A stretch of DNA of 64,000 bases, from NCBI GenBank assembly GCA_963805085.1, contig CAWDTA010000002.1, positions 288,001-352,000 of the forward strand, in the 5' to 3' direction. The position numbers and the translations under genes were made by a program. The DNA is from an uncultured Veillonellaceae bacterium. Its GTDB lineage: Bacteria; Bacillota; Negativicutes; JARBTT01. Below are positions 1-64,000 of this stretch, one piece after another; within the stretch, counting starts at the first letter, position 1, and each line of letters begins with the position of its first letter. The notes beneath the pieces were generated by a model. It did not search any database and was not told the DNA's origin. It was given only the letters and a program-made list of their open reading frames with translations.

Positions 1-53
1 ATAGTCCTAAAAAATTCGAACAGTACTTTACTCTTAAACTAACCCCTTTTCCT

Positions 54-80
54 ATTCGATAATAGATAGAACTTTCCTGC
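54..80 (-). promoter_or_regulatory. Putative SigH-type promoter pointing off-window (toward the rest of the atp operon)
   Basis: Minus strand reads GCAGGAAAG-N11-ATCGAAT, resembling the SigH AGGA...GAAT consensus. Confidence 0.35.
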
Positions 81-254
81 TGATTTCTCGCAGTTTTTGC
101 TAAAAAAAGCAGATACTTATAGGACTTTTTATGAATTTTATATTTTACTTAACATTCCATAGCCAACATTATATAATACGATAGCCATTAGTTATGTTTA
201 TATAATGCTTCGTAAAATATAAAACCATTTATAACAATGCCTTATTATAACACA

Positions 255-497
255 TTATTTATTTTTGCCAAGTAGTTTTTGGTAAGTTGTCCACATTGCT
301 GTAATAAAACCTAAAATAATTCCGATTATTGTCGCTAACGGACTTGTAGATAACTGTTCATCGATATAAATTCCCGCATAGAGGCACACCCCAATCATCA
401 CTGCAAAACTAATGCCTATCCCCGAAGCAAAGCTAAGAGCCTGTAACGTGGATTGTGTTTCGCCTTTATTTTTTCCTTTTTTATCCACATTATTCAT
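255..497 (-). CDS. AtpZ/AtpI-family ATP synthase accessory membrane protein
   Basis: 80 aa, two TM helices with GIYIDEQLSTSP loop; sits downstream of wecB where atp operons begin in Firmicutes. Confidence 0.75.
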   Translation of the reverse strand: MNNVDKKGKNKGETQSTLQALSFASGIGISFAVMIGVCLYAGIYIDEQLSTSPLATIIGIILGFITAMWTTYQKLLGKNK

Positions 498-574
498 CCT
501 CCCATAGAATCTTTGATTTTGAACTAAAAAAGCTGCCGCAAATTCAATTTTGCTAGCAGCCTTTACGATCTATA

Positions 575-1729
575 TTATACTTCAAATGAATCTGGCTTAT
601 TTGCAATTAAACCATGTTTCCATAAAATCGCTTCCACAATACGTCTTGAAGCTTGTCCATCACCATAAGGATTGCAAGCATTCGACATTTTATGATACGC
701 AGCTTCGTCTGTAATCAGCAACTTAGCTTCGCTATATACACGCTCTTTATCCGTACCAATTAATTTTACCGTACCCGCATCAATGGCTTCTGGACGTTCG
801 GTTGTATCGCGCAGAACCAAGACTGGTTTGCCTAGCCCAGGTGCTTCTTCCTGAATCCCCCCGGAATCCGTTAATACCAAATAAGAACGTGCTAGTAAAT
901 TTGCAAACGGTTGATAATCAAGTGGATCGATCAGATGTACTCGATCAATTCCACCTAGTTCACTTTCCACAACTTCACGCACTTTAGGATTTTTATGAAC
1001 TGGAAAGACGATTTCAACATCAGCAAATTCATTGACGATATCGCGTAATGCCTGATATACATGGCGCATTGGTTCGCCCAGATTTTCTCGACGATGTGTT
1101 GTCACGAGCACCACTTTTTTATTTTTATAATCAATACTTTTTAAGAGCTCATTTTCAAAGACAAAATTTTCATCTACTGTTTTTAAGAGGGCATCAATCA
1201 CGGTGTTACCAGTAACAAACACGCTTTCACCTTTGATATTTTCCTGCGCCAAATTATCACTTGCCGTACTCGTTGGTGCAAAGTGCAGATCAGTTAATGA
1301 TCCCGTTAATTTACGGTTCATTTCCTCCGGGAACGGTGAATATTTATTATGCGTTCTCAGACCTGCCTCTACATGACCAACCTCTGTTTGATGATAATAA
1401 GCAGCAAGCGCACCAGCAAAGGTTGTCGTCGTATCCCCATGTACCAATACGATATCCGGTTTTTCTTGCTCTAGCACTGCGTTTAACCCTTGCATCGCCT
1501 TGCAAGTGATATCAAATAAAGTTTGGCCTTGCGCCATAATATCAAGGTCATGGTCTGGTTTAATATGAAATAAGTTTAGCACTTGATCCAGCATATCCCG
1601 ATGTTGTGCCGTTACTGTTATCACAGGTGTGATCATCTCTGGATATTTTGCTAGTTCTAAAACGACTGGCGCCATTTTAATCGCTTCCGGGCGAGTGCCA
1701 AACACAGTCATCACTTTGATTCGTTTCAT
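575..1729 (-). CDS. wecB: UDP-N-acetylglucosamine 2-epimerase (non-hydrolysing)
   Basis: FGTRPEAIKMAP, HVEAGLRT, TDSGGIQEEAP, NPYGDG motifs. Confidence 0.96.
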   Translation of the reverse strand: MKRIKVMTVFGTRPEAIKMAPVVLELAKYPEMITPVITVTAQHRDMLDQVLNLFHIKPDHDLDIMAQGQTLFDITCKAMQGLNAVLEQEKPDIVLVHGDTTTTFAGALAAYYHQTEVGHVEAGLRTHNKYSPFPEEMNRKLTGSLTDLHFAPTSTASDNLAQENIKGESVFVTGNTVIDALLKTVDENFVFENELLKSIDYKNKKVVLVTTHRRENLGEPMRHVYQALRDIVNEFADVEIVFPVHKNPKVREVVESELGGIDRVHLIDPLDYQPFANLLARSYLVLTDSGGIQEEAPGLGKPVLVLRDTTERPEAIDAGTVKLIGTDKERVYSEAKLLITDEAAYHKMSNACNPYGDGQASRRIVEAILWKHGLIANKPDSFEV

Positions 1730-1846
1730 AAATAAATCTACCCCTCTCTTACACTTTGGGAACTTCTATTAGCTTCATTGTCTATTGTAAAACAGGCAGG
1801 CATTATGCCTGCCTTCAATAATAATTTTTCATTAGATTATCAATGT

Positions 1847-2875
1847 TTAATTCGTTCCAACTGACTTTTTGTGTTTTAAAATACCAAGTTTTCTTGCACC
1901 CAAAAAGACTACAAGCATAACAATGATAATAATGGCAATCGCAAAACCACTGCTTACTTCCGTTAAAGCGATCGCACTGAGTCCCAGGACACCGCTAATC
2001 ACATACATGAGTAGTACCGCTTGTTTTTGCGTAAAGCCTAAATCAAGCAAACGATGATGTAGATGTCCTCTGTCTGGTTTGAAAATTGGTTTACCGCTCA
2101 TATAACGTCTAACAATCGCAAACGTAGTATCTAAGATCGGTAATCCCAATGCAAAAATTGGTACAATCAGAGCAACCGTTGCTGCCGATTTAACCGCACC
2201 AATAACCGAAATACCAGCCAGCATAAAACCTAAAAACATACTACCAGTATCCCCCATAAATATTTTCGCGGGATTAAAATTATACTGTAAAAAGCCAAGT
2301 GCCCCACCAGCAATTGCTGCCGTTAACACAGCTATTAGTATGTAATTTTGTTGCAACGCTACTAACAGAATGGTTATCGAAGCAATCGTAGAAACACCAG
2401 CTGCAAGTCCATCAAGTCCATCGATCAAATTAACCGTATTTGTCAGACCGACAATCCAAAATAGTGTGATTGGAATAGCTAAGTATTCTAAATAAATCAT
2501 ATCACCAAACGGGTCACTCACCCAGTCAATACGGATGTCAAAAAGCACCAGTACTAACGCAGCCAAAATTTGCCCCGCCAACTTTACCTTTGCCGGCAAA
2601 TTTTTTAAATCATCAATAACTCCTACAATTAAAATAATTGTACCACCGATTAATAATCCTACAATCTCAGTAGTTAAATCAACCGTAAAAAAAACTGCTA
2701 CCATAAAGGCAACATATATAGCAAGACCACCCATTCTAGGAATAGGAGCAGTATGCACTTTGCGTTCATCAGGAGCATCCATCGCTCCGGCTTTCTTGGC
2801 CAAAGAAATAATTTTCGGCGTCAAAACATACGCTACCACGAGCGCAATCAAAAACGACAAAATATAATCTGGCAT
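1847..2875 (-). CDS. tagO: Undecaprenyl-phosphate GlcNAc-1-phosphate transferase (MraY/WecA/TagO family)
   Basis: NLIDGLDGLA, NFNPAKIFMGDTGS, HLHHRL motifs; ATG at 2875 follows AAGGGG RBS. Confidence 0.88.
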   Translation of the reverse strand: MPDYILSFLIALVVAYVLTPKIISLAKKAGAMDAPDERKVHTAPIPRMGGLAIYVAFMVAVFFTVDLTTEIVGLLIGGTIILIVGVIDDLKNLPAKVKLAGQILAALVLVLFDIRIDWVSDPFGDMIYLEYLAIPITLFWIVGLTNTVNLIDGLDGLAAGVSTIASITILLVALQQNYILIAVLTAAIAGGALGFLQYNFNPAKIFMGDTGSMFLGFMLAGISVIGAVKSAATVALIVPIFALGLPILDTTFAIVRRYMSGKPIFKPDRGHLHHRLLDLGFTQKQAVLLMYVISGVLGLSAIALTEVSSGFAIAIIIIVMLVVFLGARKLGILKHKKSVGTN

Positions 2876-2970
2876 AAAATTAAGCACCCCTTTTCTATGC
2901 AACAAGACAATTGTACCTCACCAAAACTAGACTGTCAATGAAATAACGCGCTACCAAACCTTGTCATTTA

Positions 2971-3630
2971 CTACTTGCAATACCCTTTACGCTTTAATTT
3001 ACACACATGCAGCTTCACCAACGCATCGATATCCACCTCATACCGTTGCGTTAATAAATACATCATCGTAAAGCAACATTGCGCTACATCCAAGAGTTCC
3101 TCGGCACTGCCAATCACGACTTCTTTTTCCTTTAATGTATCATTTTCTCCCGATGCACCAGCTTTCTTCCCTAAATATTGCGTCAATTCACCAAGTTCTT
3201 CTTGGATTTTACACACCGTCGTAAGCAGAGTTACTTCTGGTAAATCTAGCTTCGGCAATGCCAAATATTTATAATTACCTTCTGTATAAATACGATATTG
3301 ATTATTTTTATTAAAATGATACCCTTTATTTTCAAGTTTATTCAAATGACGTTGAATTAACTCAGCGATCTCAATACTATAACTTTCTTCCATTACAAAA
3401 ATCATCGTAACACAAGTTTGCGCTACATCCAAGAGTTCTCCATTCACCTCAGCCAAGGCCCCTTGCGCCACAGATAATTCAGCAATTTCAGAGCCTTTGA
3501 GTCGCTCATAAGGCAAAAAGGTCAACGTTGCCCTAGCAAGTTCCCCTGCTTCTTCAATAATCTTCAGCAACGTTGAATTAAGTGTTGGCGCCAACTGGTT
3601 CAACTTTGGTAAAGCAACTACTTCAAACAT
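2971..3630 (-). CDS. MazG-like nucleotide pyrophosphohydrolase with two tandem domains
   Basis: Motif KIxEExGEL...ELLDVAQ occurs twice in 219 aa. Confidence 0.7.
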   Translation of the reverse strand: MFEVVALPKLNQLAPTLNSTLLKIIEEAGELARATLTFLPYERLKGSEIAELSVAQGALAEVNGELLDVAQTCVTMIFVMEESYSIEIAELIQRHLNKLENKGYHFNKNNQYRIYTEGNYKYLALPKLDLPEVTLLTTVCKIQEELGELTQYLGKKAGASGENDTLKEKEVVIGSAEELLDVAQCCFTMMYLLTQRYEVDIDALVKLHVCKLKRKGYCK

Positions 3631-3718
3631 GTTAACTCCTTATCAATCAATTAAAAATCATTACTAATTTTATTATTATACAAGATTTTTTACCGTTTGT
3701 ATGCTGTTTCTAAATGAT

Positions 3719-4510
3719 TTATGACTTAATTTCTCTCCTTGCATGTTTACCAACACGTCTCCAGCGTTTAAAAAAACTTGCTATTATCACAAAAATATTA
3801 ACACCAATCAAAACCATCGTCAGCATGATTGTCATTACAATTAGCTCTCTTTGATAACGTACTTGCTCCACCCTAGCGTCGGTTTGCTCATCGAGTAAGG
3901 TTATTATTTGATTTAACATCGTCACAAATGTTTGCTTTAATTGTTCATAAGAATCATCATTGATAATACGCGCTGAAAAATCCTTGCTCGTTTCGCCAAT
4001 GAGTAACTTCTTCTGATTGTCGACCGAAATTACGCCGTTACTTGCATCAATTGCAATTTGTTCAGTGATAGTCAATTCATCCGCTAACTTTTCTGCTTTT
4101 TGTAATAACCTCAGTTCCTCTAATGAAAAATGATTCGCTTCGATTAACGCATGTAAGGACACCTGCTGTCCCGCGCTATGTAAGCTAGCTTGTTCAACAA
4201 TACCATACTGCCAATAAACACCCTCATATTCCTTCGGTCTGGGCTTTTCACCAGCTCTAATCGCAATAATATCATGATAGTATTGTTCATATCTTGGATC
4301 GTTTTTCTCAATATAATGACGGGTGTGTAACATCAAAACAAACGTTGATTGTCTAAGTTCATTTACCAATAAATACGACGGATACCGCTTCTGATAAACA
4401 TTTTCCAACCTCTGATTGATTTGATCAAGCGATTTCACTTGAAAATTCAAGAGAAATGACAAGAAAATGACGCACCCACACATGATCAGTTTATTCTTTT
4501 TCTGTTTCAC
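3719..4510 (-). CDS. Membrane protein: TM - extracytoplasmic sensor-like domain - TM, no output domain
   Basis: Two hydrophobic segments flank a helical domain (YYHDIIAIRAGEKPRP); GTG at 4510 after GGGGG RBS is the likely start. Confidence 0.55.
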   Translation of the reverse strand: MKQKKNKLIMCGCVIFLSFLLNFQVKSLDQINQRLENVYQKRYPSYLLVNELRQSTFVLMLHTRHYIEKNDPRYEQYYHDIIAIRAGEKPRPKEYEGVYWQYGIVEQASLHSAGQQVSLHALIEANHFSLEELRLLQKAEKLADELTITEQIAIDASNGVISVDNQKKLLIGETSKDFSARIINDDSYEQLKQTFVTMLNQIITLLDEQTDARVEQVRYQRELIVMTIMLTMVLIGVNIFVIIASFFKRWRRVGKHARREIKS

Positions 4511-4780
4511 ATAGTATCCCCCGCGAATTAATTCACATTTTATGAACCTGATTTCCAGCAAATAACCAAACCAGACTATTATCGAAATATTTTCCTTTAT
4601 TATAACATAATTCATAGTATTATTTAGGATAAATACATATAATAGAGGCGACCTGCCGAAGAATCAAGGCTACAATATATTTTTTTATTTACATGATAAA
4701 AAAATATCTACTTGCTATTTTTTGTAATTAATATTATCGTTAATATGTATTGAAATTTAAATTCAGGAGGATATTTTCTT

Positions 4781-5653
4781 ATGCTCAATAAATATATTAT
4801 TGGCTTTATCGGTATTGGTGTTATGGGGAAAAGCATGACACGTAATCTGATCAAGGCAGGTTATAAAGTCAACGTATACAATCGTACCAAGGAAAAAGCT
4901 GCTGAGCTAGTCGCAGAGGGGGCAACTTGGCAAAACTCACCAAAGGAAATCGCAGAGTCGTGCAATGTGATCATTACAATGTTAGGTTATCCGAAAGACG
5001 TCGAAGAAATTTATTTTGGTGACCAAGGGCTCATTGAAAATTCAAAACTCGGCACTTACCTGATTGATATGACAACCTCTAGTCCACTTCTAGCAAAACA
5101 AATTGCCCAAGTTGCCCAAAGCAACGGTCTTTATACGCTTGATGCCCCCGTTTCTGGTGGTGACATCGGTGCAAGAGAAGCGAAGCTATCCATTATGGTT
5201 GGTGGCGATGAAAAAGCTTATAACGCAATGAAACCAATCTTTGAAGCATTAGGAACAAACATTCAGCACCTTGGCTTAGCTGGCGCTGGTCAAGATACGA
5301 AAATGTGCAATCAAATCGCTATCGCTTCTAATATGATGGGTGTATGCGAAGCAATGGTTTATGCAAAAAAAATGGGACTAGACCCAACGAAAGTCTTGGG
5401 TAGTATCTCAACTGGTGCAGCAGGCTCTTGGTCTTTATCAAACCTCGCACCCCGCATGATCAAAGGTGATTACGAGCCTGGTTTTTATGTAAAGCATTTC
5501 ATCAAAGATATGGGGATCGCGATCGAATCCGCCAAGGAAGCGCACTTAGAATTACCGGGCTTGACCTTAGCAAAAAAACTTTACGAAGAATTATCTGCTA
5601 GCGGTGGCAGCCATTACGGTACACAAGCTTTAATCAAAATTCTCGAAAAATAA
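4781..5653 (+). CDS. NAD(P)-dependent beta-hydroxyacid dehydrogenase (3-hydroxyisobutyrate dehydrogenase family)
   Basis: GFIGIGVMG Rossmann motif, LDAPVSGGDIGA, KMCNQ. Confidence 0.9.
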   Translation: MLNKYIIGFIGIGVMGKSMTRNLIKAGYKVNVYNRTKEKAAELVAEGATWQNSPKEIAESCNVIITMLGYPKDVEEIYFGDQGLIENSKLGTYLIDMTTSSPLLAKQIAQVAQSNGLYTLDAPVSGGDIGAREAKLSIMVGGDEKAYNAMKPIFEALGTNIQHLGLAGAGQDTKMCNQIAIASNMMGVCEAMVYAKKMGLDPTKVLGSISTGAAGSWSLSNLAPRMIKGDYEPGFYVKHFIKDMGIAIESAKEAHLELPGLTLAKKLYEELSASGGSHYGTQALIKILEK

Positions 5654-5658
5654 ATAAC

Positions 5659-5708
5659 AAAAGACTCGATGAAAATGTTCCAATAGCGGTCATTTTACCG
5701 AGTCTTTT
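5659..5708. terminator. Bidirectional intrinsic terminator between convergent genes
   Basis: AAAAGACTCG..AAAATG / CATTTT..CGAGTCTTTT inverted repeat. Confidence 0.65.
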
Positions 5709-5726
5709 CTATTAATATATCTTAGA

Positions 5727-6179
5727 CTATTCAATGTCCTTGGGATCACATTCTACGACTGAACCATCCGTTTCTAGATAGACCACTTTGGCAATCATCG
5801 CATTTCTGATCATCCGCCGGCAAAGTAGGCATGGTTTCCCCGAGGCCAGCGATCCATCGGCATTATAACCGACAATATAAATTGTAGCATCTTTCATTCT
5901 ATGAGGTTCAGCATTGATGATTGCATTTTGTTCCGCATGCACTGCTTCACAAAGTTCATAACGCTCACCCTTTGGGATATTGAGTTCTTCACGTTTACAA
6001 TAGGATAGATCTGCACAACTGATTGCCCCGCGCGGTGCACCATTATACCCAGTACTAATAATGCTATGATCTTTTACAATGATCGCCCCATAAACACGGC
6101 GCAAACAAGTCGCTCGCCTTCCTACCGCTTTTGCGATATCTAAAAAATACTCTGTCCAAGTCGGACGTACATGATTCAC
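5727..6179 (-). CDS. dCMP deaminase (ComEB family)
   Basis: STGYNGAP, HAEQNAI, PCxxC zinc motifs. Confidence 0.9.
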   Translation of the reverse strand: MNHVRPTWTEYFLDIAKAVGRRATCLRRVYGAIIVKDHSIISTGYNGAPRGAISCADLSYCKREELNIPKGERYELCEAVHAEQNAIINAEPHRMKDATIYIVGYNADGSLASGKPCLLCRRMIRNAMIAKVVYLETDGSVVECDPKDIE

Positions 6180-6195
6180 CGTCTCACCCCCTGTT

Positions 6196-6229
6196 AAAAA
6201 TAGAGATACCGCAGGGTATCTCTATTTTT
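6196..6229 (-). terminator. Intrinsic terminator after upp
   Basis: Perfect hairpin AAAAATAGAGATACC-GCAG-GGTATCTCTATTTTT. Confidence 0.75.
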
Positions 6230-6244
6230 CTATGTAACGAAAAC

Positions 6245-6880
6245 TTATTTTGTACCAAAGATTCTATCGCCAGCATCACCAAGACCAGGAACGATATAAC
6301 CGTGGTCATTGAGACATTCATCTAAACTTGCTGTATAGATTTCAACATCAGGATGTTCGTCGTTTACCACTTTAACACCTTCTGGTGCTGCAACTAAGCA
6401 CATCAAAATAATTGATTTTGCGCCTTTTTCTTTTAGCATCGTAAGTGCTGCCGCTGAAGAACCGCCAGTTGCAAGCATTGGATCAACAACAACAAGTGTA
6501 CGTTCACCAACATCACTAGGTAATTTACAATAATATTCTACTGGTTTTAACGTTTCTGGATCACGATATAACCCAATATGACCAACTTTTGCTGTTGGAA
6601 TTAGCGTCACTACCCCACCAAGCATACCAAGACCAGCACGAAGGATTGGTACGATTGCAAGTTTTTTACCAGTTAATACTTTACTCTTACAAGTTGTTAC
6701 TGGAGTTTTGATTTCAACTTCTTTTAGTGGCATATTTCTCGTAATTTCGTAGGCCATGAGCATTGATATTTCTTCTAATAATTCACGAAAATCTTTTGTA
6801 CCCGTGTTTTCTTTCCGCATAATCGTCAATTTATGTTGGATCAATGGATGATCAATTACGTTTACTTTTAAACCTGTCAT
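6245..6880 (-). CDS. upp: Uracil phosphoribosyltransferase
   Basis: [36 protein letters not shown]. Confidence 0.97.
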
Positions 6881-6895
6881 GTATTAAATTTCCTC

Positions 6896-8140
6896 CTAGT
6901 ATAATGGATATTTAGCGCAAAGCTCAGCAACCATTTTTTCTGCTTGTTTTTTCACAGCAGCATCTTCTGGCTTATCTAGAACTATTGCAATAATTTCAGC
7001 TACTTTTTTCATATCGTCTTCTTTAAATCCACGAGTCGTTAATGCAGGCGAACCAAGACGTAAACCACTTGTTACAAATGGACTAAGCGGCTCAAATGGA
7101 ATGGTATTTTTATTCACAGTAATACCGATATCATCCAATACTTTTTCCGCTACTTTACCAGTTAAATCTTTAGAACGAAGATCAACCAGCATCAAATGAT
7201 TATCTGTACCACCAGAGACAATCGTAAACCCTTTTTCAATTAATGTTTTTGCCAATGCCTGTGCATTTTTAATGATTTGTTCCTGATATTGTTTAAATTC
7301 ATCAGATAACGCTTCTTTTAAAGCAACTGCTTTTGCCGCAATAACATGCATCAATGGACCACCTTGGATACCTGGGAATACAGCTTTATTAAATTGCTTG
7401 CCGAATTCTGCATCCTTAGTCAAGATCAGACCGCCACGAGGACCGCGTAATGTTTTATGCGTAGTCGTTGTAACAACATCAGCAAAAGGAACAGGATTTT
7501 GATGAAAACCAGCTGCAACCAAGCCAGCAATATGTGCCATATCAACCATTAAGTAGGCGCCAACTTTTTTCGCAATTTGGCCCATTTTTTCAAAATCAAT
7601 GCTTCTTGCATAGGCACTCGCACCAACGACGATCATTTTAGGTTTACATTCCACCGCTATTTTTTCTACTTCTTCATAATCAATACGGTTTGTATCCTCT
7701 GTCACACCATAAGGAACAATATTGAAATATTTACCAGACATATTAACAGGGCTACCATGTGTTAAATGTCCGCCATCTGTCAAATTCATCCCCATAACCG
7801 TATCACCTGGTGTTAACAAAGCAAAAAATACTGCCATGTTTGCTTGTGCGCCGGAATGTGGTTGTACGTTAACATACTCTGCCCCAAAAAGTTCTTTGGC
7901 ACGGTCAATCGCTAATTGTTCTACTACATCGACACATTCGCAACCACCATAATAACGTTTGCCTGGATATCCTTCCGCATATTTGTTTGTTAGCACCGAC
8001 CCTTGTGCTTCCATTACCGCTGCACTAACAATATTTTCAGAAGCAATCAATTCTAATTTGTTACGTTGACGACTAAGCTCCGCATCAATTGCCTTTTTAA
8101 CCTCTGGGTCAACAGTTGCCAAATTGTCTAGTAAACTCAT
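6896..8140 (-). CDS. glyA: Serine hydroxymethyltransferase
   Basis: [33 protein letters not shown] (PLP lysine). Confidence 0.98.
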
Positions 8141-8180
8141 GTTAAAATCCCTCACTTTTCTTTCTTAAACTATGTATCTA

Positions 8181-8726
8181 TCAAGCTTGATATACAGCTC
8201 GACTCCCACCAATGAATTTTGGCCGAGTTCTTGCTGCAATCAGTATTGCTTGTCCGATCGTTTTCGTTTGAAGGCGAACCGGCACAGCCACGCGTTTTAA
8301 ATGCATCCCAATCAGCGTCGCTCCAATATCCAGTCCAGCATGAGCAATAATTGTTTCTACCACCACAGGATCACTATAGCTTTTCATCGCCTGCGCGGCA
8401 AGCGCACCACCAGCCGTTGGCGCTGGCATTACTTCAACCTGCTCCAAATGATACTCATGCATTACCGCACGTTCAACTACGAGTGCACGATTCAAATGCT
8501 CACAACATTGAATCGCCAAGAAAACACCAGCTTGACTCGCGATTTCCTGCAAAGAATGCATAAGTGTCTCTGCTGCTTCTTTCGAACCAGCCGTGCCAAT
8601 TTTTGAACCAACGACTTCACTTGTTGAACAACCAACAACGATAATTTGTCCAGCCTTAATACCAGAAACGTCGATAAGTTCAGTGATAGCTGCCTGCGAC
8701 TGCTTTCTGATTGCTTCTAAATCCAT
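8181..8726 (-). CDS. ywlG: TIGR01440/YwlG family protein
   Basis: GCSTSEV, QCCEHLNRALV, RPKFIGG motifs; between rpiB and glyA as in Bacillus. Confidence 0.88.
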   Translation of the reverse strand: MDLEAIRKQSQAAITELIDVSGIKAGQIIVVGCSTSEVVGSKIGTAGSKEAAETLMHSLQEIASQAGVFLAIQCCEHLNRALVVERAVMHEYHLEQVEVMPAPTAGGALAAQAMKSYSDPVVVETIIAHAGLDIGATLIGMHLKRVAVPVRLQTKTIGQAILIAARTRPKFIGGSRAVYQA

Positions 8727-8744
8727 AACGCAAGACTCCTAGCT

Positions 8745-9182
8745 TTATTTTTCTAGTGCCATAATTTTATTTACACGACGCGCATGACGATCACCAGTAA
8801 ATTCTGAAGTCAACCAAGCTTTTACGATTTCGCAGGCTGGCCCGACGCCAATGACACGTTCACCCATCGCTAAAATATTTGCATCATTATGCTCCCTGGA
8901 CATTTTGGCCGAGAAAACATCATGACAAAGTGCTGCACGCACCCCTTTGATTTTATTCGCAGCAATAGAAATGCCAATTCCAGTACCGCAAAGTACGATA
9001 CCTTTATCAGCTCTACCATTTACTACGCTATCAGCAACTTTTTCAGCGATATCTGGATAATCAACTGCTTCATTACCAAATGTACCAACATCGTCAATTT
9101 CAATCTTCATTTCAGCTAAAACTTTTTTGATTTCTTCTTTTAGATTTACTGCACCGTGGTCACTACCAATTGTTACTTTCAT
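8745..9182 (-). CDS. rpiB: Ribose 5-phosphate isomerase B
   Basis: GSDHG, CGTGIG, HNDAN, RHARRV motifs. Confidence 0.95.
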   Translation of the reverse strand: MKVTIGSDHGAVNLKEEIKKVLAEMKIEIDDVGTFGNEAVDYPDIAEKVADSVVNGRADKGIVLCGTGIGISIAANKIKGVRAALCHDVFSAKMSREHNDANILAMGERVIGVGPACEIVKAWLTSEFTGDRHARRVNKIMALEK

Positions 9183-9225
9183 GTCTGCTACCCCCATCAA
9201 AAACATCTTATGATATCCTTTTATT

Positions 9226-9696
9226 TTAAAGTTTTTTTGCCGATAAAGCTACCACTTTAGGCCATATTTTCTCTAGATATTTCTGAATACTTTTTGCACA
9301 ATCTTGATAAACGGCTTCATTCCCACCAAAAGGATCCATCACATCTACTGTTTCGCCTGCATACTCGGGCAAAGTAAAGACTTTCCCCTCCGCCTGCCCA
9401 GTTCCATTTAAGATCGCTATTTTGTGTCCCTTGGTCATCGTTAGCACCAAGTCTGCTGACGCAATACAATCACCAGTTACTTGCCTTGCTAAATGATTAT
9501 CTAATCGCAATCCACTGGTCTGCATCGCCAGACAAGAATTTTTCGAAGCGCGGCTTCCCGGCATCGCAGACATACCAGCCGAAGATACCGTTATAGTATC
9601 TTCTAATTTATTTTTTACTATTCGTGCGCGAAATAAAACCTCGGCCATTGGACTACGGCAGGTATTCCCTGTACAAACAAATAAAACTTTAAACAC
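9226..9696 (-). CDS. ywlE: Low-molecular-weight protein arginine/tyrosine phosphatase
   Basis: VCTGNTCRSPMAE P-loop and DPFGG; conserved synteny. Confidence 0.85.
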   Translation of the reverse strand: MFKVLFVCTGNTCRSPMAEVLFRARIVKNKLEDTITVSSAGMSAMPGSRASKNSCLAMQTSGLRLDNHLARQVTGDCIASADLVLTMTKGHKIAILNGTGQAEGKVFTLPEYAGETVDVMDPFGGNEAVYQDCAKSIQKYLEKIWPKVVALSAKKL

Positions 9697-9763
9697 CGAA
9701 CTTCACCCTCTAATAGCAAAATCTACTACTATTTTAACACAAATTTTGTATGAATAAAAACCA

Positions 9764-10372
9764 TTACGAGATTAAATGCCAGAACATATTTCCCCCTAGC
9801 AAAATCAGAACGATTCCGCCTACTTGCTCCGAACGCTCACCCAATAATTTGCTAGCCTGCTTACCGAGGCTTAAACCAATGGTCGAAATAGCAAAAATAA
9901 CACTACCAAGAATGACATTGAGCTTGATCAGATCAACTTCCATCATCCCAAAGCTAAAACCTGCTGCCAGTGCGTCAATACTAACGCTAAACGACAGCAC
10001 AATTAACGTCCAGCCTTTTAACGGATTCTTCTTTTCGTGCTTTAATTTGTCTTCCTTACTAAAACCTTCCTTTAACATCAAGATCCCCAAACCGACGAGT
10101 ACACCTGCGCCAACAATACTCGCACAATTTTCCATAATTAACACAGGAGAACCGCTGTACACGCCTAGTCTATCGACAAATCCACCTAAAAATCGGCCAA
10201 TATTATATCCTGCAAGCAGCATCACAATGTGAAACATCGCAAAAACAAAGCTTGCCTTAACAATAACACTATGCTTGATACGATTCATGCCAATTAAAAT
10301 TGCTACTGAAAATAAATCCATTCCCAATGCTACGCTTAAAATGAAAATCTCTGCACTTCCCAAAAACGTCAC
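9764..10372 (-). CDS. mntP: Manganese efflux pump MntP family
   Basis: ALGMDLFSVA and SIDALAAG repeats; multiple TM helices. Confidence 0.82.
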   Translation of the reverse strand: MTFLGSAEIFILSVALGMDLFSVAILIGMNRIKHSVIVKASFVFAMFHIVMLLAGYNIGRFLGGFVDRLGVYSGSPVLIMENCASIVGAGVLVGLGILMLKEGFSKEDKLKHEKKNPLKGWTLIVLSFSVSIDALAAGFSFGMMEVDLIKLNVILGSVIFAISTIGLSLGKQASKLLGERSEQVGGIVLILLGGNMFWHLIS

Positions 10373-10416
10373 CTCGCTCTTTCATTTATCTGAGCTTCAA
10401 GCATAACTTATACACT

Positions 10417-11460
10417 TTATAGATTTATTATTCGATAGCCACTCGCCTTATGCATGCGATTCATAATTGCTAGCCCAAGCCCGACCTCTGCTGTACCTTC
10501 AGCAAAAATCACATCCACCTCAGTTTGGTCAAATTTACGCAAAGATTCGTAAAGATTCGTCGCAATTTCGCTCAATTCTTCACGACTGCCATAAACTGCA
10601 ATAACAACATCCGCTGGTAATTCTTTAGCCGTTTCACTACTGACAACAGCACCAATTCTCTTTCCTTCGGCTTTTGCTTTTGCAATTTGTGCAAGTAAAC
10701 CTGCAATCATTTTTTCTTTTGCACCCTCGAGCATAATCATCGGTGCTTTTGGTGCATAGTGTGTATATTTCATCCCCGGTGCTTTAGGAATACTGTTTTC
10801 CCCAACTAAAGCCGGATCCAGTTTTACTTCACCGACAACCTCTGCTAACATCTCTAACGTAATCGCGCCAGGGCGAAGTACCGTTGGAACTAAACTGGTA
10901 CAATCGACAATCGTAGATTCCAAACCGAACTTACAGCTGCCATTATCAACAACTGCACCAATTTTACCCTGTAGATCCGCCAAGACAGCTTGCGCTGTGG
11001 TCGGACTAGGTCTACCCGAGGTGTTGGCACTTGGTGCCGCTAGTGGAACCCCAGCCAAACGAATCAGCTCACGAGCAATTTCATGATTCGGCATCCGGAT
11101 GCCAACTGTATCCAGTCCACCCGTTACTGCATCTGGTACAATTCGATTGCGATTTAAAATAATCGTAATTGGGCCAGGACAAAATGCCACGATGATTTTG
11201 CGCGCTGCATCACTGATATCATGGGCTAATTTATCTATTTCAGCAAAATCAGCTACATGCAAAATCAGTGGATTATCGGAAGGTCTACCCTTTGCTGCAT
11301 AAATCGCTTTTACTGCCTCTGCATCAAGCCCATTTGCCCCCAAGCCATACACAGTTTCGGTGGGAAACGCAACCAAGCCACCCTTTTGCAATATTTCTGC
11401 CGCTGGCAATAAAGCCAAAGCATCTGATTTTTCTGTGATAGTAATTACTTTTGTTTCCAT
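10417..11460 (-). CDS. tsaC: L-threonylcarbamoyladenylate synthase (Sua5 type)
   Basis: FPTETVYGLGA, KGRPSDNPLI, APSAN, APGMKYTHYAP. Confidence 0.93.
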   Translation of the reverse strand: METKVITITEKSDALALLPAAEILQKGGLVAFPTETVYGLGANGLDAEAVKAIYAAKGRPSDNPLILHVADFAEIDKLAHDISDAARKIIVAFCPGPITIILNRNRIVPDAVTGGLDTVGIRMPNHEIARELIRLAGVPLAAPSANTSGRPSPTTAQAVLADLQGKIGAVVDNGSCKFGLESTIVDCTSLVPTVLRPGAITLEMLAEVVGEVKLDPALVGENSIPKAPGMKYTHYAPKAPMIMLEGAKEKMIAGLLAQIAKAKAEGKRIGAVVSSETAKELPADVVIAVYGSREELSEIATNLYESLRKFDQTEVDVIFAEGTAEVGLGLAIMNRMHKASGYRIINL

Positions 11461-11467
11461 ATCAAAA

Positions 11468-12337
11468 CTACTCCCGTTTATTGATGATGACGACCCGTTC
11501 AATCCCACCATAATCTTTTAATATACTCACTTCACCAAGTTCAGCAAAACCATCAGCTAGTTTAGCCACCGCTGCCGCTTGATGAATCCCCACTTCAAAG
11601 GCCATAAATCCACCTAATTTCAGTAAGCTTACACCCTCACGCACCAATTTACGATAAAAATCTAAACCATCCGCGCCACCCGCCAGTGCGCCATGCGGTT
11701 CACATTTCACCTCTGGCTCTAAACCTTCGATATCGCTATCTGGAATATACGGTGGATTGGAAATAATCGCATCAAACAATTGTTCCTTTACAGGGCTATA
11801 AACATCGCCATGAAAAAAGCTTACCCTGCTTGTCACACCGAGCTTTTCGGCATTTTCTTTTGCTACCAGGATTGCCGCTTCGGAAATATCTACCGTACAT
11901 CCTACGGCTTGCGGTAAATTTGCTAGTAATGACAATACAATCGCTCCACTACCAGTGCCAACATCAACAAAATTTACACTTTCTTTTTCCTTGAGCCGTT
12001 CAATTACCGCTTCTACTAATATTTCAGTATCTGGACGAGGGATCAATACCGCTGGTGATACGGCAAAGTCCAGTCCCATAAATTCTTTATAACCAATGAT
12101 ATAAGCAACAGGCATTCGTAGAACACGTTTCTTGATCATGTCTTTATACCTTGCCATCTCATCCACTTGGAGTGGCTCATCAAAATGCACATATAAGTAA
12201 ATCCGTTCTTTTCCCAAAACGTGGGAAAGCAGTACTTCCGCATCAAGGCGCGGAGATTCCACGCCCTTTTCTGCAAAGTACTGCCCTGTCCATTTTAAGA
12301 TACTGCCAATCGTCCATACTTCGTTTGGCCTTTCCAC
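11468..12337 (-). CDS. prmC: Release factor glutamine methyltransferase
   Basis: LIPRPDTE, DVGTGSG, SNPPY; adjacent to prfA. Confidence 0.95.
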   Translation of the reverse strand: MERPNEVWTIGSILKWTGQYFAEKGVESPRLDAEVLLSHVLGKERIYLYVHFDEPLQVDEMARYKDMIKKRVLRMPVAYIIGYKEFMGLDFAVSPAVLIPRPDTEILVEAVIERLKEKESVNFVDVGTGSGAIVLSLLANLPQAVGCTVDISEAAILVAKENAEKLGVTSRVSFFHGDVYSPVKEQLFDAIISNPPYIPDSDIEGLEPEVKCEPHGALAGGADGLDFYRKLVREGVSLLKLGGFMAFEVGIHQAAAVAKLADGFAELGEVSILKDYGGIERVVIINKRE

Positions 12338-12338
12338 C

Positions 12339-13406
12339 TTAATTAACCTGCTTCAATTTTTCACTTTGATCTGCGGTAACCAAAGCATTAATTAATTCGT
12401 CAAGCTCACCGTTCAAGACGAAATCTAATTTATGAAGTGTAAGACCGATACGATGATCCGTTACCCGCCCTTGTGGGAAGTTATAAGTACGGATACGTTC
12501 ACTACGATCCCCTGTACCAACTTGACTCTTCCGATCTGCGGCAACTTCACTGCGTTGCTCTTCTCGCGCAATTTCTAATACCCGTGACCGAAGTACACGC
12601 ATCGCTCTATCCTTATTTTTCAGCTGTGATTTTTCATCCTGGCACTGCACCACGACACCAGTTGGTAAATGCGTAATTCGCACCGCCGATTCAGTTCTAT
12701 TAACATGTTGACCACCAGCTCCACTTGCACAATACGTATCAATACGCAGATCGTTTTGCTTGATATCAACATCCACTTCTTCCGCTTCAGGGAGCACTGC
12801 TACCGTAACCGTAGATGTATGAATACGTCCGCTAGATTCCGTTGTTGGTACACGTTGCACACGATGTACACCACTTTCATATTTCAACTTACTATATGCG
12901 CCATACCCATCAATCGCAAAAGAAACTTCCTTGAACCCGCCGAGTTCTGTATCGTTAGAATCTAAAACTTCCGCGCGCCAGCCTTGCATTTCAGCATAAC
13001 GCGTATACATTCTAAACAAATTTCCTGCAAACAGTGCCGCTTCATCGCCACCAGCACCGCCACGAATTTCCACGATAACACTCTTATCATCGTTTGGATC
13101 CTTTGGCAATAACATAATCGGCAACTGAGCTTCCAAAGCTTCTTTTCTTACTCTCAGCTGCGCAAGTTCACTTTCGACCATCTTCCGAAAATCGTCCTCT
13201 AATTGCTCTTCAAACATTTCCTTTGCATCGTCAATGCCCTTACGAACTTCTTTATATTCACGAAACTTTTCTACAATCACACCAAGATTAGCATGTTCAC
13301 GGCTATATTTCTGCCATTTTGTCATATCCGCAATAACATCCGGATCACTAATCATAGACTCCAATTGCATATATTTATCTTCAACTGCCTGTAATTTGTC
13401 AAGCAC
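12339..13406 (-). CDS. prfA: Peptide chain release factor 1
   Basis: GGQ motif (GAGGQHVN) and RF1-type PxT (VPTTE). Confidence 0.97.
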
Positions 13407-13430
13407 TCTTCTTCACCTCTAACATCAGTA

Positions 13431-14303
13431 TTATGAATTATCTACTGGTGCTGGCCTTACTGCTTCTAACGCTTGTATAGCCACTTCCACTTGATCGTTG
13501 TCCGGTTGGTTTGTCGTGATTTTTTGCAGCCAAAGGCCTGGTAAAATCGCAACCTTTACAAAAGAATTTTCACTGCGCCCAGCAAAACGAATAATCTCAT
13601 ACGAAATCCCCGCCACAACTGGTAACAATACGATTCTAGACAATATTCTAACCCATAAATCGGGCCATCCTAGAAAAGCAAACATAATAATACTGACAAC
13701 CATTACGATCAATAAAAAAGCCGTACCACAACGCGGATGAAGCGTACTATACCTTTGGACATTCTCTACTGTAAGTTCCACCCCTGCTTCATAGGCATGA
13801 ATGGTCTTATGTTCAGCACCATGATATTGAAATACTCTTTGAATATCCTTCATCCGTGAAATTCCATAGACATAGCCCAAAAAAATCAACATTCTGAGGG
13901 CACCTTCAGCAAGATTCAACCATAGTGGATCATTGATCACACCATGAATATATTTTGCCGCCGCCGTTGGAATGATCACAAATAAAACTATCGCCAATCC
14001 TAGTGAGAACATCATCGTCATCATGATTTCACGATTCGATAGTTCTTCGCCCTCTTCACCAGCACGTTGCGCTGAATAAGATAACGATTTCAATCCTAGA
14101 ATAAGCGATTCTCCTAAAGCTATAACCCCACGCAACATCGGTTTTTTCAATATAGGATATCGCTGAGTTATAGACGAAACTTTTTCTTTTTTTACACTTA
14201 TTTCACCAGACGGTTCGCGTACTGCTGTAGACACATACTCAGGGCCACGCATCATTACGCCTTCAATAACCGCTTGACCGCCAATTGATGGCTTTACTTC
14301 CAC
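13431..14303 (-). CDS. DUF1385 domain membrane protein
   Basis: IGGQAVIEGVMM, YHGAEHK, HPRCGT motifs; between rpmE and prfA. Confidence 0.85.
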   Translation of the reverse strand: MEVKPSIGGQAVIEGVMMRGPEYVSTAVREPSGEISVKKEKVSSITQRYPILKKPMLRGVIALGESLILGLKSLSYSAQRAGEEGEELSNREIMMTMMFSLGLAIVLFVIIPTAAAKYIHGVINDPLWLNLAEGALRMLIFLGYVYGISRMKDIQRVFQYHGAEHKTIHAYEAGVELTVENVQRYSTLHPRCGTAFLLIVMVVSIIMFAFLGWPDLWVRILSRIVLLPVVAGISYEIIRFAGRSENSFVKVAILPGLWLQKITTNQPDNDQVEVAIQALEAVRPAPVDNS

Positions 14304-14380
14304 GGTATTTCCCCCTATCTAGAAAACTCTCCCCTAAGTACAAATGAAGCAGAGCATTTCTGCTCTGCCAGTCATTCATA

Positions 14381-14578
14381 TTATTGGTTATAACGTTTAT
14401 TGAATTTTTCAATTCTACCGCCAGCTGTGATATCGCGTTGACGACCAGTAAAGAACGGATGGCATTTTGAACATACATCTACATGAAGTTCTGCTTTAAC
14501 GGAACCAGTTGTAAAAGTATTGCCACAACCGCAAACTACTTTAGCTTCTTTGAATTCTGGATGAATTCCTTGTTGCAT
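14381..14578 (-). CDS. rpmE: 50S ribosomal protein L31 (zinc-binding type)
   Basis: [18 protein letters not shown]. Confidence 0.96.
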
Positions 14579-14737
14579 AATTTTGTGCACCTCACTCTTA
14601 TCCCAAAATAGGGCTATAATATTTTAAATGCCGAAGCATTTAGATAAGACTTAGCTTCCCATTTTTGGAGGTAAAGCAAGTCGCTCTTGAAAGATAACTA
14701 ATAATGTAACAAACATACTCCTGTTTATTACCAGACA

Positions 14738-14766
14738 ATTATAGCATAACGCAATATTTAGTGCAA
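14738..14766 (-). promoter_or_regulatory. SigA promoter of the rpmE operon
   Basis: TTGCAC-N17-TATAAT with extended TG on the minus strand. Confidence 0.7.
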
Positions 14767-14876
14767 TATACATGTATGAAATAAAAAAAATAAATAATAA
14801 GCACTCTTTCCCATAAAACATAAAATTTTAACAATCTTTTATGCCACTGCTTGATGAAACAAACTAAAATCGTACT

Positions 14877-15140
14877 TTACTTATTTTTTAGTTTATCTAA
14901 TGCTTCCTTAATCTTTAATGCAACCTTTATTGATTCCCACGAGCTAGTTACGATATAGAACGTACCCAGAATCCTAACCCATGAGTTAGTAGCTATCGCT
15001 ATTTCATTTGTCCACTCCGTGATCTGCTTTATCATTGCCTCACTTAACAGTGTATCTGTTTCACTTTCAATTAAGTTAATTATCTCATTTGCTACAGCAT
15101 CTGTATCAGCATCCGTTGCTATTATCTTTGAATCACTCAT
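14877..15140 (-). CDS. Small hypothetical protein with TNSWV motif (similar to 62116..62385)
   Basis: ORF with GGAG RBS; shares EI..(A/T)TNS-WV(R/K) with the protein at 62 kb. Confidence 0.55.
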   Translation of the reverse strand: MSDSKIIATDADTDAVANEIINLIESETDTLLSEAMIKQITEWTNEIAIATNSWVRILGTFYIVTSSWESIKVALKIKEALDKLKNK

Positions 15141-15154
15141 ATCGAACACTCCAA

Positions 15155-15403
15155 TTATTTATTTAGTAATGGAAGAAGAAGATATAGATTAAATAACCCC
15201 GTTACTGCAGATGTTGCGATAAACGCTGCTACAGGTGCTGATACACCATGATTAACAAGTAATTGCTTGCTAAAACCAATTGCTTTATCTTTTAAATCAT
15301 CCGTACACTCCGTCGTAGATTCTTCCGTTGATTGATGTTCTAATATAATAGCCTTTAACTCCCCCTTAGTCATTGCCTCCAATTGTTCCGCAGTATACTT
15401 CAT
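15155..15403 (-). CDS. Small hypothetical membrane protein
   Basis: AAAAGGAGG RBS, 82 aa, hydrophobic C-terminus. Confidence 0.55.
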   Translation of the reverse strand: MKYTAEQLEAMTKGELKAIILEHQSTEESTTECTDDLKDKAIGFSKQLLVNHGVSAPVAAFIATSAVTGLFNLYLLLPLLNK

Positions 15404-15524
15404 TCGTAAGCCTCCTTTTTAAGTCTCAACATAAATAAATCATAGTATACCTTATTATATATACTACGATAGCAAGGGGTTACGTTGTTTTGCTATTGGC
15501 TTGATTTAGGAAAGGATTTAAAAT

Positions 15525-15556
15525 ATTTCAATCCATGCATCCGTGAAGGGTGCAAC
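15525..15556 (-). repeat. Type I-C-like CRISPR repeat one spacer length beyond the I-B array end
   Basis: Minus strand GTTGCACCCTTCACGGATGCATGGATTGAAAT, 32 nt, internal hairpin and ATTGAAAT 3' handle typical of I-C repeats. Confidence 0.75.
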
Positions 15557-15782
15557 TAAGTGAGGGGAGACAACGCCAAAAAGCATTTCTTTACATTTCA
15601 TTATGAGTCAATTCGAAGTCATACCCCCATTGAATAATAAGCCCATTAGAAAACTATTTACATTTCATTATGAGTCAATTCGAAGTTGTTGTATTGGATT
15701 ATGCCAATATACAGAATATACCAGATTTACATTTCATTATGAGTCAATTCGAGGTCATAATTAATCAGTATCCTTATATAAT

Positions 15783-16030
15783 AAATTTAGGTTAATAAAG
15801 GCAACCTATAATCCTTTATTAACTGACTAATTATACAAACTAATTGTATAATTGGTTTATAGGTAGAGTGATGTCGTTTGTCTCCTTGAGATTTTATCTC
15901 GTTATCGAAAGACTGACGCCTCTGTCTGTCTAACTGTTTACGAATAAGTTGGATGTTGGCTTTTATTTGAAGCACTTCGTATCTGCGATAAGTCGGTAAC
16001 GTTATTCAGATTAGAGGAACCTATCTAAAT
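15783..16030 (+). ncRNA. Putative IS110 bridge RNA (boundaries approximate)
   Basis: Structured 5' non-coding region with guide-like segments matching target (GTCTCCT, GAAAG) and donor junction (GTTGG.CT, ATAAG). Confidence 0.65.
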
Positions 16031-16051
16031 AAATTCTTTTAGGTGATTTTT

Positions 16052-17227
16052 ATGTTCTATCTCGGTATTGATATTGGTAAAAATACACATGTTGCTTCTC
16101 TCATGGACGAGAACGGTAAAACTGTCTTCAAAGCCTTTAGCTTCCCCAATTCAACTGATGGCGGTAACAATCTTTTAGATAAAATTGCTTCAGTTTCTTC
16201 TGTTGAAATCGGTATGGAAGCTACGGGCCATTATTGGCTTTCTCTTTACTCTTTTCTTGTTGAACACGGTTTCGTTGTCCATGTTATCAATCCGATCCAA
16301 ACAGACGGCTGGCGCAAAGGTACTGAAATCAGAAAACGTAAAACAGATATCATTGATTCTGTTTTAATTGCCGACTTCATCCGCTATGGTAAGTTCCTGG
16401 AAACATCCTTAGCAGATGAAAATATGCTTTCTTTACGCAATCTTTCCCGCTTTAGAAATTATCTTGTCAGTTCTATCGGCGATTTAAAAAGAAAAGCCAT
16501 CTGCGTTTTAGACCAAATTTTCCCTGAGTATCAAACTGCATTTTCTAACGTCTTTGGAAAAACTTCTAAGGAAATTCTTTTGCAGTTAAGCTCTCCTACC
16601 GAGTTTGAAAATGTTACGTCTACTCAGCTTGAAGATATTCTCTCTCAAATTACTTTCAAACGGTTTGCAGCTAAGAAAATCAACAGTATATCTACTTTGG
16701 CTAAAACTTCTTTTGGTATTACTTTCTACTTGGAAAGTCTAACTTTTAAACTTAAACTTCTGATTGAGCAAATTAATTTTATTGAAAAACAAATTATAGA
16801 TGTTGAAGCTCAAATAAAAGTGCTGCTAGAAAAAATTAATTCACCTATTACTACAGTCCCCGGAATAGGGGTGGTAAATGCCGCCACTATTCTTGGTGAA
16901 ATCGGTGACATTAACAAATTCAGCAATCCCTCTAAACTTGTTGCTTATGCTGGCATTGATGCGTCTGTTTGTCAATCTGGTGAATACCAAAGTACGACCA
17001 ATAAAATGAGTAAACGAGGTTCGCCCTATTTGAGAAAGGCGTTGTTTCAATCTGCCTTGATTGCAGCCACTCACGATCCTGTATTTAAGGCTTATTACCA
17101 AAAGAAACGTTCTGAAGGTAAACATCATTTAACTTGCCTTGGAGCAGTTGCCCGTAAACTTTGTTATACGATTCATGCTATTCTAAAAAATAACTGTGCT
17201 TACGAGGTACAGTTGCCTAGAGAGTAA
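16052..17227 (+). CDS. IS110-family DEDD recombinase/transposase
   Basis: LGIDIGK, MEATGHYW, KTDIIDS RuvC-like motifs; C-terminal YAGIDA..QSG and KRGSPYLR. Confidence 0.95.
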   Translation: MFYLGIDIGKNTHVASLMDENGKTVFKAFSFPNSTDGGNNLLDKIASVSSVEIGMEATGHYWLSLYSFLVEHGFVVHVINPIQTDGWRKGTEIRKRKTDIIDSVLIADFIRYGKFLETSLADENMLSLRNLSRFRNYLVSSIGDLKRKAICVLDQIFPEYQTAFSNVFGKTSKEILLQLSSPTEFENVTSTQLEDILSQITFKRFAAKKINSISTLAKTSFGITFYLESLTFKLKLLIEQINFIEKQIIDVEAQIKVLLEKINSPITTVPGIGVVNAATILGEIGDINKFSNPSKLVAYAGIDASVCQSGEYQSTTNKMSKRGSPYLRKALFQSALIAATHDPVFKAYYQKKRSEGKHHLTCLGAVARKLCYTIHAILKNNCAYEVQLPRE

Positions 17228-20200
17228 TACAACTTTCAAGTATTTCTTTTTCGGCCTGCAAAAACAGGTCTATTTGTTTTGCATAAATATTGATGTTACT
17301 TCCCTAATTTTTATCGATTTTCTCTATTGACTTTTTATAGTTGGTCTTTCTCACATATAGCCCACATTTACATTTCATTATGAGTCAATTCGAAGTGGTG
17401 AAAAAGAAGAGAATGACCTCTATCCCGGTACTATTTACATTTCATTATGAGTCAATTCGAAGTGGCGCACGGAGCGCACACCATACTTGAAAGAACCAAA
17501 TTTACATTTCATTATGAGTCAATTCGAAGTGAGGTAATACTCCAGTGAAGCAGTAGTAACTGGTACATTTACATTTCATTATGAGTCAATTCGAAGTATC
17601 GTTAACATCTACTAAGCCTTCATTTATTATCCAATTTACATTTCATTATGAGTCAATTCGAAGTTGAAAGAGCTTGGGCTGTTTGCGACAGATCCAGACG
17701 AATTTACATTTCATTATGAGTCAATTCGAAGTGTGTCAAAGTTGTTTTTAGTTATAATAATCACTCCTATTTACATTTCATTATGAGTCAATTCGAAGTT
17801 TTGTTTCCTTTTATCGAAATATGTATTAATTGGGTAAATTTACATTTCATTATGAGTCAATTCGAAGTTGCTGATCTAGTTCATCCCAAACTCTTTGAGT
17901 ATCATTTACATTTCATTATGAGTCAATTCGAAGTTATCTTTTCCACCGCTAAATGCTACATAGTAACCCTCATTTACATTTCATTATGAGTCAATTCGAA
18001 GTGTCCTTTGAGTAACACGAGCGATAACCTTTGAGTAATTTACATTTCATTATGAGTCAATTCGAAGTGCTATACTTAAACAAAAATGAGAGGTGATTTA
18101 ATTAATTTACATTTCATTATGAGTCAATTCGAAGTCGGTGCAGTGACATGGCGCATACGTGATTTGAAAAGATTTACATTTCATTATGAGTCAATTCGAA
18201 GTAATGCGAGTATTCAGCCTACTATTACGATTAGACCTATTTACATTTCATTATGAGTCAATTCGAAGTGCTACTGATGCTCATGCAAAAGCAGAAGCTA
18301 CAAGATTTACATTTCATTATGAGTCAATTCGAAGTCGGTAGCCGCAATAGCGTTAATATGTTCCCTTCGGCAATTTACATTTCATTATGAGTCAATTCGA
18401 AGTCAGGTTTAATAAAATGTCCTAATTGCGGTAAAACCAATTTACATTTCATTATGAGTCAATTCGAAGTTTACGTATTCGACTGGCGCTAATGGATCTT
18501 TATCTACATTTACATTTCATTATGAGTCAATTCGAAGTTCCGCCAATCGGTTTGCATAATCCCGAATAATCATATTTACATTTCATTATGAGTCAATTCG
18601 AAGTTTCTTTTGCTTCTCTGACTTGCACCTGGCAAAACCTATTTACATTTCATTATGAGTCAATTCGAAGTAAGGCTGGAAACACGATTGAAGTAACCGA
18701 CTATGTATCATTTACATTTCATTATGAGTCAATTCGAAGTATTGTATGGAGATTCAACGACGGGAACGATTTATTTATTTACATTTCATTATGAGTCAAT
18801 TCGAAGTAGGAATGGCAACTGGCTTGGAGGGATTGTTCCCTAATTTACATTTCATTATGAGTCAATTCGAAGTGTCTAAATCTAAATTACCTAGCATTTT
18901 CTTTCCTCCATTTACATTTCATTATGAGTCAATTCGAAGTCTGCTGGAGCAACAAGAACAATGGCTGTTGGGCAAATTTACATTTCATTATGAGTCAATT
19001 CGAAGTCTTCTGCTGTAGGTAGTGACCAAGGCTTTTGTTCTATATTTACATTTCATTATGAGTCAATTCGAAGTTATGCAATCAAATACATCACCGCAAG
19101 CGGAATCCTCATTTACATTTCATTATGAGTCAATTCGAAGTGCCATGACCGACCCATTAAACAAGACTGCTTATGCTGATTTACATTTCATTATGAGTCA
19201 ATTCGAAGTGTACTGGTTCTCTAGCACCTAAATCAACCATAGCTCATTTACATTTCATTATGAGTCAATTCGAAGTAGGGTCAAAACGAATGAATCTGAG
19301 AACACGTTGGTCATTTACATTTCATTATGAGTCAATTCGAAGTTAGACAAGGTAAGGACGCTATGCAACAAGTATCGAAATTTACATTTCATTATGAGTC
19401 AATTCGAAGTTGGCGGCATAAATGCCCAAATTGCGGAGAGTTTCACATTTACATTTCATTATGAGTCAATTCGAAGTTTGTCTTTCTCTGATTGCCCATT
19501 CAGGCAATTTAATATTTACATTTCATTATGAGTCAATTCGAAGTGGGGAATTTGTCTTAGCACTTGATTGTAGTATTGCGATTTACATTTCATTATGAGT
19601 CAATTCGAAGTACTAGGGTTAATTGTAAATTCGACATTATTCATTGATTTACATTTCATTATGAGTCAATTCGAAGTCTGGTCAACAGTAAATACAAGGA
19701 TTGATATTCCAGCATTTACATTTCATTATGAGTCAATTCGAAGTCTTTAGCGCATTACACCGATTTACAAGGGGTGTCGAATTTACATTTCATTATGAGT
19801 CAATTCGAAGTCAAACAAGGGGAAACAATTGCACAATATTTTCACAAATTTACATTTCATTATGAGTCAATTCGAAGTCAAATAATTCACTAATTTTAAT
19901 GGTTTTTCGTTCTTCATTTACATTTCATTATGAGTCAATTCGAAGTTTTATTGATGCGCGAGATATTGCAAAGTTTGCTTTATTTACATTTCATTATGAG
20001 TCAATTCGAAGTGGCTGGATGGAGTATCATACCCCACGGTAGTTCCAGATTTACATTTCATTATGAGTCAATTCGAAGTTTTATGTTGGACAACCGATTG
20101 GTGGTACAGGTATTCATTTACATTTCATTATGAGTCAATTCGAAGTAGCACCGACTATTATTATATCTGATGAGTTTCACCAATTTACATTTCATTATGA

Positions 20201-23200
20201 GTCAATTCGAAGTGGATTTAAAAACTACTAAATCAATCATAGAATTTGCAATTTACATTTCATTATGAGTCAATTCGAAGTAGGACTTGTCCAATCCTTG
20301 GGAGGGATAATAGTAGGATTTACATTTCATTATGAGTCAATTCGAAGTTCAACTACTTCTCCAGCAAACTCTTTGATTTTTTCATTTACATTTCATTATG
20401 AGTCAATTCGAAGTTCGTTATCTAATGTAACCTTCGCTTTTGACTCCTTGATTTACATTTCATTATGAGTCAATTCGAAGTATATGGTGGTGGCGGTGGT
20501 GGTGTAGCAGCTTTAAAATTTACATTTCATTATGAGTCAATTCGAAGTCAGATGTGATCCTGGTTATTATCATTTTACCAAAGAAATTTACATTTCATTA
20601 TGAGTCAATTCGAAGTTTAACCGATGAAACCATAAAACACTATCGAATTGGCATTTACATTTCATTATGAGTCAATTCGAAGTAAGATAAGAAAAATAAT
20701 CCACCGCTACGATATCTATATTTACATTTCATTATGAGTCAATTCGAAGTACCGACCCCACAGAAATCCCAGGATTCCACATTATCATTTACATTTCATT
20801 ATGAGTCAATTCGAAGTTATTTCTTTATTTTTGCTTGTATTCCCTTCGTTACTTATTTACATTTCATTATGAGTCAATTCGAAGTCCGCTTGTAATCCAT
20901 TCATTGTATTTTTGTTCGAGCATTTACATTTCATTATGAGTCAATTCGAAGTTTTACATTGCTATAGCCAACAGCATAATAAGCACCAATTTACATTTCA
21001 TTATGAGTCAATTCGAAGTCTATACCCCCGAAGCCCAAAACCTAATCCTAAACCAATTTACATTTCATTATGAGTCAATTCGAAGTCTGAGGAAGGGAAC
21101 ACAGTTAAATGCAAGTTAGATTGATTTACATTTCATTATGAGTCAATTCGAAGTCTTGTAATCACTCGCTGCTTTTGTTTTTCTGATTTCATTTACATTT
21201 CATTATGAGTCAATTCGAAGTAATATTCAAAAGATACTAAAGCAATCAGATGAAATCATTTACATTTCATTATGAGTCAATTCGAAGTTTTTTCGATTGG
21301 TGGTTCGCCGCGAACGATACGGACATTTACATTTCATTATGAGTCAATTCGAAGTTAATGTCACACTCAAAAACGCAACAATATTATCCGTATTTACATT
21401 TCATTATGAGTCAATTCGAAGTTTAAAAAAGGCAACCACTTTCTAATCTCACTAACCAAATTTACATTTCATTATGAGTCAATTCGAAGTGGGTGATTCG
21501 GTTGTAATCAATGATGAAGGGCGTCCATTTACATTTCATTATGAGTCAATTCGAAGTACATCAATAAACGTCAATTTAAACATATTTAATAAACATTTAC
21601 ATTTCATTATGAGTCAATTCGAAGTGAAAGAAGGTGAAGCGATGTTAAGAGAGCAGAAAACATTTACATTTCATTATGAGTCAATTCGAAGTCAAGTGCA
21701 TTTTTCCATACGGATTTGTTTTCTACATTTACATTTCATTATGAGTCAATTCGAAGTATTTGGGATGTTGTTTAATTCCACGTTAGAAAGTACATTTACA
21801 TTTCATTATGAGTCAATTCGAAGTTGAAGATTGTTTGAAAGGCATGAAAAAGATTGATGAATTTACATTTCATTATGAGTCAATTCGAAGTTCCTGTATT
21901 GCTACTGCCTGACTGTACTCCGGTATATTTACATTTCATTATGAGTCAATTCGAAGTTCAACCGTTAAGTTGTCGCTTGGATGCAAGTTAGTAACATTTA
22001 CATTTCATTATGAGTCAATTCGAAGTTACATCTTTTAAAACTTCCTCTATATCTCTTTTCAAATTTACATTTCATTATGAGTCAATTCGAAGTGTAGTTA
22101 CTGCGTTTAAGTATCATATCGACGTAAGATTTACATTTCATTATGAGTCAATTCGAAGTTGTCACTCGTAGCAATGCCTTACTATCTGTTGCAACATTTA
22201 CATTTCATTATGAGTCAATTCGAAGTCCTACGAAAGGAGCTGAATAAATGAGTGAAATAAATTTACATTTCATTATGAGTCAATTCGAAGTATTTGGAAC
22301 AAGTGAAGATAGATTTTTGCACATAGATTTACATTTCATTATGAGTCAATTCGAAGTCCAGGCTGCTTTTCTTATGACCGCCTCATTAAGCTCATTTACA
22401 TTTCATTATGAGTCAATTCGAAGTCTCCGTATCTAGACAATGTCCTAGGCTGATAATTAATTTACATTTCATTATGAGTCAATTCGAAGTACCGTCACGT
22501 TGTACAGGTGCTAGTCCTACTTTTTCATTTACATTTCATTATGAGTCAATTCGAAGTGTACGTGCTGTATAACCCAAGTATTGATAATACACATTTACAT
22601 TTCATTATGAGTCAATTCGAAGTGCGTCTTTACCGTTTCTTTGTTTGGCTTGGTTCCATATTTACATTTCATTATGAGTCAATTCGAAGTATGGTCAACG
22701 CGAAGTATTTAAACTATTGATAATCGAATTTACATTTCATTATGAGTCAATTCGAAGTCCCGATGCCATCCATATCGGCTAACTGTTGATACTATTTACA
22801 TTTCATTATGAGTCAATTCGAAGTAATTAAAGAATCACAGAAAATTCCAAGCGTTTCTCATTTACATTTCATTATGAGTCAATTCGAAGTTATTGTTGTT
22901 GTTTATATTAGTATCATTAGCTTTCACATTTACATTTCATTATGAGTCAATTCGAAGTTTCCGAAAAAGATGCAGTGGCGCAAGCAGTATATACAATTTA
23001 CATTTCATTATGAGTCAATTCGAAGTCCTATCAAAATCAGTTAAATCAATCAATGCATGATCATTTACATTTCATTATGAGTCAATTCGAAGTATACAGA
23101 AATTATTCATTTGCGCCGTCACTTTAACCGCATTTACATTTCATTATGAGTCAATTCGAAGTTAAAATGCTTTGTGAAAGCTCCTTAATTTCTACTTGAT

Positions 23201-25259
23201 TTACATTTCATTATGAGTCAATTCGAAGTAAGTGACCATATAGAAGCAAACCCGACTATCTCACATTTACATTTCATTATGAGTCAATTCGAAGTCATCG
23301 GTTTTCACCTTACGCTTGATTGTAATATTTATATTTACATTTCATTATGAGTCAATTCGAAGTAACTTAACAATAATATAGTCTAATTTACATAATACAA
23401 ATTTACATTTCATTATGAGTCAATTCGAAGTTTGTAATTTTTTCCCCATATAATCACCTCTTTAAGGCATTTACATTTCATTATGAGTCAATTCGAAGTT
23501 GCATCGGTATTAACAACTAAATTCCTTCCAACTAAATTTACATTTCATTATGAGTCAATTCGAAGTACAATGCAAAAGATGATGTATTCTGTGTCATTAC
23601 TAGATTTACATTTCATTATGAGTCAATTCGAAGTGATACAAGTGTAATCATCTTTTCTAAATCCATAACAATTTACATTTCATTATGAGTCAATTCGAAG
23701 TTCAGTTTCTTTGATCTTACTGGTAAGGGTTGCAACTTCATTTACATTTCATTATGAGTCAATTCGAAGTGGTCCACCTTTAGGCAATAAAAACGCACTT
23801 GGTAATAAATTTACATTTCATTATGAGTCAATTCGAAGTCCTTACCAGTAAAAGCACAAAAAGCAATATTTTCTCATTTACATTTCATTATGAGTCAATT
23901 CGAAGTAAAATCTTCGTAACATTCGCGGTCATCGGCACACACATTTACATTTCATTATGAGTCAATTCGAAGTGTTTAGGATATTCAGCCGATGAACTAG
24001 TTTCTATATTTACATTTCATTATGAGTCAATTCGAAGTTTGATAAAGAAAAATTCAAGGAATCGGTTGAACGCGGATTTACATTTCATTATGAGTCAATT
24101 CGAAGTCAGGTGGAACAAAGTGCATGAATCGGATATTATCCACATTTACATTTCATTATGAGTCAATTCGAAGTAGTAGTTGCAGGCATTCCGCGTTGTC
24201 GCATAACCAGATTTACATTTCATTATGAGTCAATTCGAAGTTTGAATACCAGTATTACCAGTAGCACCTTGTATTCCTATTTACATTTCATTATGAGTCA
24301 ATTCGAAGTGTATGTTTGGATTAGCTCAAGGTGTTTCGAATAAAACATTTACATTTCATTATGAGTCAATTCGAAGTGCAATTATCACAGGGATTTCACA
24401 AGCAAATAAATTATCATTTACATTTCATTATGAGTCAATTCGAAGTTTATCTTGTGTACCGTCTCGGACTTCGTAATACTCATTTACATTTCATTATGAG
24501 TCAATTCGAAGTCCAACAGGAAATGTTATTGCGTAGCCACCAGCCTTATTTACATTTCATTATGAGTCAATTCGAAGTGCAACCCATACTTGCGAAGTAT
24601 TCACTAAATTTAAATTTACATTTCATTATGAGTCAATTCGAAGTTTTATAATGTGTGTCGACAAATTAATACTTTTATCAATTTACATTTCATTATGAGT
24701 CAATTCGAAGTGCCCCAATCTTCAGCGATGAAACCTGTGTCTCCATCATTTACATTTCATTATGAGTCAATTCGAAGTTCTGATAGCCAAGATAATATTT
24801 AAAGCCCTTCTGAAATTTACATTTCATTATGAGTCAATTCGAAGTTCGATTAAATTGATTGTTGAAGAACTCGGACCTAAATTTACATTTCATTATGAGT
24901 CAATTCGAAGTTGAAAAACATCATAAACCCCACGTTCACGTGTATTAATTTACATTTCATTATGAGTCAATTCGAAGTTCCAGGCTACCGTAGCTTTGGT
25001 AATAGCCTGTAGCGTATTCATTTACATTTCATTATGAGTCAATTCGAAGTAACGGCTTTCGCGATTGTAGAAATGTGTTTTCCGCCATTTACATTTCATT
25101 ATGAGTCAATTCGAAGTTTTACTTGCCCATAACTATAGTTATAAACGCTAATATATAAGTGAGCCACTAAAGCATAAAATGCTCACGAAAAAATGAGCCA
25201 CCTTAAATAAAATAACCTTTAAAATAGACTTAATGAAGTTTATTTTGGAGGGATAAAAG

Positions 25260-26693
25260 GTGGTAATCACATTGGAAGACTATGCTGAAATACGCAGGCT
25301 TTTTAATTCCGGTATCAGCAAACGCGCCATCGCCAGAAAGCTTGGTATATCCAGAAATACAGTAGATAAATATTGCCAAGGCGATACGGTTCCGTGGAAC
25401 AGAAAAATATACACTCGTCAGTCTTCAATCATCAGTGATGAAGTAATGGATTTCATTCGCCAATGCTTAGAAGATGATGAACGCGAAGGCATTCGTAAAC
25501 AGAAACATACCGCCAAGCGAATATTTGATCGTCTAGTTGATGAATGTAACTTTACCGGCGGTGAAAGCACTGTTCGGCGAACTGTCAATCAGCTAAAAGT
25601 GCAGGTGCAAAAGCCTTTTATTCCCCTAGAATTTGCTCCTGGTGAGGCACTTCAAATTGATTGGGGTATTGCTAAAATATATTTAAATGGGCACAAAATG
25701 GACATAAATTTGTTTTGTGCTAGACTCTGTTCCAGTGATGCGCCTAGCGTTTTTGCTTTTGAAAGGCAAAATGAAGAAAGTTTTCTTGAAGCTTTGGTAC
25801 GTACCTTCCAGTATTTTGGCGGAATTGCCAGACGTGTATTCTTTGATAATGCAAAAGTAGCTGTAAAAGAAGGATTTGGCTCACGTGCTATTAAACAAGC
25901 CCGGTATGCAGCTCTTGCAGCGCATTATGGATTTGAAACTGTTTTTTGCAATCCAGCGGAAGGGCACGAAAAAGGTTTAGTTGAAGGACTAGTCGGCTGG
26001 GCTAGGCGCAACATCTTAGTGCCCATTCCAAAAGTTGAAAGCCTTGGAGAATTAGATGCTCTGCTCTTAGAGCGGTGTAATACATACCTGAATCACACAG
26101 TTAGAGGCAAAACGTCCAATGTTGGAAAGTTGCTTGCATTTGAAAAGAATGCGCTGCTGAAAATGCCAAGTTATGTATTTGATACAAGCCGCAGTATTAC
26201 TACAAATGTAGATAGTTATTGTACTGTTCGTTTTGACACGAATAACTATTCTGTACCAATCTCCCATTGCGGTCACGAAGTGGCGGTAAAAGGTTATGGT
26301 ACAAAAGTTGTAATCTACTACCACAATGCAGTGATTGCCAAACACAACCGCTGTTATGGCAAGAAACAAACAATTTATGAACTAGCTCATTATCTTCCTC
26401 TTCTGGAGAGAAGACCACGTTCTATCTTAAATGCAAAACCAGTAAGACATGCTTTACCACAGGATATATTGGAATGGTTAGCTAGTTTACCAGTAAAAGA
26501 AATTATGAAAGCATTAAATCTTTGTGTTGAGCTTGGCGTAAATGCGATTGTAGACGCCAAACGCCAAGGGATACCGCTTGATGCTGTATGCACTAAAAGA
26601 GAACCAGCAACTACGATCATTGATAAAATCACCGTGAAACCAACAGATTTATCATTGTATGATCGTTTGTTAAGAACAGAGGCTGCCTTATGA
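25260..26693 (+). CDS. istA: IS21 transposase
   Basis: N-terminal HTH, PGEALQIDWG, FDNAK, HEKGLVE DDE motifs. Confidence 0.95.
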   Translation: MVITLEDYAEIRRLFNSGISKRAIARKLGISRNTVDKYCQGDTVPWNRKIYTRQSSIISDEVMDFIRQCLEDDEREGIRKQKHTAKRIFDRLVDECNFTGGESTVRRTVNQLKVQVQKPFIPLEFAPGEALQIDWGIAKIYLNGHKMDINLFCARLCSSDAPSVFAFERQNEESFLEALVRTFQYFGGIARRVFFDNAKVAVKEGFGSRAIKQARYAALAAHYGFETVFCNPAEGHEKGLVEGLVGWARRNILVPIPKVESLGELDALLLERCNTYLNHTVRGKTSNVGKLLAFEKNALLKMPSYVFDTSRSITTNVDSYCTVRFDTNNYSVPISHCGHEVAVKGYGTKVVIYYHNAVIAKHNRCYGKKQTIYELAHYLPLLERRPRSILNAKPVRHALPQDILEWLASLPVKEIMKALNLCVELGVNAIVDAKRQGIPLDAVCTKREPATTIIDKITVKPTDLSLYDRLLRTEAAL

Positions 26694-27433
26694 ATAGTAC
26701 AATTCATGAGAGCATTAAACTATATGCCAAGCTATTAAAATTGCCCAGTTTTACGCAATATCAAGATGTGATTCGTCAGCTAAAACCCAATATGGGATTA
26801 GATGAAATGCTCTTGGAACTTATGAAAAAAGAATACCATTCACGGCAAGACAACCAATTAAAAAGGCGAATTCATACCGCGCATTTTCCTGTAACCAAAA
26901 CATTGGAAGAACTGAATATGTCTTGCTTCGAAAACATAAAACCGATATTTGTTCAGCAGTTGGCATCCTGTGACTTTATTAAAAAACGAAGAAATATCAT
27001 AATGATTGGACCGCCTGGAACCGGTAAAACTCATCTGGCAATCGGTCTGGGGATGAAAGCCTGTGCATGTGGTTTTCGCGTGATGTTTCGTAGCGCTGCG
27101 ACGATCTCCACTGAACTTTGTGAAGCCAAAGATGCCTACAAACTATCTAAATTAGAAAAGACTATTGAAAAAACAGATTTACTCATACTTGATGAACTAT
27201 CCTATCTAAGCTTTAACCGCCACCAATCTGATCTACTATTTAAGGTCGTTTCAGAGCGCTCTGAGCGAGCTAGTATCATAGTTACCACAAACCTAGAGTT
27301 TTCACGTTGGACGGAGATGTTCGAAAATGAAACAATGGTAGCGGCCCTGGTTGACCGGCTTACATTTCGATCACATTTATTGGATATGAACGGTTCCTCG
27401 TACAGAGTAAATCATGCTATTGCTAACGATTAG
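26690..27433 (+). CDS. istB: IS21 helper AAA+ ATPase
   Basis: GPPGTGKT Walker A, LLILDE Walker B, TTNL, ALVDRL, GSSYR. Confidence 0.95.
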   Translation: MNSTIHESIKLYAKLLKLPSFTQYQDVIRQLKPNMGLDEMLLELMKKEYHSRQDNQLKRRIHTAHFPVTKTLEELNMSCFENIKPIFVQQLASCDFIKKRRNIIMIGPPGTGKTHLAIGLGMKACACGFRVMFRSAATISTELCEAKDAYKLSKLEKTIEKTDLLILDELSYLSFNRHQSDLLFKVVSERSERASIIVTTNLEFSRWTEMFENETMVAALVDRLTFRSHLLDMNGSSYRVNHAIAND

Positions 27434-30045
27434 GTGGCTCAAATATTCATGAGCACAAGTGGTTTAAAATTTCATGAGCGAGTGGCTCACTTTTTCATTG
27501 ACGTTTATACTATAGTCTTAAAAATAAAGCATTTACATTTCATTATGAGTCAATTCGAAGTTTTAACGCTTGATTCAGAACAAGAAAGTTACTATAACAT
27601 TTACATTTCATTATGAGTCAATTCGAAGTCAAATTGGACGTAGTTTGACGCAAGTATTAGATACATTTACATTTCATTATGAGTCAATTCGAAGTCAATG
27701 ATTAATGTTTGCCATTTGTGTATTTCAGGGTAATTTACATTTCATTATGAGTCAATTCGAAGTGCCTGCACCTGGATTAGAACCATTCATAACAAACTCA
27801 TTTACATTTCATTATGAGTCAATTCGAAGTTCACAGCTGGAGTTGCAGCAAATCCACCGTTGCTAATTTACATTTCATTATGAGTCAATTCGAAGTTTAA
27901 TAATATTCTTCATATAGGTTTCCCCTTTTCTAATTTACATTTCATTATGAGTCAATTCGAAGTCGTATATTTTAATGTCGTTCCAAGTATCTTTGCTGCA
28001 TTTACATTTCATTATGAGTCAATTCGAAGTTTGAAAATAGAAACATTACTTCTATTGAGTTTAAAAAATTTACATTTCATTATGAGTCAATTCGAAGTGC
28101 CAATATACACCATCAAGCTGACCTAAGATGCCGACATTTACATTTCATTATGAGTCAATTCGAAGTGTTGCTATTGCAGTAAAACAATATGTAATTCGCA
28201 AATTTACATTTCATTATGAGTCAATTCGAAGTTGAATACAGCAAGAGCACAGTTTCGTGATATTTATAAATTTACATTTCATTATGAGTCAATTCGAAGT
28301 GTCGATGGCCATATTCCATCAGGACACGACATTCTTCATTTACATTTCATTATGAGTCAATTCGAAGTTATGATAGGTGAAGCTATTGTAATTAGTCCTC
28401 AGAAATTTACATTTCATTATGAGTCAATTCGAAGTCGATGGCATTTTGTTTTGTGGTGCTAGTCGCGTACTGATTTACATTTCATTATGAGTCAATTCGA
28501 AGTATACAATCAACTATATTATCAGCGCATTGATACATTAATTTACATTTCATTATGAGTCAATTCGAAGTGCTGACAGCCAACGACTGTGTAATGTGCC
28601 ATCAAAAATTTACATTTCATTATGAGTCAATTCGAAGTGATATATATTTCTGCCAAGCACAAGACATTATATCCATTTACATTTCATTATGAGTCAATTC
28701 GAAGTTCTATATTTTGCAAGTATAATACCGCCATAGAATAAATTTACATTTCATTATGAGTCAATTCGAAGTCGTATGGGAAGATATTGTCGAGATTGCA
28801 AAAGGTACATTTACATTTCATTATGAGTCAATTCGAAGTTGCCGCGCTCGTTTCTTTTGTATTGTAAACACGCCCATTTACATTTCATTATGAGTCAATT
28901 CGAAGTGACATCCGCTCTTGATACTTTGATATCAACATCCTCATTTACATTTCATTATGAGTCAATTCGAAGTGAAACAATAAAAAAATCTATATCAGTG
29001 AATGATACAAATTTACATTTCATTATGAGTCAATTCGAAGTTTGAGAACCCCAGAAGAGCGTGCAGGAATATTGAATATTTACATTTCATTATGAGTCAA
29101 TTCGAAGTACGTACATATTGTTAATTAAAAGAGAAAATCAACCATTTACATTTCATTATGAGTCAATTCGAAGTTTGAACTGCGGTAATAACGGAATTAT
29201 AGATATCTTGATTTACATTTCATTATGAGTCAATTCGAAGTGTTTGAGTATTCGGAGCTGTAAGCATCCGAGATAAATTTACATTTCATTATGAGTCAAT
29301 TCGAAGTCTAATTGTGACTACTACGTCTACCACGTCATTTAAATTTACATTTCATTATGAGTCAATTCGAAGTATTACTTCGCCCGCAAGAAACAGACTC
29401 TGTTATTAAATTTACATTTCATTATGAGTCAATTCGAAGTCGGGCAAGCAAAGCCAATACCTTTATGGGCTGGCAAATTTACATTTCATTATGAGTCAAT
29501 TCGAAGTAAAGACACTATTTGTTATGGCTCTTATCCTATAGACATTTACATTTCATTATGAGTCAATTCGAAGTACAGTATTTCGCTGAATAGTATGTTA
29601 AGCGCTGCTATATTTACATTTCATTATGAGTCAATTCGAAGTGCTGGTGCAGTGATCTTACCAATGAATGAACATTCATTTACATTTCATTATGAGTCAA
29701 TTCGAAGTGTGTTTCTTCGGGGTCATAACCACCAGACAATCTACATTTACATTTCATTATGAGTCAATTCGAAGTATATCCGTTGTACCATAAACCGTAT
29801 AAGGTGAATAAATTTACATTTCATTATGAGTCAATTCGAAGTAGATAAAAGAAAAATGAAAGCGGGGCGGAATTATGAATTTACATTTCATTATGAGTCA
29901 ATTCGAAGTTTGGCGTAGCTGTCTGGAACGCATCTTGGGTAAATAAATTTACATTTCATTATGAGTCAATTCGAAGTTCCGGGAAATCGAATTGATTACC
30001 ATGTGATTACAAACATTTACATTTCATTATGAGTCAATTCGAAGT

Positions 30046-30235
30046 CTTTGCGTAGACAAAGCCTTATTTTTCAATACATAATTTATCATTTTCTGTCTAT
30101 CAGTTATTATATATCATGTTCGTGTATAAATCTGTAAAAATATTTTATCATATATCATCTATATTTCAGTAAATACCTATCACTACTCGTGTCTGTCGTA
30201 CCTCCTACAAAACTGCATTATTAGAGATCGACAGA
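30046..30235 (-). promoter_or_regulatory. CRISPR leader
   Basis: AT-rich 190 bp between cas2 and the first repeat, with TCTGTCG...CGACAGA inverted repeat. Confidence 0.75.
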
Positions 30236-30514
30236 TCATACAAAGTTTGAGGTTTTATCCTCTTCTTTTATGATAAATTCTTTTTTCATCCATATATTAT
30301 TTCGCCCCGTAAAAATTATACAAGAATCAATCTCTTCCCGCAAATGTTCTTTAACTTCTACCTTTAAATTCATCAATTGACTTTCTGATAACTCTCCTTC
30401 AAACACCGAATTTTGGATATGCGTCAAATATTTCTTGCAAATTTTAAAAACACGTCTTAATACTTTCTGTCCACCTTTATCCAACTTTATATCATATACC
30501 AGCACCATATACAA
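30236..30514 (-). CDS. cas2: CRISPR-associated endoribonuclease Cas2
   Basis: VLVYDI, KYLTHIQNSVFEG. Confidence 0.95.
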   Translation of the reverse strand: MYMVLVYDIKLDKGGQKVLRRVFKICKKYLTHIQNSVFEGELSESQLMNLKVEVKEHLREEIDSCIIFTGRNNIWMKKEFIIKEEDKTSNFV

Positions 30515-30521
30515 AGTAATA

Positions 30522-31514
30522 TCACCACCAAATCCTAAAAGCCTTATATGTATCAGCGCCCATCACATGTTTAATTAGTTTGTATACTTCCAAACGAATC
30601 AAGTGATTGTAGGAAACTTCACGATTTAAGCTTCTATGTTTAATACTTGTCTTCAATTTAGCATCCAATGCTTCCATGATTTTTTTCGCAACAGAATCTT
30701 TCATGCGAATACAATCTACATCTTTGTCAAAATCATTTTCATCAATAATCTTTTTATTTAGCAATGAAAAAATTAAACGATCTGCGAGCAACGGTTTAAA
30801 AATTTCCGCAACATCCAATGCCAAAGAAAAGCGTTTTACCGACGGTTCATGCAAATAGCTAATTGTTGGATTTGCCTGCGTTTTGTAAATTTCACTTAAT
30901 ACCTTTGTATAAATAATTGAATTAACAAAAGAAATCAAGGTATTGATCATATTATCTGGTGGTCTTTTCGTCCGTTTTTCAAAATCAATTTCTACATCAA
31001 TAATCGTGTCCCATGCACTATAATATATTTTTCTAATATTTCCCTCTATCCCCATAAGTTCTTGTACGTCTTTACAATAAGGAATATGCGTACTTAATAC
31101 TTTTATCTCATCCATATACGAAGATAAATCTTTTCCTCGTGCATTATAGTAGCGCAAATTTCGATAGATATTATCATAAGCACCGGATATAAATTCTCGC
31201 GCAATTTCCATTCTTTTTTCGTTGTCGGTATAATGCTCAACCTGTTTTACTAATAGTGAACCCGATACATGTTTTTCCCTCGGGCAAAAACTTCCGGTAT
31301 AAAATTCATAATAATTAAAGAAATGTACCATTACACCATTTTGCGCCAAAAAATCAAGCAATTTTGTATTTAACGTCATTTCTGAAAAAATGTAAATATC
31401 CTTTACACGCTCTATCGGAATATCCTTATTCATTCCATCCTCACGACATAGCTGCAATGAATTATCTTTACGTTTGATGTGTCCATTAGAAAAAACATAA
31501 TAAGATTGTTTCAT
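30522..31514 (-). CDS. cas1: CRISPR-associated endonuclease Cas1 (I-B)
   Basis: ELMGIEG, RPPDNMINTLISF, SYLHEP, LALDVAEIFKP. Confidence 0.96.
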   Translation of the reverse strand: MKQSYYVFSNGHIKRKDNSLQLCREDGMNKDIPIERVKDIYIFSEMTLNTKLLDFLAQNGVMVHFFNYYEFYTGSFCPREKHVSGSLLVKQVEHYTDNEKRMEIAREFISGAYDNIYRNLRYYNARGKDLSSYMDEIKVLSTHIPYCKDVQELMGIEGNIRKIYYSAWDTIIDVEIDFEKRTKRPPDNMINTLISFVNSIIYTKVLSEIYKTQANPTISYLHEPSVKRFSLALDVAEIFKPLLADRLIFSLLNKKIIDENDFDKDVDCIRMKDSVAKKIMEALDAKLKTSIKHRSLNREVSYNHLIRLEVYKLIKHVMGADTYKAFRIWW

Positions 31515-31539
31515 GTAAGCTGCCTCATTTCAAGATATT

Positions 31540-32028
31540 TTAGATATAACAAAATTCATAGTATGCACATGATTTACATGCAGGTTTATCAATGATCTGC
31601 GGTAAATTTGCTTCTGCTAAAATTTCTTTTATCAATTTCAAGTTAGTTTCTACTGTTTCCATGTCCTCTTCTGTCAAAAAAACTTCTTCCGTTAAATGCT
31701 CCTTCGGAACAGCCAGCATCCCCTTAATATCTTTCAAACCGTGTTTATGTAAAACATAGAGATAATATTTAATCTGATTAATCGCCATCTGTTTTTCTTT
31801 TTTACTTTTCTTCACTTCATAAACAATACCATTGTGAATATAGTCAATGTTAATACAATCATCTACCAGAATATGTTTTCGTTCGCGACTATAAGAAGTC
31901 TCATCAATGATTTTGCCAATCTGCACATGTTCATTCTCATCTTCTAAGCTAATATCATGTGCATATAACCACATTTTGCGTGTACATAAAAAATAGTAAG
32001 AATAAAGTACTCCTGTTACGTTTTTCAT
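31540..32028 (-). CDS. cas4: CRISPR-associated exonuclease Cas4
   Basis: CTRKMWL, EVKKS, QIKYY, CKSCAYYEFC. Confidence 0.94.
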   Translation of the reverse strand: MKNVTGVLYSYYFLCTRKMWLYAHDISLEDENEHVQIGKIIDETSYSRERKHILVDDCINIDYIHNGIVYEVKKSKKEKQMAINQIKYYLYVLHKHGLKDIKGMLAVPKEHLTEEVFLTEEDMETVETNLKLIKEILAEANLPQIIDKPACKSCAYYEFCYI

Positions 32029-32037
32029 GCTCTCACC

Positions 32038-34311
32038 TCAACCAAAATTCTCTGATTCATCTTCTTTTTCCAAACATAAACCACTTCCAGATAAATCATC
32101 AAAGTCATATACCCTTGTGCAGCGATGAATTCCCAGCCATTTAATTGCTTCGATTGGGTATTGATCAATTGCGCCTCTTCCTTTTTTAGATTTTAATAAA
32201 TTTGCATTTAGAGATATTGTATATTGCAAAAGATCATTTTCTGCTTTAATCCGAGTTTTAATATCATATTGTTTTTTATCCTTTATAATTTTTATATAAT
32301 CCTGTACGCTGTCAGTTTGATAAAATTTTTCTGGCAACACAGTAATGCTTTGAATATTTCTAAATTGCTGATGCGCCGTTTCAGCATCTATCGTTGATGG
32401 TGGCAAATCTTGCAAGGTTTTTAAGCACTCTTCAATTTTCTTATAATAGCTTGTCTCTTTCAATCTTGCTGTATCATATACTGCATTTATATATTCAAAT
32501 TTTTCTGTTTCTAAAAAATAGTTATTATTATATTTTTGCAAGTCATCTACTGAGTATTGATAAATATCAACATACTGGTAAACATTATTCGCACCACAGC
32601 CATTTTTTGTATTATAAATATACACATTCGGAGTTAGCCCATCATAATTGCGTTTACGATAGCAACGCCCCATTCTTTGCAATAAGCTATCTGCTGGACA
32701 CATTTCCGTAAATAACACATCAAAATCAATATCCAAACTTGCTTCTACAATTTGCGTACTAATCCAAATTCCCGTTTCATCGCTATTAGAAAACTTCATA
32801 ATTTCCTCTTCTAATAACTTTCTATCTTGACGAATAAATCTACTATGTAAGAGTTTTACATACTCATTTTGATCTTTTAATTTATCATATACACTTTGCG
32901 CTTTCCCCACCGTATTACATAAAACTAACACCTTTTTATTTTGTGCTTCATTAATGATTTTTTCATAATCAAAGTCTTCGGCCTCAATGAATTGAATCTT
33001 ATGACGTTTATCATACTCTCCTCTAAAAGGGCTTTCTGGTATCCGAAAATCAATATTCTGCTGGACTAAAAAATGTCTTAGTACAGGTGGGAAAGTTGCC
33101 GTAATAATGGCGAATCTTCCTCCCAGCTGCGTAATAATTTTAAGTCCATAAATAATGCACGCCAAAATTTCTGCTGAATACATTTGGATTTCATCAATAA
33201 TTACTTTTGAGTATTTTAATGTCGCTGGTACGATTTCACTTCCCATTGCTTTAAACACAAACCAAAATAATTGATCGACTGTACAAATCGTTAAAGGGTA
33301 TGCCAATAGCTTTGCTTTTTCTTTTCTAATCAATGGATCTTCTATTGTAAAATCCTCTTGATCCGCTTCCTGCTTTGCAAAATAATATGCCAATAAATCG
33401 GAATGAAGTAAAGTAATTTTATCTTCATCATAATGATATTGATGATCTTCCCGCCCACTGATCCGTTCATAAATTGCATTAATCGACACTTTTAACGGCA
33501 GCGTGTAGAAGGCCTTGCTGCCATCGAGCCAAAATAAAGCAGCTTCCGTTTTTCCACTGCCAGTTGCAGCTAATACAACTAAATTTTCATCTTTGCGATG
33601 CATCATGTAGTCTTGCACTGGACGAATCACTTTCCATTGCTCTTGAATAACCTTTGTTAAAACGCCCGCCGTCAAAGGCTCCATTTCGACTTGGTCAAGA
33701 TTCCTTCCACTTGCTGCATAATCAAGCTTATTCAGCATGCCTTTGACTACAATGTATTTCAGCCATTTATCATGCGCTCCTTCAGTCGTCATATTCGCCT
33801 TATTTCTTTGATTATTGGTGAATGCAGTAATTAGATATCCTAAATCTAAATAATCGGTGTTTTTACAAAACGTCTGCTTTGTGTCATACGCATAAGAATC
33901 AGGTAAATACCTGTCGATATACCTTCCAAAAGCCCCTTCTGTATAACTGTCAGTTCTTGTATGATGATTATAAATCGTAGTCACTACGATCTCTATATCC
34001 TCGCCATAAATCTTCTCTAACTCTTCCATGTTCATATATGCCGCGCTTAGAAACCCATGTGGTATTTCTTCTTCATCAGCTTTTGGAACAGCACCTTCGT
34101 ACTTGCGCCCTATCGCTTTATGTATTTTATACTGAAACAATGCATTGAGTTTGCCTAAATCATGATAAAAAGCCGCTAAATAAATGAATTCTTTCTCCTG
34201 CTTACTAAATTTATCACCATATGACTTCAAAAACTTTTCCCATAAAAGCAGCAACTCCTCGGTATGTTCTTTTACGGTTTGAATCGGATTAGATTTTGCT
34301 ATATATGCCAT
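32038..34311 (-). CDS. cas3: Cas3 HD nuclease/helicase
   Basis: YHDLGK HD domain, ATGSGKT, IIDEIQ, STQIVEASLDIDFD, QRMGRCYR. Confidence 0.96.
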   Translation of the reverse strand: MAYIAKSNPIQTVKEHTEELLLLWEKFLKSYGDKFSKQEKEFIYLAAFYHDLGKLNALFQYKIHKAIGRKYEGAVPKADEEEIPHGFLSAAYMNMEELEKIYGEDIEIVVTTIYNHHTRTDSYTEGAFGRYIDRYLPDSYAYDTKQTFCKNTDYLDLGYLITAFTNNQRNKANMTTEGAHDKWLKYIVVKGMLNKLDYAASGRNLDQVEMEPLTAGVLTKVIQEQWKVIRPVQDYMMHRKDENLVVLAATGSGKTEAALFWLDGSKAFYTLPLKVSINAIYERISGREDHQYHYDEDKITLLHSDLLAYYFAKQEADQEDFTIEDPLIRKEKAKLLAYPLTICTVDQLFWFVFKAMGSEIVPATLKYSKVIIDEIQMYSAEILACIIYGLKIITQLGGRFAIITATFPPVLRHFLVQQNIDFRIPESPFRGEYDKRHKIQFIEAEDFDYEKIINEAQNKKVLVLCNTVGKAQSVYDKLKDQNEYVKLLHSRFIRQDRKLLEEEIMKFSNSDETGIWISTQIVEASLDIDFDVLFTEMCPADSLLQRMGRCYRKRNYDGLTPNVYIYNTKNGCGANNVYQYVDIYQYSVDDLQKYNNNYFLETEKFEYINAVYDTARLKETSYYKKIEECLKTLQDLPPSTIDAETAHQQFRNIQSITVLPEKFYQTDSVQDYIKIIKDKKQYDIKTRIKAENDLLQYTISLNANLLKSKKGRGAIDQYPIEAIKWLGIHRCTRVYDFDDLSGSGLCLEKEDESENFG

Positions 34312-34373
34312 CCTGTACGCCTCCATGATAAAAGAAGGACAAGTTCCTATGAAATTAAGAACTTGTCCTTACT

Positions 34374-35949
<1,576 letters not shown>

Positions 35950-35951
35950 TT

Positions 35952-36275
35952 TTATGCCTCCTCAACTTTATCTTCGCTATTGTATTTTTCATTTTTCAAA
36001 CCAAGAACAAAAGCATAGCCTAAATATTGCAATTCATCTTTTGATGAAAACGTTTCTAAAAAAACTTTAGGGACTGATACACTTATACTTGAATACATTC
36101 TAAATACCAGATTCCAAAATTGTTCACGGTCATTCACTTGCAAGGCATTCAATAATTGATAGACAAAACCTCTTAATTTATTATCTGCATCTTGGGCTTT
36201 TGTTTTTTCACCACAGATCATTCTTCTTAAATCTCGTCCACGATAAAAAGCATTATCCGCATTTGCTTTTTCCAT
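35952..36275 (-). CDS. cas11: Putative internally translated Cas11 small subunit (107 aa)
   Basis: In-frame ATG within cas8b preceded by AGGGGGG RBS. Confidence 0.65.
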   Translation of the reverse strand: MEKANADNAFYRGRDLRRMICGEKTKAQDADNKLRGFVYQLLNALQVNDREQFWNLVFRMYSSISVSVPKVFLETFSSKDELQYLGYAFVLGLKNEKYNSEDKVEEA

Positions 36276-37628
36276 TTTTGTCCCCCCTGACATTTCTATT
36301 TGAATATCTACAACATTTTTCAAATAAATCGTTGATGTATTTTCTTTCAAAGAATTTTTCAATATTATATTTAACAAGCCATATTGATTGGAACGATCAA
36401 AAACATTTTTTAGTGCTTCTTGATAAACACTAATCCACACTTTCGGACTTCTCTCTATAGAAATCTCTTTAAGATTTCCCAAATTTTTTTGACAACTATT
36501 CAGCACTTCCAGAATATCCTTTGCAATCACAGTGAACTTATAACGCTCCGTTGCTTTATCCCTAACGATCACTTGGATATTACTTAGCTCTACTGTCTTT
36601 TCTTCAATGATTCCTTGAACCATATTATTTAAAATAAGTTGGTATTTTTCATTTTCTTTATTGGAATTTTTTATTTTATATTTACTTTCAATCCCTTTAT
36701 TTGTACTAATCAAAACCTCTACGCTTGTATTAGAATTTACAAAAATAAGATTCCTGCCCAATGTTTGAAATCCCAGCGGGGCTAATGAATAGACAAATGC
36801 ACATAATGGGCAAATATAAGCATCCGGTTTACAATCCCAAAATGGTGATTTTTTTCGACTCATATCATCGACACTATCATTAAGAAACGAAATGTCTATT
36901 GTTTTAGGCAATAAAACGCCACACTCAATGCAAGATTTGGCTTTTTTATTTTTTATGGGCTTACGATCTTTGAGATAATCTTTTAGAGGAATAATAAAAT
37001 CTTTTTCATACACATCATGCATATTCTTTTTTGAATTACTTGTATTCAAAAAAGCTTTATTTGACCAAATCGAATTAACCCTTGCATAAATAATATCTTT
37101 CATAAGCAAAGTTTCTTTTATTTTTTCATCTAATAATATTTCTTTCAGCTTACATAGTTGCTCATACTTTTCTTGATACTCTTTAATTTCCTTAATATTT
37201 TTGCATAACGAATTTAAATCAATTTTATAACCTTGTTCCTCTAAAATAGTACATGCACTAAAATAACTATTTCGCGCTAAGCCTGTGTTATTTAATAGAT
37301 ACTTGTATTTATCATCTAATATTTTTTTAAGTTCCTTACTTTCCTCAGCAACATATTTCTTCGTTAATGACTCCATAGACTCAATTTCTTTACAAATACG
37401 CGTAAATGTTGCATCTTCACTAAACTTTTGAATATGTGCATCCATATAAATTTGAGCAAGATCAGTCTTTTCTAAGAACTCTCTCGAAACAAGCAAAGCG
37501 TTTTCTTCTACTTTGTAATCTTCCCCTTTGATAGCTGCCATATTTTCTAATAAATAATGAAAACCGACAATTCCAGCATTAAATAAAAAAGCATTGATCT
37601 CTATTTTTACAAAATCTTCGTCCACCAT
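35952..37628 (-). CDS. cas8b1: Cas8b1/Cst1 large subunit (CxxC-CxxC)
   Basis: FNAGIVG N-terminus, CIEC and CPLC zinc pairs; between cas6 and cas7. Confidence 0.88.
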   Translation of the reverse strand: MVDEDFVKIEINAFLFNAGIVGFHYLLENMAAIKGEDYKVEENALLVSREFLEKTDLAQIYMDAHIQKFSEDATFTRICKEIESMESLTKKYVAEESKELKKILDDKYKYLLNNTGLARNSYFSACTILEEQGYKIDLNSLCKNIKEIKEYQEKYEQLCKLKEILLDEKIKETLLMKDIIYARVNSIWSNKAFLNTSNSKKNMHDVYEKDFIIPLKDYLKDRKPIKNKKAKSCIECGVLLPKTIDISFLNDSVDDMSRKKSPFWDCKPDAYICPLCAFVYSLAPLGFQTLGRNLIFVNSNTSVEVLISTNKGIESKYKIKNSNKENEKYQLILNNMVQGIIEEKTVELSNIQVIVRDKATERYKFTVIAKDILEVLNSCQKNLGNLKEISIERSPKVWISVYQEALKNVFDRSNQYGLLNIILKNSLKENTSTIYLKNVVDIQIEMSGGTKMEKANADNAFYRGRDLRRMICGEKTKAQDADNKLRGFVYQLLNALQVNDREQFWNLVFRMYSSISVSVPKVFLETFSSKDELQYLGYAFVLGLKNEKYNSEDKVEEA

Positions 37629-37638
37629 CCCACCTCCT

Positions 37639-38364
37639 TTAGGCTAACACTTCAAACATACCAAATCCTTGACTTCGTCTTGAGCCAATCCCTGCATGAT
37701 AAAGAAAATTGAGCAGTTCTGGCTGACCCGTCAATTTATATACACCTAAACTTACGTCGATATGATACTTAAACGCAGTAACTACTGTTTTTTTCGGCAT
37801 AACCGGAACTATGGTAAAACCATGCAGTAAATTTCCATCCATTGCAAAAATACTAAGCTGTGCTTGTACAATTTTTTTAGCCATATCTGCAAAGTCCTCA
37901 CAAGTACAATCCACATATCGGTCTATATTCGTCTCACGACTATGCTCACGAAGCACCATTGGGCTGAGCATTTTTATCAAAATTTCATTTGAATTGATTT
38001 TATTATGTGGCAGTATTTTTACAGCCATGATTTTCATGCTATTTTGATGTTCTAAAGGGAATCCTTTCAATTTATTCTTCAAAATTGCATTATAAAGAAT
38101 CATAGCTTCCTTCATATCCGCTGTACTCAACGTAAAACTAATTACATTACCGCCAAGTTGAATAACGTTACCAACAAATTTAGGGCGGTTCATCCTTACG
38201 CCAAAAGTAAATTTTTTCATTATGTTGTCACGGTTTTTATAAAACTCGTCAAAAAATTCTTCTCCATAATCACTTAAATTGCTTTTGATAAACGATACAA
38301 AAAACGGACGAAAATCTTTTGGCAACTCGGGTTTATTCAATTCCAATTTTATCAATATCTGCAC
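37639..38364 (-). CDS. cas6: CRISPR RNA endoribonuclease Cas6
   Basis: C-terminal GIGSRRSQGFG loop; likely GTG start after GGGAGGTG RBS. Confidence 0.92.
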   Translation of the reverse strand: MQILIKLELNKPELPKDFRPFFVSFIKSNLSDYGEEFFDEFYKNRDNIMKKFTFGVRMNRPKFVGNVIQLGGNVISFTLSTADMKEAMILYNAILKNKLKGFPLEHQNSMKIMAVKILPHNKINSNEILIKMLSPMVLREHSRETNIDRYVDCTCEDFADMAKKIVQAQLSIFAMDGNLLHGFTIVPVMPKKTVVTAFKYHIDVSLGVYKLTGQPELLNFLYHAGIGSRRSQGFGMFEVLA

Positions 38365-38430
38365 ACACATCACCTCCCAATAATTTGATATTCCATACAT
38401 ATACAAATAATAACATATTTGTACATAAAT

Positions 38431-38466
38431 AAACACAGATATAAAGGAAATTTTATATCTGTGTTT
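38431..38466 (-). terminator. Terminator-like hairpin upstream of cas6
   Basis: AAACACAGATATAAA-GGAAAT-TTTATATCTGTGTTT. Confidence 0.6.
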
Positions 38467-38474
38467 TCTTTTTC

Positions 38475-39480
38475 ATTCTCTTTTTATCTCTTTAACTGTT
38501 CGACTTCTTCCGCAAGCAACGTAATATCTGCATACTTTGCAACTTTCTATTCGCATCAAACAACTCATATTCCTTAATCGCCAATTCTTTAGCGACAACC
38601 GTTGATACTTTCCCTCCATTTTCTAGTACTTGCCTATTGGTAAATTGTAAAAACGCATTCAGTTTTGTTTCCTAATCGCCATGTGCATGGGAATATATTG
38701 CTTTGCCTGATCATCAGCATAATCTAAATACATCACCACAATCCGATTTAATGACTCAATTTCCTCTTTCGTCAAATAGTTTTTCGCTATGTCTATGTCA
38801 CTTTTGCGAACCTTTGTGCCCTTAAACGAGGTAAGCCCCATATTGGGTTTTGTGGCATCGGCACGTTCGGCGATGAGTTCTGCTGCGGTGTGTCCATGTA
38901 CACTATAATGCATTTTATTTTGCACTGTTTGAAAAAATTGTTTTGTACTTTCTAACTTCGCATCATAATCAATCGAAGTTTTATAGATTTCTGCGATTTT
39001 TTGATAAAACCGCTTTTCTGATGCACGAATATCTTTAATGCGGTCAAGCAATTCATCAAAATAATCTGCACCAAAGGCTTGCGGATTTTTTAGCCGTTCA
39101 TCATTCATCGCAAAGCCTTTTTTGCTGTAATCGGTCAAAACGCTCGATGCCCATTTACGAAAATGCATACCAACATTAGATCGCACCCGATAACCAATGG
39201 CTAAAATCATTTGAAAATTATAATGCTTTATATTGCGTTTAATCTGTCGATTTCCTTCATTTTGAACTATCCGGAAATTCCGGATAGTTGCCTCTTCCTC
39301 TAATTCACCATCTGCAATAATATTTATAATGTGTTCATTAATTGTCCGAACATCAACTTGATATAGTTCAGCCAAACTTCTCTGCGATAACCATATCGTA
39401 TCACCTCCAAAATAAACATCTAGCTTCGTATCGCCTTTTTCATTTTGATAGATAAGCATCTTGCCCAATAAATCCTGCAT
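38475..39480 (-). pseudogene. RhuM-family (virulence RhuM) protein, frameshifted near the C-terminus
   Basis: ILAIGYRVRS, FRKWA, DYFDELL.RI.DIR motifs; tail (LNAFLQF...KVS..VAKELA) continues in other frames past the stop at 38659. Confidence 0.8.
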
Positions 39481-39650
39481 AAACATACCTCCTATTTACT
39501 AAAAAAGTAATAGTTCTTTTCTGAATGTATCCATAGTAGATCTTAAAGCTTCCGTACGAATTTCTATTAACTTCACATTTCCCTATAAAAAATATAGTTC
39601 CTGCCAAAGTAATACATAATTTAGCAGAAACTATATCTATCGGCATATTA

Positions 39651-40043
39651 TCAATCTATGAGCTTCGCTTCAAGCCCTGCATAAAAACCGTATCTAAAGG
39701 CGGAATCATTTCTTAAGTAATCATACTCTTCAATCTTTTCAATCAGTTTTTCCTTATCCTTCAATGCCTCCTGAATCTCGTGGAAGATTTCACTAGCCGT
39801 ATTATTCATAACATAGCCATTACAATCTTTTGCAAATGATAACATTTGAATGACTTTTCCAAGGTTGTACATACAAAAATTGAAGCAAAAATCTCCTGAT
39901 TTACTACCTGTTTCATTTAAAAATTGTTCAAAACTTTCAATCATCTTCATTTCTGGGCTATCTTCCTTTAATATTGGAATTCTAAATAATAATTCCTGAA
40001 TTCTTTTCATTTCCCGCTTGTCCATATTGTTCATATCTAGCAT
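39651..40043 (-). CDS. Small hypothetical protein (MLDMNNMDKREMK... AFRYGFYAG family), copy 1
   Basis: AGGGGG RBS; homologous copies at 48.9 kb and 52.1 kb. Confidence 0.7.
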   Translation of the reverse strand: MLDMNNMDKREMKRIQELLFRIPILKEDSPEMKMIESFEQFLNETGSKSGDFCFNFCMYNLGKVIQMLSFAKDCNGYVMNNTASEIFHEIQEALKDKEKLIEKIEEYDYLRNDSAFRYGFYAGLEAKLID

Positions 40044-40136
40044 GAATATGCCCCCTATCTTTCTTGTCCTAATCTTAGTAATCTACCTACTGCCTTATAC
40101 ATTTTAATTAGCGTAAACAACCTTTGATTTTCGTAA

Positions 40137-40274
40137 TAACTCCAAAAGTTTATTTTTAACTTCTAAAGCTATTATATATCTTTTATAGTTATAATTCAAT
40201 ATCTTTTATCGTTATTTTTATCTTTAATTTGTTTTTTAATATCGCTAATGATAGTATATTATCTATAGAAGTTA
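40137..40274. promoter_or_regulatory. Operator-like array TAWC-N7-GYTA in the divergent promoter region
   Basis: Copies at 40157, 40177, 40200, 40260 and a weaker one at 40137. Confidence 0.5.
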
Positions 40275-40289
40275 GTAAGGAGGTTATTT

Positions 40290-40511
40290 ATGATTAATAT
40301 AAAGATCGCAGAATTAATGGGAAAACATAAATTAACAAGAAAAGCCTTATCTGATATGACAGGTATACGACCTAATACAATTTCAGCACTTTGGAATGGA
40401 GATATAAAACGTTTAGAAATTCAGCAAATAGATAAATTGTGTGCTGCGCTCGACTGTCAACCAGCAGACTTGATGGAATACATTCCAGATAAAACTGACA
40501 ATCAACAATAA
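40290..40511 (+). CDS. Xre/Cro-type HTH transcriptional regulator (YozG-like)
   Basis: LSDMTGIRPNTIS HTH and LCAALDCQPADLMEY; AAGGAGG RBS. Confidence 0.88.
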   Translation: MINIKIAELMGKHKLTRKALSDMTGIRPNTISALWNGDIKRLEIQQIDKLCAALDCQPADLMEYIPDKTDNQQ

Positions 40512-40563
40512 TACCCCATACACATTCTAATAACGCATAAAGAACCGCATCAGCTTTAAATAC

Positions 40564-40609
40564 AAAAACTCCTGTAAAAAGTCCTTGCAGACATTTTACA
40601 GGAGTTTTT
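40564..40609. terminator. Bidirectional terminator
   Basis: AAAAACTCCTGTAAAA...TTTTACAGGAGTTTTT between convergent genes. Confidence 0.7.
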
Positions 40610-40649
40610 GCATCATATATCAATCGGAAAACTCATGTTTTCATCTATA

Positions 40650-41669
40650 TTAATTTTTCTGCGCTTTGATTTGCTCTAGAATGCCAGTTTCTTGTATGGT
40701 CTTAGCCAATTCATCACCATCGGAGATCCATTTTTCTTTGGATTCGTCGGAATTTAAATATTCCACTTGGAATCCTAAATTTTCGATATTAGCTTTAAAT
40801 TCAGGGTCGGTAATCATTGCTTTAAATCCTTCTTCGAGCTTAGCTTTGATTTCAGGTGGTAATTCTTTGGGAGCTGCTATTCCAATCCAATTTGTTAAGA
40901 CAATATCAAAGCCTTGTTCTTTAAAGGTTGGTATTTGCGCTAAGTCTGGATCTGTAGTTCTCAGTTCACCTGTTACCGCTAGTGCTCTTAGTGTGCCATT
41001 TTTAATTTGTTCTTTGACTGTTGCTGGATTAACAAAACCAATTTGAATATGGTTTCCTAATAAAGCAACAGTCACATCATTAGCGCCACGAAAGGGAACT
41101 TGCTCAAGCGTAATGTCAGTAGCTTTGGCAAATGTTCCGCCAAGAATATGCGATACGGAACCTATCCCTGTAGTACCGAATTTCAATTGTCCGGGATGCT
41201 GCTTGGCATATTCAATCAAGGAAGTGATATCTTGCCAAGGTTGCTCAGCTGGAACTACCATGATCCATGGTGAAGTTGCAACCTGCGCAATTGGTTCTAA
41301 GGCAGTTGGATAGTGATATTTCGTTGATTCATATAAGGGTTGTATCAGGACATCAATGGCACTCATACCGAGGGTATAACCATCTGGGCTGGCACTCACC
41401 AATTCATTCCAGCCGATGGTGGCTGCTCCGCCTGGTTTATTGACAACAACTAAAGGCTGTCCTAGATATTTAGGTGCCATTTTTTCCAATGATCGCGCCA
41501 CAAGATCCAATCCTCCTCCAGCACTAAAGGGTACAATGATAGTAATTGGTTTATCTGGATAATTTTTTATGGCAGATGTTGTTTTGCTTTGCATATCGGT
41601 GCAACCTCCCATTATGATTGAAATAAATAATAAACATACTATTGACAATAGGAACGATCTTTTTTGCAC
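40650..41669 (-). CDS. Bug/TctC tripartite tricarboxylate transporter substrate-binding lipoprotein, copy 1
   Basis: YPDKPITIIVPFSAGGGLD, VVNKPGG, PDGYTL, VPFRG, IPTFKEQG; MGGC lipobox. Confidence 0.92.
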   Translation of the reverse strand: MQKRSFLLSIVCLLFISIIMGGCTDMQSKTTSAIKNYPDKPITIIVPFSAGGGLDLVARSLEKMAPKYLGQPLVVVNKPGGAATIGWNELVSASPDGYTLGMSAIDVLIQPLYESTKYHYPTALEPIAQVATSPWIMVVPAEQPWQDITSLIEYAKQHPGQLKFGTTGIGSVSHILGGTFAKATDITLEQVPFRGANDVTVALLGNHIQIGFVNPATVKEQIKNGTLRALAVTGELRTTDPDLAQIPTFKEQGFDIVLTNWIGIAAPKELPPEIKAKLEEGFKAMITDPEFKANIENLGFQVEYLNSDESKEKWISDGDELAKTIQETGILEQIKAQKN

Positions 41670-42998
41670 TACGACATCTCCTTGTCTATCATTAAGGCAA
41701 TCAATCGTAACTGCTTATATACTTTGAACAATGATTGCCGTTTTTAAATCACTAATCGCATTAAAAAGCCACGGTAATAGCACCATATTTTTTCATCAGT
41801 GTTAATTTTTCTGTGCTTTGATTTGCTCTAGAATGCCAGTTTCTTGGATAGACTTAGCTAATTTATCACCATCCAAGTACCATTTTTCTTTGGAATCTTC
41901 GGAATTTAAATATTCCACTTGCAAACCTAAATTTTCGATATTAGCCTTGAATTCTGGATCAGCAATCATTGCTTTAAAACCTTCTTCAAGCTTAGTTTTA
42001 ATTTCTGGCGGTAGCTCTTTTGGTGCTGCTACTCCATACCAATTGCTTAATACAATATCAAAGCCTTGTTCCTTAAAGGTCGGTATTTGTGCTAAGTCTG
42101 GGTCAGTTAGCCGATGTTCACCTGTTGTTGCCAGTGCTCTTAATGTGCCATTTTTAATTTGTTCTTTAACTGTTGCCGGTGGAATAAAAGCACTTTGAAT
42201 ATGGTTACCTAACAAGGCAATAGCCGCTTCACTACCGCCACGAAATGGAACCTGTTCAAGAGTAATTTTAGTAAATTTGGCAAACGTTTCACCAAGAATA
42301 TGTGCTGGTGAGCCTATCCCTACATGACCAAATTTCAATTGTCCGGGGTGCTCCTTTGCATATCTAATCAAATCATCCACATCTTTCCAAGGCTGCTTTG
42401 CTGGCACTACCATTATAAATGGTAAAGTTGAAACTTGTACAATTGGTTCTAAGGCAGTTGGATAATGATATTTGGTTGACCCATATAATGGCTGGATTAG
42501 TACGTCAACTGCACTAATGCCAAGCGTATAACCATCTGGACTAGCATTCACTAGTTCATTCCACCCTATGGTGCCTGCTCCGCCTGTTTTGTTGACAACA
42601 ACTAAAGGTTGTCCTAGATACTTAGGTGCCAGCTTCTCCAATGTCCGAGCTAGCAAATCCAATCCTCCACCAGCACTAAAAGGTACAATGACAGTAATAG
42701 GCTTATCTGGATAACTTCTTATTGCTGTTGTTGTTTTGCTTTGCATATCTGTGCATCCTCCAATTATGATTGAAATAAATAATAAACATACTATTGACAA
42801 TAGGAACGATCTTTTTCGCACTACGACATCTCCTTGTCTATCATTAAGGCAATCAATCGTAACTGCTTATATACTTTGAACAATGATTGCCGCTTTTAAA
42901 TCACTAATCGCATTAAAAAGCCACGGTAATAGCACCATATTTTTTCATCAGTGTTAATTTTTCTGTGCTTTGATTTGCTCTAGAATGCCAGTTTCTTG
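41611..42998. repeat. Near-identical 236-bp direct repeats (41611-41846 and 42763-42998) at Bug gene junctions, period 1152 bp
   Basis: By-eye alignment shows 2 differences in 236 bp. Confidence 0.85.
41802..42821 (-). CDS. Bug/TctC substrate-binding lipoprotein, copy 2
   Basis: Same motifs, 339 aa. Confidence 0.92.
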   Translation of the reverse strand: MRKRSFLLSIVCLLFISIIIGGCTDMQSKTTTAIRSYPDKPITVIVPFSAGGGLDLLARTLEKLAPKYLGQPLVVVNKTGGAGTIGWNELVNASPDGYTLGISAVDVLIQPLYGSTKYHYPTALEPIVQVSTLPFIMVVPAKQPWKDVDDLIRYAKEHPGQLKFGHVGIGSPAHILGETFAKFTKITLEQVPFRGGSEAAIALLGNHIQSAFIPPATVKEQIKNGTLRALATTGEHRLTDPDLAQIPTFKEQGFDIVLSNWYGVAAPKELPPEIKTKLEEGFKAMIADPEFKANIENLGLQVEYLNSEDSKEKWYLDGDKLAKSIQETGILEQIKAQKN

Positions 42999-43973
42999 TA
43001 TGGTCTTAGTTAATTTATCAGCATCCAAACGCCATTTTTCCTTGGACTCGTCGGAATTTAAATATTCAGGTTGTAAACCTAAATTTTCGATATTAGCTTT
43101 GAATTCAGCATCGATGATGATTGCTTTGAACATTTCTTCTAGCTTAGTTTTAAGCTCTGGCGGTAGTTCTTTTGGTGCTGCCACTCCAATCCAAGTGTTT
43201 GAGGTGATATCAAAGCCTTGTTCCTTAAAAGTTGGTATCTGCGCTAATTCTGGGTCGGTTAGCCGCTGCTCGCTTGTTGTCGCTAATGCTCTTAGTGTGC
43301 CATTTGCAATTTGTTCTTTTACTGTTGATGGATTACTAAAAGCAATTTGAATATGGTTGCCTAATAAAGCTGCTGTCGATTCACTAGCACCATGAAAGGG
43401 AACTTGCTCAATATTAATGTCAGCAATCTCGGCGAAGGTTTCACCAATAATATGTGACATTGATCCTATCCCTGAGTGACCAAATTTCAATTGTCCTGGA
43501 TGTTGTTTGGCATAATTAATGATTTCATCCACATTCTGACAAGGATGATCAGCTTTGACTACCATGATAGTTGATAAAGTTGCAACTTGTGAAATTGGCT
43601 CTAAGGAAGTTGGATAGTGATATTTAGTTGTTCCATATAATGGTTGTACGAGTAGCTCAATTGAGCTAATACCCAGCGTATAACCATCTGGATTTGCACT
43701 AGTCAGTTCGTTCCATCCTATGGTGCCTGTTCCACCTGGTTTGTTGACAACAACTATGGGTTGTCCTAGATATTTAGGTGCCTCCTTTTCTAAAGCTCGG
43801 GCTACAAAATCCATTGCTCCTCCAGCACTAAAAGGTACAATGATGGTAATAGGCCTATCGGGGTAACTTTTTGTGGCAATTGTTGTTTTGCTTTGCATAT
43901 CGTTGCAACCTCCCATTATTATTGAAATAAGTAATAAACATACTGTTAATAATACTAAATTTTTTTTTTGCAC
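42954..43973 (-). CDS. Bug/TctC substrate-binding lipoprotein, copy 3
   Basis: Same motifs, 339 aa. Confidence 0.92.
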   Translation of the reverse strand: MQKKNLVLLTVCLLLISIIMGGCNDMQSKTTIATKSYPDRPITIIVPFSAGGAMDFVARALEKEAPKYLGQPIVVVNKPGGTGTIGWNELTSANPDGYTLGISSIELLVQPLYGTTKYHYPTSLEPISQVATLSTIMVVKADHPCQNVDEIINYAKQHPGQLKFGHSGIGSMSHIIGETFAEIADINIEQVPFHGASESTAALLGNHIQIAFSNPSTVKEQIANGTLRALATTSEQRLTDPELAQIPTFKEQGFDITSNTWIGVAAPKELPPELKTKLEEMFKAIIIDAEFKANIENLGLQPEYLNSDESKEKWRLDADKLTKTIQETGILEQIKAQKN

Positions 43974-44169
43974 TGCATCATCTCCTCATTTTTCTACAAT
44001 TAACTACATATTATTCCATTAGTGTTAAACCTTACTATTTATGTATATTGCTTCGTCAATAAATATCAAATTCCTTCCAAATATTCAGGTATTTTTATAC
44101 TTGTTCAGATAGGAAAAAGACAAATAAAAACTTCCTAACAGGTAAAATTCAAACCTATTAGGAAGCTTT

Positions 44170-44354
44170 ATCTTTAATACGTTCTAGCAATTCATCAAAA
44201 TAGTCTACACAAAATGTTTATGAATTCTTGAGCCATTCGTCATTCATCACAAAGCCTTTTAGGGCTCTACTCAGTCAATACGCTCGATGCTCAATTACGA
44301 AAATGCATTCCCACATTAGATCGCACCCGATAACCAATGGCTAAAATCATTTGA
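44170..44354 (-). pseudogene. RhuM internal fragment
   Basis: DNA aligns with about 39030-39214 (e.g. CATTAGATCGCACCCGATAACCAATGGCTAAAATCATTTGA identical) with indels. Confidence 0.8.
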
Positions 44355-44617
44355 TTTCTGTGTTGCTTGATATGGTATTAGTATTCTTTGTTAAAGCATA
44401 ATTATAAAAATGAAACTAAACTACAAGCTGCCTGAGCTGGTAATATTATGTTGAAATATAAGAAGGACATAGCATCAACTACGTCCTAAGAACTGAATAA
44501 TCTCACTTACTCAATCGAAACGTCCTGTTAGCGCAGGGCGTTTTGGTTTATTTAGTATATGTTGTTATAACGTTTTAAAACTATAAAGACAATAATTAGT
44601 TCATCTAATGCTTTCAT

Positions 44618-44640
44618 GTTTCAATCCACTCACCTGTGAA
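44618..44640 (-). repeat. Truncated type I-C-like CRISPR repeat
   Basis: GTTTCAATCCACTCACCTGTGAA resembles the first 23 nt (+ strand) of the repeat at 15525. Confidence 0.5.
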
Positions 44641-44924
44641 CAATTCCCCTATCAGGCCCTGAACCTATTGATTAAGAGTCTTTAAAGTGACATTTATGTA
44701 CAATATGATATGTTGCAAACTATTGGTTTTGTTGGGTTTGTTGGGTTTATAGACTTTAATGTTTACATTAATTAGTATTAGCTGATGTCACTTCTAACAC
44801 GGGTGACATCAATTGTCATCGTTACCATAAAGCTTCACGGGGTCTAAAATCATCAAAATAGGGTATTGGTATGTTTGTATCAAAACGCTGATTCTGGGAA
44901 TTTTTTTACTCGAATAACATCTGT

Positions 44925-45020
44925 TGTACAATCCTAATCAAGAATGGAATCAATGTTAAAATAATTAGCAAAAGATAGGGACATTGTGATATTAAAATAA
45001 CATTGGAACTCTATATTCAT
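44925..45020 (+). pseudogene. Tyrosine recombinase/integrase C-terminal remnant
   Basis: Translates CTILIKNGINVKIISKR*GHCDIKITLELYIH (LGH...Y box with in-frame stop). Confidence 0.75.
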
Positions 45021-45035
45021 TACCCCAAAATTTTT

Positions 45036-45689
45036 CTATCCAACAAGCGCTAATTCCATAAAATTATTCATCATAATACATGGACATAAAGAACCAGATT
45101 TTCGAAACAACCAGCCCTGTAAGAGTGAAAAAGCAAAAATAAACGTTATAAACTGCGACCAAGCAAGCGCATTATGCGCAATTTTATCGGCATTCACATA
45201 CCAAATAGGAAAATGGATACTCACGAACAACAAGCTCACTAACAAATTTGCTTTCCAAAAGGAAAAATGCTCCTTTATTTTTTGCAAGAAATATCCCAGA
45301 AATAATATCTCCTCAACGACTCCGGCGATAAACACAGTATTCATCCACTGCGTAAACGTAAGCCATGGAGAAAACACCATATTGGCATAAAACAGCGCAA
45401 TGCATAAGGATATAAAGCTAACACCCAGGACGCCCCACAGTATGGTCGCTCGCTTGCCGGAATCCAGCTTCAAATAAACAAATACCGTGTATTGTCCAAC
45501 CTTCAATATAGCAATGATCGGCAATAGCCAAACCGTTATTTCCCAAATTAGGCCAAACGCATCACTAAAAATAACTCCCTCCATTCTCAAAAAGGGAAAA
45601 AGAACAACTTCTGAAAGCGCCCAAATCATGTAATAGAAAACAATATGCTTTAAGAGACTGTACCGGTTACTTGTTTCTACAAAATTCAA
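45036..45689 (-). CDS. CPBP/CAAX (Abi) family intramembrane metalloprotease-like protein, possibly degenerate
   Basis: EEILFLG (R of EExxxR replaced), FVSIH; last motif lacks the expected His. Confidence 0.7.
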   Translation of the reverse strand: MNFVETSNRYSLLKHIVFYYMIWALSEVVLFPFLRMEGVIFSDAFGLIWEITVWLLPIIAILKVGQYTVFVYLKLDSGKRATILWGVLGVSFISLCIALFYANMVFSPWLTFTQWMNTVFIAGVVEEILFLGYFLQKIKEHFSFWKANLLVSLLFVSIHFPIWYVNADKIAHNALAWSQFITFIFAFSLLQGWLFRKSGSLCPCIMMNNFMELALVG

Positions 45690-45960
45690 TTCCTCCCCAG
45701 CCTTATATTGTCATACCTAGTTATTATATCACAGAATCCTTTATATTCTCTTTTTTCATTCCTCATAAGATATTGGCTCGACTGATTCCAAAGGAATTTT
45801 CATGTTTGCTGAAATGATTTTTCGCTGTTTGACTATTCCATTTCCTGCCAACAACTATTATTCCACAAAATTTCATACAAAATCTAGCTATATACTACCT
45901 AGTACTTATTTTAGATAAAAACCAACCCCAATCTCAATAAAAGAACTGGGGTTAATAGTA

Positions 45961-46879
45961 TTATTCAACTGTCGGAATAACCATAAAGCTAATAATTTTA
46001 TCAAAAGATAAATATTCTTTACTACGATCTACAGAATCATTAATTGCATAGCTCATAGTATCAGTACTTATATGCTGATTATACCAATTAACAAAACCAT
46101 CAGCTTCAGTATCCGTTAAACGATATTCACGCTCACTTGAATCAATCATAGTAACTCGCAATAATACTTCAGTACTATCTACTGGCGTAGCTGAAGCTTC
46201 ATTTGAATTAGCACTTTCACCATAAGTATTTAAAGCGGTTACTACATAATAATAGGTAGTCCCATTCGTTACGCTAGTATCTGCATAACTAACCAGTCAC
46301 ATTGCTAGCAATCGTTGTATATGTGCCACCTGCAGTTGTAGAACGTTTTACATTGTAGCTAGTTGCTCCGACAACTGCTGTCCATGATAATGTTACTTTG
46401 GAATCTCCTTCGGTAGCGGTTAAATTGGTTGGTGCAGCAATTGGTGAATAGGGTTTAAGTTCTCCTTTTTCATCGATATCAATAGCATCCAATCCAAAAT
46501 ATCCAGATGAAATGTTTTTAATTTCGCACCAATGTTCGCCATCGCTTAAATTATTTATTTCATATAATAAGACTTGATACTTTTGATTACCATACTCACT
46601 GTATGTGCCACAAACAATTCCATCAATTGTTACTTGTATTGACTGAGATCGATTAGTATATATCTGTTGAATAATTCGTAATTTCCCACCAGTAAAATTA
46701 AAAACTATCGATCCAGAGGCAGAAACTGTTGATCCAATCTGAGTTCCGTTGTACAAAGACTTCCCATCTGCACCAGTATTTCTTGTCCAACTTCCAATAT
46801 AGCTTATATTGCTGTCGGTATCATCATACCTTTTCCACCCCGTCTCAGGTGCTGTTAATTGTTCTCCTAGTGTTGCCAT
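45961..46879 (-). pseudogene. Beta-sandwich + fibronectin type III protein, split by one frameshift near 46290
   Basis: FN3 (APTNLTA...LSW...SYNVKRS) resumes in another frame as SYADTSVTNGTTYYYVVTA...ESANSNE and joins ORF 45961..46161. Confidence 0.8.
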
Positions 46880-47228
46880 TTTACATTCCTCCAAATTAAT
46901 TTATTATTTTTGTGAACCCAATATAGCCAAGGAACTCTTATTTGCAATTGTATTTTTCCTGTTTATCGGCTTTCATCTATATACATTCTTATGAGCACAA
47001 TTTTTAAACACAAAAAATAAAAAAAGATGCAACCATAGTTACACCTATCAGAATAATCAACAACATTCCTACTAATCTTCATTATATTTTACTAAATTTG
47101 ACACGTGGAATAGCGTAGGGTAATACCGCCACCTCGGCTCACAAAGTACCCGCCTTTGGAATAGCAAAAGACACCCCGCCCTATGGAGTGCCTATAAATA
47201 TACGATATAAATTTTATTGTGTACTTTC

Positions 47229-47560
47229 TCAATCTCTTTTTATCTCTTTAATTGTTTTTACTTCTTCCGCAAGCGCCGTAATATCTTCATCACTTTGCAA
47301 TTTTCTATTCGTATCAAACAACTCATATTGCTTAATCGCCAATTCTTTGGCGACAACGGCTGATACTTTTCCTGCATTTTCTAGCACTTGCCTATTGCTC
47401 CATTTGTGGAAATCCATCCCCACATTAAAACGCCCCCGATAGCCAATGGCTAATTGATTGTGAAATTGTACTGCTTGATATTACGTTTTATCTGTCTGTT
47501 TTTTTATTTTGAACTTGTAAGCATTCCTTACAAGTTGTATCTTCAAACAATTCACTCCCC
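47229..47560 (-). pseudogene. RhuM remnant with internal deletion
   Basis: 47229-47400 aligns with the RhuM tail at about 38480-38640; 47420-47550 aligns with about 39170-39310. Confidence 0.75.
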
Positions 47561-47585
47561 ACATATATAACATTTGCCATTTTTC

Positions 47586-48594
47586 TCATAACTCTTCATC
47601 TAGCAGCTGTTGAAAATCTTCTAATCGCAATTCACGTTTTAATTCTTCTTCTGTTGGCAAATATGCCATATATTTTGAAGCGAAAATTTGTTGGTTATCT
47701 TCTGGTAGAGTATATCTGATAACGGCATCATTTTTTTCGGCACACAATACAATTCCAATAGGCTTAGTATCGCCTTCATTCATGAGTTCACGCATACATC
47801 TGCATTTGTCCGAGGTCTTGATGTGTTAACTTCCCCAATTTCAAATCAATCAGTACAAAACATTTTAGAATATAGTTATAGAAAACAAGATCGATATAAA
47901 AATGCTGTCCATCAAATGCGATATGTTTTTGCCGTGCAACAAAAGAAAATCCTCTGCCCATTTCCAATAAAAATTTCTGCAAATGGTCTATAATTGCTTG
48001 CTCCAAATCTTTTTCATAAAAATGCGGATTAGCTGACAAATCCAAGAACTCCAATACATAAGGATCTTTGATGATTTTCTCATATTCTGGCTTCGGCTCC
48101 AATTTTCCGATTTCAGCTGCAACTGCATCTTTGTCACGACTGGCAAGAATACGTTCATAATAAAGTGTTGTAATTTGCCGTTCTAGTTGACGTACACTCC
48201 ATCCTGATTGCACACATTCCTCTGTATAAAATCCCCGTATTTTATCATCAGAAACACGCATCAACAAACGATAATGCGACCAACTTAATTCGGGGCACAG
48301 TGTGCCCCGAATTGGATATGCAATATAAAATTGTCGCATTCGACGTAATTCACGTTCAGTAAAGCCTTTCCCAAATTCTTTTGTTAACTGCTGCGCTAAA
48401 AATTTCAATAAACCTTTACCGTAATCTGCCCTATCATTTTCACCACAAGAAATATAAATCTGTTCACCGATTTCCCAATATGCCTGCACCATTGCAAAAT
48501 TGACCGCTGTATATACTTTTTTCTGCGCAGTGATAACACTGCTACGAATTGTCTGATAAAGCTCTTTTGGTACAACTACATTTTTTTCTTTCAT
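47586..48594 (-). pseudogene. YhcG/DUF1016 PD-(D/E)XK nuclease-family protein, split near 47790
   Basis: YWEIG, LSWSHY, WSVRQLERQI, KDPYVLEFL, IDLK; QMQMY jumps to RELMNEGD in another frame (short deletion). Confidence 0.85.
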
Positions 48595-48855
48595 GATAAC
48601 TCTCCTCCAGACTTCCAGCAAGATCAGTTTCGAAATTCTATAGCCTTGCTTTTTAAATCAAAAACATTCTCCCGTACTGATTTCCATTAAATTCACATTT
48701 CCCTATAAGAAATAAAGTTCCTGCCAAAGTAACACATAGTTTGGCAAAAACTTTTATTGTCGATAATAAAATTAAAATTCCAACTATAAAAACTGACTAA
48801 CTTTTTATGCTGGTCAGTTTTTTATATGCTTATTGCTTCCCTTATCGACACATCA

Positions 48856-49237
48856 TCAATCCGACAACCTCGCTTCAATTCCTGCATAAAAACCATATCT
48901 AAATGCGAAATCACTTGCTAAACAATCATAGTCGTCAAGCTTTTTAATCAGGTCAGCTCTATCTTTTAAGTTCGGTTAAAATTTTACTGGCTGTATCATT
49001 ACTAGCATAACCATTGCACTCATCGGCAATTGATAACATTTGAATCAATCTTCCAAGATTGTACATACAAAGATTGAAGCAAAGATTTCCTGATTTATTA
49101 CCTTTCTCACTTAAAAATTGTCCAAAAAATTCAACCAACTTCACCTCTGAACCATTTTCCATCGGTATTGGAATTCTACATAATAATTCCTGAATTCTTT
49201 TCATTTCTCGCTTGTCCATATTATTCATATCTAGCAT
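48856..49237 (-). pseudogene. Copy 2 of the MLDMNNMDK small protein, frameshifted
   Basis: N-terminus matches 39651..40043; tail FAFRYGFYAGIEARLSD* lies in another frame. Confidence 0.8.
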
Positions 49238-49314
49238 GCATATGCCCCCTATCATTATTTTTTCATAGTCTAAATAATTCGTTTACTATTCCTGTACCTT
49301 ACAAATGGACTAAT

Positions 49315-49414
49315 TAACCTCATAAGGTTATTATATTATCACTAGTCAATATTTTTTAACTCTATAAGGGTATTTTGTATTATTTAATTTGAAATTACTA
49401 ACCTCACATAGTAA
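49315..49414. promoter_or_regulatory. Operator-like palindromes TAAC-N8-G(T/G)(T/A)A
   Basis: TAACCTCATAAGGTTA (49315), TAACTCTATAAGGGTA (49357), TAACCTCACATAGTAA (49399). Confidence 0.5.
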
Positions 49415-49439
49415 TATAATAATAAAAGGAGGTTTTATT

Positions 49440-49670
49440 ATTATACAGTGTAATTTACGTAGGTTAATGGCGGATAATCGCATTGATGATATTACTGAAT
49501 TAATGCGATTATCAGATATTAGTCGAAATTCCATCAACAAACTTTACCGAGAAACCGACATAGAAACTATCAAACTTGAAACATTATTCAGGTTGTGTAA
49601 TACCTTCAACTGTAAATTATCTGATTTAATGGAATACATACCAGAGAACACGGATAATAAACAAATATAA
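49440..49670 (+). CDS. Xre/Cro-type HTH regulator, copy 2 (ATT at the expected start)
   Basis: SDISRNSINKLY HTH, LCNTFNCKLSDLMEYIP; AAAGGAGG RBS is followed by ATT, not ATG. Confidence 0.7.
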   Translation: MIQCNLRRLMADNRIDDITELMRLSDISRNSINKLYRETDIETIKLETLFRLCNTFNCKLSDLMEYIPENTDNKQI

Positions 49671-49765
49671 AAAGGTTCTTGATAATAGCAGAAAAATAAA
49701 AACTTCCTTTCAGGTAAGAATTAAAATAAATTCAAACCGGAAAGGAAGTTTTTTTATCATTTAAT

Positions 49766-49797
49766 ATTTCAATCTACGCACTTGCGAAAGGTGCGAT
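49766..49797 (-). repeat. Solitary type I-C-like CRISPR repeat
   Basis: Minus strand ATCGCACCTTTCGCAAGTGCGTAGATTGAAAT, 32 nt with CGCAC/GTGCG stem and ATTGAAAT handle. Confidence 0.7.
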
Positions 49798-49806
49798 TTC
49801 ACTTGT

Positions 49807-50196
49807 TTATAAAATGAGTGGCAATATATATATAAGTATGATGATGATAAAAGCGATAATCAATTTTGGGGTTGGTTTTAAGGTTTTATCTTTTAATGTA
49901 AATTCACCAACGAGACGCGCTATCCAAAAAAATACTGTACCCAATAGTAAAACTTTTCCCAGCTCGGTAGTTGGTAACTCATAAGAAAATCTAATACTAA
50001 TATATCCAATTAAAAGCATAAACACAATGACAGCTACATTCAACATTTGAAAAACAGCTTGATTAATTGGAGACATTCGAGGTAGTTCTTCCTGCCAATT
50101 TAAAAATTTAAACCTCCAAAAGGCAGCATGGAAAAAGGCAAAAAACAAGTGGAAAGCACCTCCAACAATTAATAAAAGCGAGAAATAATTACTCAT
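49807..50196 (-). CDS. Hypothetical four-TM membrane protein
   Basis: 129 aa, four hydrophobic segments, AAGGAG RBS. Confidence 0.65.
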   Translation of the reverse strand: MSNYFSLLLIVGGAFHLFFAFFHAAFWRFKFLNWQEELPRMSPINQAVFQMLNVAVIVFMLLIGYISIRFSYELPTTELGKVLLLGTVFFWIARLVGEFTLKDKTLKPTPKLIIAFIIIILIYILPLIL

Positions 50197-50323
50197 TTAA
50201 AAAGACTCCTTATAGTTTTTACGTAACATAAACTTTACTTTCTTAATTATGCCAATAGTAGAAAAACTTAATTTACCTTGGTAAATCGTATATATTTTAC
50301 TTTCTTGCCAACACCAACTATTT

Positions 50324-51091
50324 TCAACATATTCTTCTCAACCAATTTTTTAATAAACGTCCAGACATGGTTTGCGAAATGGATAATAATACTTCTACAT
50401 CTTTTCTCACTATAGAGCCATTTTCTTCTACAAGTTCCAAGATGATTTTTTCGTTGTCGTTTAATGCATTTTGTCGTAAAGGCATGTTTTTGTTAGGTAG
50501 GATAATTTTAAAAGCATTATCAGATGCTTCAATTTGCGGCTTTTCTCTACTATCCTTATAGCTATCTATAATTTTTTGTATACCAGTTCCATATGCTTCA
50601 ATGAGTTTCAAACGATAAAATACTGCTGCCAATTTTTCATTACGACACTGCGATACACCAAAGAGAATATCATTCATTGTAATCCCCTTAACTAGCCCGC
50701 CCAGAGACACAAACTCGATTCTATCCTCAAATATACTAATGAGAGTACTGCCACTGTACGAGTATTCTCGATGAACTAACGAATTCAAGAGTGCTTCCCG
50801 TAAAGCTTCTTCAGGGTAATCTTTATGATCAATGCGATATAATTTTGAAAATTCAGCTCTTGTTTTGTTATATAGATCAATAAAATTATAAACCTCATTC
50901 ATTTGATTGAGCAACGAACCACTAAATTCACGTCGATCTTTAAATACTGATTTTGTAACACCTTCAAAATAAGCCGCTTTAATGCTGTGTACACATTGAT
51001 CTGACAACAATAGTCCAAGGTTCGTGTAGATATGATCTGGTTTGATAGAATCTCTAATCATATTAGAAGCCTGCAAAGAGGTTTCATCCAC
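50324..51091 (-). pseudogene. AlbA/RecG-C-terminal (HATPase_c_4) type regulator, N-terminally truncated
   Basis: YPEEALREALLNSLVHREY, EDRIEF.S.GG, RNEKLA..F, IEAYGTGI; the usual N-terminal domain is missing. Confidence 0.7.
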
Positions 51092-51178
51092 ATTATCTTA
51101 AAACAAACTAAGGTAACCCATAAATGCAGTTACCCTAGCTTCAATTGGTTATATTCATTACTGTTCTTGCAACAACCA

Positions 51179-51886
51179 TCATTTCACATTCATCAATCTT
51201 AAATAATCTTTTTGTGCTTCAATCACTTGTTCAGCAATAAACTGAATAAATACTTCTTCTTTAACGTGTCCTTTTTCCAACGATGCGATATATTCACTTC
51301 TCAAAATCGGCGGGATGATTGTAATAGGGTAACCACTTTGTAATAAAACTAGGTTCATCAATAGCCGTGCTACTCTGCCATTTCCATCAATGAACGGATG
51401 AATATAAACAAATTCTTTATGAAATTTAGCTGCAAGCTCTACTGGATGTAGGTTTTCTTTGATCTGCTTCATTTGCACAATAAATTTCGCCATCAGTTCA
51501 GGTACAATTTCCGGCTCTGGCATTGGGTAATTTGAGCCACTAATGAAAACTCTTTGTTTACGGTAGTTACCAGCGCTTACTTCATTGATATTTTGGTAAA
51601 AAAGCCAATGTAATTTTTTGATATCTGCTTCGGTAATACTATTCGACGATACCAATTGATACATAAAATCATAGGCTCTGCTATGCCCCACCGCTTCTAA
51701 ATGATCACGTAACGGTTTTCCGCCTACCGTTGAGCCATCTTCTAAAACAACTTTTGTTTCCGATTCTGTCAAAGAATTTCCTTCCAAGGCATTACTGCTG
51801 TAAGTTAAGCCAATCCGAAAATATTGATTTAACTCTTTGATTTCAACACTATCTAAAGGACGTATACTCTTTATCCTTTCGTTCAT
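51179..51886 (-). CDS. Fic-domain protein with N-terminal autoinhibitory motif
   Basis: HPFIDGNGRVAR catalytic motif; SNALEGN inhibitory motif. Confidence 0.92.
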   Translation of the reverse strand: MNERIKSIRPLDSVEIKELNQYFRIGLTYSSNALEGNSLTESETKVVLEDGSTVGGKPLRDHLEAVGHSRAYDFMYQLVSSNSITEADIKKLHWLFYQNINEVSAGNYRKQRVFISGSNYPMPEPEIVPELMAKFIVQMKQIKENLHPVELAAKFHKEFVYIHPFIDGNGRVARLLMNLVLLQSGYPITIIPPILRSEYIASLEKGHVKEEVFIQFIAEQVIEAQKDYLRLMNVK

Positions 51887-52057
51887 TTGGTCAATTTTTT
51901 GAAATAAAGTAATGATAATTCACCTTCTTATCGTCTTTTTATTATCATATCATATTTCATTGATAAAATATAAATCTCGTGGGAATTTATGTATTTAAAA
52001 GTTGTATACATACGGAGAGATTTTCATCCGCCTATCCCTAGGCCCTTATTACCATAT

Positions 52058-52150
52058 CATCAATCCAATAACCTCACTTCAACTCCTGCATAAAAAGCCA
52101 TATCCAAAGGTGGGTCACTTACTAAACAACCATAATCGTCAAGCTCTCGA
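52058..52150 (-). pseudogene. 3' remnant (copy 3) of the MLDMNNMDK small gene
   Basis: DNA aligns with 48856-48945 (CTTCAA.TCCTGCATAAAA.CCATATC...TAAACAA.CATA.TCGTCAAGCT). Confidence 0.65.
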
Positions 52151-52210
52151 AAGCATTTTCCTATCTCATATTAAGAGGAAATGAAAAATATAATTCATTT
52201 TTCATCACTA

Positions 52211-53230
52211 TTAATTTTTCTGTTCTTTTATTTGCTCCAAAATGCCCGTTTCTTGTATCATCTTAGCCAATTTATCACCATCGGAGTGCCATTTATCTTT
52301 GGAATCTTCGGAATTTAAATATTCCACTTGCAAGCCTAAATTTTCAATATTAGTTTTAAATTCTGGATCAGCAATCATTGCTTTAAAACCTTCTTCGAGC
52401 TTAGCTTTAATCTCTGGTGGTAACTCTTTTGGCGCTACCGCGCCAAACCAATTGGTTAATACAATATCAAAGCCTTGTTCCTTAAATGTTGGTATCTGTG
52501 CTAAGACCGGATCAGTTAATCTCTGGTCACATGTCACTGCTAGTGCTCTTAGCGTGCCAGTTTTAATTTGTTCTTTGACTACAGATGGATTAACAAAAGC
52601 AACTTGGATATGATTACCTAACAAAGCGGTAATCGCTTCAGTACCGCCGCGAAAGGGAACTTGTTCGAGATTTATATCGGTAATTTTGGCAAATAATTCG
52701 CCACTAATATGTGGTAGTGAACCTATACCTGGATGACCAAATTTCAATTGTCCTGGATACTGCTTAGCATATTTAATTATGGCATCAATATCTTGCCAAG
52801 GCTGGTTGGCTTGGACTACCATGATCAAGGGTGAAGTTGTAACTTGGGCAATTGGTTCTAAGGATGTTGGATAATGATATTTAGTTGCCCCGTATAATGG
52901 TTGTAGGAGTACATTAATATCGCTAATACCAAGTGTATATCCATCTGGACTGGCATTCGTCAGTTCATTCCAACCTAGAGTGCCAGTTCCACCTGGTTTA
53001 TTGACAACAACTAATGGCTGCCCTAAATATTTAGGTGCCAGCTTCTCCATTGTCCGAGCTACCAAATCCAAGCCTCCACCAGCACTAAAAGGTACAATGA
53101 TGGTAATAGGCCTATCTGGATACCTTTTTATAGCAGTTGTTGTATTGCTTTGCATTTCGCCGCAACCTCCAATTATGATTGAAATAAGTAATAAACATAT
53201 TGTTAACAACACTAAAATCTTTTTTTGCAC
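52211..53230 (-). CDS. Bug/TctC substrate-binding lipoprotein, copy 4
   Basis: Same motifs, 339 aa; upstream region homologous to that of copy 3. Confidence 0.92.
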   Translation of the reverse strand: MQKKILVLLTICLLLISIIIGGCGEMQSNTTTAIKRYPDRPITIIVPFSAGGGLDLVARTMEKLAPKYLGQPLVVVNKPGGTGTLGWNELTNASPDGYTLGISDINVLLQPLYGATKYHYPTSLEPIAQVTTSPLIMVVQANQPWQDIDAIIKYAKQYPGQLKFGHPGIGSLPHISGELFAKITDINLEQVPFRGGTEAITALLGNHIQVAFVNPSVVKEQIKTGTLRALAVTCDQRLTDPVLAQIPTFKEQGFDIVLTNWFGAVAPKELPPEIKAKLEEGFKAMIADPEFKTNIENLGLQVEYLNSEDSKDKWHSDGDKLAKMIQETGILEQIKEQKN

Positions 53231-53558
53231 TACAACATCTCCTTGTCTATCGTTTTACAATTAACGACATATTAATACAACAATGTTAAATATTGCTAAT
53301 TTATGTATATAACTTCGTCAATAAATATCAAATTCCTCCTAAATATTCAATTATTTAAATAGGTAACGGGTAAATAAAAATTCATATAACAATATTCAAA
53401 ACAAAAATGATATGACGACCAGACCTCATGTATTAATATAAATTTAATAAAAAGATTTAATATGAAATAAATAGTTGTTTTTTTTCTCCCTAATGAATGT
53501 ATATAAATAGAGCCGGTATACCGGGCTATTCAAAATTATTTTAAGGGGGGAATTGTTT

Positions 53559-54746
53559 ATGAGTACGAGTACAACGTCTAATTCCATGGCAGCGACAAGT
53601 GCTGCCAATATAAATTTAACGTCTACTCAACAAATTATCAGAGGATTCGGGGCGGCTAGTGTGTGGTGTGGAGCTCTTAGCGATGCACAAATGAATACAC
53701 TTTTCACGGATATGGGGCTTAGTCTTTTACGGATACGGATTGCACCCAATGAGAACTGGAGTAGTGGTAACTATAGCGCTTGGGCTGATGAACTTTCCAA
53801 TGCAAAAAAGGCTAAAGCTAGAGGAGCTAACGTGTTTGCCACTCCATGGACGCCTCCAGCTTCCATGAAAAGCAATAGCTCTACTATCGGCGGCTACCTG
53901 AAATCTTCATCCTATTCCAATTATGCAAATTACTTAAAAAGTTTTGCAAATTACTTCTCTAATAATGGCGCTTCACTTTATGCCATTTCACTTCAGAATG
54001 AACCAGATTGGGATCCTGATTATGAAGGATGCTCTTTGACAGCTGCTCAATTTTGTGATTTCATCAAAAATCACGGTTCTATTGTTGCCAATATTACCAA
54101 AATGATTATGCCCGAGTCGTTGAACTTTAACCATTCCATGTCAGATACAACGCTTAATGATTCTACTGCTGCTTCTTACGTATCGATTATTGGCGGACAC
54201 CTTTACGGAGCCACGATTCAAGATTATACCTTGGCCCGCACAAAAGGAAAGGAATTATGGATGACCGAACACCTACTCAATGATCAATCATTAACCGCAT
54301 GCATAACTACAGCCAAAGAAATTCATGACTGCATGACCGTTGCTAACATGAACGCCTATACCTGGTGGTGGGTCATCAGTGACAACAATGGCTTCTTCAA
54401 TAAAGCTGGTGTAGTGCAAAAACGAGGCTATGTAGTGGGGCAATTCGCGAAATTTGTCCGTCCCGGTTATTATCGTGTAACTGCGACTTCCAATCCCCAA
54501 ACCAACATCTATGTATCCTCCTATAAGGGGAGCGGAAAAGTAGTCATCGTTGCCATTAACCAGAGCACTTCAGGAATTAGTCAAAATTTTGTATTCTCAA
54601 ATGGGTCCGTATCCACAATGTCCAGATATGTTACCGACTCCAGTCAAAACATCGCCACTGGCACATCATTATCTGTATCAAACGGAGCATTCACGGCATG
54701 GCTGCCAGCTCAAAGTGTGACTACTTTTGTCGGCACTCTTAGTTGA
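53559..54746 (+). CDS. GH30 (subfamily 8-like) endoxylanase, no signal peptide
   Basis: QIIRGFGA, PWTPP, SLQNEPD acid/base, WMTE nucleophile, KFVRPGY. Confidence 0.88.
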   Translation: MSTSTTSNSMAATSAANINLTSTQQIIRGFGAASVWCGALSDAQMNTLFTDMGLSLLRIRIAPNENWSSGNYSAWADELSNAKKAKARGANVFATPWTPPASMKSNSSTIGGYLKSSSYSNYANYLKSFANYFSNNGASLYAISLQNEPDWDPDYEGCSLTAAQFCDFIKNHGSIVANITKMIMPESLNFNHSMSDTTLNDSTAASYVSIIGGHLYGATIQDYTLARTKGKELWMTEHLLNDQSLTACITTAKEIHDCMTVANMNAYTWWWVISDNNGFFNKAGVVQKRGYVVGQFAKFVRPGYYRVTATSNPQTNIYVSSYKGSGKVVIVAINQSTSGISQNFVFSNGSVSTMSRYVTDSSQNIATGTSLSVSNGAFTAWLPAQSVTTFVGTLS

Positions 54747-54844
54747 AACTATAACAGTAAGTCCACAAAGTCTGAGCAAGAATAGTTTCCTGTAAAATCA
54801 TAAACAGTTTGAATACTGTTACCAATACGAAAGAGGTGAAAATA

Positions 54845-56320
54845 ATGAGCATCACATGTTCAAATCCACTTATATGGTCCGATGTTCCAGACGTAGACGT
54901 AATTAGAGTAGGTAATTATTATTATATGTCGAGTACCAGTATGCATATGATGCCAGGTGTGCCGATTATGCGTTCTACCGATTTGGTGAATTGGGAGATT
55001 GTGTCTTATGTCTATAACACTTTGGAAAATAACTCCGCCCATAATTTGACTGATGGCAAAGGAATCTACGGTAAAGGTTCCTGGGCTACCAGTTTACGTT
55101 ATAAAAACGGCACTTACTATGTGTGTTTTGCCTCGAATGATATGGGTAAAACCTATATTTACAAAACAACGGATATTATAAACGGCCCTTGGACGCGTTC
55201 AGTCTTATCCGCAGTTTATCATGACCCTTCGCTACTATTTGATGATGATGGTAAAGTGTACATCGTTTATGGCTCCGGCGCCGTCTACATCAAAGAATTA
55301 ACGTCGGATGCAACTGCCATCAAGACAGGCGGACTTAGCCAGAAATTATATACATCGCCCGATAGTAACTTATTCGAAGGCTCCCATATTTATAAGATTA
55401 ACGGGATGTATTATATCTTCAATATTCGTTGGACAAGCCGGAGGATTGAATCATGTTACCGATCTTCAAGCCTTACTGGTACCTGGGAAGGCAAGATTGT
55501 TTTAAACAGTACTTTGAGCGGCGCATCTGGAGGCGTTGCCCAAGGCGGGATTTTTAACACTCCCGATGGGACTTGGTATGCCATGTTGTTTCAGGATCAC
55601 GGTGCAGTTGGACGGGTTCCTGTTTTAGTTCCGGTTACTTGGACCGACAATTGGCCGATTATGGGTGTTAACGGAGCGGCGCCGTCTACGCTAACCATTC
55701 CCCTAGCGGATTCATCAATAAAAACCGCTTTATTGACCAGTGATGATTTTAATAAAACGAAGCTTGGCTTGAATTGGCAATGGAATCATAACCCAGACAA
55801 TAACAATTGGTCCTTGAGTGCACGCTCGGGGTATCTGCGCTTAACAACTGGAAGCATTGCTTCGAATATCTTTTTGGCACGTAATACTTTATCACAGAGA
55901 ACTGTTGGCTCCACTTGCACTGGGGAAGCAGCGATTGAGACCAATAATATGAAGTCCGGTGATTATGCGGGTCTGGCAGCATTTCAAGATGATTATGGCA
56001 TAATGGGAGTCAAGAAGACCGACTCGGGAAAATATCTCATCATGGGTACAAACGGCGGGAGTGGAACTCTAAACGAAGTGGCGTCAAAATCTTTTACTCA
56101 AAATAAAATATATCTAAAAATCTACTTCAATTTCCTTAACTGTACCGATAAGGCCACCTTTTATTATTCCTTGGACGGCAGTACGTGGGCGCAACTTGGC
56201 AGTCAATTATCAATGACCTATAAATTGACTCACTTCATGGGCTATCGCATCGCTTTATTTAATTACGCAACAACAACAACGGGTGGGTACGTGGATTTTG
56301 ATTATTTACATACTGTGTGA
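54845..56320 (+). CDS. GH43 beta-xylosidase/arabinofuranosidase with C-terminal beta-sandwich, no signal peptide
   Basis: NPLIWSDVPD, STDLVNW, HDPSLLFDDDG, FEGSH, WQWNHNP. Confidence 0.9.
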   Translation: MSITCSNPLIWSDVPDVDVIRVGNYYYMSSTSMHMMPGVPIMRSTDLVNWEIVSYVYNTLENNSAHNLTDGKGIYGKGSWATSLRYKNGTYYVCFASNDMGKTYIYKTTDIINGPWTRSVLSAVYHDPSLLFDDDGKVYIVYGSGAVYIKELTSDATAIKTGGLSQKLYTSPDSNLFEGSHIYKINGMYYIFNIRWTSRRIESCYRSSSLTGTWEGKIVLNSTLSGASGGVAQGGIFNTPDGTWYAMLFQDHGAVGRVPVLVPVTWTDNWPIMGVNGAAPSTLTIPLADSSIKTALLTSDDFNKTKLGLNWQWNHNPDNNNWSLSARSGYLRLTTGSIASNIFLARNTLSQRTVGSTCTGEAAIETNNMKSGDYAGLAAFQDDYGIMGVKKTDSGKYLIMGTNGGSGTLNEVASKSFTQNKIYLKIYFNFLNCTDKATFYYSLDGSTWAQLGSQLSMTYKLTHFMGYRIALFNYATTTTGGYVDFDYLHTV

Positions 56321-56444
56321 TCTCTCAACAAGTATTAGCAGCGTAATTATCCATTCGTATTCTTCAGACAAACTATCCACCTTGCTCTAATCCGCAAAAA
56401 TCAGATATTTATCAACTAATTTGCATCGAGTAACATAAACACAA

Positions 56445-56484
56445 AGTCACTACTAATGGAGTAACCTTTAGTAGTGACTTTTTT
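56445..56484 (+). terminator. Intrinsic terminator after GH43
   Basis: AGTCACTACTAA...TTAGTAGTGACT followed by a T-tract. Confidence 0.7.
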
Positions 56485-56540
56485 GTGCTAAATATTTATG
56501 GAGATTACATAATTCATCTATTTTTTATATAAATTCGTTA

Positions 56541-56610
56541 CAAAATTTATATAGACAAACAGACTAACTACTTGAACAAGGCTGGCTGTGAACACATATT
56601 CCAAGAGAAG
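56541..56610 (+). pseudogene. Serine resolvase/invertase N-terminal remnant
   Basis: QNLYRQTD*L then, shifted, LNKAGCEHIFQEK; resembles the resolvase QNLxRQxxxLxxxGCxxIFxEK segment. Confidence 0.6.
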
Positions 56611-56930
56611 GACTTTCAAGTACTAGGTCGAGAGGTAGGAAATAGATCCAGCGAAAATGACAAATAAAAAATAGGTGTATATGTATCTGACTTTGCCATC
56701 ATAAACCCCATTCACCAGATATTCTTATTTTAGAATGCTTTTTTAGCTACGATAGGCTATATATCTTCAAAATGTCAGAATCATGTCAGTTACAAATGTT
56801 ATTAAAAGGTTTAAATTGGTATTAAAGTCAATAAAAAGCATAATTGTTTGGTTTTACAATTTAAATGATTTTCTGAACTTGCAGTCTGTTTTAAGAAAAT
56901 TAACAGAGATTAAATTTGGGGGTGGCGTAA

Positions 56931-57362
56931 ATGAATAATGTGCAAGCAAAACCAGGATCGTCAAGCAGCTGGTGTATTCAGAAAAAGATTGGCTCAATTG
57001 ATGGTAATAAGCATTATAGTGGATGCAGTTATTTAGCGGACAAGCAAATAGAACACCGTGTAGAGGTTGCATTATATAATTATCCAATGTGGAAAGTTAA
57101 TTTACTTAATGTCAACCCAACCGAAGGTAATAAAGAAAACATCCTAGGCGTTTTTCGTGAGGATTACCAAACGGGAGTTAAAATAATAGAAGCTACTCTG
57201 TCTAACTTTAGTACTTTGGAACAGAATTTTGTGAAATATAGATATTCTGAGAAAAAACCTTTTAAAATAATTGCTGACAAATTATCAATGACTGAGCGGC
57301 ATCTATATCGTATAAGAAAGAAAATCATCAATCAGCTTGCAGTTGCATTTGGTGAGATATAG
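56931..57362 (+). CDS. Phage-type (ArpU/RinA-like, sigma region 4-like HTH) transcriptional regulator
   Basis: LYNYP N-terminal block; C-terminal FVKYRY....F..IA.KL.MTERHLYRIRKK. Confidence 0.6.
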   Translation: MNNVQAKPGSSSSWCIQKKIGSIDGNKHYSGCSYLADKQIEHRVEVALYNYPMWKVNLLNVNPTEGNKENILGVFREDYQTGVKIIEATLSNFSTLEQNFVKYRYSEKKPFKIIADKLSMTERHLYRIRKKIINQLAVAFGEI

Positions 57363-57417
57363 CAAATGTAGTTTTATGACAAAGATATGAACTATCTTAG
57401 ATGGGAGGTAAAACGTC

Positions 57418-57735
57418 ATGTATACATCTAGACAAATAAGGTATGCTATCGAGCGCTATCAAGAACTTCACAGTGTAGTAGAGTTTTCAACATCTCATTT
57501 TCAACCCCCAAACTACGTTGACAACATAAGTGGGATGGCAGAAGCTATCTGCATAATTTCGGATATAGACCTAGCATTTAAAGTACTAACTGCTCGACAG
57601 AGACTAGTAGTTAGATTAATTAAACAGGGATATGCGCCTAGTGATGTAAGTCATAAACTTAATCTTAGTTTAGCTACAATAAAATTTCATATGAGCTCGG
57701 CGGTTTACCGAATTGTCGATTATCTGAATAATTAA
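57418..57735 (+). CDS. Sigma-70 region 4/LuxR-type HTH protein
   Basis: LTARQRLVVRLI.QGY...DV..KL.LS..TIK.H. Confidence 0.65.
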   Translation: MYTSRQIRYAIERYQELHSVVEFSTSHFQPPNYVDNISGMAEAICIISDIDLAFKVLTARQRLVVRLIKQGYAPSDVSHKLNLSLATIKFHMSSAVYRIVDYLNN

Positions 57736-57777
57736 AATATTGTCGAAATACTTATGAAACAACGAGGTGGGTATGAA

Positions 57778-57960
57778 ATGAAATATTACACACTAGAAAT
57801 TTTAGAAGATATGTATCGGCAAGAGTCGCCTGAATTGACTGAAGAAAAGATTAAGAAAAAAGCTAAAGAACTGCATAGATTGCTAAACACATTAGACGTA
57901 GCATGGAAACGTAGCAATCGCAAATTTTACAGTAAAGTACGACTATTCGGAGAAGAATAA
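57778..57960 (+). CDS. Small hypothetical protein
   Basis: GAGGTG RBS, 60 aa, co-oriented with the two regulators. Confidence 0.5.
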   Translation: MKYYTLEILEDMYRQESPELTEEKIKKKAKELHRLLNTLDVAWKRSNRKFYSKVRLFGEE

Positions 57961-58199
57961 TTATTATAAACGAATCAGAAAGAGCGTGGCATAAAAGTCA
58001 TAAGAGATAAAAATAATGAGCCTTATGGGATTCTCATATTGATTTAATGAAGGAAAGTTTTTCTGTTCGTTGAAAAACTCTCCTTCATTTTTTTAGTTTT
58101 TGTATCGAGAATTACCTAAAAAAAAGAATTGGACTACTAGCACATAGCCAATAGTCCAATTTCTTCAAAGATACTCACTAACATTCTGCAAAAACTAAA

Positions 58200-61055
58200 T
58201 CAATTTTGCCAGTTAATCGTCACATTTCCTGTATCTGATGTCGGCACAGTGTACGTGTGGTTATTTCCGCCTTCCCATACAATATTGCCCGAACCATCTT
58301 TTTTAATTGCTTTAAATTCAATTGCTTGTCCAGCAGGCAGTCCTAACGTTATCGTCCAAGTTGGATAATTAGGGCAGGATGCTGGTCCTTTTGCATTTGC
58401 AGGTGACCAGTTGCTCAATTCACTAATATTGCCTGTAATATAAACATTTTGTCCCCAGTAGGTAGTAGCATTATTAATAGTAAATGTAACGATAGTCGTT
58501 TTACTTGTCTCAGGTTTAGTCGTAACATTAATTTTATTGCTATTAGGGGATACTGTACCAACAGAATCTTTAGCAATTACATAATAACTGTAGGTAGTTT
58601 CTGCAGATAAGCCAGTATCAGTATAAGTAGTTGCTTGAACAAGATTCGGCGTAACATTTACACCATTACGAAATACTTGATAACCGACAACTGCCACATC
58701 ATCAGTGGACGCAGTCCAGGACAAGCTTATTGTATTGCCGGTTTGTTTGGTGGATTGCAGATTAGTGGGTGCTGTTGGCGGATCAATATCCTCTTTTTTA
58801 GATGCTACAATAGTTTTTACACTTCCTGCCGCCACCTTGACATAGAAGACGGTTCCATAAATATCCGTTTCTGTAGCCCACCCTTCCCCGGTTGCACTCT
58901 GTAAAACGCTATAACTACTATATTTAGTAACTGTATTGCCATTAACTGTTACCGTAGTGGCTCCCTGAAAATGAAGTTTGACGAGGTAATACTGGACATC
59001 CGGAGTATAGGTTCCACTACTTGGACTGCCGATATTAAAAGTTGCAGTATTAGCATCACTATGGGCTGTCATGGCTTGAGTGAAATATGTTCCGTCCTCA
59101 TAGTTATAGGTTTGTCCGTCATCATCATAGTAATTAAAGCTTGTTTGCTGTGTATCAGGGAAAACATCAACATAAACAGTTTTTATCACTTTCTCACCGA
59201 CATAATTTACGAAATCCTGTGAAGGAATGATGGCACCTTTCTTTATGAACAATGGCACGTCATCCCATGTAGAGGAATTTACTTGATAGCTGATAGTGTT
59301 ACCGCCTGTGTAGGTGGTTCCGTTAAAGTAATCAATCCATGTCCCAGCAGGCAGGTAAATATTTTTTACAGTCTGACCCTGAGTGATCACCGGAGCTACA
59401 AGCAGGTGGTCACCGAACATCCAGGCATCATAATAGCCGGCTACATTACTATCTGTCGGATAATCAAACACCAGTGGTTTTACAAGACCAACTCCAGTTT
59501 CATAAGCTTGTCTCTCATAGGAATAAATGTAGGGTATCAGTGTATATCTTAATTGCATTACTTTTTTAGCAGCAGCTTCCGCAATTGCTCCGTATACCCA
59601 AGGTTGACGCTGTTTGTTTTCCTGTCCGTGGACCCTAAATATAGGGGTAAATGCGCTAAATTGTATCCACCTTGCGTAGTTTTCTGATGATGGATCACCG
59701 ACAAAGCCACCAGTGTCCATGCCCCACTTGGCTAGACCAAGGTTAATTGATCCCAGCATTCTTCTACGTTGATCGGCCATCGAATCAAATCCTGTACCGA
59801 TGTCACCTGTCCACATGCCGTATGCGTAGCGCTGCGCCCCTAAGTAGAAATTTCTGCTAATTGACCATACCCTTTGGTTTTTATACGCTCTTTGCCCTTC
59901 GTACATGCCCTTTTCCATGTTGAAGTGTCCCCAATTGTCAAAGTTTACATCTGCTTCATCATTCCACCAGCCTACAATACCGTTATCAAAAGCAGCTTTG
60001 AGATGATTAAAGAACCATGTCCGTAAGCCTGACTTAGAGAAGTCTAGGTTTCTAACTAGCTTGCCCGAGCAATAATCGGTGTAGGGCGAAGATCCCGGCA
60101 GCCACCAGCCGCCATTGGTAACATCTGTTGCCTGTACTGTTCCTGTATGCACCCTAGGTTTTAATATACCTGTCAGCTTAATTCCTTTTGCAGCCATCGC
60201 AGATTTTAATGCGCCGGAAGTGCTATCAGGGAATTTTGTAGTATTCCATATGAAATCTCCGTAGTTATCTTCTCCCCATTTCTTCCAGTCAAAGTCTAAG
60301 CAATAATTATCTATCGGTATTTGCTTAGAACGGTAGGTATCTACGATACTAGTTAGTTCACTTTCGGTTATACCCCACTCAGTATTGGTAAAGCCCATAG
60401 CCCACTTAGGAAACATAGGCGGTTTACCGGATATTTCCGCGAGCGCCGACATAATTTCTACAGGCTTGCCTACCATGATGTAGAACTCAGTATCTGTTTT
60501 CGAAACACTGCTAAATTCAAGTGTTGTACTAGCAATCGAAAATTTACCGCCGTCTGAGTCAACTAGTACACCATAACCATTATTGCTCCAAACAAAAGGT
60601 GCGCCGGAGTGCCCTTGGTTACCAGCATAGACTGATCCCCCGCTATTTTTAAGGATAGCACCGTCTTCTCCAATTCCATAGAAATTATCAGCTGCACCGT
60701 GCGTGAATTTTACGCCACCACTATAAACCCCGCCCGCACTCTGTTCCTGTATCAGCAGTTGGTTTGAGGTATCATAGACTGAAATTCTACAAGGGTTTTT
60801 GCTAATTTTTACAATCATTTTGTTGGTTGTGATAACCATGGTGCTTGATGCGATGTCAAATGATGCTACATTTCCTGTGCCCCATATTTTATTAGGATCA
60901 ATAACTTGCGTATCCGCACTTGATTGTCCACTAGGTTGATAATCAACTCTGATAATTTCTGGTTTGCATGCTTGTATGATAAGTTGATCAGAACCTACGA
61001 AAATAGTAAGCGTATCATCTTTGGCTGTTACAGCTGTAACATTACCTAATGCCAT
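58200..61055 (-). CDS. GH31 alpha-glucosidase/transglucosidase + FN3 + CBM20, no signal peptide
   Basis: LDFDW, WWNDE nucleophile, WTGD acid/base, FRVHG; PPTAPTNL FN3; TYWGQNVYITGNISELSNW...WEGGNN CBM20. Confidence 0.9.
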   Translation of the reverse strand: MALGNVTAVTAKDDTLTIFVGSDQLIIQACKPEIIRVDYQPSGQSSADTQVIDPNKIWGTGNVASFDIASSTMVITTNKMIVKISKNPCRISVYDTSNQLLIQEQSAGGVYSGGVKFTHGAADNFYGIGEDGAILKNSGGSVYAGNQGHSGAPFVWSNNGYGVLVDSDGGKFSIASTTLEFSSVSKTDTEFYIMVGKPVEIMSALAEISGKPPMFPKWAMGFTNTEWGITESELTSIVDTYRSKQIPIDNYCLDFDWKKWGEDNYGDFIWNTTKFPDSTSGALKSAMAAKGIKLTGILKPRVHTGTVQATDVTNGGWWLPGSSPYTDYCSGKLVRNLDFSKSGLRTWFFNHLKAAFDNGIVGWWNDEADVNFDNWGHFNMEKGMYEGQRAYKNQRVWSISRNFYLGAQRYAYGMWTGDIGTGFDSMADQRRRMLGSINLGLAKWGMDTGGFVGDPSSENYARWIQFSAFTPIFRVHGQENKQRQPWVYGAIAEAAAKKVMQLRYTLIPYIYSYERQAYETGVGLVKPLVFDYPTDSNVAGYYDAWMFGDHLLVAPVITQGQTVKNIYLPAGTWIDYFNGTTYTGGNTISYQVNSSTWDDVPLFIKKGAIIPSQDFVNYVGEKVIKTVYVDVFPDTQQTSFNYYDDDGQTYNYEDGTYFTQAMTAHSDANTATFNIGSPSSGTYTPDVQYYLVKLHFQGATTVTVNGNTVTKYSSYSVLQSATGEGWATETDIYGTVFYVKVAAGSVKTIVASKKEDIDPPTAPTNLQSTKQTGNTISLSWTASTDDVAVVGYQVFRNGVNVTPNLVQATTYTDTGLSAETTYSYYVIAKDSVGTVSPNSNKINVTTKPETSKTTIVTFTINNATTYWGQNVYITGNISELSNWSPANAKGPASCPNYPTWTITLGLPAGQAIEFKAIKKDGSGNIVWEGGNNHTYTVPTSDTGNVTINWQN

Positions 61056-61085
61056 GTTAATGGCCTCCTCTAGTTATATAAATTT

Positions 61086-61401
61086 GAGCAGCTTTACTGG
61101 GAGGCGCTATTAAATAGTTGCTATTAGCTCACCCAAAAGCACTTGGATAGCCGACTTTATCCATGTATGATTATTTTATTGAGCTTAGCAACGCTTTGTA
61201 ATATTTTGTTAGCACTCTAGTTGCTAGTAGCGCACACGACAAAGCTGCTTCTATTTTTTAGCCGTACACTTACTCCTCAATTTAAATAGGTGACAGTTCA
61301 TAAAAAATAAATAAAATGTAAATAAAAACACCGGATAACATTGTGATCGTTATCCGGTGTTTTTTAAATTATGAACTATCTAACTTCTCAGTAAGGTGTA
61401 C
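61086..61401. other. Highly base-paired intergenic region (candidate ncRNA/leader)
   Basis: Nested stems in 61086-61250 and a long hairpin in 61264-61401 with a perfect 16-bp core. Confidence 0.45.
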
Positions 61402-61611
61402 GTATAAAAAACGAGAGGGTATTTAGCTTTTGGAAGGAGGTTTCTATTTAGGTCATAGAGTTAAATGTAAGTATTTTATAAATTAGGGAGGTGAAAAAGA
61501 GTGGTTGCTTATAACTAATGGCGGCTTATATCTATTAAATTATTAATGCAATCCAGATATTACCGCGCAGAATTAGGTGAATGAAATAAGTATGAGCGTA
61601 GGTGATGAAGT

Positions 61612-61926
61612 GTGAGCGAAGAATTAGCAAGAACTCTTCTAAGCCAGATGGAGATAATTATTCAGTCTCTAAATAAAGTTGCTACAGAGGTAGCCGAAAT
61701 TCGTGGCAAAAATGCCGAAAAAGAGAAACGCTGCGACGATCACAAAGCAGATATAGAAGATATTAAAAACATACAGGTAGATCAAGGCAGACGATTGGGC
61801 GCGATTGAAAGTGCTGTATCCGGTATGACCGAAGTCAAGCAGTCAAATCACTATTGGGTTACAACGTTAATAGCGATATTAGGAGTAATTATTGCCGCAA
61901 TTTCTTTATTGCATAGATTTGGGTAA
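61612..61926 (+). CDS. XhlA/BhlA-like coiled-coil protein with C-terminal TM helix (phage lysis-module type)
   Basis: Heptad coiled coil then WVTTLIAILGVIIAAISLL; AGGTGA RBS. Confidence 0.55.
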   Translation: MSEELARTLLSQMEIIIQSLNKVATEVAEIRGKNAEKEKRCDDHKADIEDIKNIQVDQGRRLGAIESAVSGMTEVKQSNHYWVTTLIAILGVIIAAISLLHRFG

Positions 61927-61930
61927 TAAA

Positions 61931-62070
61931 AAACTTTATAATCTGCCATCCAGCGTACTAATCGCCCAAGAGTCGCTGTAACGCGAATACTACGTGCTGG
62001 TGGGCTTGATGTTTTACCTGGTGTTGATACAGATTGCATTACACCGGAAGATTTATTAAAAGCTTTGACT
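61931..62070 (+). pseudogene. Possible collapsed peptidoglycan hydrolase gene
   Basis: KLYNLPSSVLIAQ (GH73/glucosaminidase-like) fused out of frame to LRAGGLDVLPGVDTDCITPEDL (permuted NlpC/P60-like tail). Confidence 0.4.
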
Positions 62071-62115
62071 GGTAAAAATGTGTCAAAACCAAATAATTTT
62101 AAGGAGTCTGATATT

Positions 62116-62385
62116 ATGTCCGAAACTACTGTTTCCACTGAATCATCAACAGCAGCATCTGAAATTACTACTACAAAATCTAGTATAACTGATGTTATAA
62201 ATGCTGCTGTTGAAACTGTATCCGCTGACGCATATGAGGATATTGCGCAGAAAATTGCAGAATTAGCAAAAGAAATTAGAACTACAAATAGCTTATGGGT
62301 AAAGGTCAGAAATACTGTGGAGATTAGCACCCTTAGCAACCTGCTCTCTAAAGCTGCCGCTGCGTTATCAGAAAAAAAAATCTAA
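62116..62385 (+). CDS. Small protein with TTNSLWVKVRN motif (similar to 14877..15140)
   Basis: AAGGAG RBS before ATG 62116; follows the XhlA-like gene. Confidence 0.6.
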   Translation: MSETTVSTESSTAASEITTTKSSITDVINAAVETVSADAYEDIAQKIAELAKEIRTTNSLWVKVRNTVEISTLSNLLSKAAAALSEKKI

Positions 62386-62413
62386 CATGGGTAGTATGTT
62401 GTAAGATTAAAAG

Positions 62414-62464
62414 AAAGTTTGAACAGATTGTGTTATAACGAGCACATCTGTTCAAACTTTTTTT
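62414..62464. terminator. Bidirectional terminator
   Basis: AAAGTTTGAACAGAT...ATCTGTTCAAACTTT followed by a T-tract, between convergent genes. Confidence 0.7.
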
Positions 62465-62527
62465 AAATTATTATTTATACATTTTTCTTCTATAATAATG
62501 AATTATATAAGCAACATCCTAGTCATT

Positions 62528-63262
62528 TTATTGCCAGCATAATATATGAGATGCTTCATCCTTTGGCATTCTGGCCAATTCCTCATACTCATTAATCTTT
62601 CCTATATCCCACCAATCATAGTCACGCACATAACCGTAAATAGGGATATTTTCCTTTAATAGCACCGGAAAAACGTCCCCTGGTAAATCTACAATTTGGC
62701 AGTCCGGATCAAATCGCTCAATATAAGGCATTATGCTATGATCTAGTACATACGCTCCAGTACTGATTGGTCGACCAAGATTTGCTTTTTCAAAAAAACC
62801 TGTAACAATGTTCCGTTCATCTACTTCTGCTAGTCCGACCTCCAAGCGGTACCGAGTGGAAAATGCGACAGTAACCAGTCCTTGATGCCCTTGGTGAAAA
62901 GCAATCAATTCACTGAAATTAAGGTGACTAATCGTATCTCCCGGTACAACGAGAAACGTCGTTTCCTCTTTACCTAAGAGTTCTTTAGCCCGCCATATCT
63001 CACCAGCCTTTCCCGCCGGTGAGGAACCATAACTATACTGAATGGTCACACCCCATCGGCTACCATCGGCGAAGTAGTTCTCTATTTGCTCAGCGAAATA
63101 ACTGACCGCCATAACATACTCCCTAAGTCCATGAGATATCAGATGGAGAAGAACCCACTCTAAAAGAGGTTTCCCCTGAATCGGCACCATCGGCTTTGGG
63201 ATAAAGTCAGTAATTGGTCGCAAGCGGGTTCCTTTTCCTGCCGCCAAGATTAAAGTTTTCAT
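62528..63262 (-). CDS. NDP-sugar synthase / nucleotidyltransferase
   Basis: ILAAGKGTRLRP...PKPM, WWDIG. Confidence 0.9.
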   Translation of the reverse strand: MKTLILAAGKGTRLRPITDFIPKPMVPIQGKPLLEWVLLHLISHGLREYVMAVSYFAEQIENYFADGSRWGVTIQYSYGSSPAGKAGEIWRAKELLGKEETTFLVVPGDTISHLNFSELIAFHQGHQGLVTVAFSTRYRLEVGLAEVDERNIVTGFFEKANLGRPISTGAYVLDHSIMPYIERFDPDCQIVDLPGDVFPVLLKENIPIYGYVRDYDWWDIGKINEYEELARMPKDEASHILCWQ

Positions 63263-64000
63263 TGTAGAACTGTCTCCTTGATGGCAAGCTTTTCTGCTAG
63301 TGAAGCAGCCCGCTCAGCTCCACCGTACTTTTCCCCTAAGGTCTTTAGTTTTGCGGCTTGCAGGCGATAATTAGAGTCATTTACTACGGCTTGTACCGCT
63401 TCAGCCAACATCTGTGGGGTCAACGCTTTCTTATCAAGAACAATTCCCGCACCACTTTGCGCCAGCACGGCTCCATTGTCCTCCTGTTCAGCCATCGAAG
63501 GGATCACCACTGCCGGTGTACCACAAGCTAAGCAGGTCATAAGTGTAGATGAACCTCCGTGAAAGATGGTTACATCACTGGCCTTGATTAACTCCGTACC
63601 GGGCACGAATCCTCGAATGATGGTATTGCTGGGTGGATTAAATGATTTTATTTTGTCTGGAGAAATGGCAATGCCTGTGGCAATAACCCCTATCATCTGC
63701 GACAAAAGCCTTAGCGACTCAAGAACAAGTTGAAGGAACTGTTCACCAATCAGTGACGAGCCGCCCCCGATGGTCACATACACCAGTGTCTTATCACTAG
63801 CGCCGATATGCTTTTCCTTAAGTTTCTCCCGGGATGGCATCGCATCCGGATATTCAATTAATAATGGTCCGGTAAAATGAATCTTTTCCTGAAAATTCGC
63901 AGCATTTGCTCCTAGGTTTTCAAAGGTAACGCCGCCACTAATCTCAGGCATACCTTCAATCATAATAAAGTCCGCCGCAGTAAGAGAACTGGAGATTTTC
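63259..64000 (-). CDS. GT-B glycosyltransferase (GT1/GT28-like), 5' end outside the window
   Basis: YVT.GG, GFVP, FHGGSST, G.P.V.IP...EQ..N C-terminal signature. Confidence 0.8.
   Translation of the reverse strand, partial: KISSSLTAADFIMIEGMPEISGGVTFENLGANAANFQEKIHFTGPLLIEYPDAMPSREKLKEKHIGASDKTLVYVTIGGGSSLIGEQFLQLVLESLRLLSQMIGVIATGIAISPDKIKSFNPPSNTIIRGFVPGTELIKASDVTIFHGGSSTLMTCLACGTPAVVIPSMAEQEDNGAVLAQSGAGIVLDKKALTPQMLAEAVQAVVNDSNYRLQAAKLKTLGEKYGGAERAASLAEKLAIKETVLQ

Follow-up and report, generated by a model that had tools for sequence, protein, structure and literature searches.

I found that the insertion sequence lying in a CRISPR spacer of the window (the whole stretch of DNA analysed, 64,000 nucleotides) is very probably an intact IS110-group element whose predicted left-end bridge RNA is programmed for ...TCTCCT|TTC, and which landed on a spacer site differing from this programme by one mismatch. 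Read from the guide letters, this target is the complement of the Shine-Dalgarno (SD) sequence together with its A-rich 5' side. In this naturally occurring element, all four bridge-RNA guides are readable and can be checked against dozens of independent insertions. Bridge RNAs are already published, and targeting of ribosome-binding sites (RBSs) has a reported precedent in IS900.

A CRISPR spacer interrupted by an IS110-family element

The array at 15589..30045 (minus strand) contains 157 repeats of 31 nt; its transcription, on the minus strand, proceeds from a leader adjoining cas1. Repeats and spacers are regular, with spacer lengths of 34-38 nt in 153/156 intervals and only two variant repeats, both at the left end (15589 and 15725), and together with the adjoining cas6-cas8b-cas7-cas5-cas3-cas4-cas1 genes this places the array in type I-B, a label based on a Cas8b-like match and gene order. 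ORFs for Cas1, Cas3, the Cas8b-like protein (Cas_CXXC_CXXC) and Cas6 were found at 30522-38436, all on the minus strand; cas5, cas7, cas4 and cas2 were assigned from ORF size and order alone. A second, unrelated insertion sequence of the IS21 family also lies within this array.

The IS110-family element (15775..17347, plus strand) interrupts the third spacer counted from the trailer (left) end. Repeats of 31 nt stand on both sides of 15756-17365; the left spacer half (15756..15774, plus strand, 19 nt) ends in GTATCCT, that is, in the left target ...CAGTATC and the core CT (15773-15774), and the right half (17348..17365, plus strand) begins with the right target TTC (TTCTCAC) directly after a second CT core at 17346-17347. 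Joining the halves with one CT restores a spacer of 37 nt, inside the range of the array. The proposal of a first-pass annotation that an IS110 element sits within a CRISPR spacer was thereby borne out, as was its restored target CAGTATC-CT-TTCTC, which agrees with the letters at both junctions (...GTATC-CT / TTCTCAC...).

Position also bears on the route of entry. It is extremely improbable that the element owes its entry to the CRISPR machinery or to array-to-array recombination instead of to its own recombinase: its place between two repeats and the IS21-family sequence in the same array would suit such a route, but the element lies mid-spacer, away from any repeat or leader junction, each half of the spacer survives with a CT beside it, and the trailer end is far from the entry point of new spacers. 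The copy landed on GTATCCT|TTC in a phage-derived spacer, the third oldest of the 157-repeat array, where an insertion would have been almost free of cost to the cell and may have persisted for that reason.

The RBS and ATG letters that had been noted in the spacer are present as AGGAT-11 nt-ATG on the minus strand, with ATG as the last spacer triplet, and entry of the element through a captured RBS in the spacer is plausible. The restored spacer had no protospacer in the host genome at up to 7 mismatches, and a search with the right half gave no match. One viral contig (L091) matched the left half exactly and was rejected as a chance 19-mer, its continuation being unlike the right half.

Ends, recombinase and junction promoter

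The boundaries of the 1.57-kb element recur in the left ends of 76 homologs and the right ends of 72, and one public metagenome contig spans exactly 15772-17351. The left junction reads CT|TATATAAT... and the right junction ...AGTTGGT-CT|TTC; no terminal inverted repeats are apparent (the ends are unlike each other by eye), nor is there a target duplication, only the short CT core on both sides. The recombinase gene (16052..17227, plus strand) encodes 391 aa from an ATG, an upstream GTG at 16043 being a possible start, and is followed on its 3' side by a terminator-like hairpin at 17253..17270 (plus strand; consensus scan only).

As in other members of the IS110 group, the protein combines an N-terminal DEDD RuvC-like domain (DEDD_Tnp_IS110, PF01548, E 9.1e-45, residues 7-161) with a C-terminal Tnp domain (Transposase_20, PF02371, E 7.5e-26, residues 269-353). 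Among solved structures it matched the IS621 transposase (8wt6, E 3.9e-23) and ISCro4 (9t56, E 2.5e-21). In the alignment with IS621, the acidic residues of GID, EATG and TDxxD and the serine of MSKxG are identical; these I take to be the catalytic residues. The recombinase is thus homologous to that of IS621, but the similarity is remote, with two aligned stretches giving 85.6 bits in all, and the protein is longer, with 391 aa against 328 aa for the solved IS621 chain.

A sigma-70 promoter appeared to be rebuilt across the circle junction, as is characteristic of the group. Its -35 half, TTGACT, lies in the right end (17327..17332, plus strand) and its -10 half, TATAAT, in the left end (15777..15782, plus strand), so that it is complete only once right end joins left end. 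In computed right-end/left-end junctions, TTGACT-17-TATAAT was recovered in 43/57 distinct elements, the other 14 scoring 10-11/12; in the integrated state the flank-supplied -35 scored at most 3/6 in 47/63. Following the IS621 model, excision would join the two ends and create the promoter that would transcribe the bridge RNA. An internal promoter-like site, CTGACT-18-TATAAT (15823..15852, plus strand), lies just upstream of the target loop and scores 10/12 as a consensus match only; the count for this region was not above shuffles, and by eye most of the alignment has TGTATAAT or GAGATAAT as its -10 block.

Bridge RNA and donor guides

The non-coding left end comprises 277 nt upstream of the recombinase gene and holds the two internal-loop stem structures expected of the IS110 group. 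In an alignment of 67 homologs, the consensus fold has 28 pairs, 20 of them with compensatory changes, and 97.5% of cells are paired against 34.5-50.1% when partners are slid as a control; the covariation score was 0.52 against 0.05-0.12 for controls and was reached by 0/500 shuffles. These numbers bear out the two-loop fold, which the first-pass annotation had put forward for checking. An Rfam scan of 15000-18000 with E up to 1 gave 0 matches to curated RNA families.

As in IS621, the RNA is encoded in the left end, and its 5' stem-loop is followed by the target loop and then by the donor loop. The stem-loop (15790..15806, plus strand; GGT/ACC) is helix 1, with 3 pairs, all compensatory, and 98.5% of cells paired. 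The target-binding loop (15865..15923, plus strand) consists of outer stems, an internal loop and an inner hairpin at 15887-15901 (TGAGA/TCTCG), where a hairpin between the target guides had indeed been anticipated; its helices 2-4 hold 13 pairs, 8 of them changed on both sides, with at least 98.5% of cells paired. The donor-binding loop (15925..16010, plus strand) holds helices 5-6, with 12 pairs, 9 of them changed on both sides.

Both donor guides follow the element's own ends. The left donor guide, AGTTGG(AT) at 15947..15954 (plus strand), has the same sense as the right end AGTTGG-T-CT, and its letters at 15947-15952 go with those of the right end as AGTTGG/AGTTGG in 46 rows and AGTTAG/AGTTAG in 25, with 1/72 discordant. 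The first-pass annotation had placed this guide at GTTGGCT (15955-15961), which was wrong by 8 nt: that stretch is unconserved in the 67-sequence alignment (GTTGAC, GTCGAC and others), and it is 15947-15952 that covaries (71/72 concordant). The arms of the GTTGGCT stretch look complementary by eye; the pairing was not called by RNAalifold. The right donor guide had been placed correctly at ATAAG (15988..15992, plus strand), the reverse complement of the core and left-end start CT-TAT: guide and left end read ATAAG/CTTAT in 25 rows, ACAAG/CTTGT in 50 and otherwise in 1/76, and are concordant in 75/76. These two-state donor covariations may rest on few evolutionary events, the sequences being kin. 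In the proposed mechanism, the donor loop (AGTTGG.., ATAAG) would hold the element's own junction and the recombinase would exchange strands at CT.

Target guides and insertion sites of relatives

The left target guide (LTG) TTTGTCTCCT lies at 15877..15886 (plus strand), and its last 7 letters, GTCTCCT, face the target GTATCCT with 6/7 matches; the single mismatch sets C in the guide against A in the target at the fifth letter counted from the core. The right target guide (RTG), at 15907..15911 (plus strand), reads GAAAG; it is the reverse complement of core and right target, CT-TTC, and matches 5/5 at its own junction. Both assignments, GTCTCCT at 15880-15886 and GAAAG, had been made from the single copy and withstood comparison, the same rule being followed in 62 homolog sites. 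A sense LTG and an antisense RTG around a CT core are likewise shared with IS621, and the available text of Durrant et al. 2024 (PMC11208160) gives the same published layout, with left target and core in sense and core and right target in antisense. Differences from IS621 are that the RTG here is 5 nt including the core and that the natural target is the SD complement. The natural targets of IS621 itself are REP-like repeats.

Relatives were collected by a protein-based scan; a DNA search gave only end fragments in 5/60 other genomes. The set holds 82 elements, 80 loci and the 2 own copies, and for six of them (L030, L034, L039, L040, L043, L088) the contig lacks the left end. Among the other 76, a left flank of <12 nt or duplication of another row excluded 13, and L079 was excluded for a flank that resembles an element's right end and not a target, which left 62 independent sites.

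These sites share the target nnCTCCT|TTC (T62 C61 C61 T52 C47 of 62; TTC in 51/60), so that the target-site logo called for by the first-pass annotation gives the complement of the SD sequence for the whole clade. LTG and target matched at guide positions 1-10 in 60, 61, 61, 58, 55, 50, 37, 29, 26 and 7 of the 62 sites, against 60, 61, 61, 47.5, 41.2, 20.4, 17.9, 22, 24.5 and 5.9 for shuffled pairings; added up over positions 6-9, the matches come to 142, a total that 0/2000 shuffles attained. Match levels were 6-7/7 in 53/62 sites and 5/7 in 5/62. The RTG complement equals CT and the first 3 flank letters in 53/60 sites, and altered RTGs track altered flanks (L021, L082). As in the IS110 group, loop letters change in step both with the flanks of the target and with the ends of the element itself. 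When the first 32 nt of the left end were used to scan metagenomes, one locus was found, a more distant relative (L092) with the LTG CCCACCT facing the target TCCACCT; it is of use for covariation but brings no further site for the guide of the spacer copy.

The outer letters of GTCTCCTTTC are soft, because six copies with one guide in one genome have only CCTCCT and TTC in common among their targets. With ~9 fixed letters and soft outer positions, the clade suits measurement of guide tolerance on a natural, abundant target class, and for engineering its orthologs may provide Gram-positive bridge recombinases that are compact and whose donor and target loops are well defined.

The same data weigh heavily on whether the landing in the spacer was a sequence-independent accident, or an assembly artefact, with a coincidental guide match. 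Such a coincidence is very improbable: one guide/target mismatch and the fact that this is a single such event in the 64-kb window speak for it, but the guides match 6/7 and 5/5 exactly at the CT core, 62 independent sites follow the rule, the restored spacer is of normal length and the contig is continuous through both junctions.

Ribosome-binding-site context

Gene starts were scored where a start codon lay 3-13 nt downstream and opened an ORF of 50 codons or more; this test further excluded L018 and L026 (flanks <100 nt), giving n=60. A start codon and ORF lay directly downstream in 39/60 sites compared to 487/5000 random positions (~10%), and in 1/55 when the right flank was read rightwards as a control. 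These 39 sites and the second copy of the element, at the narI RBS, are insertions at SD/start regions of the kind described for IS900. The remaining 21/60 sites fail the threshold, several of them having an ATG and a shorter ORF. The motif itself has a high RBS rate in the host genome (49/95 CTCCTTTC sites), and of the earlier claim that the element targets RBSs, the location of 39/60 sites at gene starts stood, but this rate is not clearly above that of the motif. As far as the sequences go, it is a sequence that the element seeks, rather than the gene start in itself. At every CTCCT site AGGAG remains on the side of the gene: because exchange takes place at the 5' edge of the SD, the gene downstream retains this motif along with its start codon and loses everything upstream.

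The host 16S rRNA ends in ...GGATCACCTCCTTT(C) in eight copies, the Rfam SSU model ending there, and the clade target consensus is the same string; in three relatives (L036, L060, L077) the LTG TCACCTCCT followed by TTC also gives exactly this string. The clade spans many Bacillota families, with one row labelled as a Betaproteobacteria MAG. Quite possibly, if somewhat short of probably, this is a large Bacillota-wide IS110 clade whose target loop mimics the 16S 3' tail (anti-SD) and reads the ribosome's code. If so, it would have a host-independent landing site upstream of many genes with a crossover that spares the gene's SD, any SD-bearing DNA would be a target, be it a phage-derived CRISPR spacer or the 16S gene itself at its 3' end, and old spacers would be neutral safe harbours for such elements. 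CRISPR arrays can gather sequence-guided mobile elements, presumably because spacers sample foreign gene starts. No statement of a link between an IS110 target loop and the 16S 3' tail was found in the literature searched, supplements excepted; the target-motif tables of PMC11208160 may already list the clade.

Whether RBS targeting is an adaptation, with the target loop mimicking the 16S tail so as to find, whatever the Bacillota host, a landing code that is both conserved and abundant, and with a crossover that limits damage by leaving the SD to the gene or couples the element to gene starts, is a matter of why and not of how. The agreement between the host 16S end and the clade consensus, the spread across Bacillota families and the AGGAG kept at every CTCCT site all point that way. 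I nevertheless regard it as doubtful: the RBS rate of the sites does not clearly exceed that of the motif, 21/60 sites fail the threshold, L092 is inserted inside an apparent coding region, and a consensus scan of the left end found no promoter pointing outward to the target gene. Guide-directed insertion at the SD complement, the preferred account of how the sites are chosen, would give a mechanistic explanation for some IS110-family elements at gene starts.

IS900 of Mycobacterium avium subsp. paratuberculosis reportedly targets translation initiation signals, as Doran et al. are said to have found in 1997, and resembles the present element as an IS110-family member inserting at translation-initiation regions. 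The IS900 element enters in one orientation, between SD and start codon. Here, in contrast, strands cross over where the SD has its 5' edge, AGGAG is kept by the gene, and the host phylum differs. The work on IS900 is not known to have invoked a bridge RNA. According to the available text of PMC8141618, IS900 has a long antisense ORF (hed) spanning the element, whereas just two antisense ORFs within the present element reach 60 aa, 15787-15975 (62 aa) and 16841-17128 (95 aa). CazIS110-1 of Caloranaerobacter azorensis (Clostridia), likened here by description only, is also an IS110 element from a Clostridia host and is active with a bridge RNA; in the available text of that report (10.1101/2025.10.25.684509), no mention of RBS, Shine-Dalgarno or CRISPR-array targets was found.

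Further copies and candidate sites

A spacer at 22227-22260 had been predicted as a further target; it does carry CTCCTTTC on the minus strand, but matches the LTG of the spacer copy at only 5/7. The genome has a single perfect site (GTCTCCTTTC, on contig C5 near 195136), and no element occupies it. The second copy in the same genome is 83% identical and lies inside the nar operon between narJ and narI, on the true narI RBS, 8 nt upstream of the narI TTG start. In four metagenome runs, all of DNA contigs and not covering the array flanks, a ~97% identical copy was recovered on a repeat contig of high depth that continues beyond TTC into several different flanks, and one of its left flanks reads AGGAG-8 nt-ATG on the opposite strand.

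An IS110 element with a conserved predicted bridge RNA

The element at 15775–17347 encodes a recombinase (16052–17227; DEDD_Tnp_IS110, E 9e-45; Transposase_20, E 7.5e-26) remotely homologous to the solved IS621 (E 3.9e-23) and ISCro4 (E 2.5e-21) recombinases. When it is aligned with IS621, the catalytic GID, EATG, TDxxD and MSKxG positions are identical. The left junction reads ...CAGTATC-CT|TATATAAT... and the right junction ...TAGTTGGT-CT|TTCTCAC..., and the interrupted spacer parts of 19 and 18 nt, counting CT once, add up to 37 nt, a normal spacer length. Mechanism and anatomy are the same as in the published IS110/IS621 bridge system, and, judged from its sequence, the element has every testable defining feature of that system.

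Relatives were collected in a protein-based scan with one genome per species, which gave 80 loci (59–78% identity) out of at least 562 relative-encoding stretches; including two copies from the window's genome, 82 elements were available, 76 of them with the left end present on the contig. The first-pass annotation had called for folding the left end and checking covariation between guide and target, and the fold proved well supported. An alignment of 67 distinct left ends yielded 28 pairs in six helices, arranged as a 5′ stem-loop, one stem pair that surrounds an internal loop with a hairpin, and a further stem pair around another loop. Both sides had changed in compensation at 20 of the 28 pairs, and 97.5% of cells were paired, compared with 34.5–50.1% when partners were slid by one to three columns. 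The covariation score of 0.52 (vs 0.05–0.12) was reached by none of 500 shuffles. Rfam held no matching model for the bridge RNA.

Guides covary with target flanks and element ends

Four loop stretches were taken from alignment columns and compared with flanks and element ends: the left target guide (LTG) at 15877–15886, with GTCTCCT at 15880–15886, the right target guide (RTG) at 15907–15911, the left donor guide (LDG) at 15947–15954, and the right donor guide (RDG) at 15988–15992. The LTG, RTG and RDG lie where the first reading had put them, while the left donor guide had been read as GTTGGCT at 15955–15961. That stretch is not conserved among homologs; its arms look complementary by eye, and their pairing was not called by RNAalifold.

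Across 62 unique left flanks, and counting back from the core T, guide and flank agreed at 60, 61, 61, 58, 55, 50, 37, 29, 26, and 7 sites, compared with 60, 61, 61, 47.5, 41.2, 20.4, 17.9, 22, 24.5, and 5.9 when the guide-flank pairing was shuffled. Agreement summed over LTG positions 6–9 was 142, a value reached by none of 2000 shuffles. The last seven LTG letters matched fully at 25 natural sites, in six letters at 28 (the window copy among them), in five letters at five sites, and in fewer at four. On the right side, the RTG complement equalled CT and flank letters 1–3 at 53 of 60 sites, and rare altered RTGs were matched by altered flanks, fully so at loci L021 and L082. The latter is a GC-rich relative on a contig labelled as a Betaproteobacteria MAG, and so outside Bacillota by record title; its RTG is TGTAG, with the right flank altered to match (CT-ACA). 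One locus (L079) was left out of the counts; its left flank is unlike its own LTG and closes with ATAGTTGGTCT, which equals the final 11 letters of an element right end with the remainder absent. Possible explanations are a remnant, a tandem relic and a donor-like landing.

The donor loop treats the joined ends of the element as the target loop treats the target. Both donor guides exist in two states: the LDG loop (AGTTGG or AGTTAG) equals the right-end letters in 71 of 72 rows, and in 75 of 76 rows the RDG reads ATAAG or ACAAG where the left end has CTTAT or CTTGT, respectively, although independent events are fewer than these row counts because kin share states.

The target is a Shine-Dalgarno complement

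Over the 62 sites the left target end reads C47 T52 C61 C61 T62 (CTCCT), and the right flank begins with TTC at 51 of 60, giving GAA-AGGAG on the opposite strand. In one MAG with six copies and a single guide (TTGCCTCCT), CCTCCT plus TTC was the only part common to all six targets, and about nine target letters are firm.

The element had initially been proposed to target ribosome-binding sites (RBSs). The 60 sites flanked by 100 nt or more were scored for a start codon 3–13 nt after an AGGAG-like 5-mer and an ORF of at least 50 codons (at least 20 if running off the flank). Most insertion sites do lie at gene starts, with 39 of 60 passing compared with 487 of 5000 random positions in the window's genome, and 1 of 55 for right flanks taken rightwards, but there is no clear excess over the motif itself, as 49 of all 95 CTCCTTTC occurrences in the window's genome passed as well. 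It is thus a sequence that the element seeks, and its tie to gene starts comes from what this sequence is. One relative (L092) is inserted in an apparent coding region, on the same strand and not at an RBS (1637–1814, minus strand view), with LTG CCCACCT opposite target TCCACCT.

The string GGATCACCTCCTTTC is present at eight places in the window's genome (contigs C1–C5; for example C2 near 1797564, locus L093), and the one place checked coincides with the 3′ terminus of a full-length SSU rRNA match to Rfam. The target consensus of the clade is thus the string of the 16S 3′ tail. The LTG pairs with the SD-carrying strand, as the ribosomal anti-SD pairs with mRNA, and in three relatives the LTG is TCACCTCCT, which with TTC is the 16S 3′ tail letter for letter. 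All eight 16S 3′ ends read CACCTCCT|TTC, a 5/7 LTG and full RTG match for the window element and one that relatives with LTG TCACCTCCT would match perfectly; in the window's genome all eight are uninterrupted.

There is a precedent in the IS110-family element IS900, whose cut point relative to the SD differs from that of the present clade. Doran et al. in 1997 reportedly found IS900 to target translation-initiation regions. An element-spanning antisense ORF is absent from the clade, unlike in IS900, which has the hed ORF (PMC8141618). Full-text literature searches, covering main texts, turned up no mention of a bridge-RNA target loop spelling the anti-SD; the target tables of PMC11208160 may hold one.

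Landing in the CRISPR array

The array at 15589–30045 has 157 repeats of 31 nt, with spacers of 34–38 nt in 153 of 156 intervals; it is unusually long, with ~154 intact spacers. ORFs with Cas1, Cas3, Cas8b-like (Cas_CXXC_CXXC) and Cas6 domain matches lie to its right, and between them are ORFs sized like cas4, cas5, and cas7 (size only). All are on the minus strand, which makes an operon directed toward the array; the array, with its leader on the right, is likewise read on the minus strand. Variant repeats number just two (15589 and 15725), both at the left end, as expected of the old, trailer end. From gene order and the Cas8b-like match, the system is assigned to type I-B.

Two intervals are overlong, namely that of the IS110 element (15756–17365, 1610 nt) and 25118–27530 (2413 nt), where an IS21-type pair, recognised by domain matches, interrupts another spacer. 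Its transposase (477 aa) has a Mu-transposase C-terminal domain, HTH domains, and a weak rve match, and is followed by an IstB ATPase (247 aa, E 5.5e-60). The IS110 element sits in spacer no. 3 from the trailer end, so one spacer is destroyed and no more than two old ones are severed.

Read on the minus strand, the restored spacer has GAAAGGAT and, 11 nt further on, ends in the triplet ATG, a reading compatible with a phage RBS; searches of the host genome and of viral contigs did not find its protospacer. For the window LTG the genome has a single perfect site, which carries no insertion, plus nine that fit GTnTCCTTTC. A spacer at 22227–22260 had been predicted as a further target, and it is indeed the one further spacer among ~154 intact ones to carry CTCCTTTC (minus strand), but it matches the guide at only 5/7. 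Spacers that sample foreign gene starts would occasionally carry the target motif, and insertion into an old spacer would be nearly cost-free and so be kept. The first-pass annotation was largely right in observation and interpretation, one misplaced guide apart, and the CRISPR landing it had explained by a captured RBS is best seen as a by-product of the ordinary guide rule.

Promoters

Of 57 distinct elements, 43 form TTGACT-17-TATAAT at the computed junction of right and left ends and 14 score 10–11/12, while in the integrated state the -35 supplied by the flank scores at most 3/6 in 47 of 63. The computed promoter agrees with the circle-junction promoter of the published system (PMC11208160). 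An internal promoter-like site, CTGACT-18-TATAAT (15823–15852; consensus match only), lies just upstream of the target loop and could, with no circle junction needed, express both loops from an integrated copy. Among homologs its -10 block is conserved; the count of promoter-like matches in this region was not above shuffles.

Other copies

The window's genome has one further copy, 83% identical (L002, G000:C1:297521-302099, element at 1501–3079), whose LTG CTCTCCT matches its own target at 7/7. It lies between a NarJ-like ORF and NarI of a nitrate reductase operon and cuts off the last four codons and stop of the former, while narI keeps AGGAG 8 nt ahead of its TTG start. The insertion stands between upstream transcription and two genes, narI and one for a flavodoxin.

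In four public metagenome runs (contigs only), short pieces of unrelated contigs match only a 32-nt recombinase stretch (16551–16582) and have identical loose ends in three runs; either a motif conserved across other IS110 genes or a repeat could account for this. A ~97% identical copy is present in these four runs, as a separate 1581-nt contig that is exactly 15772–17351, at a depth of 61.5 compared with ~10 for the contigs leaving its right end, which diverge into three or more sequences beyond TTC(T). One more distant metagenome left flank carries AGGAG, 8 nt, and ATG on the opposite strand.
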